A stretch of 64,000 bases of DNA from the NCBI RefSeq assembly GCF_000143415.4, contig NW_003314291.1:341391-405390 (forward strand), in the 5' to 3' direction. The notes under the pieces are model-generated. The model made no database searches, was not told the DNA's origin, and saw nothing but the letters and a program-made list of their open reading frames with translations. Made by a program: the position numbers and the translations under genes. Source of the stretch: Selaginella moellendorffii (taxonomy: Eukaryota > Plantae > Lycopodiophyta). Of this stretch, positions 1 to 64,000 are shown piece by piece. Within the stretch, counting starts at the first letter, position 1. Each line of letters begins with the position of its first letter.

Positions 1-202
1 TCTCCACCATATCAATAAGTGCGTTCACTTTTGAAAACATTATCATATTTTTTAATGCATATGAGGCAATTCATATAAAATAGTGATTGATTGCAACGAG
101 ATAGATAGATAGATAAACATTTTTATAGTCACCGGGATATTTTTGATAATTTCACAAGGAAACTCGAGGTTGTTTCATCTGGATAAATTCGTACACTTGT
201 TT

Positions 203-217
203 ATTGACCCCGTCAAT
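203..217. promoter_or_regulatory. Palindromic ATTGAC-ccc-GTCAAT element (W-box TTGACC facing TGACG) upstream of Cys/Trp-rich peptide gene 1
   Basis: Perfect 6-bp inverted repeat, preserved at 38161-38175 upstream of paralogue 3 inside an identical ~30-bp block. Function inferred from motif identity only. Confidence 0.4.
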
Positions 218-386
218 CAAGCACAAACACGACATATCGTGCCCGAGAAGCAGTAAAAACCGTGTACATAGCAGTGTTGCTTAGACTCAGCCTCAAATCC
301 TCCATCTAAATTGGCACCATAATACAGCAAAGCAAAGAAGGGATACAAGAAAAGAAATTAGTTTACATTTCTAGATTAACAATACA

Positions 387-706
387 ATGGTGAGCAAGTC
401 CCAGCTGATGCTTCTGCCCATGTTTGTGACAATCCTCCTGGTTGGAGTGGACGTCAGTGGGATCACCAACGCAGCAGCCCAGCGGCAATGCAAAATCTGG
501 ATGGAACTGGGACGGCCATAAGTGCATCCAGTGTCCCAAAGGCTGGTATTGGTATAGCAGCAATTGCCACCGATGCCTCTCCAGATGGAAGTGGAGTGGA
601 AGCAAATGCGTGAGTTGCCCGAGAAACTGGTACTGGTACAACAACAAGTGCCACCAATGCCAGTTTTGCTGGAAATGGAGCAAAGGACCACTGCATCAAG
701 AACTGA
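387..706 (+). pseudogene. Secreted Cys/Trp-rich repeat peptide, copy 1 (5 repeats; two +1 A frameshifts)
   Basis: ATG at 387 gives signal peptide MVSKSQLMLLPMFVTILLVGVDVSGITNAAA, homologous to 38364. There is an extra A at 492-495 (caaaatct vs caaatct in the paralogue) and another at 682-684. Correcting both yields CKSGWNWDGHKCIQ/CPKGWYWYSSNCHR/CLSRWKWSGSKCVS/CPRNWYWYNNKCHQ/CQFCWKWSKDHCIKN* (TGA 704-706), colinear with the intact gene at 37442. Confidence 0.8.
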
Positions 707-1076
707 CCAAATTGGAGGCACAAAATGAATTGTGATTTTAAATCTGATTTAAATAAAATCGCAAACTTATTGGGAGAAACATGGGCTCGAACTCTCTACC
801 TCAGGTAGAATCAAAGGGCTAATGGAGCATCGGTTAAAAAAAGAGGAAGTTATGGTGTGCAATTTATAAATTGTGTGTGGACGATCATACGCAAAAACTG
901 ACATGTTGTCTTCCAATTCGTCTATAATTTTATGGCCATAATATGCCCTTCAGATGGCCATGGCATGTTTCCATTATCACTCCATACATTCATTGGCATA
1001 ACTTTGACTTGTTAACTTAGGGTTGGTAGCATCCCTGCCCAAGACGGGATTCAACTGGCATGGTAGATGCTAGGAG

Positions 1077-1199
1077 GCCTACATACATCAGTCTATTTCC
1101 TGTTTGTAGATCATTTGTTTTTTTCAGTTGCAATGTCGAAACTGTTTGGCCTAAAGTATTTCCCAATGGCGTGTGTGGAACCACCTGATGTATGTAGGC
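1077..1199. repeat. 15-bp perfect inverted repeat pair
   Basis: GCCTACATACATCAG (1077-1091) and CTGATGTATGTAGGC (1185-1199); no flanking TSD seen. Confidence 0.6.
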
Positions 1200-1526
1200 T
1201 TTTCCTTATCTAATTGGAGAAGTAAGTCTAGTGGAGGATGAAGAACATAGTGTTGCATATGATGGCACTGATGTTTCTGATGAATCAAGTGTTGAGAGTG
1301 AGACCATTAAGGATAGAGATGTTTTTGAGGTAAGTTAAATTATCCATTGTCATACTAATTGTGTAAGGCTTTGGAAGTCTAATTAATTTTGTTATTTGGA
1401 TGCAACTTAAAATTCTCTAAACCAAAACTACTAGTTACCTTGCAACTTACTTTGGAAGATCAATGCTGTACAAGTACATGAGGCTTATTGATCCCAATTG
1501 GAGGCATGTATATAACATGATGCTAT

Positions 1527-1759
1527 TGTTATGATCCGGCGCAAAAAGACAAAAATCTCATTGCCCTAGACTATGCTACGCCACCTCTTGAGGTTCCTCA
1601 CCACCCAACCACCCCCGAGCTACCTCAAAAGCTCCACTGCGCCGCCGCTCCACTGTGAGCCCTAGGGTAGGTTAAGTCCCTTACCCTAACATGCCTTAAT
1701 ATACCCTTGAGCCTCCCTTTGACCGACGTTGACCACGTAGTCAAAGCTGGCGCCTAACA
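1527..1759. mobile_element. Solo LTR (233 bp)
   Basis: TGTTA...TAACA termini with a perfect 5-bp TSD GCTAT (1522-1526 and 1760-1764); GC-richer than its flanks. Confidence 0.8.
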
Positions 1760-2485
1760 GCTATCAAGAGAGGTATTGAATCTTGTCCAAGCTAATATTT
1801 CTATGAATCGTGCTGGCACAAACTGAGGGATTATCAACTCTCGCTCGGGCTGTAAAACTGCAAGATATCAATTTAGTCAACGCCAAATATGGCAAACTTT
1901 AGCTATACACAAACTATCTAAACTCCAAGACTAGAATTGACTAATGAGTATATTCAAATGACATGCCTTATGCACTATGCCATATAGATTGTGTGTTCAA
2001 TTTTATACTCTACAAACTATTCTTAGGAACTAATTTTAGTTTTCTTTGTTGTAGTCTATTGCAAGCGTGTGATATACAGTTTTTATGTCATGCAGTGATC
2101 TATGGTGCAACTACAAAGCAAGCACATGCCATTTTAAACACTTACACATGGGTTGTGAGGCACTTCAGTAGGCCAAAACAATTGAGAAGTAACAATGCCC
2201 TTGAACATAATGAGGTTGAGGCTGATATCATGAATTGCTGGGGGGTAGGAACCAAAAGTTTCATACATAAGACATCAACACAAAATTAAGTATATTGCTT
2301 TTGTGTCTTTTGGCTACTCAATTACTCATTACTTTGTTGTAGCATATTGAGCACTTCTAGCATGAACTTTTTGAGTGTATATATAGTTTTACAAACACTT
2401 TTTTGAGTTGATGGAGGATATCATAATTTTGGATGTCTTTAATCTATGGCATAGATAAAGTTTGCAATGTGTATTTACACCTTAC

Positions 2486-5410
2486 CTTACAAAGGATATT
2501 TCCCACTGGGTTGTTATATAGAATCTTCAACCTTATTATTGTGGCCAATTCTTTAAGCCATCCCATGTTTCTATTGATCTAGTCCAACCAATGGAGCATG
2601 AACTTGGGTAAAAATTCCTTATGATACTTTCATTTATTCCTATTTTGCGGCATCATTCTAGCCCAAGGTAGAAAAGAGATCTAAGACATGTCAAGTTCTT
2701 TCTTTACTAACATCAACGGGGCTTTATTGTTAGAGGTATTTAAAATTGTCTTGTATATATTGATGAGGTTATTACTTCCTTTTTGCAGCACCTAGTAAAA
2801 GTGAGAAATCAAGCATTTTCAATGCATCAACATGGCCTCAATTTAGATAAGTAGTATCTTTTGTATTTAGATCTATGTGCTATGGCAAATGTAGAAGGAG
2901 TTCCCTATTGTTATTGACACTTTTTCTTAATGAGGAGAGTCATAGATGCAAAGAACCATATTAATATTGAAGAAAAGAAGAAGAAAACAAAAGTTATAAT
3001 ATATGTTAATAATTGATTGCAAAGTAGATTTCCAGCATAAAGAAAGCTTATAAGCATACTCCTCAACCATATCAAAGAGTTACACGAAGTGCTATTAACA
3101 AAATCTTAGTGACTGGGTATCTTGAGAGTATCAAGCACAAACTTATGATGAACTTAGAAGAGAAATGAATTTTGGTTTCTATTTTAGAACTTTGGAGGCT
3201 TTATAAAATATATGAATTTGATCTATTGCTGCTTTGAAAAATTTTACAATGTACTTTTTATAGAAATTGAGTGTTATGATATTATCATGGATAAAATTTA
3301 CTGCTTGATCATAAGAGGGAAGTTGACAAATTTGTAATATATATACATCTAAAAATAGATATCTTTTGATATAGTGGGAACTGTTTAGCCTCGGAAATTT
3401 TAACAATACCAACTATTCAATGAAGAAGAAAGCAAAGCATTCATTCAACTCTTTTTGCTGTATTTGCTTTTTTAATTTCCTAATATTCTTAAAGAAATTT
3501 TAAATTGATATTATGCACTTATTCTACACACATACAGTGGCCAAAGACATTACCACTTGAGCATGTTACAAATTTGTGGTCTTCATCTTTTCCACTCTTA
3601 AAATTCATTTTTGTTATTCACAAAGTGGGGAGATGATCAATGATGTGGAGCAGCATGGGTCATATTATATAATATAGTGCTATAGGTTTGAGAGGATAGT
3701 CAAAAAGTATTCAAACATTCTGAATAATTGATATATTTCATCTTTATCTTTTGTTTATTTTCTATTTTAATAACTGATAACAAGTGATGTAAGTTCAATC
3801 TATCACTTCTCAAGGCTTTTAATAATTGAAGTTATATATAATAGATTTGACCATGAAGACAACAAATTAGCTATGAGCTTATATTAGAGTAGCTATAGAA
3901 AGAGTGTCAAATATATATGTAGTAAGTTTTTAATTTTTGCAAGTTTTGAGTTGGTATTTTGATGCACATATAAACTCAAAAGAGGATGTTTTAAAGGTTT
4001 AGAATAAACTTCTTACATATAAAAGTCAACTTATTAAATTTTTTGAGAGGTGAAAATTTGAGTCCCTTTTCTAAAATATTTTATTGAAAGGTGTTTTCTA
4101 TAAAGCAAGCAAGATAGTGATGTTATCAAATGGAGAGTACATATTTTTACATGCTTAAAGGCTATAACTTATATTTTTAAGGGAGTTATTTTTATTTTAT
4201 CAGAAATGAAATATGCAATTCCTTTCTTTATATTTTTTTTATGTGGCTTATTATTTTTATCTTGAAGTTATAGGAAACACTATTATATGCTTTTTCTGCC
4301 CATGAAAGTATTCTTCCTTCTAATCTCAAATATTTTACATCATTGTCTTTTACTTCACGACAACACAAATTTATCTTTTGAATACAATGAGTTAAAGCTC
4401 CATGATAAATTACTTTAACTAGGACATATCAAGAATTTCCTAATTTATCCACTAAAAAGTGATATTGTAAGTAATAGTTTAAAGCAGCTTTATCCACCAT
4501 CCATTCACCATCCATCATGAAATTCAGTTTTTATAACAACACAAGAATGATGGATGGTCTTTAAGCTTTGATAATTATCCCAATGTAGAATCAATGCACA
4601 TTGATAAAGTATTTATAGCAAGATGACACACTCAATCAATTGTTTAGCTAGTGAAAGATAGTGAAACATATAGTTACCTTCATTGCTATGGTATTTTCAC
4701 ATAGATACCATTCTAAATTATCTATATCTTGATAATAATCTCTTTAAAGGCACACATCCAAAATTTTGTAAAATGTTTTTTTGTGCAGCTAATGAAAGGT
4801 TCTATTCATCCATTATTTGTTGCAACTAGATGAAAATCCTCTCAATTTCAAACTTTCTACCTATCTCTTTTGACTCCTAGTGTGTTGCTACGGCTCCATC
4901 AAGCTCTGGAACATTATATGAAATTGAAACTCCTTCCTCTAACTCCTAATGTGTTGTTATATGGCTTTCCCAAACTCTAGATCATAATTTCTCTATGCTT
5001 AGTTGGTCTCACTCCCAATGTGCTACTACGGCTTCCTTAACTTCTAGATCATAATCTGAATTTGAGGCTTCACCTAACTCAGATTGAAGCTCTTTGCATA
5101 ACTCCTCTAATTCCCTGTGTTATTCCTGCTTCACAATTTGATGTTAGATTTGCTATTGTGGTTAGCTCTTCATCATGATCTTCCACCTAGATCTCAACCA
5201 CTATCTACTGCTATGGCTTCTAATTCACAATTTGCAAAACTCATTAAATCTTGACAACAATGTTGGCACCAAAATCAATTAGACAGAAAGTGTCCTCTGC
5301 TGGAGAGCCACATCAAGCACATCTACAGATCTTCTGCATTTTAGGGCAAAATACTGCATTGTAGTCAAGTTACAAAATCATAGTCAATTTATATACTGTC
5401 TGGCAATTTC
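2486..5410 (-). pseudogene. Decayed AT-rich multi-exon unknown gene/repeat family ('family A'), copy in duplication unit 1
   Basis: Homologous to 8190-10570 and 18155-20890 (same orientation) and to 16850-17940 and 27420-28299+34980-35240 (opposite orientation). A spliceable minus-strand exon (ag|VLQKGSNN...ILCK|gtaag) lies at ~2486-2792. It has ~65-75 bp internal sub-repeats at 4870-5130 and is almost CpG-free. Confidence 0.5.
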
Positions 5411-5523
5411 AGTAGTTCCTATTTTCCTTCCAGGAAAATCACGAAGAACAATCAAGCAAAGGTAAGAAATAAACTAGACGCCAATGGGAGTTAGTGCTAG
5501 CGTTTTAGAGAAAGATCGCTTTC

Positions 5524-5700
5524 CAGGATTGCCTTGTGCGCACACACATCCGGCCCATCACACGCCTTGAGCGTCACATCCAACAGTGGGAAATCGAGGG
5601 TGTCCTGGTCCCAGGCCCGCAGGAATTTGACCTGGCACGCCACCGCTTGGAGGCGGAGGTGCTGCTGTGCTCCCCACCATGAGAGGAACGCGAGGCATAT
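5524..5700 (-). pseudogene. BTB/POZ-domain gene first-exon fragment, copy 1
   Basis: Minus strand reads ...VKFLRAWDQDTLDFPLLDVTLKACDGPDVCAHKAIL (BTB N-terminal DV.L...AHK.IL motif). The splice donor is mutated (GA instead of GT), there are internal deletions, and no downstream BTB exon is present. Confidence 0.7.
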
Positions 5701-5727
5701 TCCCCCTCTCTCTTTTCTTTAACGCGC

Positions 5728-5739
5728 CGCCACGTGGCG
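5728..5739. promoter_or_regulatory. Perfect palindromic G-box CGCCACGTGGCG
   Basis: 12-bp palindrome ~260 bp upstream of PEBP copy 1; absent from copies 2 and 3. Confidence 0.4.
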
Positions 5740-5754
5740 TGTTTGAAACGTAAC

Positions 5755-5884
5755 AGGACTAGATAAACAAAATGGTACCGTTAAGAAAGCAGAATTTAGG
5801 TTAGGACTTGATAAACAAAAAGGTCCCATTAAGAAAGCAGAATTAGGTTAGGACTAGATAAACAAAAGGGTACCATTAAGAAAG
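5755..5884. repeat. ~48-bp promoter minisatellite (about 2.7 units)
   Basis: AGGACTAGATAAACAAAA.GGTACCATTAAGAAAGCAGAATTTAGGTT units start at 5755, 5803 and 5850. There is one unit before PEBP copy 2 and two before copy 3. Confidence 0.85.
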
Positions 5885-5953
5885 AAAAATTAGTCTAAAA
5901 TCGAAAAGGTGCCAAAAAGGAATACATAAACCCTATGTTAAAAGGTAAATCAC

Positions 5954-5962
5954 TATATAAAT
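5954..5962 (+). promoter_or_regulatory. TATA box of PEBP copy 1
   Basis: TATATAAAT ~40 bp upstream of the ATG, identical in all three copies. Confidence 0.6.
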
Positions 5963-5999
5963 CTAGGTATCAAAGCGATCACAACACAACAAAGGATCA

Positions 6000-6590
6000 A
6001 TGAGGAAGCTTGTGGTAGTTGCTTTCTTGGCTATATTCTTTGCAGGAGCTACTTCTTCGCGATTGTTAGCGTCTACTCCACCACGATCTCCATTGCCAGG
6101 ATCTCTAGCAGTGGAGAAATCGATCTCTATAGCTGTTTCTTACACAGGAAAGGATACCTTCGCCGATGGAACCCTTTTGACGTGCCCGCAAACTGCGATT
6201 CATCCCAACGTTATGGTCCCAGGAGATGTTGATCCTGCGCAGCTTTACTCCATCGTGATGATAGATAGGCAAGCTTCGCAGTCAATGTTTACATTGGCAG
6301 ATCAATTCACGTACGTCCACTATTGGATCGCCAATATCCCTGGATCAAAGGTTGACGCTGGCACCATTCTGGAGGAGTATATGAGGCCTGCACCCCACGA
6401 TTTCATGCTGCACAAGTACGAGTTTATACTGTATAAGCAGCAAGGGCAGATCAATACACCTCTCGCAGATAGGTTCGTCAAGGACTGGGAAGCGGTCGCA
6501 AGCTCTTACAACCTTGGCAGCCCCGTAGCAACGACTTCCTTTGTTGCGCAGCTCACCCTAAACTTTAGAATGAGAATGTTCCAATGTTAA
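6000..6590 (+). CDS. Secreted intronless PEBP (phosphatidylethanolamine-binding protein) family protein, copy 1, 196 aa
   Basis: N-terminal signal-like peptide MRKLVVVAFLAIFFAGATS. PEBP motifs LYSIVMID, YVHYWIANIPG, EYMRPAP..HKYEFILYKQ and YNLGSPVA are present. Open frame with TATA box. Confidence 0.88.
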   Translation: MRKLVVVAFLAIFFAGATSSRLLASTPPRSPLPGSLAVEKSISIAVSYTGKDTFADGTLLTCPQTAIHPNVMVPGDVDPAQLYSIVMIDRQASQSMFTLADQFTYVHYWIANIPGSKVDAGTILEEYMRPAPHDFMLHKYEFILYKQQGQINTPLADRFVKDWEAVASSYNLGSPVATTSFVAQLTLNFRMRMFQC

Positions 6591-6789
6591 AAAGGTGGCT
6601 TCTTTGAATCATTGCGTGTTGTTCGAAACTAGAGAAAAGAGATTCATCTATTGTTAGAACAAGATCGTCCCAATGTTATAAGGTGGCGAGATTAAATGTT
6701 CTTTGAATTTAAAACTTTTGTTACGTAAACAGAACGAAAATAGAGAAAAAGAGATACGATTACAGTTTAGAGTGGTGTATGGTATTGTT

Positions 6790-7740
6790 TCTCAAGAACA
6801 CTGTCCCGGATAGGACGACTTTGCCTCTCTGCACTTGAAGGAGATCCTGAAAGAAGAAGCAAGCGTTACGAGGATGGTCTAGAAACGATTGCGGGCGCTT
6901 ACTGCGAGCTCTCGTCTTGTTCAATGTTGCGAGCGTTTCGCCCGGATAGATGTGGTGCAGGAACCTGGAGCTGATCGTCGCAATTCTCATCGGATCACCG
7001 TTGCAGCCGCACTGAATTATAGCTCGCCCAGCATAGCTAAGCATGCAAAGCCCATGAAGAATGGGACGCTGGAAGCTGAATTTTTAAATCCCGTCACAGA
7101 CGTCATTCGCAAGAACAACAAAGCTTACCCTGAACTTTGGGTCCGAATGCAAGGGATTCACGTCTCAGAGTAACGCCTATATCACGGACGAGTAACTTAT
7201 GTTCTACAAGGACTAACTCAAAATGAAAATTAATCTCTCGTTCTGGTTCGGCCTGATTTCATCAAGTATGGAGGAGTTGCGTCAAATTCTTTCTCATTGA
7301 AACTGATGGGAAACTGCGACGATGTTCGCAGCGAGAAGGAGAACGGTTTTCCAGGACCTGCTTGGAATCCTCCAGCACCGCGTAAGAATACTAAAGTCCT
7401 GCAAAATTGTTGACTTAGGCTAGGCCTACTCTCAGTTCAATTATACAAAAGCTACAGTACCTTTGCAGACATAGCAGTTCCCTGGTATCAATGCAAGAGT
7501 TCCACTTCAACCACTAGAAAAGTGGCGCATAGGCCTATCATTTTTGCGCATGAAAACGAAACATGTCGTAAAGACCTGAAATTCGTTTGCTGCTACGAAC
7601 CTGAATTTACAAAGATAGAGACACTTGAAATTCAAGGAAAAAGAGAGAAGAGAAACCTTACCCGTTGGCTGTGGTTTGTAAATCTCCACATGCTATTCAC
7701 CACCAGTAGCTTCGGATCAAAGCTGCAAATTATATACATT
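6790..7740 (+). pseudogene. Unidentified GC-rich coding-like relic downstream of PEBP (also ~11955-12990 and ~22225-22805 plus its inverted part)
   Basis: Conserved translations in all three units (DVVQEPGAD..., AKPMKNGTLEA.FLNPVT.VIRKN.KAYP) broken by different indels and stops. No family recognised. Confidence 0.35.
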
Positions 7741-10669
7741 TTTTCCAGGCTAAAGTCAAGGAAAACAAGAGATGGACCTTATAACTTAGCCCAGGCAAAT
7801 CATGTTAGGTTAGGAATTAGACTATGATTTTGTAACTTTGATTTAATTTATGAATGGGAGATATTGACTGAAGATATGATGTCAATCTAGAAGACACTTG
7901 CTGTCTGATCAATCTTGGTGCCAACAAAACCTGGTGAGTTTTGTAGATTGTGATCCAGAAGCTGCTGCAGCAGATAGAGGTGGAACTGTGATGGAGAGAT
8001 AGCCACAGCAGCACACTGGGAGCCAGAGGAAGGAGGCTCAGATTCAAATTATGATAGCAGCACATTGGGAGCCAGAGGAGCCAGGCAGAGATCTCCAATC
8101 CAAGAGGACTTTCATTCAGATGGATGAATGTAACCTCTCATTACAAGAAGACATTCTACAGAAGTTTGGCAGTGTGTCCCTAAAGATGTAATAATGTGCA
8201 TTTTATTATAGATAAGATTTACTGCTTGATCACAAGAGGGAAGTTGACAAGTTTGTTATATATATATCTGACAATAACTACCTTTTGACATATTGGGAAG
8301 CATTTAACCTCAGGAATTTGAACAATACCAACTATTCAATGTTGAAAAAAACAAAGCATTTATTCAACTTTTCTTGCCGTATTTGCTTATCTAATTTCTT
8401 AATGTTCCCAAAAATATTTTAAATTGATATTATATACTTATTCTACACACATACAGTTGCAGAAGGCTAGACAAAAAAGTGCTCTCTAAATTAAAAGACA
8501 CTCTTGTGTGCTTTTGGTATTCATTGTGAAAAAATCTTATAGACTAAACACATCACCACTTGAGTATATATACAAGTTTGTGGTTTTTATCTTTTCCACT
8601 CTTAATATTCATTTTTATTATTCACAAAGTGGGGAGATGATAATGATGTGGAGTGGCATGGGTCATATTATATAATATGGTGCTATAGGTTTGAGAGGAT
8701 AGTCAAGAAGTATTCAAGCATTTTAAATAACTGATATATTTCATCTATATCCTTTGTTTATTTTTTATTTTAATAATTGATGACAAGTGATATAAGGTCA
8801 ATCTATCACTTCTCAAAGCTTTTAGCAACTGAAGTTATATATAATAGATTTGACAATGAAGACAGCAAATTACCTTCAGAATGGCTATAAACTCCTATTC
8901 GAGTAGTTGTATAAAAAATTATGGAAAGAGTGGTAAATAATATATGTAGCAAATTGTTGATTATTGCAAGTTTTGAGTTGGTATTTTGATGCTCAAAAGA
9001 AAAGGCTCGAAAGGTCTGGAATAAACTTCTTATATATGGAAGTCAACTTGTTAAATTTGTTGAGAGGTGAAAATTTAAGTCCCTTTTCTAAAATATTTTA
9101 TTGAGAAGTGTTTTCTATGAAGTGGGCAAGAGAGTGATATTATCAAGTGGACATAAAGTAGAGAGTACATATTTTTACATGCTTAAAGGCCATAGTTTAT
9201 ATTTTCAAGGAAGTTATTTTAAGTTCATCAGAAATGAGGTCCTTTCTTTGTATTTTGTTTTATATGGTTTGTTATTTTTAGCTTACTTCCTTTGCCCATA
9301 GAAAAATTCTTCATTCCAATCTCAGATATTTTACATCATTGCCTTTTACTTGAGTTTCACCACAACATAAATTTAGCCTTTGAATACAAGCTCCATGACA
9401 AACTACTTCAACTAAGACACATAAGGAATTTATCAATTTATCCACCAAAAGGTGATATTATAGGTAATGGTTTAACACCATCCATCCATTATCGATCATG
9501 AAATTCAACTTTTATAATAATACAAGAGTGATGAATGGTCTTTGAGCTTTAATAACAATGTAGAATCAATACATATTGAGGATCACCCTATGTGAAAAAG
9601 AACCTTTAAAAAAGAAGATAGAAAGTTGAATGATACATTATCTTGATTGATCCAAAAGATGAATTTAGATCATAAAATCTATAACTCTGCCAAAACTTAC
9701 TGTTATGTTAAAATTCCTTGATCATTGATAAAATTCCTTCAAACCATTCATTTCATTTTCTCCATAACTGAAGGTATTTATAGCAAGATGACACACTTGA
9801 TATTAGTAAATTCAGCTACTTAGCTAGTGGAAGATAGTGAAACATAAATTTACCTTCATTGCAATGGTACCTTGACATGGATACTATTCTATCTCAATAA
9901 TAGTCTCTTTAAAGACACATCTTCAGAATTTTGTAAAATGCCTTCTTATGTAGCTAATGAAAGGTTTTATTCATCCATTGCTTACATCTGGATGAAAGTC
10001 CTCTCAAATTTAAGTTCTTTATCTAGCTCCTTTAACTCCTAGTGTGTTGCTGTGGCTCTATCAAGGTTTGGAACATAATCTAAAATTAAGACTCCTTCCT
10101 TTAACTCCTAGTGTCTTGTTATGACTTCCCCAAACTTTGGATTATAATCTAAATCTGAGGCTCCATCTAGCTCAAATTAAAGCTTTATGCTTAGTTGGTC
10201 TCACTCCCCATGTGCTGCTACAACCTCTAGATCATAATCTGAATTTAAAACTTCACTTAGCTCAGATTCTTCACATAACTCCTCTAACTCCCTATGTGTT
10301 ATTGCTACTTCACAATTTGATGTTAGATCTGCCACCTAGATCGCAACCACTATCGCTTCTAATTCACAATCTACAAAACTCACTAGATCTTTGACAATGT
10401 GACCACCAAAATCAATTAGACAGAAAGTGTCCTCCACATGTGCTGGAGAGCCACATCAAGCACATCTACAGATCTTCTGCATTTTAGGGCAAAATACTGC
10501 AGTGTAGTCAATATAATCAAAATTACAAAATCATAGTCAATTTATATACTGTCTGGCAATTTCATTAGTTCCTATTTTGCTTCCAGAAAGATCACGAAAA
10601 ACAATCAAGCAAAGGAAAGAAATAAACTAGACGCAGCTAGTGCTAGGGTTTTAGAGAAAGATCGCTTAC

Positions 10670-10945
10670 GAGGATTGCCTTGTGCGCGCACACATCTGGC
10701 CCCTCACACGCCTTGAGCGTCACATCCAACAGTGGCAAATCGAGGGTGTCCTGGTCCCAGGCACGCAGGAATTTGGCCTGGCAAGCCACCGCTTAGAGGC
10801 GGCGCTCCTTGTCCCGGAGGTGTCCCCACCAGCGACTCCAGCCTGTGGATCCGGCCCCTGTGGCATCGATCACAATACGCGAACTCCATCGCGTAGGAGC
10901 GAAACTCGTACCCTGAGAGGAGCCTCTTGCATCCACGCGAGGCAT
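10670..10945 (-). pseudogene. BTB/POZ-domain gene first-exon fragment, copy 2 (most complete)
   Basis: Cys-containing N-terminus (GCKR...YCDRCH...RIHRLESLV), then after a frameshift HLRDKERRL*AVACQAKFLRAWDQDTLDLPLLDVTLKACEGPDVCAHKAIL|gtaag. This resembles small plant BTB proteins of the At4g08455 type (from memory). In-frame stop; exon 2 absent. Confidence 0.7.
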
Positions 10946-11177
10946 ATTCCCGTGTGAGGGAATTTTTTTTCTTTAGAAGGGTGTTTGAAAGCGTAACAGC
11001 AGAATTTAGGTTAGGACTAGATAAACAAAAAGGTACCAATAAGAAAGAAAAATTAGTCAAATAAAATTGAAAATAAAATCGAAAAGGTGCCAAAAAGGAA
11101 TACATAAACCCTATGTTAAAAGGTAAATCACTATATAAATCTAGGTATCAAAGTGATCACAACACAACAAAGGATCA

Positions 11178-11768
11178 ATGAGGAAGCTTGTGCTAGCTGC
11201 TTTCTTGGCTATATTCTTTGCAGGAGCTACTTCTTCGCGATTGTTAGCGTCTACTCCACCACGATCTCCATCGCCAGGATCTCTAGCAGTGGAGAAATCG
11301 ATCTCTATAGCTGTTTCTTACACAGGAAAGGATACCTTCGCCGATGGAACCCTTTTGACGTGCCCGCAAACCGCGATTCATCCCAACGTTATGGTCCCAG
11401 GAGATGTTGATCCTGCGCAGCTTTACTCCATCGTGATGATAGATAGGCGAGCTTCGCGGTCGATGTTTACATTGGCAGATCAATTCACGTACGTCCACTA
11501 TTGGATCGCCAACATCCCTGGATCAAAGGTTGACGCTGGCACCATTTTGGAGGAGTATATGAGGCCTGCACCCCACGACTTCATGCAGCACAAGTACGAG
11601 TTTATACTGTATAAGCAGCAAGGGCAGATCAATACGCCTCTCGCGGATAGATTCGTCAAGGACTGGGAAGCGGTCGCAAGTGCTTACAACCTTGGCAGCC
11701 CAGTAGCAACGACTTCCTTTGTTGCGCAGCTCACCCTAAACTTTAGAACGAGAATGTTCCAATGTTAA
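11178..11768 (+). CDS. Secreted intronless PEBP family protein, copy 2, 196 aa
   Basis: Near-identical paralogue of 6000..6590; intact ORF with the same motifs. Confidence 0.88.
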   Translation: MRKLVLAAFLAIFFAGATSSRLLASTPPRSPSPGSLAVEKSISIAVSYTGKDTFADGTLLTCPQTAIHPNVMVPGDVDPAQLYSIVMIDRRASRSMFTLADQFTYVHYWIANIPGSKVDAGTILEEYMRPAPHDFMQHKYEFILYKQQGQINTPLADRFVKDWEAVASAYNLGSPVATTSFVAQLTLNFRTRMFQC

Positions 11769-14700
11769 AAAGGTGGCTTCTTTGAATCATTGCGTGTTGT
11801 TCGAAACTAGAGAAAAGAGATTCAACTATTGTTAGAACAAGATCGTCCTAATGTTATAAAGGTGGCGAGATTACAGATGTAATGTTCTTTGAATTAAGAG
11901 AACGAAAATAGAGAAAAGAGATACGATTACAGTTTAGAGTGGTGTATGGTACTGTTTCTCAAGAACACTGTCCCGGATAGGACGACTTTGCCTCTCTCTT
12001 TAACTTTGCACTTGAAGGAGATCCTGAAAGAAGAAGCAAGTGTTATGGGGATGGTCTAGAAACGATTGCGGGCGCTTACTGCGAGCTCTCACCTTGTTCT
12101 TTCTTCATCAATGTTACGAGCGTTTCGCCCGGATAGACGTGGTGCAGGAACCTGGAGCTGATCCTCGCAATTCTCGTCGTCGGATCGCCGTCACAGCAGC
12201 ACCGAATTATAGCTCGCACGGCATAGCCAAGCGTGCAAAGCCCATGAAGAATGGGACGCTGGAAGCTGTGTTTTTAAATCCCGTCACAGAAGTCATTCGC
12301 AAGAACAAAGCTTACCCCGCATCTGCGGCGAACTTTGGGTCCGAATGCAAGGGATTCATGTCTCCTGAAAGACGGTAAAGTAACGCCTACATCACGGACA
12401 AGTAACTTACGCTCTAAAAGGGAAAACCAAAAAAGAAAATTAATCTCTCGTTTACCTGGTTCGGCCTGATTTGATCTTCAAACTGGAAGTCTGGAGGAGT
12501 TGCGTCGAATTCTTTCTCATTGAAACTGATGGCTGGAAACTGCGACGATGTTCGCGACGAGAAGGAGAACGGGTTTCCAGGACCTGCCGAGAATCCGCCA
12601 GCACCGCGTAAAAATGCCAAAGTCCTGCAAAATTGTTGACTTAGCGCTAGGCCTACTCTCCAATGGGACAAAAGCTACAGCACCTTTGCAGACATAGCAC
12701 TTCCCCGGTATCGATGTCTCGGTGCAAGAGTTCCATTTCAATTAACGCGGCTCCTGGAAAAGTGACGCTCAGGCCTATCATTTTTGCGCATGAAAAACGA
12801 AACAGTCGTACCTTTGTCGTGAAGACCTGAAATTCGTTTGCTCCTACGAACCTGAATTTACAAAGATAAAGACACTTGAAATTCAAGGAAAAAGAGAAAA
12901 GAGAAACCTTACCCGTGCACTCGTTGGATGTGGTTTGTAAATTTCCACATACTGTTCACCACCAGTAGCTTCGGATCAAAGCTGCAAATTATATACATTT
13001 TTTTCCAGGCTAAAACAAGAGATGGCAGTTAGGTTAGGAATTAGATTTTGTAACTTTGATTATGAATGGGAAGATATGATGTCAATCTAGAAAGACGCTT
13101 GCTGTCTGATCAATCTTGGTGCCAACAAAATCTGGTGAGTTCTGTAGATTGTGATCCAAAAGCTGCAGCAGCAGATAGAGGTGGAACTGTGATGGAGAGA
13201 TATCCACAGCAGCACACTGGGAGCCAGATGAAGGAGCCTCAGATTCAAATTATGATAGCGGCACATTGGGAGCCAGAGGAGCCAGGCAGAGATCTCCAAT
13301 CCAAGAGGATTTTCATCCAGATGGATGAATGTAACCTCTCATTAACTACACAAGAAGACACTCTACAGAAGTTTGGTGGTGTGTCCCTAAAGAGACTATT
13401 AATGTCAAGCATGACATTCTGCCATAAATACCTTCACTTCTGGAGAACATGAAACAGATGGCTTGAAGGAACTCTATTAGTGATTAAGGAATTTTGGCAT
13501 GGCAGTAAATTTTGATAGAGTCATGGATTTTCTGTCAGGATCTCATTTCTGCATCAACATCTCCACATGCAATGTGAATGGCAAAGAAAATTTACAAGAG
13601 GAGAAAGATCACAAAAGGTGATTGTTTGTTCATTCTTTTTTTCTTGCGTGTTCTTATTTTCAGGGTCCCATGCTTAGCATCACTCCAAAGAAGGCCAATT
13701 GGGACTTGTGTAAAGACCTACAAAGAAGCTGGAGAAACTGGAGAAACAAACAATGCATGCTATTCTAAGCTTCTATGTTCTTGAAACTTATCTTAGTTTT
13801 CTTTCTCTCTGGCTGCTCAAAGCAGGCTATAACAAGACTAAATTAAGTTTCTATTCTCTACGATGTCACTTTTTTGTTCTCAAGCTTTGATATTTAGAGC
13901 TGTTTCTGCTTGAGCACTTTGACCACCAGTTCCTTTGGGTGCATAATCCTGTAGTGCCACTTTTTTAAGCCTGCTTATCTGCTTGATAAAGAGAGGAAGT
14001 GGCTGCAATCTCGTTTGATTTGCTTCTTCTCATTACTAGGGTTTGGGACCACTAGGTTGTGCTCCAAAGAAGGCAGGATTTTGTTTCTCAAGATTACGTT
14101 GCATTTCTAGAGTAAGGCTGTGGTGTCGTCGCAGAACCTCGAAGAAGGCAAGATTTAGTTTGATTTCTTCTTCTCAAGTGCTTGACATTGCCAAGGTTTG
14201 GGAGGCTATAGCATCATCACAGTACCACTAAGTTGCGATCAGAGGAGAACAATCTCAAAACACACTCACCGACCAGCTCTAAATGGAGTGCGACATAAGT
14301 CAATTCCATTCATGTTGATGTCTTGCTTAAGCAATCTCTCTGGAGACCAGATGGATAGATTTTTGGACCACATGTTTACTATGGCTATGCAGGGATGTGG
14401 TGAGCAGCCAAGCTTACATCATGAATTGCCAACCAAGACCAGGAGAGCAAGGATGCATCTGAAGAGTTTCCTTCACAACAGCTTGGCTAGTGAAATTTTT
14501 GTCATTCTTCCTAAAATTTTGCCATAAAAGTTTCCATAAAAGTTTTTTTGAAAAAATCCTCTATCCAGGCTGGCAGTGTTACTTGAGGCTGTAAATATCA
14601 CCAGCAAGCCTATTATTGAAAAGAACTGTAAATGTGGGAAGAACCTTCTAACTGTCAATAGAAGAAGAAAAAAAAAACACTTAGTAGTACTTACCATGAA

Positions 14701-17700
14701 CTCTATGTTCTTCCACAGTTTCCATGAAGGAGTTATGTGTCTATTTACCTGCAAAGTGAAAGAAATCATCTCAAACCTACTGAAAAAAAAGCTTAACACT
14801 AGGATCTTTGATGAAAAACTATTGCAGTTGCCAACTATAATCCAAGCCTACTCCATATGCAAAAGCATGAATCAAGTCATGTAATTATCACTGAAAATAC
14901 CAGCTTTTCCAAATCGAAGCTTCCTCTTGCTTCCACAAAACACATCTGAAAGTCATAAACTTCAAGCACTTCTTGGCTGCTTCTCTTAGAAATGGAAGTG
15001 CATGCTCTCCTATGTCAGAAAAAGAATAGCTTTTGTCTATAAAAATGTTAAAAAGAGAGATTTTGATTGGTATTATAGGATTTTGTTTATTATACTGGAC
15101 TGGATAGCAACATAGCTTTTCGATCTTCCTCGCATTCATTACTATTCTTCTCAAAACTTGGTAGCCATCATTTTCACTAAAATCTAAAACAAGCACTAAC
15201 TAAAGTCATGTAGATACTTAAGTTCATTAAGAAATTTAGACCACATAAAGTGCTGGTATGGTAGCAAGAATTATAGTTGAGGCCTTTGGAGTATGTACAA
15301 TGTTTGTCAGGGAAAGCTAAACAAAGCTAAATATGAAAGACTTCCTGACTCTCACTAGAAAAGGTAGACAAACCAAAAAGACACAAGTGCTCACATGTGA
15401 AAAAATATGTGGGATTGAGAGCTTTTTCTTTGGCAAGGCTATTGTTAAACATGACTTTCACTCAAAAGCATTAACATAAATCTTTCAAGGAATAACAACA
15501 AAAAAAAAAGAAAGTGGAAAGAAAAATAAGATGAAAAACCTCTCATCCAAATCTCTTACTCAAAAGCTTTAGAAACAAGCTTTCATGGAAGAAGAAATCA
15601 AATAAAAAAATAACAATAAAACTTAAGGTTTTATTTAAAGTTTTTTGTTGCAAATGTGATTGTAGATATCAAAAATTATCTATTGGTAAGTCTTTTCAAA
15701 TATTCTTCTCTTATTGCCATAACGGCAAAAAGTCAGTATTGTTAATTCTCTTTATTAGTCTTTGTCCAAGTTAGTTGAAAAATTGATCATTATGTATATG
15801 CTTATCCCAGATAAACATAAGGTAAGAACTTCTATGTGTTTTTGCTAAGTACATTCAACCTAAGATAAGAAACTCATATATTACTTTGCACTTATTAGTG
15901 TTGGGAATCCCTGCAATATTAACATTGGTCCCTTAATATTCATTATATAATAGCTTATTGTGTCTGCCAAAACACTCTTATTATCATTCCCCATTTGGTC
16001 CCATTAACAATTTATAAAAAGTTATAAAATCTAGATTTATTAGTGAGACATATCTATGATATGTAAAGATTATCTTGAATATGATGGTTTTGAACTTGCA
16101 TTAGATTTACAATCTAGCACCATTCCACATTTAGAAAATCTTGTCCTTATATTGCATCTAGAGGCCCAAACTCCATACTATGCTAACCAATGGAGTACCT
16201 ATATTTTTATGTTAAGCCACTAATATGCTGAAATAGTATTAAACTCTATTAGCTTTGTTTTGTGTGTTGGTCTTAGTGTTAGGATATTAGATCTTTTAAA
16301 ACTATTCCAAAGTCATTCTATACTCCTGCCTTTTTGGTCATTAAGTTATATATTTAAAAGTTATTTTATGCCTTAGTTCCTTCACTCTAGAGCTATATAC
16401 CTAAGAGTTTGGCTTCATTCTTTCATTCAGTGCCTTGAGGCCTTGAAACTTAAGTTTCACTCTACTGCTTTTGGCCTATGTATTTAAGGGTTTAGGTTTC
16501 ACTTTATGGTTATTCTATAGTAAATCACTATAAGGTAAATTGTAAAAACCATGTATATTACATTTTTAAGTAGAAAGATTTTACTTCTTGGTTTTTTTTT
16601 TTTTTTTTTAATTGTTGTTTATTTGATTTTACCTTGGATTTTTTTGTTGTTATTGGATTGTAAGTGATGAAATATTTTTTTGTTATTGAATTTTATTATT
16701 ATTATTAGATTTCACCTTTTGGATTTTGGGGTCCCAATTCTTTAACTCAAAAGCTTTAAAACAAAGCTAAAACTAAAGTAAAAGTAATAAGAACCAATCA
16801 TCCCATTCTAATCTTAATTATTGCCAATCCAGGAAAATCATACTAGTGATCTAGTGAAATTGCTAGAAAGTATATATATTGATATAATTTTGATTATAAA
16901 TGGGAGATATTGACTAACATAATGTGGCCACAATGCCCTATTAAGTATTATGCCTTAAAATGAAAAAAATTTATAGATGAGTTTGATGTGGATCTGGAAA
17001 ATACTTGTTGTTCAATTGATCTTGGCATCAACATTGTTGTTGATATTTAGTGAATTATATTAGTGATCTAGAAACCACAGTAGTAGATAGTGTTTAAGAT
17101 CTAGGTGGAGTTAGAGAAGATCATAATGGAGCAATAGCAGATATAGCATTAGATTGTGAAGTAATAATAGCCTTATTAAAACCTAAAGGTATGTAAAAAG
17201 CTAAGTGAAGCTTTAGATTCAGATTGTGATCTAGAGCTTGGGAAAGCTGCATTATTACACTGGGAGCCAAACGGTAAAAAGCCTCAACCTAAGCTAGCTA
17301 GAGCCTCAAATTGAGATAATGATCCAAAGCTTAAGGAAGCCATAATAGTATATTAGGAGCTAGAGGAGGAAGCCTTAAATTCAGATTATGATTTGGAGTT
17401 TAATGGAGCCATAACAGCTAGAAAAGTTAGGTAAAGAGCTTGAATTTGAGAGGATTTTCATCTAGGTGCAATAAATAATGAATGAATAGAACCTTTCTTT
17501 AGCTACACAAAAAGACATTTTACAAAATTCTGGAGGTGTGTTCACGAAGAGACTATTATAGAGATATAAATAATTTTGAACAAGGTCTTATTGTAGTGAA
17601 GGTAACTTATCCTGCTATAAATGCCTTTTCTTATGAAGAAAACAAAATGAATGGTTTAAAGAAACTCTATCGATGATCAAGGAATTTTAACATGGCAATA

Positions 17701-20700
17701 AGTTTTGGCAGTCATAGATTTTAGGATCCAAATTTATCTTTTGGATCAATCAAGGTAATATATCATTCAAATTTTTATCCTCTATTCTAAAGGTTCCTTT
17801 TCACAAAAAGTGATCTTTATCACTATGGGGTGATTTTACATTAGGATGGCTGTTAAGGCTCAAAGATCGTCCACCACCTTTATGCCATCATAAAATCTGA
17901 AATTCTGAATGGTGGAGAAGTTTATTTAAACCATTACCACTATTTTTTATTCCCTTTTCAAGAAGTTTAACTAAAAAGGATATCAAATAGGTGTTAAGCA
18001 ACTTTCAGTAATGATCTAGAGTAACTTTTCCTCACAAGTGTAGAAGTGGATTTCAATTATCCAGAGGCAAGTGATTTATTTTGAGAGTTTTGCTTTTTGC
18101 TTTTATAGGAGATTATCCTACTTTGTGTAAGGCCAAAATATTTCTCTCTGGAGCTCTCCATTGTCATTGACACTTTTTTTTAATAAGGAGAATCACAAAT
18201 GTACAGGACCACATTGATATTTAAGAAAAGAAGAAGAGGACAAAAGTTATCATATATCTCAATAATTGATTGCAAAGTAGATTTCTAACACAAAAAAGGC
18301 TTGTAAGCATACTCCTCATCCATATCAAAGAGTTACATGAAATGCTATTACCAAAGTTTTAGCAACTGGGTATTTTGAGAGTATTAGATACAAACTTATG
18401 ATGAACTTTAAAGAAAAATGAACTTTTGTTTCTATTTTAAAACTTTAGAGGCTTTACAAGATATATGAATTTGATTTGTTGCTGCTTTGAAATTTTTTAT
18501 AATGTACTTTTTATAGAAATTGAGTGTTATGATGTGTATTTTATCATGAATAAGATTTACTGCTTAATCATAAAAGCAAAGTTGACAAGATTGTTATATA
18601 TATCTGACAATAACTACCTTTTAACATAGTAGGAAGCATTTAGCCTCAGGAATTTGAACAATACCAACTATTCAATGTTGAAGAAAACAAAGCATTCATT
18701 CAACTTTTCTTGATCTAATTTTTTAATGTTCCCAAAGATATTTTAAATTGATATTATACACTTTTTTTACACACATACAGTTGCAGAAGGTTAGACAAAA
18801 AGTGCTCTTTAAGTTAAAAGGACACTCTTGTGTGCTTTTGGTATTTATTGTGAAAAAATCTTATAAACTAAACATATCACCACTTGAGTATGGTTTTTAT
18901 CTTTTCCACTCTTAATATTCATTTTTATTATTCATAAAGTGGGGAGATGATCAATAATATGGAGTGGCATGTGTCACATTACATAATATGGTGCTATAGG
19001 TTTGAGAGGATAGTCAAGAAGTATTCAAGCATTATGAATAACTAACATATTTCATTTATATCGTTTACTTATTTTCTATTTTAATAATTGATGACAAGTG
19101 ATGTAAGTTCAATCTATTACTTCTCAAAACTTTTAACAACTGAAGTTATATATGATAGATTTGACAATGAAGACAGCAAATTACCTTTAGAATGGCTATA
19201 AACTCTTATTAGAATAGCTGTACAAAAAATTATGGAAAGAGTGTTAAATATATATATAGTAAATTGTTGATTATTACAAGTTTTGAGTTGGTATTTTGAT
19301 GCACATATAAGCTCAAAAGAGGAGGCTTAAAAAGTCGGAAGTCAACTTATTAAATTTGTTGAGAAGTGAAAATTTAAGTCCATTTTCTAAACTACTTTAT
19401 TAAGAGGTGTTTTCTATGAAACAGGAAAGAGAGTGATATTATCAAATGGACATTAAGTAGAGAGTAAATATTTTTACATGCTTAAAGGCCATAATTTATA
19501 TTTTCAAGGGAGTTATTTGAAATGAGGCATGCAATTCCTTTCTTTGTATTTTGTTTTGAATGGTCTGTTATTTTTAGCTCAAAGTTATAGGAAACACCAT
19601 CTACTTCCTTTGCCTATAGAAAAATTCTTCCTTTCAATCTCAGATATTTTACATCATTGTCTTTTACTTGAGTTTCACCACAACACAAATTTAGCCTTTG
19701 AATACAAGCTCCATGACAAACTACTTCAACTAAGACATATAAGGAATTTACCAATTTATCCAAGAAAAGGCAATATTATAGGTAATGGTTTAACACCATC
19801 CATCCATCATCCATCATGAAATTCAACTTTTATAACAATACAAGAATGATGAATGGTCTTTGAGCTTTGATAATCATCCCAATATAGAATCGATACATAT
19901 TGACAAGGATCACCCTATATGAAAAAGAACCTTTATAAAAGACGATAGAAAGTTGAATGATACATTATCTTGATTGATCCAAAAGATGAATTTAAATCTT
20001 AAAATCTATAACTCTGCCAAAACTTACTATTGTGCTAGAATTCCTTGATCATTAATAAAATTCCTTCAAACCATTCATTTCATTTTCTCCACAAGTGAAG
20101 GTATTTATAGCAAGATGACACACTTGATATTAGTAAATTCAGCTGCTTAGCTAGTGGAAGATAGTGAAACATAAAATTACCTTCATTGCAATGGTACTTT
20201 GATATGGATACCATTCTATCTCAATAATAGTCTCTTTAGAGACACACCTTCAGAATTTTGTAGAATGCCTAATGAAAGGTTTTATTCATCCATTGCTTGC
20301 ATCTGGATGAAAGTCCTCTCAAATTTAAGTTCTCTACCTAGCTCCTTTAACTCCTAGTGTGTTGCTGTGGCTCTATCAAGCTTTGGAACATAGTCTAAAA
20401 TTAAGGCTCCTTCCTTTAACTCTTAGTGTCCTATTATGACTTCCCCAAACTTTGGATAATTTGAGGCTCCATCTAGCTCAAATTAAAGCTTTATGCATGT
20501 GCTGCTACAGCTTCCCTAACCTCTAGATCATAATCTGAATTTAAGGCTTCACTTAGCTCAGATTGAAACTCTTCACATAACTCCTCTAACTCCTTATATG
20601 TTATTGCTACTTCATAATTTGATGTTAGATCTGTTATTGTGATTAGTTCTCCATCATGATCTTCCACCTAGATCGCAACCACTATTGCTTCTAATTCACA

Positions 20701-20992
20701 ATCTACAAAACTCATTAAATCTTGAGTGAGTTTTGTCGGCACCAAAATCAATTAGACATATGTCCTCCAGATGTGCTCCAAAGCCACATACAGATCTTCT
20801 GCATTTTAGGGCAAAATACTGCAGTGTAATCAATATAATCAAAGTTACAAAATCATAGTCGATTTATATACTGTCTGGCAATTTCACTAGTTCCTATTTT
20901 GCTTCCAGAAAGATCACGAAAAACAATCAAGCAAAGGAAAGAAATGCCAATGGATGGAGCTAGTGCTAGCGTTTTAGAGAAAGATCGCTTAC

Positions 20993-21209
20993 CAGGATTG
21001 CCTTGTGCGCGCACACATCCGGCCCATCACACGCCTTGAGCGTCACATCCAACAGTGGCAAATCGAGGGTGTCCTGGTCCCAGGCACGCAGGAATTTGGC
21101 CTGGCACGCCACCGCTTGGAGGCGGCGCTCCTTGTCCCGGAGGTGCTGCTGCGCTCCCCACCAGCGACTCCAGCCTGAGAGGAGCCTCTTGCAAAGCAAC
21201 GCGAGGCAT
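20993..21209 (-). pseudogene. BTB/POZ-domain gene first-exon fragment, copy 3
   Basis: QHLRDKERRLQAVACQAKFLRAWDQDTLDLPLLDVTLKACDGPDVCAHKAIL|gtaag. Has a ~70-bp deletion between CCTG microhomologies relative to copy 2. Confidence 0.7.
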
Positions 21210-21447
21210 ATTCCCCCTCTCTCTTTTCTTTAACGCGGCATGTTTGAAACGTAACAGCAGAATTTAGGCTAGGACTAGATAAACAAAAGGGTACCATTAA
21301 GAAAGCAGAATTTAGGTTAGGACTAGATAAACAAAAGGGTACCATTAATAGTCTAGGTGCCAGAAAGGAATGCATAAACCCTATGTTAAAAGGTAAATCA
21401 CTATATAAATCTAGGTATCAAAGTGATCACAACACAACAAAGGATCA

Positions 21448-22038
21448 ATGAGGAAGCTTCTGGTAGTTGCTTTCTTGGCTATATTCTTTGCAGGAGCTAC
21501 TTCTTCGCGATTGTTAGCGTCTACTCCACCACGATCTCCATCGCCAGGATCTCTAGCAGTGGAGAAATCGATCTCTATAGCTGTTTCCTACACAGGAAAG
21601 GATAACTTCACCGATGGAACCCTTTTGACGTGCCCACAAACCGCGATTCATCCTAACGTTATGGTCCCAGGACATGTTGATCCTGCGCAGCTTTACTCCA
21701 TCGTGATGATAGATAGGCGAGCTTCGCGGTCGATGTTTACATTGGCAGATCAATTCACGTACGTCCACTATTGGATCGCCAACATCCCTGGATCAAAGGT
21801 TGACGCTGGCACAATTTTGGAGGAGTATATGAGGCCTGCACCCCACGATTTCATGCAGCACAAGTACGAGTTTATACTGTATAAGCAGCAAGGGCAGATC
21901 AATACGCCTCTCGCGGATAGATTCGTCAAGGACTGGGAAGCGGTCGCAAGCGCTTACAACCTTGGCAGCCCAGTAGCAACGACTTCCTTTGTTGCGCAGC
22001 TCACCCTAAACTTTAGAACGAGAATGTTCCAATGTTAA
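21448..22038 (+). CDS. Secreted intronless PEBP family protein, copy 3, 196 aa
   Basis: Intact ORF; about 12 nt differences from copy 2 by manual count. Confidence 0.88.
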   Translation: MRKLLVVAFLAIFFAGATSSRLLASTPPRSPSPGSLAVEKSISIAVSYTGKDNFTDGTLLTCPQTAIHPNVMVPGHVDPAQLYSIVMIDRRASRSMFTLADQFTYVHYWIANIPGSKVDAGTILEEYMRPAPHDFMQHKYEFILYKQQGQINTPLADRFVKDWEAVASAYNLGSPVATTSFVAQLTLNFRTRMFQC

Positions 22039-22811
22039 AAAGGTGGCTTCTTTGAATCATTGCGTGTTGTTCAAAACTAGAGAAAAGAGATTCAACAATT
22101 GTTAGAACAAGATCGTCGCAATGTTATAAAGGTGGCGAGATTATAGATGTAATGTTCTTTGAATTAAGAGAACGAAAATAGAGAAAAGAGATACAATTAC
22201 AGTTTAGAGTGGTGTATGGTGTTGTTGCTCAAGAACACTGTCCCAGATAGGACGACTTCGCCTCTCTCCTTAACTTTACACTTGAAGGAGATCCTGAAAG
22301 AAGAAGCAAGCGTTACAGGGATGATCTAGCAAGAGAAACGATTGCGAGTGCTTACTGCAAGCTCTTGCCTTGTTCAATGTTACGAGGACGTGGTGCAGGA
22401 ACCTGGAGCTGATCGTTGCAATTCTCATCGGATCACCGTCGCAGCCGCACCGAATTATAGCTCTCACGGCATAGCTAAGCATGCAAAGCCCATGAAGAAT
22501 GGGACGCTGGAAGCTGTGTTTTTAAATCCCGTCACAGACGTCATTCGCAAGAATAACAAAGCTTACCCTGCATCTGCGGCGAGCTTTGGGTCCGAATGCA
22601 AGGGATTCATGTCTCAGAGTAACGCCTACATCACGGACGAGTAACTTATGTTCTACAAGGAAAAACTAAAAATGAAAGTTAATCTTTCGTTGCCTGGTTC
22701 GGCCTGATTTGATCTTCAAACTCGAAGTCTGGAGGAGTTGCGTCAAATTCTTTCTCATTGAAACTGATGGGAAACTGTGACGATGTTCGCAACGAGAAGG
22801 AGAACATCGTC

Positions 22812-24333
22812 TCCTACTCTAGAAATGCAAACATAATCTTGAGAAGAAGCAAATCAAACAAAATCCTGCCTTCTTTTGAGCACAACCTAGTGGTCCCAAA
22901 CCCTCGCAATGAGAAGAAGCAAATCAAACGAGATTGCAGCCACTTCCTCTCTTTATCAAGCAGATAAGCCAGGCTTTAAAAAGTGGTACTACAGGATTAT
23001 GCACCCTAAGGAACTGGTGTCAAAGCTCAAGCAAAAACAGCTCTAAATATCAAAGCTTGAGAACAAAAAAGTGACATTGTAGAGAATAGAAACTTAAGTT
23101 AGTCTTGTTATAGCCTGCTTTGAGCAGCCAGCGAGAAAGAAAACTAAGATAAGTTTCAAGAACATAGAAGCTTAGAATAGCATGCATTGTTTGTTTCTCC
23201 CAGTTTCTCCAGCTTCTTTGTAGGTCTTTACACAAGTCCCAATTGGCCTTCTTTGGAGTGATGCTAAGCATGGGACCCTGAAAATAAGAACACGCAAGAA
23301 AAAAAGAATGAACAAACAATCACCTTTTGTGATCTTTCTCCTCTTGTAAATTTTCTTTGCCATTCACATTGCATGTGGAGATGTTGATGCAGAAATGAGA
23401 TCCTGACAGAAAATCCATGACTCTATCAAAATTACTGCCATGCCAAAATTCCTTAATCATCCGTGTTTCATGTTCTCCAGAAGTGAAGGTATTTATAGCA
23501 GAATGTCATTCTCTTTAGGGACACACCGCCAAACTTCTGTAGAGTGTCTTCTTGTGTAGTTAATGAGAGGTTACATTCATCCATCTGGATGAAAGTCCTC
23601 TTGGATTGGAGATCTCTGTCTGGCTCCTTTGGCTCCCAATGTGCCACTATCATAATTTGAATCTGAGGCTCCTTCCTCTGGCTCCCAGTGTGCTGCTGTG
23701 GCTATCTCTCCATTACAATTCCACCTCTATCTGCTGCTGCAGCTGCTGGATCACAATCTACAGAACTCACCAGACTTTGTCACGAAGATTGATCAGACAG
23801 CAAGTGTCTTCTAGGTCGACATCATATCTTCAGTTAATATCTCCCATTCATAATCAAAGTTCCAAAATCATAGTCAATTTATATACTTTTGGGCAATTTC
23901 ACTAATTCCCCATCTCTTGTTTTAAATGTATATAATGTGCAGCTTTGATCCGAAGCTACTGGTGGAGATTCACAAACCACATCCAGCGAGTGCACGGGTA
24001 AGGTTTCTCTTTTCTCTTTTTCCTTGAATTTCAAGTGTCTCTATCTTTGTAAATTCAGGTTCGTAGCAGCAAACGAATTTCAGGTCTTCGTGACAAAGGT
24101 ACGACTGTTTCGTTTTTCATGCGCAAATATCTATGCGCCACTTTTCTAGTGGTTGAAATGAAACTCTTGCATCGATACCGGGGAACTGCTATGTCTGCAA
24201 AGGTGCTGTAGCTTTTGTATAATTGAACAGAGAGTAGGCCTAGCCTAATTCAACAATTTTGCAGGACTTTGGTATTCTTACGCAGTGCTGGAGGATTCTA
24301 GGCAGGTCCTGGAAAGCCGTTCTCCTTCTCGTT
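22812..24333 (-). other. 1.5-kb inversion relative to unit 2 (~12556-14117)
   Basis: The sequence is the reverse complement of the unit-2 segment (e.g. ORF 23172..23363- matches 13578..13784+). Colinearity resumes at 24334. Confidence 0.9.
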
Positions 24334-27300
24334 TGTCATCGGAGAACCTCGAAGAAGGCAAGATTTAGTTTGATTGCTTCTTCTCAAGTGCTTGACATTG
24401 CCAAGGTTTGGGAGGCTATAGCATCATCGCAGTACCATTAAGTTGCGATCAGAGGAGAACAATCTCAAAACACACTCACCGACCAGCTCTAAATGGAGTG
24501 CGACATAAGTCAATTCCTTTCATGTTGATGTCTTGCTTAAGCAATCTCTCTGGGTTGAGCTTCTCAAGCTTAGACCAGATGGATAGATCTTTAGACCACA
24601 TGTTTCCTATGGCTATGGTGCCTGCAGGGATGTGGTGAGCAGCCAAGCATACATCGTGAATTGCCAACCGAGACCAGGAGAGCAAGGACGCATCCTAAGA
24701 GTCTCCTTCACAACGGTTTGGAGGTACACCATTTTCATACTTGGCAACTTTAGACTTTCCAACCATACCAGTAATCTCATTGCACAACCTTCTTTTTTAT
24801 TTCAGGATGGATGGCAAGCTCCACTAGAATCCATTCAGTGAAGAGAGCAACGGTGTCAAACTTTGGAAATCATCTCCTATGAAGTCACAGCATAAGAAAC
24901 ATTATGTAAGTCATTAGAGCAGGAACTGCATACTTCTGAGATGATGTTTATGCATTTTAAAGTGAAAATACATGTTAAAAATAATTAATTAGAATGAAAA
25001 GTGGTATAGTGAAAAGGTGGCTGCTTTTTAGGTTATGTGTAAGAAAAAATCATTAGCATTTCACCATATCACAATTCCATCTAGTGAAATTTATGTCATT
25101 CTTCCTAAAATTTTGCCATAAAAGTTTTCCATAAATTTTTTTTTGAAAAAATACTCTGTCCAGGCTGGCAGTGTTACTTGAGGCTGCAAATATCACCAGC
25201 AAGCCTATTATTAAAAAGAACTGTAAATGTGGGAAGAACCTATGTGATGACTTCTAACTGTCAATAGAAGAAGAAAAAAAGCACCTAGTAGTACTTACCA
25301 TGAACTTTATGTTCTTCCACAATAAGAAGTTATGCATCTATTTACCTACAAAGTGAAAGAAATCATCTCAAAGCTACTGAAAAAAAGTTTAACACTGGGA
25401 TCTTTAATGAAAACTATTGCAATTGTCAACTCTAATCCAAGCCTACTCCATATATAAAAGCATGAATCAAGTCATGTAATTATCACTGAAAGTACCAGCT
25501 TTTCTAAATTGAAGCTTCCTCTTGCCTCCACAAAACACATCCAAAAGACATAAACTTGGAGTACTTCTTGGCTGCTTCTCTTACAAATGGAAGTACATGC
25601 TCTCCTATATCAGAAAAAAAAAAACTTTTACCTATAAAGAAGTGAAAAAGAGAGAGATTTTGATTGGTATTATAGGATTTTGTTTATTACATTGGACTGG
25701 ATAGCAACATAGCTTTTCAATCTTCCTTACATTCATTACCATTCTTCTCAAAACTTGGTAGCCATCATTTTCACTAAAATCTAAAACAAGCACTAGCTAA
25801 AGTCATGTAGATACTTGAGTTCATTAAAAAATTTGGACCACATAAGGTGCTAGTATGGTAGCAAGAATTGTAGTTGAGGCCTTTGGAGTATGTACAGTGT
25901 TTGTCAAGGAAAGCAGAACAAGGCTAAATATGAAAGACTTCCCTCATTAGAAATAGGTAGACAAACCAAAAACACACAAATGCTCACATATGACAAAACA
26001 TGTAGGATTGAGAGCTTTTTGTTTGGCAGGGCTACTGTTGAGCATGACTCACTCAAAAGCATTAGAACAAATCTTTCAAGGAAGGAACAACACAAAAAAA
26101 AAATAAAAAATAAAAAATAAAGTGCAAAGAAAAATAAGATGAAAAGCCTCTCATCCAAATTCTCTTACTCAAAAGCTTTAGAAACAAGCTTTCATGGTAG
26201 AAGAAATCAAGCAAAAAAAAAAAAAAAAAAAAAACTTAAGGTTTTATTTAATGTTTTTTGTTGCAAATGTGATTGTAAATATCAAAAATTATCTATTGGT
26301 AAGTATTTTCAGATATTCTTCATTTTACTGCCATGATAGCAAAAAGTTAGTACTGTTAGTTCCTTTTATTAGTCTTTGTCTAAGCTAATTGAGAAATTGG
26401 TCATCATGTATATGTTTATCCCAGAACATAAGGTAAGAACTTCAATGTGTTTTTGCTAAGTATATTCAGCCTAAGATGAGAAATTCATATATTGTTTTAC
26501 ATTTACTAGTGTTAAAAATCTTTATGATATTGAGGTTGGTCCCTCAATATTCACTATATGGTAACTTATCGTGTTTGCCAAGATACTGTTATTATCATTC
26601 TTCATCCATTCCATTTCATTAGCTATTTATAAAAAGTATCTAGATTTACTAGTGAAGTATATCTATGGAAATGGTTTTGAACTTGCATCTAAATTTACAA
26701 TCTAACACCATTTCATATTTAATAAATCTTGTTCTGGTTTTATGTTTGGAAGCCCAAACTCCATACTCTGCTAACTGGTAGAATACCTATATCTTTGCAT
26801 TATGCCACTAATATGTTGAAATAATATTAAACTCCGTTGGCTTTGTTTTATATATTGGTTTTAGTATTAGGATATTAGATATTTTAAAACTATTCCAAAG
26901 TCACTCTATGCTCTTGTCCTTTTGATCATTGAGATATATGCTTGAAAGTCATTTCATGCTTTAGTTCCTTCACTCTGTTGCTATATACTTAAGAATTTAG
27001 TTTCACTATTTCATTCAGTGCTTCAAAGCCCTGAAACTCAAGTTTTACTTTATTGCCCTTGGCCCACATGTCTAAAGCTTTAGATTCTAATTTATGGTTA
27101 TTCTATAGTAAATCACTATAGAGTAAATTATAAAAACCATGTACACTACATTTTTAAGTAGATAAGTTTTATTTCTTGATTTTGTTTTTTGTTTTTGTTT
27201 TTGTTGTTTTTTATTTGATTTTACCTTGTATTTTGTTGTTATTAGATTTCATATTTTGGATTTTGGGATCCTAAATCTTTAACTCAAAAGCTTTAAAACA

Positions 27301-28299
27301 AAGCTAAAACTAAAATAGACAAACAACTAAAGAAAAATAGGAAACAAAAGTAATAAGAACTAGTTATCCCATTCTATTCTTAATTACTATTAACCCAGGA
27401 AAATCATACTAACAAACTAGTGAAATTGCTAGAAAGTATATATATTGATATAACTTTGATTTAAATAGGAGATATTGACTAAAATAATGCCACAATGCCC
27501 TACTAAGTATTTTGCCTTAAAATGAAGAATATCTATAAATGTATTTGGAAAATACTTATTGTTCAATTGGTCTTGGCACCAACATTGCCATTGATATTTA
27601 GTCAATTATGTACATCGTGATCTAGAAGCCATAACAGCAAATAATGTTTGAGATCTAAGTGGAGCTAGAGAAGATCATGATAGAGAGCTAGCCACAATAG
27701 CAAATATAGCATTAGATTGTGAAGCAACAATAACCTCACTAAGACTTAAAGGAGCTATGCAAAGAGTTAAATGAAGCCTTAGATTCAGATTATGATCTAG
27801 AGCTTGGGGATGTTATAGTAGCACATTAAGAACCAAACCAACTAGGTAAAGAACTTCAACCTAAGCTAGGTAAAGCCTCAAATTCAGATAATGATCCAAA
27901 GTTTGGGGAAGCCACAATAGCATATTAGGAGCTACAGGAGGAAACATTACATTTAAATTATGATTTGGAGTTTAATAGAGCCACAACAGCACACTAGAAG
28001 CCAAAGGAGCTAAGTAAAGAATTTGAATTTGAGAGGATTTTTATCTAAGTAATGAATAAATAGAATTTCTCCTTAGCTGCACAAAAAGGCATTTTACAAA
28101 ATTCTGAAAGTGTGTCAATGAAGAGACTATTATAAAAATATAAATCATTTGGAGCAAAGTCCCATTGCAGTGAAACTTTATGTTTCACTATTTCCATTAG
28201 CCAAGTAGTTGAAGTTACTAATGTTGAGTGTGTTATTCTGCTATAAATACCTTTGCTTGTGGAGAAAACAACATGAATGGCTTGAAGAAACTCTATCAA

Positions 28300-28967
28300 T
28301 GTGGGGAAAAATACACGACAACAAGAAAGACGGGAAAGACTCCCCTAGGGCTTGTATTCAGCAGTAACTACAAATCACTCATACTGAGTGTGCTGGGCCT
28401 GCAGTAACTCCTCTATGATCACACGTAGGTAACGGTACCACACTTGACCACAGGTTGGACAAGTAGTTGGAATTTGCTGCTCCTCTTGAATTCTCAACTC
28501 CTCGATCGCACGCTTTATCCGCATGTTGTTGGTGACGCGATCGGCAACGGGATCTCGACGGCCTATAGGAGGTCTCACCATCTTCGAGCAAAGAGAACTC
28601 CAGAACCCGAGAGAAAACAAGAACTGTAAAATAACTGAATGGCCGTACTTAAATTCAAACTCCCAAAAACTTAAACACCAACCAATGGCTGAAACTTTCC
28701 CAGCTAATAACTCTTCATCCACAACTCCGATCGACTTGATTTTACCACCAAAGAACTGCCCTTGATCAGATCTTCAACTTTCTAGAAAACAACTTCTTCA
28801 AATTCTCACTTCTGAAATCCATCACTTTTTCTCTCTCTAAACGAAATATTCATAGAAAGCTTCTTCAGCGAGCTTCTTCAATTTTCACCTTTTTCTAGCT
28901 TAGAAATACGTCAGTACTCACAAAAACAACCTCAAGTATGAAAATACGACCGTATATACGGTTGACA
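28300..28967 (-). repeat. 3' LTR of Gypsy element
   Basis: TGTGGGG...GTTGACA; about 8 transition differences from 34307-34974 (manual count). Confidence 0.95.
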
Positions 28968-29469
28968 CCATACCACCCTGATACTCGCGCCGCCCTCGGC
29001 ACGCTGACTACCATTAACCACTGACTTCTTGACTGGTTCAAACCCAACTCTGCTACACTTTCCTCTGACACCGCTCAACTCGGCTCCATTTGACTTCTCA
29101 CACGGCGACACTTCGCCTCTTTCAACTCTCTTCTCCTACACTATTGCTGAGCTCGCCTCCACCGACGTCTACAGCCTCCAAAAATAAATCCTCCTGGCGC
29201 TCCACACCTGAACTCATAAAATCTCCCCCTTCAGCTGCTCCTCTCAAAGATGTGCAGCCAACTCTACCTGCGTCTTCTACGCTTGTTCTTAAATGAAAAC
29301 ACCAACATACCTCCATTCGATTCTGAAACTTCCCATTCAGCTACAACCACAGCTCTCAGCTGGCCTCAGCTCTGGTCATCCTCGACTCTGATTCGGATGG
29401 CTCCGACACATTGGACTCTCGCTCAGCTCCGGCTGTTTCATCATTTGAACGTGTATGGTACTTTTTCAA

Positions 29470-31738
29470 TCAGAAACCATTGATCCGCGTTGGCAGCAGG
29501 TTCCCACTCAAATCTGCCACCTGCACTGAGCCATTGTCGTTGACATTCACCACCACGTAAGGGCCCAGCCACCGTATCTTGAGTTTTCCTGGCCGTTTCC
29601 AAAACTTGCTGTCATACAGCAACACCAAATCCCCTATTGCAAACTTCCGCTCTCGAATATGATCATCATGCCATTTCTTTCTCCGCTTCTGCAATGCCTC
29701 TCTAGCTTGAAATGCCAACAGCCTCGTCTCATCCAATCGTTCTAGCTCGTTCAACCTCTGCTGTATGGCACCGTCCCAGTCCATAGCATGCTCTACAGCC
29801 GTCCTCAAGGCTGGAACTTCAAGCTCCACCGGCAATAGTGCTTCCTGCCCATAAACCAACTGAAAAGGTGAGAACCGAGTGGTCACCTTAAAAGCAACTC
29901 GATATGCCCAGACTGCATCCAAAAGGCGCTTATCCCAATCTGTCCGAGAAGCTGAGCAGGTCTTAGTAACAATCCGGCAAAGAGTTCCATTTGTACGCTC
30001 CACTTGACCATTGCAACGCGGGTAGTAAGGAGTAGACTTCGAGTGATAAACTCCATAAGTTTCTGTCAGTGCTGCCACTGCCTCGTTCAAGAAGTGTGTT
30101 CCCCGATCACTCACCAGTTCGAGGGGAACTCCAAACCGTGTAATTATCTGCTCATAAAGAAACTCCGCAACCTTCTTACCAGTATCCTCCCGTAGAGCCT
30201 TCACCTCAGACCATTTTGTAACGTAATCAATGCAGACCAGTACATACTTATAACCTGTCCGTCGAGCTGGAGGAAACAGTCCGCAAAAATCAATCCCCCA
30301 TTTTTCAAACGGCATCACTGGCAACAGTGGATGAAGAGGCTGGTAGTCACGCTTATCTGGCTTCCCTGCTCGCTGACAAGGGTCACAGGTTTTGACATAG
30401 TACGTAACCTCCTTCCTCAATGTCGGCCACCAATATCCAGCTCTGCAAATAATCTCCACCGTCGCTTCTGTTCCAAAGTGGCCTCCATATGACGAGTCAT
30501 GGCATGCCGCTATCACCTTAGTCGTCTCATGTGGTAGCAAACACCGCCTCAGTACGCTATCTCGTCCAATCCGGTATAATACACCGCCAACCATCGTATA
30601 GAGTCGGCTCTGCAACAAAAGCCGTCGCTTCTGCCGGTTATTCAACCCTGCCGGATACTCGCCATTGCCAAGGAACTTAACCATCTCCACATACCAGTCC
30701 GGCACTGTTTCAAATTGGAAGATAGGTGCATCTGGCAAATCATCCTCTACGCCTACTTCCTCATCACTGTCCTGTGGTGGCAGCCTCGATAAGTGATCTG
30801 GCATCTGATGGCTGCTTCCAGGTTTCAACACAATGCGGAACTGAAATTCCTGGAGCAGCAACAGCCAACGTGTGATTCTTCCTGTCTTGCATGGCTTCCC
30901 TATTAAATACTTCAGTGCCTGATGATCAAGGAAAAACACGAACTCCTTGCCAAGTAGATAATGCCGATATTGCTGGATCGCATAGATCATGCCGAGTCCT
31001 TCCCTCTCAGTTGCTGAATAGCTCTTCTCAGCCGTTGAAAGTTGACGGCTGCTGTAACATATTGGATGATCTGCTCGTCCATCTGAGCATTGACACAGCA
31101 CCACACCAATGGCCACTGCTGATGCATCCACGTGAACGTGAAACTCCAAGTTCCAATCTGGCATCTTCAAAATCGGCGCGTTTACCAGTGCCAGTTTCAA
31201 GCGTTGGAAGGCCGCCTCACATACAGTTGTCCACTCATATTTAGCCCCCTTCTTCAGTAGGCTAGTCAAGGGTAGAGCTTTCTCGGCAAAGTTCCTCACG
31301 AAACGGCGGTGATATCCCACATGCCCAAGAAATGCCTGCAATTGCTTCACAGTCTCTGGTGACACCAGCTGCATGATCACCTGCGTCTTGGCCGGATCGA
31401 CAGCTAAACCTTCTCTTGACACTATCCGACCCAGCAGCACTCCATGCGTTACCCAGAACTGACACTTGAACGGGTTGAGAGAAATCCCATAGTGCCGACA
31501 GCATTCAAAACACTTCTCGAGCAAGCCTTCATGCGCCAACTCGCTCCCATAGACACTGAAGTCGTCAAGGAATACTTCCATAAACTCTCGCATGTACGGC
31601 TGGAAAGCTGCTGTGACGACCCGCTGAAAGGTGGCAGGTGCATTACACAGGCCGAAGGGCATAACTTTGTAGGCATAGCAACCCCACTCAGTCACAAACG
31701 TGGTTTTGAGCTGATCCTCTTCTGCTATCTGCACCAGT
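29470..31738 (-). pseudogene. pol: Pol: C-terminal half of RT, RNase H, integrase
   Basis: Motifs KTTFVTEWG..VMPFGLCNAPATFQR, VFLDD, HVDAS, integrase HHCC zinc finger, WGIDF/SDRGTHF/QVER core and GPY. The RT N-terminal half is missing. The frame ends in NGF*LKKY (probable CGA>TGA). Confidence 0.92.
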
Positions 31739-34117
31739 CGTGGTATCACTGCTGTCATCGATCCCATCCACTATCGGCTCACACGCTACTGGAGTCCAGG
31801 CCGGCCTCTTCCTTGTCCGAACTTGGATAGTGCGCGACTTGTTTCCATCTCCAATCGTAATAGTCCCCTTCGGCCAACTCTGATCTGCCCAGGCCTGTAA
31901 CAGCCACGGTCTTCCCAAAAGAATTGGATAATCCAGCTCGTGTCCAACCATCCTCAGCACCACGTAATCAACATAAAAGATAAAACCGGCAATCTCCGTC
32001 TTCACCCCAGTAAGTACACCAACCGGTCTCGAGCGAGAATGGTTCGCCATGCGGACACGAAAATAAACTGGAGATGGCTGCTCCAACCCAAGTTTTGACA
32101 CCATTTGCTCAGGCATTACGTTGATGGCAGCACCTCCGTCAATCACGCACCCCTTCAAGTGCTGACCTGAAATCTCTGCATCTATAATTGGATTCTCTGC
32201 TTCGATCATTGGCCATGCTGCATTCACTACCACCTCTCGATGGGCCTTGACTGCTGTGGCCACCACTTTCCTCAGACTTGGTGCCAGCTGTAGTAATTGC
32301 GCAAATGTGATACTCGGCTTTTGATTCTCTAAGTCCTTGAGCACGTCGTAGGGCTGAGTTTCTAGATTTAGCACCTGCTTATACCGGCGAGATCTCCGCT
32401 GGCCCATCTTCAACGGCTCACCCCCAAAATGTTCCTTGAATACCTCTGCCAGCCGCTGCGGCGTCGAGATGCCCACCTTCCTCATAACCTCTTGCGGATC
32501 CATTCCACCACTCACTTGGTTCGCGTCCGTTTCCTTGCCGTCATTAGGGCACTGAATAGTCCCCGTGATATTCTTGGCGAGATCTCCGCCATCGGCTATC
32601 GGCGCATCCTGAATGCCGCCTCCTTCCAGACCTAAGTCGATCCCCATTTTTTCCTTGTGGCGCTGCTCCTTCCTGTTTTGGCGAGCTATCATCTCCGGAT
32701 CCTCCTGAGTATGCGTCCGCTCAATTCCCTGTTCAGCCCTTGTTCTCGGCTCATCTCGGATGTACAACCTGCGGTCCCTCCGCTGCAACTGTGCTCGTGT
32801 GTTGACATTCCACACAGGTGTGTCCGCTCGTAACTCTTCAGAATTCACGAAAATGGCTTTAGTATCCACCACCTCTTTTCCCTTGTCCTGATTTTGACGC
32901 TGATTTGGCACTTGCAAGCGGTAGGGGCAATCCTCCTGTCGATGAAGTCCCTGTGTCTGGCATATCCCACAGATTGGCTGATACTCTTCAGACTTCTGTG
33001 CATTCGGACAGTTTGGCGCGATATGTCCAAGTTCCCCACACCGGTAGCACACTATCGGGCCTCGGCCTCGGCCTCCGCCTCTGCCTCCGAACATTCCCAT
33101 CCGGCCGCCACCTCGGCCTCCACCAGCAGTCTGCTGCAGCATTGGCCCCGAGTTCTGCACAGCCCCTGGAGCTCCTACGTTAAAAACCGGGTACGTCTCA
33201 TACTGCTGGTGCTGAACCTGTTGCTGTGGAAATTGTTGTTGATGGTGAAATTGTGGTTGAACGTAATAGCTTGCGACTACAGGTTGCTGCTGGAACTTGG
33301 GTGTCACACGAGCTGGATGAATAAAGCACTTCTCAGGCTTGTGGCCGAACTTCCCACAATACAGACAAGGAGCTTTTGCCGGAACCAGATTCGGACACTC
33401 ACTAGGATAGTGGCCATATCCTTGACACTTAATGCACCAGATCTCAGCTCTCTCATGCACTGGCCGAGTTGGAACTCCCAAACCTTGAACCAGACTCACT
33501 TGGAGTTCTGCCATCTTCTTGGTAAGTGTCTCCACCACATCTTCTTTCACTTTCGTGAGTTGGCTCTCAAATCCGGTCGTGTTTACTGCAGGTAACTGGA
33601 GAACTGACGGCTGGACCGGAATCAAAGGTGGAGCTGCTACGGCTCCAAGCACACCAGTCTGGTACTGTGCAATATTCGGTGAGAACAAGTTACCATATGT
33701 TGCTGGTGGAGCTGCAGCTGCAATATTCCGCGATGACATCCGGGCCTGTTCCCATGTTGCTGCGTGCTCAACTGCTGCGTTCAAATCTGCCGGTCTTTGC
33801 ACCTTCACGTGGAACCCGATTTCAAATGGCAACCCATTCAAGAACCAGCGGACTTGGTCGTCAGCGGCAGGCTGTGGATCTTTCCTCGCGAGCAGCCTCT
33901 TGTAGCGAAGAACATAATTTTGCAATGTCTCTCCAGGTAACAATTGAATTGAATTTAGCTCGTCACTGATACGCTGCTTGAATCCCATAGGACGGAAAGC
34001 ATTGAGAAATGCTGTTTTGAGGTCTGCCCAGGCTGCAAAGGCTGCTGCTGCATTTGCCTGACCATACCATTCTGCTGCTGCTCCCAGCAATGTCGCCGGA
34101 AACAGATGGACTCTCAC
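31688..34117 (-). CDS. gag: Gag-aspartic protease ORF (Gag N-terminus apparently missing)
   Basis: Retrotransposon gag core, three CX2CX4HX4C knuckles plus a CX2CX5HX4C variant, and protease motifs VIDGGA..N and ILLGRPWL. No in-frame ATG upstream. Confidence 0.85.
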   Translation of the reverse strand: MRVHLFPATLLGAAAEWYGQANAAAAFAAWADLKTAFLNAFRPMGFKQRISDELNSIQLLPGETLQNYVLRYKRLLARKDPQPAADDQVRWFLNGLPFEIGFHVKVQRPADLNAAVEHAATWEQARMSSRNIAAAAPPATYGNLFSPNIAQYQTGVLGAVAAPPLIPVQPSVLQLPAVNTTGFESQLTKVKEDVVETLTKKMAELQVSLVQGLGVPTRPVHERAEIWCIKCQGYGHYPSECPNLVPAKAPCLYCGKFGHKPEKCFIHPARVTPKFQQQPVVASYYVQPQFHHQQQFPQQQVQHQQYETYPVFNVGAPGAVQNSGPMLQQTAGGGRGGGRMGMFGGRGGGRGRGPIVCYRCGELGHIAPNCPNAQKSEEYQPICGICQTQGLHRQEDCPYRLQVPNQRQNQDKGKEVVDTKAIFVNSEELRADTPVWNVNTRAQLQRRDRRLYIRDEPRTRAEQGIERTHTQEDPEMIARQNRKEQRHKEKMGIDLGLEGGGIQDAPIADGGDLAKNITGTIQCPNDGKETDANQVSGGMDPQEVMRKVGISTPQRLAEVFKEHFGGEPLKMGQRRSRRYKQVLNLETQPYDVLKDLENQKPSITFAQLLQLAPSLRKVVATAVKAHREVVVNAAWPMIEAENPIIDAEISGQHLKGCVIDGGAAINVMPEQMVSKLGLEQPSPVYFRVRMANHSRSRPVGVLTGVKTEIAGFIFYVDYVVLRMVGHELDYPILLGRPWLLQAWADQSWPKGTITIGDGNKSRTIQVRTRKRPAWTPVACEPIVDGIDDSSDTTTGADSRRGSAQNHVCD

Positions 34118-34284
34118 AGCATCTGCCTGCTCCTGATAGAAAAATCTAGAAAATTATCCCAGTCCGGGGATCTACCCGCCAGACCGAGAACCAACTGCGG
34201 CAAAGGGTGCTTACTGCAGATGCCCACAGATGACCGGCCTTTTCCTCAGGCCCGGTTTACTGCGCAGTTACTGCGACTAAGCCC

Positions 34285-34301
34285 TCCCGGCTAACGCACC
34301 A
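34285..34301 (-). other. Primer-binding site, tRNA-Gly-like
   Basis: Minus strand TGGTGCGTTAGCCGGGA, 5 nt from the LTR; complementary to a tRNA-Gly-type 3' end (...TCCCGGCYAACGCACCA). Confidence 0.7.
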
Positions 34302-34306
34302 AAAAA

Positions 34307-34974
34307 TGTGGGGAAAAATACACGACAACAAGAAAGACGGGAAAGACTCCTCTAGGGCTTGTATTCAGCAGTAACTACAAATCACTCATACTGAGTGCGC
34401 TGGGCCTGCAGTAACTCCTCTATGATCACATGTAGGTAACGGTACCACACTTGACCACAGGTTGGACAAGTAGTTGGAATTTGCTGCTCCTCTTGAATTC
34501 TCAACTCCTCGATCGCACGCCTTATCCGCATGTTGTTGGTGACGCGATCGGCGACGGGATCTCGACGGCCTATAGGAGGTCTCACCATCTTCGAGCAAAG
34601 AGAACTCCAGAACCCGAGAGAAAACAAGAACTGTAAAATAACTGAATGGCCGTACCTAAATTCAAACTCCCAAAAGCTTAAACACCAACCAATGGCTGAA
34701 ACTTTCCCAGCTAATAACTCTTCATCCACAACTCCGATCAACTTGATTTTACCACCAAAGAACTGCCCTTGATCAGATCTTCAACTTTCTAGAAAACAAC
34801 TTCTTCAAATTCTCACTTCTGAAATCCATCACTTTTTCTCTCTCTAAACGAAATATTCATAGAAAGCTTCTTCAGCGAGCTTCTTCAATTTTCACCTTTT
34901 TCTAGCTTAGAAATACGTCAGTACTCACAAAAACAACCTCAAGTATGAAAATACGACCGTATATACGGTTGACA
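34307..34974 (-). repeat. 5' LTR of Gypsy element
   Basis: 668 bp, TG..CA, followed by TSD ATCAA. Confidence 0.95.
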
Positions 34975-35439
34975 ATCAATGATCATAAAATTCTAGCATG
35001 GCAATAAGTTTTGGTAGTTGTAGATTTTAGGATCCAAATTCATCTTTTGGATCAATCAAGATAATGTATCATTTAAATTTTTATCCTTTATTCTAAAGGT
35101 TCCTTTTCACAAAAAATAATCTTTATCACTATAGGGTGATTTTACATTGGGATGACTATTAAAGTTCAAAGATTGTCCATCACCCTTATGCCATCATAAA
35201 ATTTGAAATTCTAAATGATGAATGAAGTTGCTTCAAACCATTATAATTAATTTTTATACCCTTTTTGAGGAGCTTAACTACATTAAACATATGTCAAATA
35301 ACTTTCAACAATGATTTGGAATCTCTTTTTCTCACAAGAGTAAAAAAAGATTTCAACTATCCAAATACAAGTGAATTATTTTGAGAGCTTTGCTTTTTTG
35401 TTTTTATAAGAGATTATCCTAGTTTGTGTAAGGCCAAAG

Positions 35440-37013
35440 GCTAAGTTGTATAATGATTTACCATGGAACTTAACCAGACCTCAAGGACTTGAAGCCATGA
35501 TGCGTGTGCAATGTAGTCAGGTAGAAAAAATGAACTGGTTAGAACCTGTCTGAATCTCTCTTGTAGGGAATTAAAGTCCAGGACTACTTTGGCAGCTGTA
35601 AACGGGTTACCACTGATGTCTGATCTTCCTGCGGTAATTTATCTATATGGAACTAAGCTCCTGTAATGCAGTGCGTTTTTCTAAATTGATTGTGATAAAT
35701 CCATTCTGGTCACGTTCAAGCACGAAGACAAATTTCAAGAAGGAGCAGACTGTTGTTTTCAGGTGCGTTGCTATTACATAATGCTATTGCCTGTTCTGAC
35801 TATTGTCAAACTTGTCAATGCTTTTGTAGTCGGCGTTACTCTACACCACGGTCGATGGGCATAGACGTATCAGAGTTAGTACATTATCACTTACCTTCAC
35901 AAACGTTCTGAGCAACCTTTTCAAAGGCGCGGATCTAGGCACAGTTCACTTATCTTTTGAAAACTGGTAAGTATTATGTGTGATTTTCGTTCAAGGTTCT
36001 GAAATTGCCTTTGATACAGCTGCCCAAGGCATGCCTGTCTCCCCTCTTTCGCAAGTTAGGGAGCAAACCATTAGACAGTGCGTTCAGAGCTTGTTTTCGT
36101 ATAGAAAGTTTTGCGCAACTGCATCTTCTTCGGGCCAGCTTATCTTGCCCGAATGCCTTAAGCTGCTACCGCTATATACACTCGGTAAGTTTCGTGTCGT
36201 TTTTCTTATAAACTTTTCACTATCTCGTTTCCTTCTTTACAGCTCTTACAAAGAGCGTGGGTCTCCGGCAAGATGCTCGTGTTGATGAAAGAGCTTACTG
36301 GCTTATGCGAGCTACAAGTATCTCGGCATCCCTCGCGATACCGTTGGTGTATCCCAGACTATTTTCCGTCCACAACATACCAAAGGTACTAGTTATCTCT
36401 TTGGTACTCTGATTAAAGCGCGTTTTGCATAGCTGGACGAGTCGAGTCTACCACCGACGCTTCCTCTATCAAGCGAGAACCTGGACCCAGAAGGAATCTT
36501 TCTTTTGGAGACCGGTGAGGACGCTTTTCTATACGCAGGGAAGGCTGTCTCCTCTGAACTGCTTCATCAACTCTTTGAAGTGCGGTCTGTGAACGAAGTG
36601 ATTCCCGGACAGGTACTTAATTCCCTCGCTCGTATGACTCGTAATTTTCTTACTCTTGTTCCCTTTTGCAGTTTTTGTTGCAAGAGTACGATAACGAGCC
36701 ATCAATTTTGCTGAACAAGATGGTGAACGAGATCCGTCGCCAACGCTGCTCTTACCTGCGGTATGTTTCGATAAAAGAAAACTCGGATGCTTGCTATTCT
36801 AGGTTGCATTTGCTGAAGCAGGGAGATCCTTTAGGTGATCAAACACTCTCATTTTTTTCCTTGTCGAAGCACTCTTGCTCATTCGGTTTTGTTACAGAGA
36901 TGATGTTCCACTCCTTCATGATCGAGGACAAGAGCGGGCTGGGCTCGTCTTATGTGGAGTTCCTTGTCTACGTGCACAGGCAAATCCAGGTAAAAATGCA
37001 GTATGGGAGCTGA
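35440..37013 (+). pseudogene. SEC24: Sec24 (COPII coat, SEC24B/C / CEF-like) 3' fragment, about 10 short exons
   Basis: Spliced peptides LYNDL.WNLTRPQGLEAMMRV.CSQ, IDCDKS, ALLYTT.DG.RRIRV, SSSGQLILPECLKLLPLYTL, IPLVYPRL, NEIRRQRCSYLR and SYVEFLVYVHRQIQ. The 5' part is absent. Frameshifts near 35620 and 35940 and a mutated acceptor (CTAA at ~35684). Confidence 0.88.
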
Positions 37014-37311
37014 GGTCACTAAAAGCGGAAGAAATTCATTCAATAACATTCCTCATTAGACATGAATCTAAATGATTCTCAAGCATAGCATTTGCAAGAA
37101 TTATGTTTTGGCAAACCCATTTTACTCCAGACGTTGTAAAACATTAATGTTTTTTACTACAATGAAACCACAAATACCCAAAACGTCTGACTTCCCGCTT
37201 GACATGGTCGAAGATCTACATCCGTATCCGCATGGCTTCACATTTTACTTTTCAATGTCGAAAAAGTCAGCCGAGTTATCCGGAACTGAACTATAACACG
37301 CTCTCCTGCAC

Positions 37312-37318
37312 TATAAAT
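37312..37318 (+). promoter_or_regulatory. TATA box of Cys/Trp-rich peptide gene 2
   Basis: TATAAAT ~125 bp upstream of ATG 37442; AATAAA at 37799-37804 downstream of the stop. Confidence 0.55.
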
Positions 37319-37441
37319 CCTCCCACTCCATACTCAAGCACATCAAAGCTCATACTCAAGCTTCTCCAAGTTTCTCTAGCTTTCTCCGATCTCGTTCACA
37401 GGTCTGGGATCACATCAAAGCAAGAGGCGTTCTTAAAAAAG

Positions 37442-37711
37442 ATGGCGAGCAACAAGATGCTGCTGGCGATGCTTGTGGTGGTGCTCCTGGTGGGAGTTGA
37501 CATTGGAGGAATTGCAAGTGCGAGCGCCCAGGGGCAATGCAAGCCGGGGTGGCACTGGGATGGAAATTACTGTGTCCGTTGCCAGCCAAGCTGGTACTGG
37601 TACAACAATTCTTGCCAACGCTGCCCGATCAACTGGTACTGGTATGACAACTCTTGCCACCGCTGCCAGATGGGCTGGCGCTGGACTGGAAGTTTCTGCA
37701 ACGAGAACTGA
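37442..37711 (+). CDS. Secreted Cys/Trp-rich repeat peptide, copy 2 (intact, 89 aa, 4 repeats)
   Basis: Signal MASNKMLLAMLVVVLLVGVDIGGIASASA, then CKPGWHWDGNYCVR/CQPSWYWYNNSCQR/CPINWYWYDNSCHR/CQMGWRWTGSFCNEN*. Start chosen by homology to paralogues. Confidence 0.88.
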   Translation: MASNKMLLAMLVVVLLVGVDIGGIASASAQGQCKPGWHWDGNYCVRCQPSWYWYNNSCQRCPINWYWYDNSCHRCQMGWRWTGSFCNEN

Positions 37712-38363
37712 AGTTGCCCATCAAGATCCAAGCTCATGTACCATGTCAATGACAATAATCATTGTAGTTGTGCTGTTTCTTGTGATAACCTTTTGGTGAA
37801 TAAAATGTGTGTGCTTTTCTTTCCATGACATCCCATTCTAAGGCTCGGTTTCCTCACCCAGAATCCGCTTGACGAGAGACTTGCTGCCAGTTTCACTTTT
37901 AGTTTCTAGCAACTCGAGCAGCAAGATTATCGAAATACCGAAGTCTTGCGCTGCTGAGTTTCATACTCAAGACAAGAGATGAGAGAGAAATGTGAATCAT
38001 GCTTCTTAGTTTGGCCACAAGTATGAGTGGACTTTAAGAAATTACGGTTAGTAAATTTCTTGCAGTTTCTAGCTATTTACTTTTAAAAATATTATCATAC
38101 TTTTTAATGCATTGTCTTCTGATGATTTCACGGGACTTAAATAGAGACTTTTTCATCTGGATTGACCCCGTCAATCAAGCACAAACACGACATGTCATGC
38201 AGGAGACTCAGTAAAAACCGTGTGCATAGCTGTCTTATTCATCCTCAAATCCTCCATATAAATTGGTCCCACATTGGCAACACCATAACCCAGCAAAGCA
38301 TTTAATCAAGAGAAAGAAGAGATACAAGAAAAGCAATCAGTTTGCATTTCTATTGACGATACA

Positions 38364-38546
38364 ATGGCGAGCGAGTCCCAGCTGATGCTTCTGGCCATGT
38401 TTGTGACAATCCTCCTGGTTGGAGTGGACGTTGGTGGAATCGAAAGTGCAGCAGCCCAGCAGAAATGCAAATCTGGCTGGAACTGGGACGGCCACAAGTG
38501 CATCCAGTGCCCCAAAGGCTGGTACTGGTATAGCAACGATTGCACC
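38364..38546 (+). pseudogene. Secreted Cys/Trp-rich repeat peptide, copy 3, truncated by Copia insertion
   Basis: MASESQLMLLAMFVTILLVGVDVGGIESAAAQQKCKSGWNWDGHKCIQCPKGWYWYSNDC, followed by LTR TG at 38547. Promoter 38075-38363 is homologous to ~25-386. Confidence 0.85.
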
Positions 38547-38697
38547 TGAAAGAAAAGCGGAGCAAGAACAACAGATTTCTCTTCAACACATACATTGATT
38601 CATGTATGGCTGTATATATATACAACTTCAATCAAATCGGAAATCACTAGAGATTTGATTGCGATTCGGACTGTTTCTGTTCATCATTATTCCTACA
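38547..38697 (-). repeat. Copia 3' LTR (151 bp)
   Basis: Minus strand TGTAGG...CTTTCA directly after the polypurine tract AGGGGGAG. Confidence 0.8.
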
Positions 38698-39296
38698 CTC
38701 CCCCTTCAAGCTGAGGGCACTTGACACTCCAAGTTGATTCCTCAGCTTGATGAATGTGAGCTCCGAAAGTGGCTTGGTTAGAAGGTCTACCAACTGATAC
38801 TGTGAAGGAACGTATTCCAGGTGAAGATCTCTGGCTGCTACATGTTCACGAATGAAGTGATGCTGCACATCTATATGTTTCGTACGAGCATGAAACACAG
38901 GATTCTTTGACATGGTGATTGCACTTCTGCTGTCACAATGCAGAATGGTCGCATCTGATTGCTGTTGATTGAGTTCTCCAAGTAATCGACAAAGCCAGAT
39001 GATCTCCCTTGCTGCTGTACTGACAGCTATGTATTCTTCTTTTGCACTAGAAAGAGCAATTGTCATTTGTTTCTTGCTTCCCCATGAAACCAGAGCATCA
39101 TCAATTATGCAGCAAATTCCGGAGGTTGAATGTCGTGTATCCAAGTTGCCAGCCCAATCTACATTGCAGTAAGCTTGAAGAACAAGTTTGGACTGACCTG
39201 AGCATTTGTAAAGCAATCCATGAGCAACTATTCCTTTCAAATACCTCAAAGCTCTCTTTGCCATTTACCAATGATAACAACTTGAAGACTGCATGT
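38698..39296 (-). pseudogene. pol: Copia RT C-terminus / RNase H
   Basis: AKRALRYLKG...DWAG...CDSRSAI...NPVFHARTKHIDVQHHFIRE...DLLTKPL. Confidence 0.92.
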
Positions 39297-39301
39297 ATCG
39301 G

Positions 39302-40449
39302 TGTAATTTGCAAGTTTACTTTTCCTTTCCAATTTGCAAGCTTACTTTATTTATCTATCCAACACTGCCTTGGCTTTTGTTAAGTTCCCTCGCCAAGGTT
39401 CCCGCTTATGGTATTAGCTCCTACTTGGTCCTACTTGGTTTCAGCTACTCATTGCACGAGCAATGGAGTGTTAGCTATCCATCCACGGATTCCCAAATCC
39501 CTCCCAATCCCCCTCCCCGGGTTAGACTAGACTTAAGGTTCGGCTACACTCCCTGCAGGCACAAGCAGCCAAGCACACCAAGCCATCAAGTTCTTAACAT
39601 CCCTTAGTACCACAAGACTTGATCATGGGACCTTTAAATCCCAAATCTTGGGTGCAACACTTGCTTCAGGACGCTGGGGCGAAACACCGTGGCCTAACGG
39701 CCTGGTATGGGTACCTCTACCCCCCCACTTCCATCCCGAAGGGAAGGCCTAAGCCCCTTGGAAAGGCGAGGACCAATGAGCCACAAGGTACTCAAGTGGG
39801 GCACCACTCCACATGAGCCGGAAGCACTGCAATCGGTTTCCCTTTCGAGAGTGGGAGCTACTCTTGAGCATTTCCTGGGGTGGCCCCTCCGACACCACCC
39901 AAGTCCATGCTCACTCCCACCCAATCTCAACCTTAAGTCAGTTTGGAAGCACCATTGGAGAGTTCCTTCAAGATTGGTTTCTAAACCTCACTATCCCTAC
40001 TATACTTTTGGAACCCCTTGCAGCCCCCCCCCCCTCTGGGAGGCTCACACTTTGGGCTTTCACCCCTTGACCTGTATTAGTACTTGGACTCGGTCTCGAA
40101 CTTGATCTTGGATTTGATCTCGGACCCAACTTCGGATTCGGTCTCGGACTCGATCTCGGACTCGATCTCGGACCCGATCTCGGACTTGACTTCGGACTCG
40201 ACTTCGGACTCGATCTTGGACCCGATCTTGGATCTCGGACTCCGTCTCGAACTCGGCATCAAACTCAGTCTCGAACTCGGTCTTTGAGTCGGCCTCGGAC
40301 TCGATTCCGGACTCTATCTCGAACTCAGTATCAGATTCGGTATTGGACTCGATCTCAGACTCGGTCCCATCCGATGAACTCTTTGTCATTTCGGTCATGC
40401 TTTTGGGGATCCTTTAGCCTACGACACCTCAAGGAATTGGTTCCTTACA
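39302..40449 (-). repeat. 3' LTR of chromovirus
   Basis: 1148 bp; clearly diverged from the 5' LTR (many substitutions and indels). Confidence 0.92.
40084..40365. repeat. 12-bp tandem array (CTCGGACTCGAT-like) inside LTR; second copy 46447-46740
   Basis: More than 20 degenerate 12-mers in each LTR; the source of the low-complexity ESE/DSIS ORFs. Confidence 0.9.
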
Positions 40450-40914
40450 ACTCTACCACCCATAGAAGAAGTTCAATGCCCATATCGAACGTCTCTTTTT
40501 ATTCTACGACTTGTTGACCATGTCTCCGAGGGCATCCCCCCATATAGCGGTGTGCCTAAGTTAGCCTCCCTGGCCAAGAGCTCATAATAACGGGATATAG
40601 GTATCCCTATACCCCTCACCTCACCACACCCTAGTATGGGGTCGGGACTTGAACCCAGCCTTGCTTTACTAGGGGGTTGGGACTCGAACCCAACCTCCGT
40701 AGAATACGTCTACGGATTCGACATCCCCATAGAGAGTTGGGCGTAGTTCCCTACGCCTGGTCGACCTAGCTAACCCATGCTAATTAGCTTACCTTTAGCG
40801 CGCCTTCAGGTCCCAATATATACCATTGCTCAACTTCACAAATTGATACCTTTTAATTGAACTTTGCATAAGTATATAGAGTAATTTCTGCTAGAGAATT
40901 TCTGCTATGCAAAA

Positions 40915-43900
40915 ATTCCTCCACTAAATCTCGCGCGTTCGCTAGGTTCTCCTTTGGTTCCCATGTTGCTTCGCAGTGTGGAAATCCTTTCCACTTCACA
41001 TGGAACTCTCTCACCTCGCGTCCTTATCGTTTGCTCTTGCGCGCATTGAGGATGGCCTCGACTTCGTATTCCTCTTCCCCTTGGATAACCTTAAGTAAGG
41101 GTCTTACTTGGTCCTTGCGAAGCGGATCCTCAAAGTACGGCTTGAGTAAGTTCACGTGGAACACTGGGTGCATCTTCCCCATCTCTCGAGGAAGTTGGAG
41201 ACGGTAAGCCACTTTACCGATTCGTGCCTCAATCTTGTAAGGCCCCGCGAACCTGCTTAAGGAACTCAAGATCAATTCATTTATAGGAATACATGCATTT
41301 TACCTTTAGGTCAACTTCCGACTGATCCCACTTGGTAGCCTGAGGTTCTTGGTGTTCAGCCACACCTTCTCCCCAGCTTGGAACTTCATATCCCGGCGCT
41401 TTTGGTTTGCGTACTTGGTTTGCCTTTGTTGAGCTCGTTCTAAGGAATCCCTCACTAGATTCCAAATGTTGAGTCTTTCCGCTGTGAATGCCTCCACTAC
41501 GGGTAACTCTCCATGATACTCGGCCACGCCGAGTTCCATAGGACTTTCGATAGCTTGCCCACTGATGACTTCCCATGGACTCACCTCAATACTTGAGTGT
41601 GGTGAGTTGTTATAGCACATTTCTGCAAGCCCCAAATGACTTACCCAATCGGTCTGGTTTTCCGAGACATAGCATCGCAAATAATCCTCCAGCTGCCTAT
41701 TCACCTTTTCCGTTTGTCCATTTGTTTGTGGGTGATAGGCTGTGCTGAATTTTAACTTGGTGCAATACTGTTCTAGGAGAGTTCTCTAGAACCTACTGGT
41801 GAAGATTTTATCTCGATATGAGATAATCTCTTTTGGCTTTCCCCACACTCGAACCACTTGTTCAAAGAACAACTTCGCCACACCTTCCATATCCACTTTC
41901 GTTGTGGTGGGTATGAAATGTGCTATCTTCAAAAATCGGTCCACCACCACGAATATCGCATTGAACCCCTTGCTTGGGGGAGTCCTGTGATGAAGTCCAT
42001 CGTAAGACATTTCCACAGACAATCTGGAATTGGGATGTTTTGCAACAAGCCCCCACTAGCCTTAGTCACGGCTTTGACCTACTAACATGTTGGACATATC
42101 TTTACATAGTCTTGGATGTCCTTAGCCATATCTGGCTAATGATACTTCCTCTTGAGTAAGCCCATCGTTTTGGGCATTCCGCCGTGTCTTGCAAGAGGTC
42201 CGTCATGACACTCTTCTAAGGCTACCTTCCTTAGTTCCCCTTTTGGGACATACACCCTTGTTTGCTTGTAATAGATGAGTCCATTGCATTCTACATAGCC
42301 CATTTTCTCTTCCGTTGGCAACTCACCTCTTTAGTGAGCTTCCTGTGCCTCCAGATTCCATAGCAACACTTCTTGTGCTAGACCATCGTTCTCATATACT
42401 GTCCGCACATCATCCCAAAAGGTTGCTGTTGCACTAGATATCGCCAACTTCAAGCTCGCTTTTCAACTTAGCGCATCTGCCACGATGTTGCTCTTCCCAG
42501 ACTTGTACAGAATCTCACAATCAAACTTGGCCAAAGCATTAGCCCACCGACCTTGTTTCCCCCTTAGGTCGGGCTGTGACAAGAAGTGTTTCATTGCCAC
42601 ATTGTCCGTGTAAACCTTGAAGTGTCTCTCAAGGTAGTGTTGCCACTCTTTGAGCGCCTTGACCACCGCAAACAATTCCTTCTCGTGGGCAGGCCACTTT
42701 CGTTGAGCCTTATCCAACTTCTTCAAGAAGAACGCTACTAGATGGTTATCTTGCTTCAAAATTGTGCCCAACACAAAGTCTGAAGCATCTGTTTCTACCT
42801 CAAAGTCCTTACCAAAATCCGGTAACACCAATACGGGAGCCTTACTCAACTTCCCTTTGAGGTGGACAAATGCCGCTTTGCATTCCACTGTCCATACCAT
42901 CTTCCCTTTTCCCGTTTGGTCCGTTAAGGGCAGGGCTACTCTCGAATAGTGTCTAATAAACTTTTGGTAATAGTTGCATAGCCCCAAGAATGCCCTTAAC
43001 TCATGTACATTCGATGGTCGCTCCCAATTTTGGATCGTTTGGACCTTCTTAGGGTCCATTTTGAGCCCATCCTTGCCCACCACATGCCTGAGAAACTTTA
43101 CCTCTTGCTGAGCAAAGTCACATTTGCTCTCTTTAGCATACAGTTGGTGTTCCCTTAGTTTCTCAAACACCTTTGTCAAGTGTTCGGCATGATCCTCTAG
43201 CGTTTCGCTATAGATCAAGATGTTGTCAATATAGACGACCACAAAGTGATCTAGATAGGGTACAAAGACGTGGTTCATCAATGCTGAAAACGTTGCCGGC
43301 GCATTGCATAGCCCAAAGGGCATCACCAAAAACTCAAAGCTCCCATACCTTGTTCGACAAGTTGTCTTCTCGACATCTTCCTCTGCTACCCTGATTTGGT
43401 AGTATCCTAACCTTAGATCAATCCTCGAGAAGTATTTTTCCTTTCCCAACCTATCGAACAGGTCCTCAATCCTTAGCAAAAGGTACTTGTTCTTCTTTGT
43501 ATACTTGTTGAGCAATCAATAGTCTATACACATGCACATAGATCCATCTTTCTTTTTCACAAATAACACTGGCGCCCCATATGGCGACTTGCTCAACCTA
43601 ACATACCCTTTGTCCACCAACTCCTCTAGTTGGCACTTGAGCTCTTCGAGTTTTTTTTCGTTCAAACGATAGGGGGGACGAACCACCGTCTCAGCACCCT
43701 CAACCAGCTCAATCTTATGTTCTATCGGTCGTGCGGGGGGCAACCCTACCGGGAGCTCCTCCGGCATGGTATCCTGGAATTAGTCCAACACCCGCTAGAT
43801 CACTAAAGGTACTTCTTCCATTCCCATCTTTTTGTCACTCTTCACCGAGAGTAAGCACAAAAATGCTACCTTGGTTCCTTTAGTGAGTTGTCCTCTCGTG

Positions 43901-44330
43901 GACACCAGGTTTAGGCAGGAATCTTTGGCCTTGTATTGCCCTACCTTTAGATCCTAGGCCTCCACCTTAGATCTTCTTCCTTGGGCATTCATTAGCACCA
44001 CAAGGTTCCTACCTTGTCCATGTAGGGCTACCATGAACCGATTGAACCAATCCATCCCAAAGATTATGTCAAATCCCACTATGTCCAACACGTGAAATCC
44101 ATATCTACTTTCCATGTCCCTACTTCGACCTTCACTTGTCGAAGTACCTCATCGGTGCTTTGGCTGCCTTAAACAAATTCTATAGTCCTTGGTTCACCCA
44201 GCCGCTGCACCGTTAGTCTGGCTTGGTGGACTATGTCTGCAGCCACAAAATTATCCGAAGCACCCGTGTCAATAGAGATCTTAACAAAGCTCTTGGAGGG
44301 CTAGTAGATGTCGCGAACGACTCTCTACCA
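40915..44330 (-). pseudogene. pol: Chromovirus pol (protease, RT, RNase H, integrase, chromodomain) with stops/frameshifts
   Basis: Motifs IDTGASDNF, SKSPYGAPVLFVKKKDGS, VMPFGLCNAPATF, YIDN (catalytic DD damaged), ETDAS, MHPVFHVNLLKPY and chromodomain EEYEVEAIL...VKWKGF...TWEP. Confidence 0.93.
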
Positions 44331-44337
44331 AAGTTGC

Positions 44338-45579
44338 TCATGTAATGAGTAATTTTGAGTTAGGGACTAAATCATGTACCTCAGTTTGGATTTCACCTGA
44401 CTTAATGGCTATATTGGCTCTGGCCTTTTTCGGGTAGGGACATTCCCTTGAGAAGTGTTCCGCTTCACTACAGTTGTAGCATACGTTGTTTCCCACGTTG
44501 CTAACCGACTTACCCTTCTTATCCATGGGTTTGTCTCTTTTTACTTGATTCCCCCACGTATTCGCTCGCTGGCCACCGGATCTGCCTTTCCAGAACCCCA
44601 AGGACTCATTCTTAGAGAAACTCTTCTTGAATTTCCCTATGTTATATGTTCCCCTTGGTTTGGCCCCTTTGCTAAACGTGGACCTCGACCCTGTCATGTT
44701 CCCCTTTCGCAGGTTATCATTGAAATGCACTTTGATAGCCGCATCCAACGCTTCTTTGTAATTGGTCGGGTTCCAACGCATCACCTCGCTGTGAGCCCAG
44801 GTTTGCAAGCCTGATATGAAGGCATGGAATGCAACCATATCACCCATATCTGTGACCAGTATCCTCTTTGCCATAAATCCATTCACATACTCTTGAATGG
44901 TTCCGGTTTGTTTCAGCCTACTCAGCTTATCCCTTAGGTGCAAAGTAACATTCGGAGGAATGTATGTCGTGCGGATCCTCGCCTTCATCATTTCCCAAGT
45001 GGCCACTGGTCCTTCGTTGACCTCCGTCGTTCTCCACCAAGACTTGGCATTATCTGCCAAGTATGGTTTTGCACATGGGACCTTCTCTGAGCTTGGTAAC
45101 CGCAACGCTCGGAAGTAGTCCTTCATATCGTAAAACCAATCCTCCACCACCTTATAGTCGTTCACTCCCTTGAAGACTGGTGGGGGCTTTGGTTTGTACT
45201 TGGGAACTGCTTGAGGGACTGATTCCACTTCGGTTTGTTCAACCTTGTTTGGTTCTGCCTCAGTCCCTACCGAAGGGTCCATACCTTCTGTGCTGCCAGC
45301 ATCCGTGGTCTTTTGCTTTTTCTTTTGCTTCTCGTCACGCTTTAGCTTGCGTACGAGAGTCTCCAGCAGGGCATTGGTTTGTGCCAATTGTCCTTCTAAA
45401 ACGTCCAATTGAGCCTTGGACGACCGAACCTCACCACAGGACTCCTGTTTGGAAGTTTCTTCACTAGAGTCCTCCTCATGCAAAGATTCCTCATCCATAG
45501 CCTCTTGTTCAATCGGAGGCTCCAGCTCTGGTGGAGGTTCTATCTCCGCCTTGGTTCGTTTACACTCTGCCTTTGCCAT
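44338..45579 (-). CDS. gag: Chromovirus Gag
   Basis: PPVFKG..D...VEDW, AKSWW, LKQTGTIQEY and CYNCSEAEHFSREC knuckle. First ATG after the PBS chosen, because the ORF-track start lies in the LTR. Confidence 0.85.
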   Translation of the reverse strand: MAKAECKRTKAEIEPPPELEPPIEQEAMDEESLHEEDSSEETSKQESCGEVRSSKAQLDVLEGQLAQTNALLETLVRKLKRDEKQKKKQKTTDAGSTEGMDPSVGTEAEPNKVEQTEVESVPQAVPKYKPKPPPVFKGVNDYKVVEDWFYDMKDYFRALRLPSSEKVPCAKPYLADNAKSWWRTTEVNEGPVATWEMMKARIRTTYIPPNVTLHLRDKLSRLKQTGTIQEYVNGFMAKRILVTDMGDMVAFHAFISGLQTWAHSEVMRWNPTNYKEALDAAIKVHFNDNLRKGNMTGSRSTFSKGAKPRGTYNIGKFKKSFSKNESLGFWKGRSGGQRANTWGNQVKRDKPMDKKGKSVSNVGNNVCYNCSEAEHFSRECPYPKKARANIAIKSGEIQTEVHDLVPNSKLLIT

Positions 45580-45638
45580 CTCCCAGCAATCTGCCTCTAT
45601 CCTTCGGTAGAACTGAGGAAAAAGCTCCAATACCAAAT

Positions 45639-46824
45639 TGTAAGCTACAAATTTTTCCTTTCCAATTTGCCAGCTTACCTCATCTATCCGTCCAACACTG
45701 CCTTGGCTTTTACTAAGTTCCCTCGCCAAGGTTCCCGTCTATGGTACTAGCTCCTACTTGGTTCTACTTGGTTTCAACTACTCACTACATGAGCAACAGA
45801 GTGTTAGCTAGCCATCCATGGATTCCCAAATCCCTCCCAATCCCCCTTCCCGGGTTAGACTAGACTTAAGGTTCGGCTACACTCCCCACAAGCACAAGCA
45901 GCCAAGCACACCAAACCACCAGATTCCTAACATCCCTTGGTATCACAAGACTTTATCATGGGACCTTCTAAATCCCAAGTCTTGGGTGCAACACTTACTT
46001 CGGGATGCCAGGGCGAAACACCATGGCCTAACGGCCCGGTATGGGTACCTCTACCCCCCCACTTCCATCCCGAAGGGAAGGCCCAAGCCCTTGGAAGGGC
46101 AAGGACCAATGAGCCACAAGGTACTCAAGTGGGGCACCACTCCACATGAGCCGGGAGCACCGCAATCAGTTTCCCTTTCAGGAGTGGGAGCTGCTCTTGA
46201 GCACTTTCTGGGGTGGCCCCTCCGACACCACCCAAGTCCATGCTCACTCCCACCCAAGGCCCCTCGGCCCTCGTCTCAACCTCAAGTCAGTTGGGAACCC
46301 CCTTGGGAAAGTTTTTTAAAGGGGGGTTCGGGGCCCCCCCAATCCCTATAATATTTTTGGAACCCAAAAAACCCCCCCCCCCCCCCCCCCCCCCGGCCCT
46401 AGGAGACGCACGCTTTGGGCTTTCACCCCTTGACCTATATTAGTATTTGGACTCGGTCTCGGACTTGATTTTGGACCCGACTTGGGAGTCGGTCTCGGAC
46501 TCGATCTCGAACTCGATCTCAGACCCGATCTCAGACCCGATCTCATACTCGACTTTGGACTCGACCTCGGACTCGATCTCGGATCTCGGACTCTATCTCA
46601 AACTCTGTCTCGAACTTGGTCTCGAACTCAGTCTCGAACTTAGTCTCGAACTCAGTCTCCGAGTCGGCCTCGGACTCGATTCCGGACTCTATCTCGAACT
46701 CGGTCTTAGAGTCGGTCTTGGACTTGATCTCAGACTCGGTCCCATCCGATGAACTCTTTGTCATTTCAGTCATGCTTTCGGGGATCCTTTAGCCTACGAC
46801 ATCTTGGGGAGTTGGTTCCTTACA
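45639..46824 (-). repeat. 5' LTR of chromovirus
   Basis: 1186 bp, adjacent to the PBS, followed by the TSD. Confidence 0.92.
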
Positions 46825-47380
46825 ATCGGCTGAAGAGACCAATGGCAAAGGAGATGTCAGGGTGAGTCATATTGGCAAGGTAGAGTAGTCCTCCAACAAG
46901 CGATCGGTAGACCGAGGGCTGATCAAATAAATCATCCATCTTACTTGTGAACTTGATGCTGGTGATGACTGGTGTAGCCACAGATTTGCAACTTGTCATG
47001 TTGAACTGGTTGAGAAGCTTCTTCACATATTGGTGCTATGTGAGGGTGATTGCCCTGTCTACTTCATCCCTGTCAACTTCCATCCCTAACAGCTGACACA
47101 CAGCTCTTAAGTCCTTCATCACAAACCTGTCCATGAGCTTGATCTTCCCATCCTTCAAAATAGTGTCATTGTTGCTAACAATCAAATAGTTGTCCATATA
47201 AACTTCCATCACAACAAAGTGATCACCCTGCTGAAGAAGATATAGATTTCCATCGCTATTCAACCTTTGCATATCGAGACCCGTAAGAAAAGAATTTAAA
47301 CATTCATACCACTAATGGGAAGCCTGCTTAAGGCTATAAAGAGCCTTGCGAAGCTGTAGACAAGTTCGGAGCGCCATGAT

Positions 47381-50300
47381 CTAATAAATTGGTGCGCGTT
47401 GCATTGCAGCAACGCTTGGTTTGCTTTTGTTTTTAAATATTTTTTATTATGATATATAATTTGTTATGATCTGTCCAATATGCAGGTGCTATTCTTGCTT
47501 TTGTATATATTATATCTTTTATCCATATATGATCTATTAACTTATTATTACGTGTATTGTGTTTTATTATTTGTATATATCCTTTTTTCTCCATTGTTGT
47601 TTGAAGTGGTTTTACTTCTTCTATTTGGTAGTATCTCCTATAATTATTACTGGTTTTTATTATCTATTTTCTGTATATATTTTTGTAGTTGTTTTATGAA
47701 TATATATATATATGTTCCAGGTTTTCTATGTAAATTTATTATCTGTAATTGTTTTTTATTTTTTTCTAGTGATACATATGACATTGCCATTGTTTCTGTT
47801 TTTAAATGTTCTACTATTTCTGATTTGTAGTCAATTGTATGCAATATTGCTATATGTGGGGGTTGTTCATGTATATATGATTTATATTTATTAAAATATA
47901 AATCCTCATATTTTTGTATTCTTACTTCTTGCATACATATTATATCTGATGTTAATAATTGTGAATCACTCTTTATATCTTCTTGATGTGCAGTAATAGT
48001 CTTGTATTTAGAACTTGTATAATTGTTTGGTTAGCTTTTTTTTCTTCTTGTAAATCTATTAAATCAATTTGCCATGGTGCTTCTATTGTCATTCTTATTA
48101 TTTCTTTAGCTGCATCTTTATTGATTTTAATATGTTTATGTTCAATTGGTCTATATAAATGTATCCCTTTTAGTGTTTGTGCTCTTGATAATGCAGTATA
48201 TGTTTATCCTGGATATTTTGTTTTATATAGGTCATATCCTACTTGCATAACTGTTGATCCTATGTATTGTTCTTCCTGTGCATGGTTGTACTGGAAATTG
48301 GGTTCTACTTATAACATAGTTTTTATTTTTAGTAATATTTATTGTTCTTGTTTTTTTTTATTGGTGTCCAGTTTTTTTTTTATTATTTTGCTTTATTGTT
48401 ATGTTTTCTTTAGCTCTTGTTTTTTCACCTGTTTTTATATTTGGGAATTCTATCCACATTATTTGTTCTTCTTCAATCTGGGTTACATCTTGTAATACTC
48501 CATCTGCTCCATTTACTAATCCATCTTTTGTTGCTATATTTTGTGTTATTTCAATTGCCATTTTCTTTTTCAAATGTAATATTTTATGTAGAGTCTTTGT
48601 GTTTTTCTTGTGTCATATGGCAGTGTGAAATATTTAGAATAGGAATTTCCATGTTTGTCTTGTGCTTCTATAATTATATCTTTACCTTGTATGTGTTGTA
48701 TTATTTTTTCATTATGTTCTCTTACTTGTTTATTAGTTGCAAATATAGAATAGTATTCTGTGTTATATGTATCTGTGGTGACTTGTTTATTTATATATTC
48801 TAGCTCTTTATCTGTTTGTTCTCCTATTTTTTATTTTATTTAAAGCTTTTATAAAGATTATATCATCTTTTTGCCTCATTATTTCAGTAAGTTCATAGAT
48901 TTTAAAATTATTTTTCCATGGGTGGTGTATGGAGACATCATTTTCAGATCTATATGTTTTTTTTGAATAAATTGGTGTTTCAAATGTAGGATTTAATTGA
49001 TAGAAATCACCTGTAAATATACAATCCATCCCACCAAAGTCTATTCCATTTGTTGTTTTGAAGCTTTCACATCTTCTATTTATATCTTGTAGCATTTCTA
49101 TACTTACCATTGATATTTCATCTATTACTAAACATTTTATTGTTGAAAACTTTCTTTTATACTTATCTAATGTGTCATTTGTTAATATTATTTGACGTTG
49201 TTTTGATGCTTCTAGTCGAAATGCAAAAACTGAATGTATTGTTGAACCATTTATATTACAAGCTGCTTTTTCTGTAGGTGCTGTTATTAATATTGTTTGT
49301 CCTGGTTCATTATTTATATCTTGGTTTGTTTTATAATATCATTTGAGTGTTTCTATAAGTGTATTTAAAAGCATTGATTTTCCAGTTCCTGTTCCTCCTG
49401 TTAAAAATAAACACAATTGTTTGTTAGGTTGTTTTATTTTTTTTCAATATGAAGTCATCATGTATTATTCTTTGCTTTTTATTAAGAGTTCTTAATAATT
49501 GGTGATATTTACTAGTTTCCATAAGGTATTCATCTTGTATTATAATTGTTGTATTTGTTAATATTTTATCTTTTATTTTTCATTTTGAATAAATCTTTCT
49601 CTATATCAAATTCATCTTTTTGGTTTGTGTTTATTTCTTGTATATACTGTGCTTGTTATTTTAATATTTTATTTTCTTCTTGTTCTGGATTCTCCCAATC
49701 AAATTCACTCTCATTTGTTACTTTTTTATATATGTATTGATGTTGTTTTTCATTTATTTGTTCCATATTTGCTTCATATGCATTCATATATGTTGTGTAC
49801 ATTTTTTTAAGATCTTCTTCTTTTCTAAATTTTTTATGTAAGATTAATCTTTCAAAAGCCCACTTTTCTGGATCTTTTTCTTTACTAAAGTTTATATATC
49901 TAATTATATATATATTTTAATTTTTTCGTGTTGTTATTTCTTTTTCAATTATATATTCAGTTGTTATCTCTGCTAATGTTAAATCTTCTAATTCTTCTGG
50001 TCTTTGCATGTATTTTTCAATTAGTCCAGGTACTGCTATGTTTGTTTCATCTTTTTGCATTTTTGCAAGGTCTTGTTTCATTTTTAAACGTTTTGTTCGT
50101 TATTCTTATGGTTTAGTATCAATGAACTTTACAGTTCTAGACATATGATGAAATGGGATTAACAATATTAAAAAAGGTGTTTGTTGAATTTGTATTTCCT
50201 TACCATGTATGAAGCTATTTCCTAATAACAGAACTCTATTAAATGCATCAGCTCCTTCTTCTTGGCATTTTTTAAAATAGTTGATAATATCTTTGTTATT

Positions 50301-52860
50301 TCTGTTTCAATACATGCAATGTATGATAAATAATATGATGCTGCTGCATATGGATCAAGAATAATTTTTATATCTACATTTGATTGCCAAAAATTTGATA
50401 ATTTGTTATTAAAAGTATTTGTGTTTATGTCTTTTGGTTTTTTGTTTATAAATTTTTTTTGTATTTGTTATTTTAGATCTTATTGTAGCTTTATATTGCT
50501 CATATGTTATTTTTATTATTTTTAAATATTCATCAAACTCTAAATTTTTTAGATCTATAGTTTTATCTTCTAGTATTGTTTTTAATTTTTTTGTAATTAT
50601 TGTATATGAATCCTTTTCATGTTTTGTAATGTCTTTTATAGGCTCTAAGATTTCTGTTTATGGCATTGGAGTAATTGGGTAATTAAATCTACAATTTATA
50701 TTTTATATTTCTTACATGTTTTTCTCTATTTATGAGTTTGAACATCTTTTATATTCTATAGTACTTTCTCTGAATCAGTACATATATTTTCATTAGCATA
50801 TTCTTATTTGTTCTAATATTTGTGGTGGATTTTCTAACCATATTCGTGCATGTTCATGTGGTGTACCACATTGTTGACATTGTGTTACAAATACATAGTC
50901 TTTTACTTTCCTTCCAAATATGTGATAATTGGACATTAATAATTTTCTAAATACTGATGTTTTATGTGCATAATATCGTATTGTGGTGATTGGATCAGCT
51001 CTTAGTATTTTATATATTTTCTCTTTTTCATTTAAATTTTTTATCTCTTCTTTTTGTAATATATCTGTATTTAAATGTTTTAAAGCATTTATTAATGGTT
51101 CCCAATGTCTTTCTAAACAACAAAGAGTTAAGAATAGTGTTGGTGGTCCTAATTGTCTTATCATGGCAAATGCATCTTTTTTTAGTGCTTCTAAATTATC
51201 TGGTGATGTTCTTAGACTTTTAAAATATCTAAAACCTATGTTTGACTTTAATATTTTATCCATATTTTCATTTACAAATACATCTTTTGATGTGATTTTT
51301 CTTCCTTCATAAGTAACTTTTCTTAATCTAAAACCTGCATTTTGATTGAAAAATTTGATTTTAGATGTTACTGCTGTTGTAAATATATGTTCAATATGTC
51401 ATGCAAATTTTCTATCCTCATTCATTAATTCCCATTGGATTATTTCTTGATATGTAAATTTAATTTTTATGTCTAATGGTCTTGGTTTTTCACCAAATAG
51501 TTTTGGATATGCCATTTCTTTAGCATTTTCATCTACAAATAATCCTAATGTGTTGTCCTTGACTAGGTGCTATAACTAAAACTTTATTTGTAAAATTATC
51601 TATTTGATTTGCATCTAAGAAGCTAATTACCATAGTATTTATTGGTAATATCTTATTATCAGGGTTGTCTATAAGATTTACACTTTCATCATCTTCATTT
51701 AATTCTTGTTGTAATTGGTTTTCTAATATTATTTGTGTGTTATTATCTATATTGTCTAAATTTTGTGCTTGTTGAAACCAGTTTTCATCTATATTAATTT
51801 TATTTTTCTTATATAGTTCTGTTTCTTGTAATTGTTTTATACTATTATAAATATAATGTGGTCTGGTTATTCCATATTTATAATAATATTTATCAGTTAA
51901 TCTTCGTTTCAGCTGAATTGTTATTGTTTATGTTTCTTCAAATGTTCTTGGTAGTTTATTAATTATTGGTTTAATATTAGTTGGGACATTTATTATTCCT
52001 CCTTTTATGCACTGCTGATATTGAGGTTGATTTGGTATTGTTATATNNNNNNNNNNNNNNNNNNNNNNNNNNNNNNNNNNNNNNNNNNNNNNNNNNNNNN
52101 NNNNNNNNNNNNNNNNNNNNNNNNNNNNNNNNNNNNNNNNNNNNNNTATCGATCAATTAGATTCATTCTAATTTTTTCTGGACTTTTATATTTTTCTTTA
52201 TTTGTCATGCATTGATTGCATGTATATTCTTGTTTTTTTATTATATTTAAACCAAATTCTTTTACATATTTTACATGGATGTATTGGTATATCCTGTATA
52301 GCTTCATTATACATTTGTAGTGCTTTCATACTTTTTAGATTGTTCATGTCATATTCATTTTCTTGTTGTTCTTTCTCTTTTATTGTTTTTTTTTCTTTGC
52401 TTCTAATATAATATACTCTTCTTTTAAGTTTTTCATTTGATATAATACTCCTTGTTCTTTGTCGAAAAATATTTATTTTTTCATTTGTTTGTTTTTGTGA
52501 GTTCCAAGTTTCCATAAGTATTTTGTCTTCTTCTGTTGTATATATATTTTTTTGATTTTGTAGAGTATGTTCTTCATGTTTTTCTTTGGATATATTAATA
52601 GTTTTTATTTGCTCATTTTTATTATTTCTTGATAAATAATAGTATCTAGAAACAATTTGTTGCTCAGTTAAATCAATATTATGGCTGAATTTTAGTTTTT
52701 TTGCTTTTTATTTGTAGATCCTTAAATTGATAACAATTTTGCATCTAGAAGTTCTGTCTATTTAAATTTTCTTTTTGTTATAATTTTTCCCTTTATACTT
52801 AAATGTCCTTATTGCCCTTGATGTCCTTACACCCACCGGATAGGTGGGTGCATCCAGATT
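47381..52860 (-). mobile_element. Decayed Helitron-superfamily element: Rep (HUH) - Pif1 helicase - AP endonuclease (Helentron-like)
   Basis: Rep: AMIRQLGPPTLFLTL, DPIT..RYY and Q.GTPHEH. Helicase: FLTGGTGTGKS (~49378-49410), IDEISMVS, FGG....TGDFYQL.P, ELTEIMRQKDD, DGLVNGADG and YTALSR. Endonuclease: ICMQE, IIIGD, IDHIW and YWTDH. GC hairpin at 47396-47415. Boundaries approximate. Confidence 0.88.
52047..52146. other. Assembly gap (N run); others at 53086-53387 and 58404-58503
   Basis: N characters. Confidence 1.
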
Positions 52861-55123
52861 AGTTTTATCTATGATTGTTTAGCTGATCAAGATTGTTTAA
52901 AGAGATTCAACAATCGAACTGAATGGATTATTTTAAGCCTACTTTCAACAAGTTTTAATTCTCTATCTTTCAATCAACAGCTTTGTGAGGCTGATATTTG
53001 ATAATCTAGACCAGTAGAAACAATCAAAGACATTTTACTTACTTCTCAATGTTATTTCGTTGAAAGCCATTTATGCCCTAAAGTTNNNNNNNNNNNNNNN
53101 NNNNNNNNNNNNNNNNNNNNNNNNNNNNNNNNNNNNNNNNNNNNNNNNNNNNNNNNNNNNNNNNNNNNNNNNNNNNNNNNNNNNNNNNNNNNNNNNNNNN
53201 NNNNNNNNNNNNNNNNNNNNNNNNNNNNNNNNNNNNNNNNNNNNNNNNNNNNNNNNNNNNNNNNNNNNNNNNNNNNNNNNNNNNNNNNNNNNNNNNNNNN
53301 NNNNNNNNNNNNNNNNNNNNNNNNNNNNNNNNNNNNNNNNNNNNNNNNNNNNNNNNNNNNNNNNNNNNNNNNNNNNNNNNNNNNNNNTCTTTACACTACA
53401 CCAGATGAAAGGACTGGATAGGGCACTGGATGTGGTTAGAAGATGGAAGAGAGATCCAGCACAAGGTGTGTGATCATTCCTCCTTTTTTTTTCTTTCTTC
53501 CTTTTGTTTTTCCTTTTCATTCACATAAGCTCCCACAGAATAAGAAGCTCTAGAGTAACATCATGGCTTTGTTAGTTTTTGGAGCTGGTTTCTCAAGTTT
53601 GGATTTAGTATTTTGCCATTGGAAAGGTAGAGTCTTTGCAGGTTCAAAAATTATACTAGAGGATATACAAATGTAGGGATGGTGTTGTCCCGAATCCTGT
53701 GAAACAGCAGCTGTTTCAATGCCTTAAACTTCTACTTCTGCCTAGAGAGAAGATTTTCATCATTACAAATCCATAGTGAGAGAATCTTTAGGCTCTACTG
53801 ACAGTGGCAGCCCTGGACAAGGTAGCCAAGTCCAAAGAAAGTTGTTCAAAATGTCAAGTGAGATATCTTCGACTAGGCAGGATGATTCCACAAACAAGTA
53901 ACATTGTTCTCACTATGGAGACTGGTATCTAGCATGATGTTTTCAATTTACAGGGTTGGCTGTGGAAAACCCTCACACATCCAATGACAAGTCCTTGAAA
54001 AGTCAATGGACTCAAAGATGGTTTGAAGTAGTTTGTAACTTTCTTTCTTGTTAGGACATTTTTTTTATATACCTTGATGTAGGTTCTACTTGAAATGATT
54101 TCTTTTGAGCTACTACAGGGTGAAGGAGAGCTCAACATTGTCAGAGATGGATATCCAGGGCCAAGAACCAAAGCAAACCTTTGATGTATGTGTGCCTTCC
54201 CATTTAACTTTCTTCTAAGCTATTTTGTTTTTCTTTTGTAAGTTATCCAGTAGGATCCAATAAGAGCATGGTCATTCAGAAGCAAGAGCTTTAGTTTAGT
54301 AATCTGTAAGCTTTGTGACAAAGAGATGTCAAAGATACAAGGACTTTTAGTGACCATGTCAATGTCTCTAAAGGTCACCTTTGAAAGACTTGACTTTAGC
54401 GTAAGTATAAAGTACTTGCAATGTGAAGTGCCATTGCTATTAGCATTTTGTTGATGCTACAGGATAATATGATTTGAGTAAAAAGGTGCATACAATGAAG
54501 TTCTGCCGCTAATGGTATGCTTTCTAGATCGTGTCTGCTAGACAACTTCACACTTTCAAATTCCAGTCCTGGCTCAAATTTTTGATTGCCATAATGATTT
54601 TGACCGTGGCTTTTCCAACCCTTTTTTAAAGAGCACTACAAGAGCGTACATGGCTTCAAGCATCTAGGTCAAACAAATCAACAACAAAGCTGAAATTTAG
54701 AATTGCTTGTGGCTCAAGCTCTTTCACGTTCATTTTCTTGCACATTTACTGGCAGATGGGGTTTAGCATCTAATATAAAAAGCAATACACCACATTCTTC
54801 ACCCAACTTCTCTAAAACCCTTAAGGAACTCTCTAGCCAGATGCACAATGATCATTTTCCTAGATTTTGGTGTTAGGTGTACAATGTTAACATGGTAGAT
54901 TACCTAAGAGGGGCTTTTAGAGGCAGCTTGTGTTTTTCGCATATTAGTTCTCTAATTGATTGTGCAATGCAATCAGCAGCAATCTTGTGAGTCGTTGCTA
55001 TGGGATTTCTAGTTTGTGTGCTTTGAAATTTAGAAATTATTAAGAAAAGCACTGCAAGATTTCACGAATAGATATTTGTATTATAGAGAAAGTAATTGAA
55101 AAATAGACAAGAGACAAATGTAT

Positions 55124-56625
55124 CTATTTCTGGTTATTGGCAATTTCCATAGCTGAATTGTTTAGTGTCTCAAAATGGACAATAATATTTGCCTCATTCA
55201 ATAGAAAGAATCCTGTTGGTTTTGAAGACAGATAAATGGCAATCTTTTCTAGGGACTCCATAGCAAACTTGACCATAGCCCCTTCATCCAAATTATAAAT
55301 TTTATCCACCATTTTATCATGCACTGTAACTCTATATTCCATCATGTCATTTGATATAATAGAACCAGTTATTGTAGCTGATTTATGAGGGATGGAATGC
55401 CCTTTACACTTTGCGCAAACAACAAAACCATCTTCTCTCTGCTCTAACATTGTGAAAGAGTAAAATGAGCAAAGACTTTCAGCTTGAGTGAGGCTTTATT
55501 GGTTGTCAGGGATGAAATATCCATTAATCTGTATAATTGGAAGTTAGAGTTGAAAGTAGATGTAAACAATTTACATTACCTTGTCTTTAGAAGTGAGACC
55601 ACGGTGTGTTTTATAAACTTCATTGAGCCTTTGAATTTCGTTTGAATCAACTAGTGGCAAAAATAAAGTACTTCCAAGTGTTGCTAAATCACTTGATACA
55701 CTCATGCTTTTCATAATATTAAAATTTAAAAACTTTGGCATATATCCAGCATATAAATCTGCTACAATATGATGATACTGCTCTTCATGCTCCAGATGCA
55801 TATAGAGCTGTGAAAATATCTTAGAAATAGAAAATTAAATAGGAAAAAATATTACCATAGTTACATCCAAAGGATTATTAGAAGAAGCAATCTTTATTTT
55901 AGGAAAAACACAAGTGTTGATTACAACAGCATGTATAGCTTGTGGATAAACTCTAGTAGCCATTAAAGATGATATAGAAGCTCCTCTAGTTGGCTGTAAT
56001 CTTAATTTAACATCAAAATCATCTATAATTTGAATGATAGAAGAATCTGTAATATAAAGAACTTTTTCTAAAGTTCCATGGTGTTAAATTGGGTTTTTCT
56101 GTCGTTCAACCCATCTGCAGTGAGAGAATTATAATCTTGTTAATTTTTTTTAAAAAAAAATTACAAACCTTGTAAGTGAGAAACATTTACCAACCATAAA
56201 TTTATTATATAATCGTGCACACATGGATGAATTGCCATATACAGTGAAAGTTTGCAAGCCATGCATATCTGTACAATCCATTATATAAGTTAAGTATTTT
56301 GCACTTCGCAGAGTGTTCTTTGCAAGATGAACTTTATAAGTTCCATACCTAGGCAAAAAGCAAATCAAAACTACAGAAAAAAAGCGATTTCAAAACCATA
56401 CGTAGATAAAACCTTCAGCTCAAGAATTTTGGTTGAATTTGCTTTTTCAAAGACAAGTGATGCAATAGTAGCTTTTAGGATGGTCAACTTTGTCCTCTTT
56501 GCTTGTGAAACTACCAAAGAGAAATAAATCAAGAAATACTATGGAATAAAGAGAAAAACCAAACCTTCATAAGAATTTGTTTCTGTAGACAAATCCTCAG
56601 CAGGTGACGACTAAACAATATCCAT
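55124..56625 (-). pseudogene. RPA70-like OB-fold / Zn-ribbon ssDNA-binding protein relic, multi-exon
   Basis: OB-fold-like segment (TYIMDCTDMHGLQTFTVYGN...YNKFMVGKCFSLTRF) and C-terminal C..(x)..VCAKC...ITGSI...YRVTVHDKMVDKIY. Same strand as and upstream of RepHel. Similarity judged by eye. Confidence 0.45.
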
Positions 56626-57444
56626 AGCACAATCCAAATCTGACATATCTATATGATTGATTAAACAGAATTACCTCTAGTTAATTTATACTAGTAAAAA
56701 GATCCAAAAATAAACTAGACTTCACTTTGAAGAATCAAAAACAAAAAAGAATAAAACTTTGAGCTAAAAATTAAAATCCGTCAACTTGCCAAACTTAGGG
56801 TTACGGTAGACAATAAACCAATTTGGCAGGTGACAAACCTTCTGAACCTTTTCAACCTTTTCGTGCACTGACTCTCCTCATTTGTAAACATCATTGCCAG
56901 ATACTTCTCATCATCGACCAAGCTGAAGCTAGAAGCAGCCTGACTTTACTCCTCAACTGCTACAATCTCCCTCCATTGGTTGCTTTAGAGGAATGAATAG
57001 GAATAGAAAGATTGTCCTCCACTGATCTTTGTTTTCTACCCACTGCCCACTCACATAATAAGGAGCCATATAGAGGAAGACCTAAGCTCCATCCATAGAT
57101 GCATTCCAGGTTAATTGATTGATTCTGGGCAATCAATCAGTACCGCCATAGTGGGTTTCTGATCCTGGATCATGGCTCTCAGCTCAAACCTCCAGGGAGA
57201 GCCAATTCTCAATCAATTCACTAGTCCAAATATGATTTTCTTGACGCTTCCCAGGGACAAGAGCAATCCATTGGAGCCAGTGGACAATGCAGTGGCCGGG
57301 AATGACAATAGCATCATGATTGATCTCAAGGGGGCACTACTCAAATCCCTGAGCTGGTTTCTGTAGCGCACGTGGTTTTGACCCTTTATCCTATGGTGAT
57401 TTACCATAGGATAACACCACGAAGCGGAACCTAAACCCTCTTTG

Positions 57445-57498
57445 TGCCACGTGATGGATGCCACGTGTCACATGCCACGTGTCCATGCCACGTGTCCA
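57445..57498. promoter_or_regulatory. Four tandem G-box/ABRE motifs in LTR (second copy 62152-62205)
   Basis: TGCCACGTG x4 at 13-14 bp spacing; two read GGACACGTGGC on the minus strand. Confidence 0.55.
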
Positions 57499-60400
57499 TA
57501 AGAACCCGAGGTTTAGGGCCTTGGGCCACTGAACAAAGGAATGGTGCCAAACTCCCAAGCATGGAGCCAAGGAGTGACGGAACCGAACCACGGAGCAACT
57601 CCTGAGCATGAAGCCCAAAGAGCGAAGGGACAGGAGCCCAAAGCGACTTGGAACAGTCCTAGAGTAACCAGCATCCTAATGCCAGGACCAGCACGCAAAA
57701 TGGAGCCAAACGGAGTCTAGCGCTATTTTGGCATACCGGTGGCCTAACGCGAGGATATGGGTACTCCACCAACTAGCATGGAATGGAACTTGGGCTTAGA
57801 CCCAAGCCGGACGCAGAACAAGGACAGGCACGCAAGCGGGAGCTAGACTATGCCTCAGGTTGGTCGCCATGCCCGACCTACCCACTATCCCTACTATACA
57901 TTTGGAACCCCCCACAGCCCCCCCCCCTTGAGGAACACACGCTTTAGGCTTTCACCCCAAGCCTCCCTTAGTATCAGGAGTTAGTCTCTGGGACAAGCTC
58001 GAAACTTACTAAATATGGAATGTCCTTAGATTGCGAATTTGGACACGGGACGAACACCATTGTGTTCAGACCGATCTCTACATTCCGTAGATATGCCAAA
58101 TGAGCAAATCTGGACACTTTCCATAAATAGCATTTGGGACCGAAATGAGACTAACACAAAGGGCATGATAGCGAGGGTGTTTGGCAGACACGGTAAGCTA
58201 TCATCCAGCGATATTGAGGGACCAATCTCAATACGCGAGGGTTCTTGTCAAGCCAGTGCAAGACAGAGCAAAAGAGAACTAACAAGCCGGGCCAAGTATG
58301 CTCAGCTAAATAGACACTTAGGAATTCCTTCCTTATGCTCATCCGGCCAAGTACAGATGCAAAGTCCAGTTTACTAACACTTGAACAAGAGGGGCCAATA
58401 AAGNNNNNNNNNNNNNNNNNNNNNNNNNNNNNNNNNNNNNNNNNNNNNNNNNNNNNNNNNNNNNNNNNNNNNNNNNNNNNNNNNNNNNNNNNNNNNNNNN
58501 NNNAGAACAAAAGCTCGCAAGAAGCGATAGCTAAGTCTTTCCTAACAATGATCACAAGTTTCACACGGAACTAACTTCAATGCTAAAGAAAAAATCATGG
58601 TGCAACCCACAATATCCTCCTCAATATATCCATAAGCCAAACTTCATAATGCCAAAGCTAATGAAGAGCATGCCTGCATCAATCCAAAAGCTAAGCATAA
58701 TGAAGCTATGCTCAATAAGTGATCACCAAACGATCCTCCATGAATCCATCTATAGCAAGACGTAACTCACTTCATAACAAGCACAAGAAGAATCATCAAT
58801 GATCGATATATTCCAACTCAAATCCAATAAGGATTCAAACATTCCAATATCAATCACTAACTCTTCCGCTTGTAGAGTTAGCATAGTCCACAATTGAATC
58901 ACTTTTCAAGGAAAAGCTCAAAGCTCAACCCTTACTAAACAATCTCGTCTGGACACAATTAACTCAAACTTGCCATTCCGTTTGTTTGAACGTCAACACA
59001 GTTGCTAACTAGCAAATGCACGAATGCCAATAACACAAAGCCATAGCCAAATTATCAACACTATTTTCATCGAGACTAATGAAACTCAATATCAATCCTA
59101 AGGATAGACACCTCATCTCACTTGAATCCCAACATCAATAATATCAATGACAAGGCATCACTTCAATGCCATTAACACCATAACAAAGCTAGAAGAAAGC
59201 AAAAGTGAATCACCACTCAAAACTCTCTAGCAACCAAGCTAACCAAGGTCAAAGATACTTTACTCAGTATCCGAGACCAATCCTTCAACAATACTCAGTT
59301 ACAGATAACACTTCATCAAGGAGTGAATCACCACATCCAAGACTCAATGAAATCCAACACCACGAACTAAATGCAACCAAATGATATCAACAGAAGATAA
59401 AGTCGATATGCCAACATGGAAAACCCATGTAAGTCAAATGACACGATCCTCCGCAATACCATCCGGTAAAGTAAACCCATCACTACTAAATCTTCATCAA
59501 GCGAAGCAAGTGTCCAAAGCCCTTGACAAAGTCTACAAGCAATCACTAGTTGCAAAGCAACCAACAATCACTTGTCTTGCCTTTCACAAGACCCAAACAC
59601 TAACTCATGCCATTGAGTTACACACTTGTCCAACATGAACGTAATACCCCAAATATGAGATAAAGGTTCATGGACAAGCACAAACTAAATGACCACTCGA
59701 ATCCAACTCAACCGCGATAAGCTCACCAATGCATTTAGCCACTAGCTTTGAGCATGCCTTGAAGAGGCTAGCTATGCATGACCAACACTTAGTCGAAACT
59801 AAAGTGAAGACCATAAGATGAATTCATATTGGTACACAACCTCTTTATAGACAAAGCTATAGTATGGGTATCAACATCTTAACTGCAAACAACTAAGTTG
59901 GACATCACCATCCTCAGCCAAGGCGCAGGGCCACCAAGACCAAGTCAAGATCAGTGAGAGCTCACTACTCTCATAGAGTCTAACGAAATACAAAGTGCAA
60001 CCTGCCACCAAGCATAACGCTACAAAAGAAAGGCACAAGGGTCACCTTTCTAGAAAAGTGCAACGGCCACTTTTCTACATTAACTCCAGACTCTATCCAA
60101 CTCAATTGCCTTAGCCCCAAAAGTTAGCATCCCTTTTGGGCCGCATTATACAAACTATCTACTAAGGTCTAAGCTAACCGAAGTCAACTCCAACCCCTTC
60201 ACTAGTTTGTATTGGCTTATGAAAACGGAATGGTTTTCGGACAAAGTGATAACAGATCAGCCATTGAAAAAGTCTAAGAAAATTTGTGGAAAATTTCCAT
60301 CCTAGAGAAAGAATGACTCTCAGTCTAGGAATACAAACTTTCAAGACTCAACCAACTTCTTCCTACTAACAACTTCACATAGGTTCACCTCAACACAAAT

Positions 60401-62068
60401 TCTCATGACCCATAGTATGCTTAAGCCACAAACATCTTTTTGCCCATTCTTTCGACATCTAACACCGATGTCCGTAAAATGCAAATGGAACATCCAAGGC
60501 TTGATCACGAAGACCACATCTTCGAATATCCATATTGCACTAACACTCTTCTTCAACCATCTTTAAGATCCAATGTGAAGCCCAAACACTAACAAGAAAA
60601 ATGACATAGAAAATCAAGTTCTAAGGAAACTTCCTCATCACTCGAAAATAACAATGCCACTTCCACTAACACAAGTGCTAGCAATGTCAATGCCTCAACT
60701 TCACACCTTCTCTATCCAACAATCTACTCCAAGTGCTAGCGGATCAACCGACAAGCTATAACAAGTGAATGCTATAACCCTTTTTCAAACACCTTAGTGG
60801 GCAAACTCAAGGAAACAAGGTACCAACTCAAGCTTAGCATAATGGTCCACCATTGAGAATCTAGTCAAAGCTACTACAATGCTACTACGTGCAAGTAGAT
60901 TAGCTTCTCCATCAACCACTTTGGGGTTGATCATCGTTAACCAAGCAACTTCGTAAACACATTGCTCATTATCACATGGATATGATATAAGTATCACAAT
61001 GACTTGATCATCAATCAAGCAACAATATAAGCAATGCCAATGTCATTACTTCAAAGGTTTATGTGAGCATCAAGTGCCAACTCAATTCAACAAAATGCAA
61101 CATAAATGCCACACTCCACCGATAGAGTTTTATAACACCCAACACCACTAACTTTTTGTTCACAACATGGACAAACTCATGCCACTCTCTTTCTGACCAA
61201 ACTCAACACTAATCCAATACCAAGCTACTCAAGGAGCAATAGCAAGGTTCCCCGGAAAAGAATTGAGCATTGCAACCCAAGTCTTCCGATAGCAAGTCTA
61301 AACAAAATGGTTTAGCGTTTCACCGCTATCCATCCCATGACTCACCATTTGTAAGACCATCATTTCCAACATGCATCAAGATAGGGACTCTTGATTGCAT
61401 AATGTGAACACGAGCAATGAGTCACACCTCATTGCAAATCATTTCTCCAAGAGAAGATGATTTACGTGTTTGATCCTTCGTCCCCGATGACTCTCTTTTC
61501 GGTCTCATCTTTGACTACGCTTCAAGCTTGCGTTCGCACTGCCTTCAGTCCAATCCAAGAAAAGTTTATAAGAGAGCACGGCAATGATTACTTGAACCAA
61601 TAGACTAATCCCTATAATCTTGATTGATCCACTTGTAATCATGCCTAGGAAGGATCTACTAGTGCCGTGCTAAACAGCTACGGACCAGCCTATTTGCCAC
61701 TCATAGCAAACCCAGGGAAGGTTTGCTTTCACCCACGGTACATGGAACAACTCATGGAACCACTGATAAGCTAACATTAATCCTGCCAACTCAAAGTGTA
61801 ACCTTGAGTTGCTAATGTGCCTCACACACGAGCCCAAGCTCAAACTCGTACTAACGGAGCATCTCAAATCCATCATATGAGCCCAAGAGCAAGCTCACAT
61901 TATTAGGTACAAAAGGTAACTAAAACCATACCCAAGGAACAAATGTGAACCCTTTGCACCAAAACGTGTACCCACTCGGATCATCGTTTTCATCTCTGCG
62001 TATGCAACGAGACTAGTTGCCCAATCTCATTGAATAGTACTCGCTGAGACTCTTGCTCTGATACCAAA

Positions 62069-63214
62069 TGTAGCGCACGTGGTTTTGACCCTTTATCCTA
62101 TGGTGATTTACCATAGGATAACACCACGAAGCGGAACCTAAACCCTCTTTGTGCCACGTGATGGATGCCACGTGTCACATGCCACGTGTCCATGCCACGT
62201 GTCCATAAGAACCCGAGGTTCAGGGCCTTGGGCCACTGAACAAAGGAATGGTGCCAAACTCCCAAGCATGGAGCCAAGGAGTGACGGAACCGAACCACGG
62301 AGCAACTCCTGAGCATGAAGCCCAAAGAGCGAAGGGACAGGAGCCCAAAGCGACTTGGAACAGTCCTAGAGTAACCAGCATCCTAATGCCAGGACCAGCA
62401 CGCAAAATGGAGCCAAACGGAGTCTAGCGCTATTTTGGCATACCGGTGGCCTAACGCGAGGATATGGGTACTCCACCAACTAGCATGGAATGGAACTTGG
62501 GCTTAGACCCAAGCCGGACGCAGAACAAGGACAGGCACGCAAGCGGGAGCTAGACTATGCCTCAGGTTGGTCGCCATGCCCGACCTACCCACTATCCCTA
62601 CTATACATTTGGAACCCCCCACAGCCCCCCCCCCTTGAGGAACACACGCTTTGGGCTTTCACCCCAAGCCTCCCTTAGTATCAGGAGTTAGTCTCTGGGA
62701 CAAGCTCGAAACTTACTAAATATGGAATGTCCTTAGATTGCGAATTTGGACACGGGACGAACACCATTGTGTTCAGACCGATCTCTACATTCCGTAGATA
62801 TGCCAAATGAGCAAATCTGGACACTTTCCATAAATAGCATTTGGGACCGAAATGAGACTAACACAAAGGGCATGATAGCGAGGGTGTTTGGCAGACACGG
62901 TAAGCTATCATCCAGCGATATTGAGGGACCAATCTCAATACGCGAGGGTTCTTGTCAAGCCAGTGCAAGACAGAGCAAAAGAGAACTAACAAGCCGGGCC
63001 AAGTATGCTCAGCTAAATAGACACTTAGGAATTCCTTCCTTATGCTCATCCGGCCAAGTACAGATGCAAAGTCCAGTTTACTAACACTTGAACAAGAGGG
63101 GCCAATAAAGGGAACCAGCAGTACCGACCTCCTGCCATCGTGGCAGTAAGGTAAGAGTGTCCGTAAGGACTAGTCGATAGGTAACTTTCGATACCCGAAG
63201 TCACATGCGCGACA
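62069..63214 (-). repeat. 5' LTR of non-autonomous element (1146 bp)
   Basis: About 3 differences from 57362-58403 over the comparable ~1040 bp. Confidence 0.92.
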
Positions 63215-64000
63215 GTTTCACTGACCGAACCAAGATCGACGTCCTCGTCGATGCATACTTGAGTCTAGAATACCGCCAAGGAAACAACTCCAGAAAAAGT
63301 TCACGGTACTCACACTATGTGAGAAATGCACCAACTTAAATGAGTTAGGGGGCAACCTCTTTGTCTAACGCGGATGCGCTACCAGCTCAGACACCTTCCG
63401 GCCGTCGCCGACAAGGAAATGACCAACGGAGTTAGCCACCCTTGCTGCTCTGGGAGTCACCCAGCTTACAAAAGTGTGATATGCCCCTGCCCCCAGGAAC
63501 ATAGAGAGAGAAGCCAGAGGCCCCAACCCTCCTAAGCAAAGAAACCAAACCCGTCGGTAAGGTTTAGATAGACTACTGTAAACAGGCAGTTAGAGTTGTT
63601 TACACGGTCACGCCCTTTCAACAGAATAAGGAACATCGACAGAGAGGCAGGTTATGTGACCAGTCGACAGTAGCTACCCCATGACTAGAGATTTCAACAT
63701 GCACACGAAGTGCCGAAGCCAGTCTGCCTTTACTGGCCCAAACTCAAAGATCAATAGATGGACAATATCAAAGTCAGAGACAATGATATCTTAGAAGCTG
63801 AATTATCAGTGATTATATCTTAGATTAGAACACAAAAGTATTCCAAGTAAGTTATCATCTGATAAACTAGTAGTATAGTGCAGGAACCACCAAGATCATC
63901 ATAATTGGAAAACATAGGATTCACTATCTAATAAAATTCAATAGCTAGTGTATCATCAAGAACACTTAATGATAAAACATAACTATCAAAGATAGCAGAC

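Follow-up and report, generated by a model that had tools for sequence, protein, structure and literature searches.

The open reading frame at 37442-37711 of the stretch of Selaginella moellendorffii DNA analysed here (64,000 nucleotides in its full length, hereafter the window) is a real single-exon gene that is missing from the annotation. With a probability of about 0.5, this gene encodes a secreted array of four hairpins that serves as a multivalent binder of a microbial or wall surface, in defence or in association with the wall. According to this proposal, the gene would belong to a large, lineage-restricted family shaped by birth and death, and its 89-aa precursor would lose the signal peptide and reach the apoplast as a protein of about 60 aa. 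The mature protein would consist of four consecutive beta-hairpins, each with its own C1-C12 disulfide and with W-x-W on its first strand, the module being perhaps a reduced version of a single-disulfide hairpin known from TNFR (A1) and from ephrin-receptor-like/ELAPOR1 and furin-like cysteine-rich domains. Each hairpin would turn its aromatic side chains towards a surface of repetitive structure, for instance a wall polysaccharide of microbes or plants or the envelope of a microbe, and the whole array would act outside the cell as a multivalent binder, that is, as a defence or wall-associated protein.

The coordinates given for the gene in the earlier note proved exact. Judged from the sequence, the start context at 37442 is good and the surrounding signals fit a small single-exon gene (Table 1). 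A sequence scan of 37337-37441 revealed no upstream ATG, and the stranded RNA reads contained no splice joints at the locus. The leader runs from a basic n-region through a hydrophobic core of 14 residues to an A-x-A before Q, which places small residues at -3 and -1, features that recur in all three copies of the gene in the window, and with this candidate signal peptide the product is probably secreted. After removal of the signal peptide the precursor amounts to about 60 aa and about 7.5 kDa; the mass calculated for the mature form is about 7,491 Da, from which four disulfides would subtract 8 Da and cyclisation of Q30 another 17 Da. The Trp content is 13%; the intact copy has eight Cys and eight Trp, and its mature protein has a net charge of about +2 and a pI of 8.2.

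Table 1. Features of the intact gene, its two broken paralogues and the neighbouring mobile elements, in positions of the window.
Feature	Position	Strand	Basis or remark
Intact CDS, single exon, 89 aa including the signal peptide	37442..37711	+	ORF and translation; stop 37709-37711
TATA box (TATAAAT) of the intact gene	37312..37318	+	From the sequence; 25 nt upstream of paralogue RNA molecule ends at 37337/37338
Putative 5' UTR, about 105 nt, A-rich start context aaaaaagATGGCG	37337..37441	+	Paralogue molecule ends in run X23, homologous position
Candidate signal peptide, residues 1-29 (MASNK, hydrophobic core, ASA), likely cleavage before Q30	37442..37528	+	Sequence pattern, kept in three copies
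Four 14-residue units of 42 nt each, starting at 37538, 37580, 37622 and 37664: CKPGWHWDGNYCVR, CQPSWYWYNNSCQR, CPINWYWYDNSCHR, CQMGWRWTGSFCNE	37538..37705	+	
AATAAA polyadenylation signal	37799..37804	+	Sequence; 88 nt past the stop
Broken paralogue: signal peptide, +1 A frameshift at about 492-495, four units and a degenerate fifth	387..735	+	Sequence comparison
Truncated paralogue: signal peptide and two units, stop 38547-38549	38364..38549	+	Homology to copy 387 ends at 38543
205-aa ORF, about 100 nt beyond the break of copy 38364	38647..39264	-	Looks like the tail of a Copia-type polyprotein
Ty3/Gypsy element	39320-46753		LTRs at about 39320 and 45653, pieces 90-94% identical, 6333 bp apart
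Ty3/Gypsy LTR retrotransposon	28298-34604	-	LTRs at 28298 and 34305

The array is built from a strictly spaced unit. In a six-frame translation of the 64-kb window, the pattern C-x3-W-x-[WYF]-x4-C occurred nine times, and all nine occurrences lay in the three loci at 387, 37442 and 38364; the first unit of copy 387, which is broken by a frameshift, was left out of this count. Among the 11 units compared, positions 1 (C), 5 (W) and 7 (W) were invariant, and position 12 (C) was absent from one unit, the last of copy 387, where Leu replaces the closing Cys. The remaining non-Cys positions vary, which bears out the description of freely diverging residues outside the Cys and Trp skeleton, and the linkers between units consist of two variable residues. 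Two unit types, W-[HNRK]-W-[DTS]-G and W-Y-W-Y-[NDS]-[NS], recur between the genes. Units of the same type from different genes share 74-79% of their DNA sequence, compared with 45-64% for neighbours of different type within one gene, and the unit types are therefore older than the gene duplications; the same-type neighbouring units A2 and A3 are 79% alike. Between copies 387 and 38364, the mature part carries two nonsynonymous and four synonymous changes in 24 codons (omega about 0.06) and the leader gives an omega of about 0.86, both values resting on small numbers. Comparison of the intact copy with the other two yielded a saturated pS of 0.75-0.86 and a pN of 0.23-0.25, indicating that the skeleton has been kept through a long divergence.

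The three paralogues with a signal peptide and 14-residue units that the earlier note had listed all exist, although only the one at 37442-37711 is intact. Copies 387 and 38364, with about 81% identity across promoter, UTR and CDS, are pseudogenes. An extra A within unit 1 of copy 387 (gcaaaatctgg, versus gcaaatctgg in copy 38364) shifts its frame, and we treated this copy as two unjoined pieces, 387-491 and 496-699. Its TATA box is mutated at about 304 (CATCTAAAT, versus CATATAAAT in copy 38364), and its leader bears deletions. The reported variation between four and five repeats holds for the four of the intact copy, while the "five" turned out to be four complete units plus a degenerate one, obtained only by reading across the frameshift of copy 387. 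In copy 38364, the homology to copy 387 stops exactly after GATTGC at 38543, and a search for the missing remainder beyond the transposons recovered nothing within the 64-kb window. The copies thus comprise intact, frameshifted and truncated forms, lie amid transposons and differ in unit number.

The surroundings are rich in mobile elements. The intact gene is flanked by the Ty3/Gypsy element with LTRs at 28298 and 34305 and, on the 39320 side, by nested transposon remains. In the former element, the starts of the LTRs, separated by 6007 bp, share 98% identity and the gag/pol ORFs are long (809 and 765 aa), and for these reasons its insertion is probably young. The 205-aa ORF beyond copy 38364 matched no Pfam family at E 0.001, and its likeness to a Copia-type polyprotein tail comes from reading its translation. 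In the element at 39320-46753, both LTRs contain an array of tandemly repeated 12-nt units (40076-40378 and 46427-46753). Elsewhere in the window, a 156-aa ORF on the minus strand (50793-51263) contains a Helitron_like_N domain (E 9e-18), near which lie assembly gaps seen as runs of N (52047-52146, 53086-53387 and 58404-58503). Three plus-strand ORFs of 196 aa (6000-6590, 11178-11768 and 21448-22038) show a weak match to PEBP (PF01161) and are 96-100% identical to SELMODRAFT_416299 and SELMODRAFT_416302; the identity of the first of them to SELMODRAFT proteins confirms the window as S. moellendorffii DNA.

Transcription was followed in two stranded S. moellendorffii RNA runs, X22 and X23, with about 12% of each placed at a likeness of at least 95%. 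Many reads of both runs fell on 37337-37563; their first mates map to the minus strand, which corresponds to RNA of the plus strand. In run X23, the depth rose to about 330 in the 12% sample, and molecule ends clustered at 37337/8, 25 nt downstream of the TATA box. These reads differed from the window at fixed positions (238 of 239 reads at 37401 and 147 of 147 at 37536), and all of them departed from the window sequence at 37563, beyond which they encode W-D-G-K-K-C-V-Y-C-P. The reads on 37337-37563 therefore belong to paralogues, and since the read bases were mixed at 37526 and 37550, two or more of these are expressed. As 8 of the 21 bases beyond 37563 differ, the reads are less likely to stem from an allele of another accession. 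Copy 38364 attracted a few reads, which carried fixed differences and continued beyond 38543 into sequence encoding HRCLSGWKWS; their source is therefore an intact relative of this copy. Transcription of close paralogues is strong and begins at the homologous site. In the X22 and X23 samples the depth over 37610-37810 was near zero, at most about 1, and no read in these two samples was attributable to the intact copy, so the RNA-seq check proposed in the earlier note has a positive outcome for the close paralogues and a negative one for 37442-37711 itself, a minor and possibly silent member of the family.

The expressed paralogues are 95-99% like this gene over the 5' UTR, the signal peptide and the first half of unit 1, and then diverge abruptly (8 of 21 bases). 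Such a mosaic of leader and units points to exchange among family members by gene conversion or recombination, or else to a fast-evolving mature part behind a conserved leader. In run X18, which is labelled as a second organism, 16% of the words sampled from 37300-37850 were found, and these may come from a relative in another species or reflect a labelling issue.

AlphaFold2, supplied with an alignment of 26 rows, predicted eight strands forming four hairpins (mean pLDDT 82.5), with W-x-W-x on the first strand of each, a two-residue G/N turn and x-C-x-x on the second strand. The rows were taken from the three copies of the window and from slices, cut in period, of P0001, P0016 and P0005, proteins retrieved in our searches; MAFFT set the overlapping slices of P0001 and P0005 by mutual identity, and not all of them stand in the register of the query. 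Because the borrowed rows could bias the fold, the 89-aa precursor was folded alone as a control, and the single-sequence prediction gave the same four hairpins (mature pLDDT 75-88) together with a helix over residues 5-30, in the region of the candidate signal peptide. The idea that each unit is a beta-hairpin thus agrees with the predictions made with and without an alignment, which place one hairpin in every unit.

Within each unit, the Cys residues at positions 1 and 12 are probably joined by a disulfide. An arrangement with a single disulfide per unit is the most economical, and we infer the C-x10-C pairing within units because the first and the last Cys of the array have no CxxC neighbour and would otherwise be left as odd Cys in an extended array. 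Both this end-of-array argument and the hairpin register of the model favour C1-C12. Instead of facing a ligand, the side chains of the Trp residues may form a mini-core by packing against the disulfides.

Pfam returned only sub-threshold matches for the intact copy, with none to Ephrin_rec_like (PF07699) at E up to 10. TNFR_ELAPOR1_6th (PF23091, cut-off 33.2 bits) scored 16.2 bits (E 0.01) with the intact copy and 14.6 bits with copy 387, whose post-frameshift piece reached 21.9 bits (E 1.5e-4) with Ephrin_rec_like, where the gathering cut-off is 23.1. The defensin, thionin, LTP, snakin/GASA, hevein and RALF families gave no Pfam match at E up to 10, consistent with the mismatch to plant cysteine-rich classes perceived at the outset. 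The proposed echo of chitin-binding CBM14 modules found no such backing: PF01607 was not matched, the Atlas feature score of 0.76 is at chance level, and one CBM14-type NMR structure appeared at Z 2.1.

A word-index protein search with the 89-aa protein yielded no candidate. Using phmmer against 1.84 billion representatives of about 15 billion predicted proteins, we found no close relative; 26 matches reached E 0.001 or better, all of them much longer multi-repeat proteins. Several share the 14-residue CxxC-x10 period, and two with this period, P0005 and P0006, pass the Pfam threshold for TNFR_ELAPOR1_6th at 49.2 and 52.2 bits; another match, P0002, is VSP-like. A sequence search of the PDB with the protein by itself placed the furin-like repeats of R-spondin-2 first, at E 0.033, which is not significant. 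A search of the PDB with our profile A1 returned ELAPOR1 at E 1e-5, which we discarded as not independent, the profile being dominated by rows of P0005, itself a TNFR_ELAPOR1_6th protein.

Fold comparison gave weak matches of a consistent kind. Foldseek found nothing in the PDB at E 0.001 or better (best E 0.28), the best VIA-align wide match had a weak Z of 4.0, and TM values were likewise weak, at 0.45-0.61 on 60 residues (0.49-0.61 for the Atlas shape rows). Nearly all top rows from the PDB and the Atlas shape search are nevertheless Eph cysteine-rich domains, ELAPOR1, TNFR, cysteine-rich domains of class C GPCRs, and Ephrin_rec_like/TNFR_ELAPOR1 clusters. The ESM Atlas feature search peaked at a score of 0.78, with recognition below threshold, and provided no usable lead. 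As the sub-threshold Pfam matches, HMMER, the PDB fold rows and the Atlas shape rows agree, the building block is of a known kind, an ephrin-receptor-like, ELAPOR1/TNFR-like or furin-like cysteine-rich repeat. The notion of an unprecedented scaffold has accordingly to be given up: the weak matches point to ephrin-receptor-like, ELAPOR1/TNFR-like and furin-like repeats, several of them with the same 14-residue CxxC-x10 period. Full-text literature searches retrieved no paper on the W-x-W hairpin motif or the family, and a secreted plant mini-protein made solely of W-x-W hairpins is not described in the papers searched.

Among the functions that such a protein might have, we favour binding to glycans or surfaces because the product is small, probably secreted and composed of repeated rigid aromatic hairpins, and because it comes from an expanded, lineage-restricted family with variable unit number and with pseudogenes among transposons. 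Traits of this sort are typical of defence-type or surface-binding proteins and less so of conserved hormones. A directly membrane-active antimicrobial peptide, in which Trp and Arg/Lys on disulfide-stapled hairpins disrupt microbial membranes, would draw on the 13% Trp, the secretory leader and the fast family turnover; tachyplesin-like hairpins and the Trp-rich plant puroindolines offer the comparison for such disruption. Past its break, copy 387 encodes a piece of pI 9.3 and charge about +8.7, but the charge of the intact copy is only about +2 at pI 8.2 and the four-hairpin rod is not clearly amphipathic, and we consider membrane attack unlikely. Small secreted cysteine-rich proteins are often ligands in plants, and the array might serve signalling or recognition outside the cell (in reproduction or cell-cell recognition) by binding a receptor ectodomain as R-spondin does. 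The furin-like repeats of R-spondin-2 were indeed the best PDB sequence row, though at E 0.033; signalling peptides, however, are as a rule shared between species and encoded by few gene copies, whereas this family lacks any relative among about 15 billion proteins and shows pseudogenes and variable unit number, which makes a ligand quite improbable. We attach very little weight to a precursor of Trp-containing cross-linked or excised peptides (RiPP) with the 14-residue unit as the core peptide. Repeated units resemble a multi-core precursor, and Selaginella produces BURP-derived cyclopeptides (PMC11253845), but known burpitide cores are not framed by Cys (PMC11253845), and the protein contains neither a BURP domain (PF03181) nor any other Pfam domain. 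Its two-residue variable linkers lack conserved dibasic, recognition or cleavage sites, and the predicted structure of the entire array is a single chain of hairpins, so that the RiPP precursor suggested in the earlier note finds no support here.

Two further readings concern the status of the locus. That the ORF arose by chance in repetitive DNA and is no gene would accord with its lack of annotation and its absence from protein databases, yet it is hardly credible in view of the signal peptide, the phased Cys/Trp skeleton kept across saturated synonymous divergence, the promoter and polyA signals, and the strong strand-specific transcription of near-identical paralogues. Alternatively, the family may be real and this particular copy silent and heading for decay, contributing nothing at present. 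Its lack of assignable reads in two RNA runs, against a paralogue depth of about 330, speaks for this possibility, as do the breakage of both neighbouring copies and a site between a Ty3/Gypsy element and nested transposon remains. On the other hand, the ORF, the signal peptide, all eight Cys, all eight Trp, the TATA box and the polyA signal are intact, and the reads come from two samples only, about 12% of each at a likeness of at least 95%, so that expression may be tissue- or stress-specific; we regard a silent, decaying copy as somewhat doubtful.

If the secreted multivalent binder is the correct reading, the plant cysteine-rich peptide classes would gain a scaffold for defence or wall binding that comes from an early vascular plant. 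We put forward more tentatively that these proteins would form a new class of that kind, restricted to spikemosses as far as searched, in which free-standing single-disulfide "tryptophan hairpin" arrays bind microbial or wall glycans multivalently, on a scaffold either independent of receptor-type repeats or reduced from them. The scaffold is very small, modular and easily synthesised, and its unit number varies naturally. The annotation of the model lycophyte would then miss a whole expanded and strongly transcribed family, to which the present locus contributes one intact, apparently silent member and two routes of decay, frameshift with promoter loss and truncation.

Several known systems resemble the array in part. 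The N-terminal hairpin of long-form C-type lectin-like domains (Dectin-1, NKG2D) has the pattern C-P-x-x-W-x-x-Y/F-x-x-x-C and is a one-disulfide hairpin, but it occurs once within a larger fold, and its PDB sequence rows are weak (E 0.1-6, not significant). In the hevein-type domain (CBM18), the W-x-W strand forms the sugar-binding face. This domain is, like the Selaginella protein, a small disulfide-rich secreted plant module with a W-x-W strand, and we use it as a mechanistic analogy only, since it has another Cys framework, knotted and with eight Cys in about 43 aa, and the Selaginella protein gave no Pfam match to it.

The best sequence matches are the metagenomic proteins P0001 (728 aa; E 1.9e-14, 41% identity) and P0016 (E 1.8e-4), which contain arrays of C-x-R-C-P-x-G-Q-H-Y-Y-N-x-R with the same 14-residue period as the Selaginella units and share with them P2, G4, aromatics at positions 7-8, the Asn turn and Arg14. 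In contrast to the Trp-rich Selaginella units, these are Tyr-rich, and the arrays are parts of long proteins. About 17 such units make up the C-terminal part of P0001, which matched no Pfam family at E up to 0.01 and has a faint precomputed 6BHPP match on record. P0001 lies at L001:1001-3187 of a 1.83-Mb metagenome contig, beside genes resembling those for thymidylate kinase and DNA polymerase III delta', and because of this setting it is probably bacterial. Shared descent is therefore doubtful, and the likeness may be the convergence of a simple module.

Close structural counterparts are the single-disulfide modules reportedly named A1 in TNFR and C1 in the EGFR and insulin receptor in the module scheme of Naismith and Sprang, and we take the 14-residue unit to fit either type (C-x2-G-x-aromatic ... 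C). These modules are hairpins of 12-17 residues that have the C-x2-G-x-aromatic pattern and a disulfide from the first to the last Cys, the pairing we presume here. In the receptors they alternate with two-disulfide modules, whereas the Selaginella array, if its pairing is as presumed, uses the one-disulfide type only, joined by two-residue linkers. A similar picture emerges for the repeats of Ephrin_rec_like (formerly GCC2_GCC3) and TNFR_ELAPOR1_6th, which resemble our units in the CxxC-x10 spacing, in the small residue or Gly that occupies position 4, in the aromatics of the first strand and in the Asn/Gly turn. Like the predicted Selaginella protein they form a chain of disulfide-bonded hairpins, and they supply the nearest PDB and Atlas shape rows. 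Their hits contain 0-4% Trp, whereas the W-x-W pair is invariant in the Selaginella units; and while those repeats are one domain of a large receptor, the Selaginella array constitutes the whole 60-aa mature protein.
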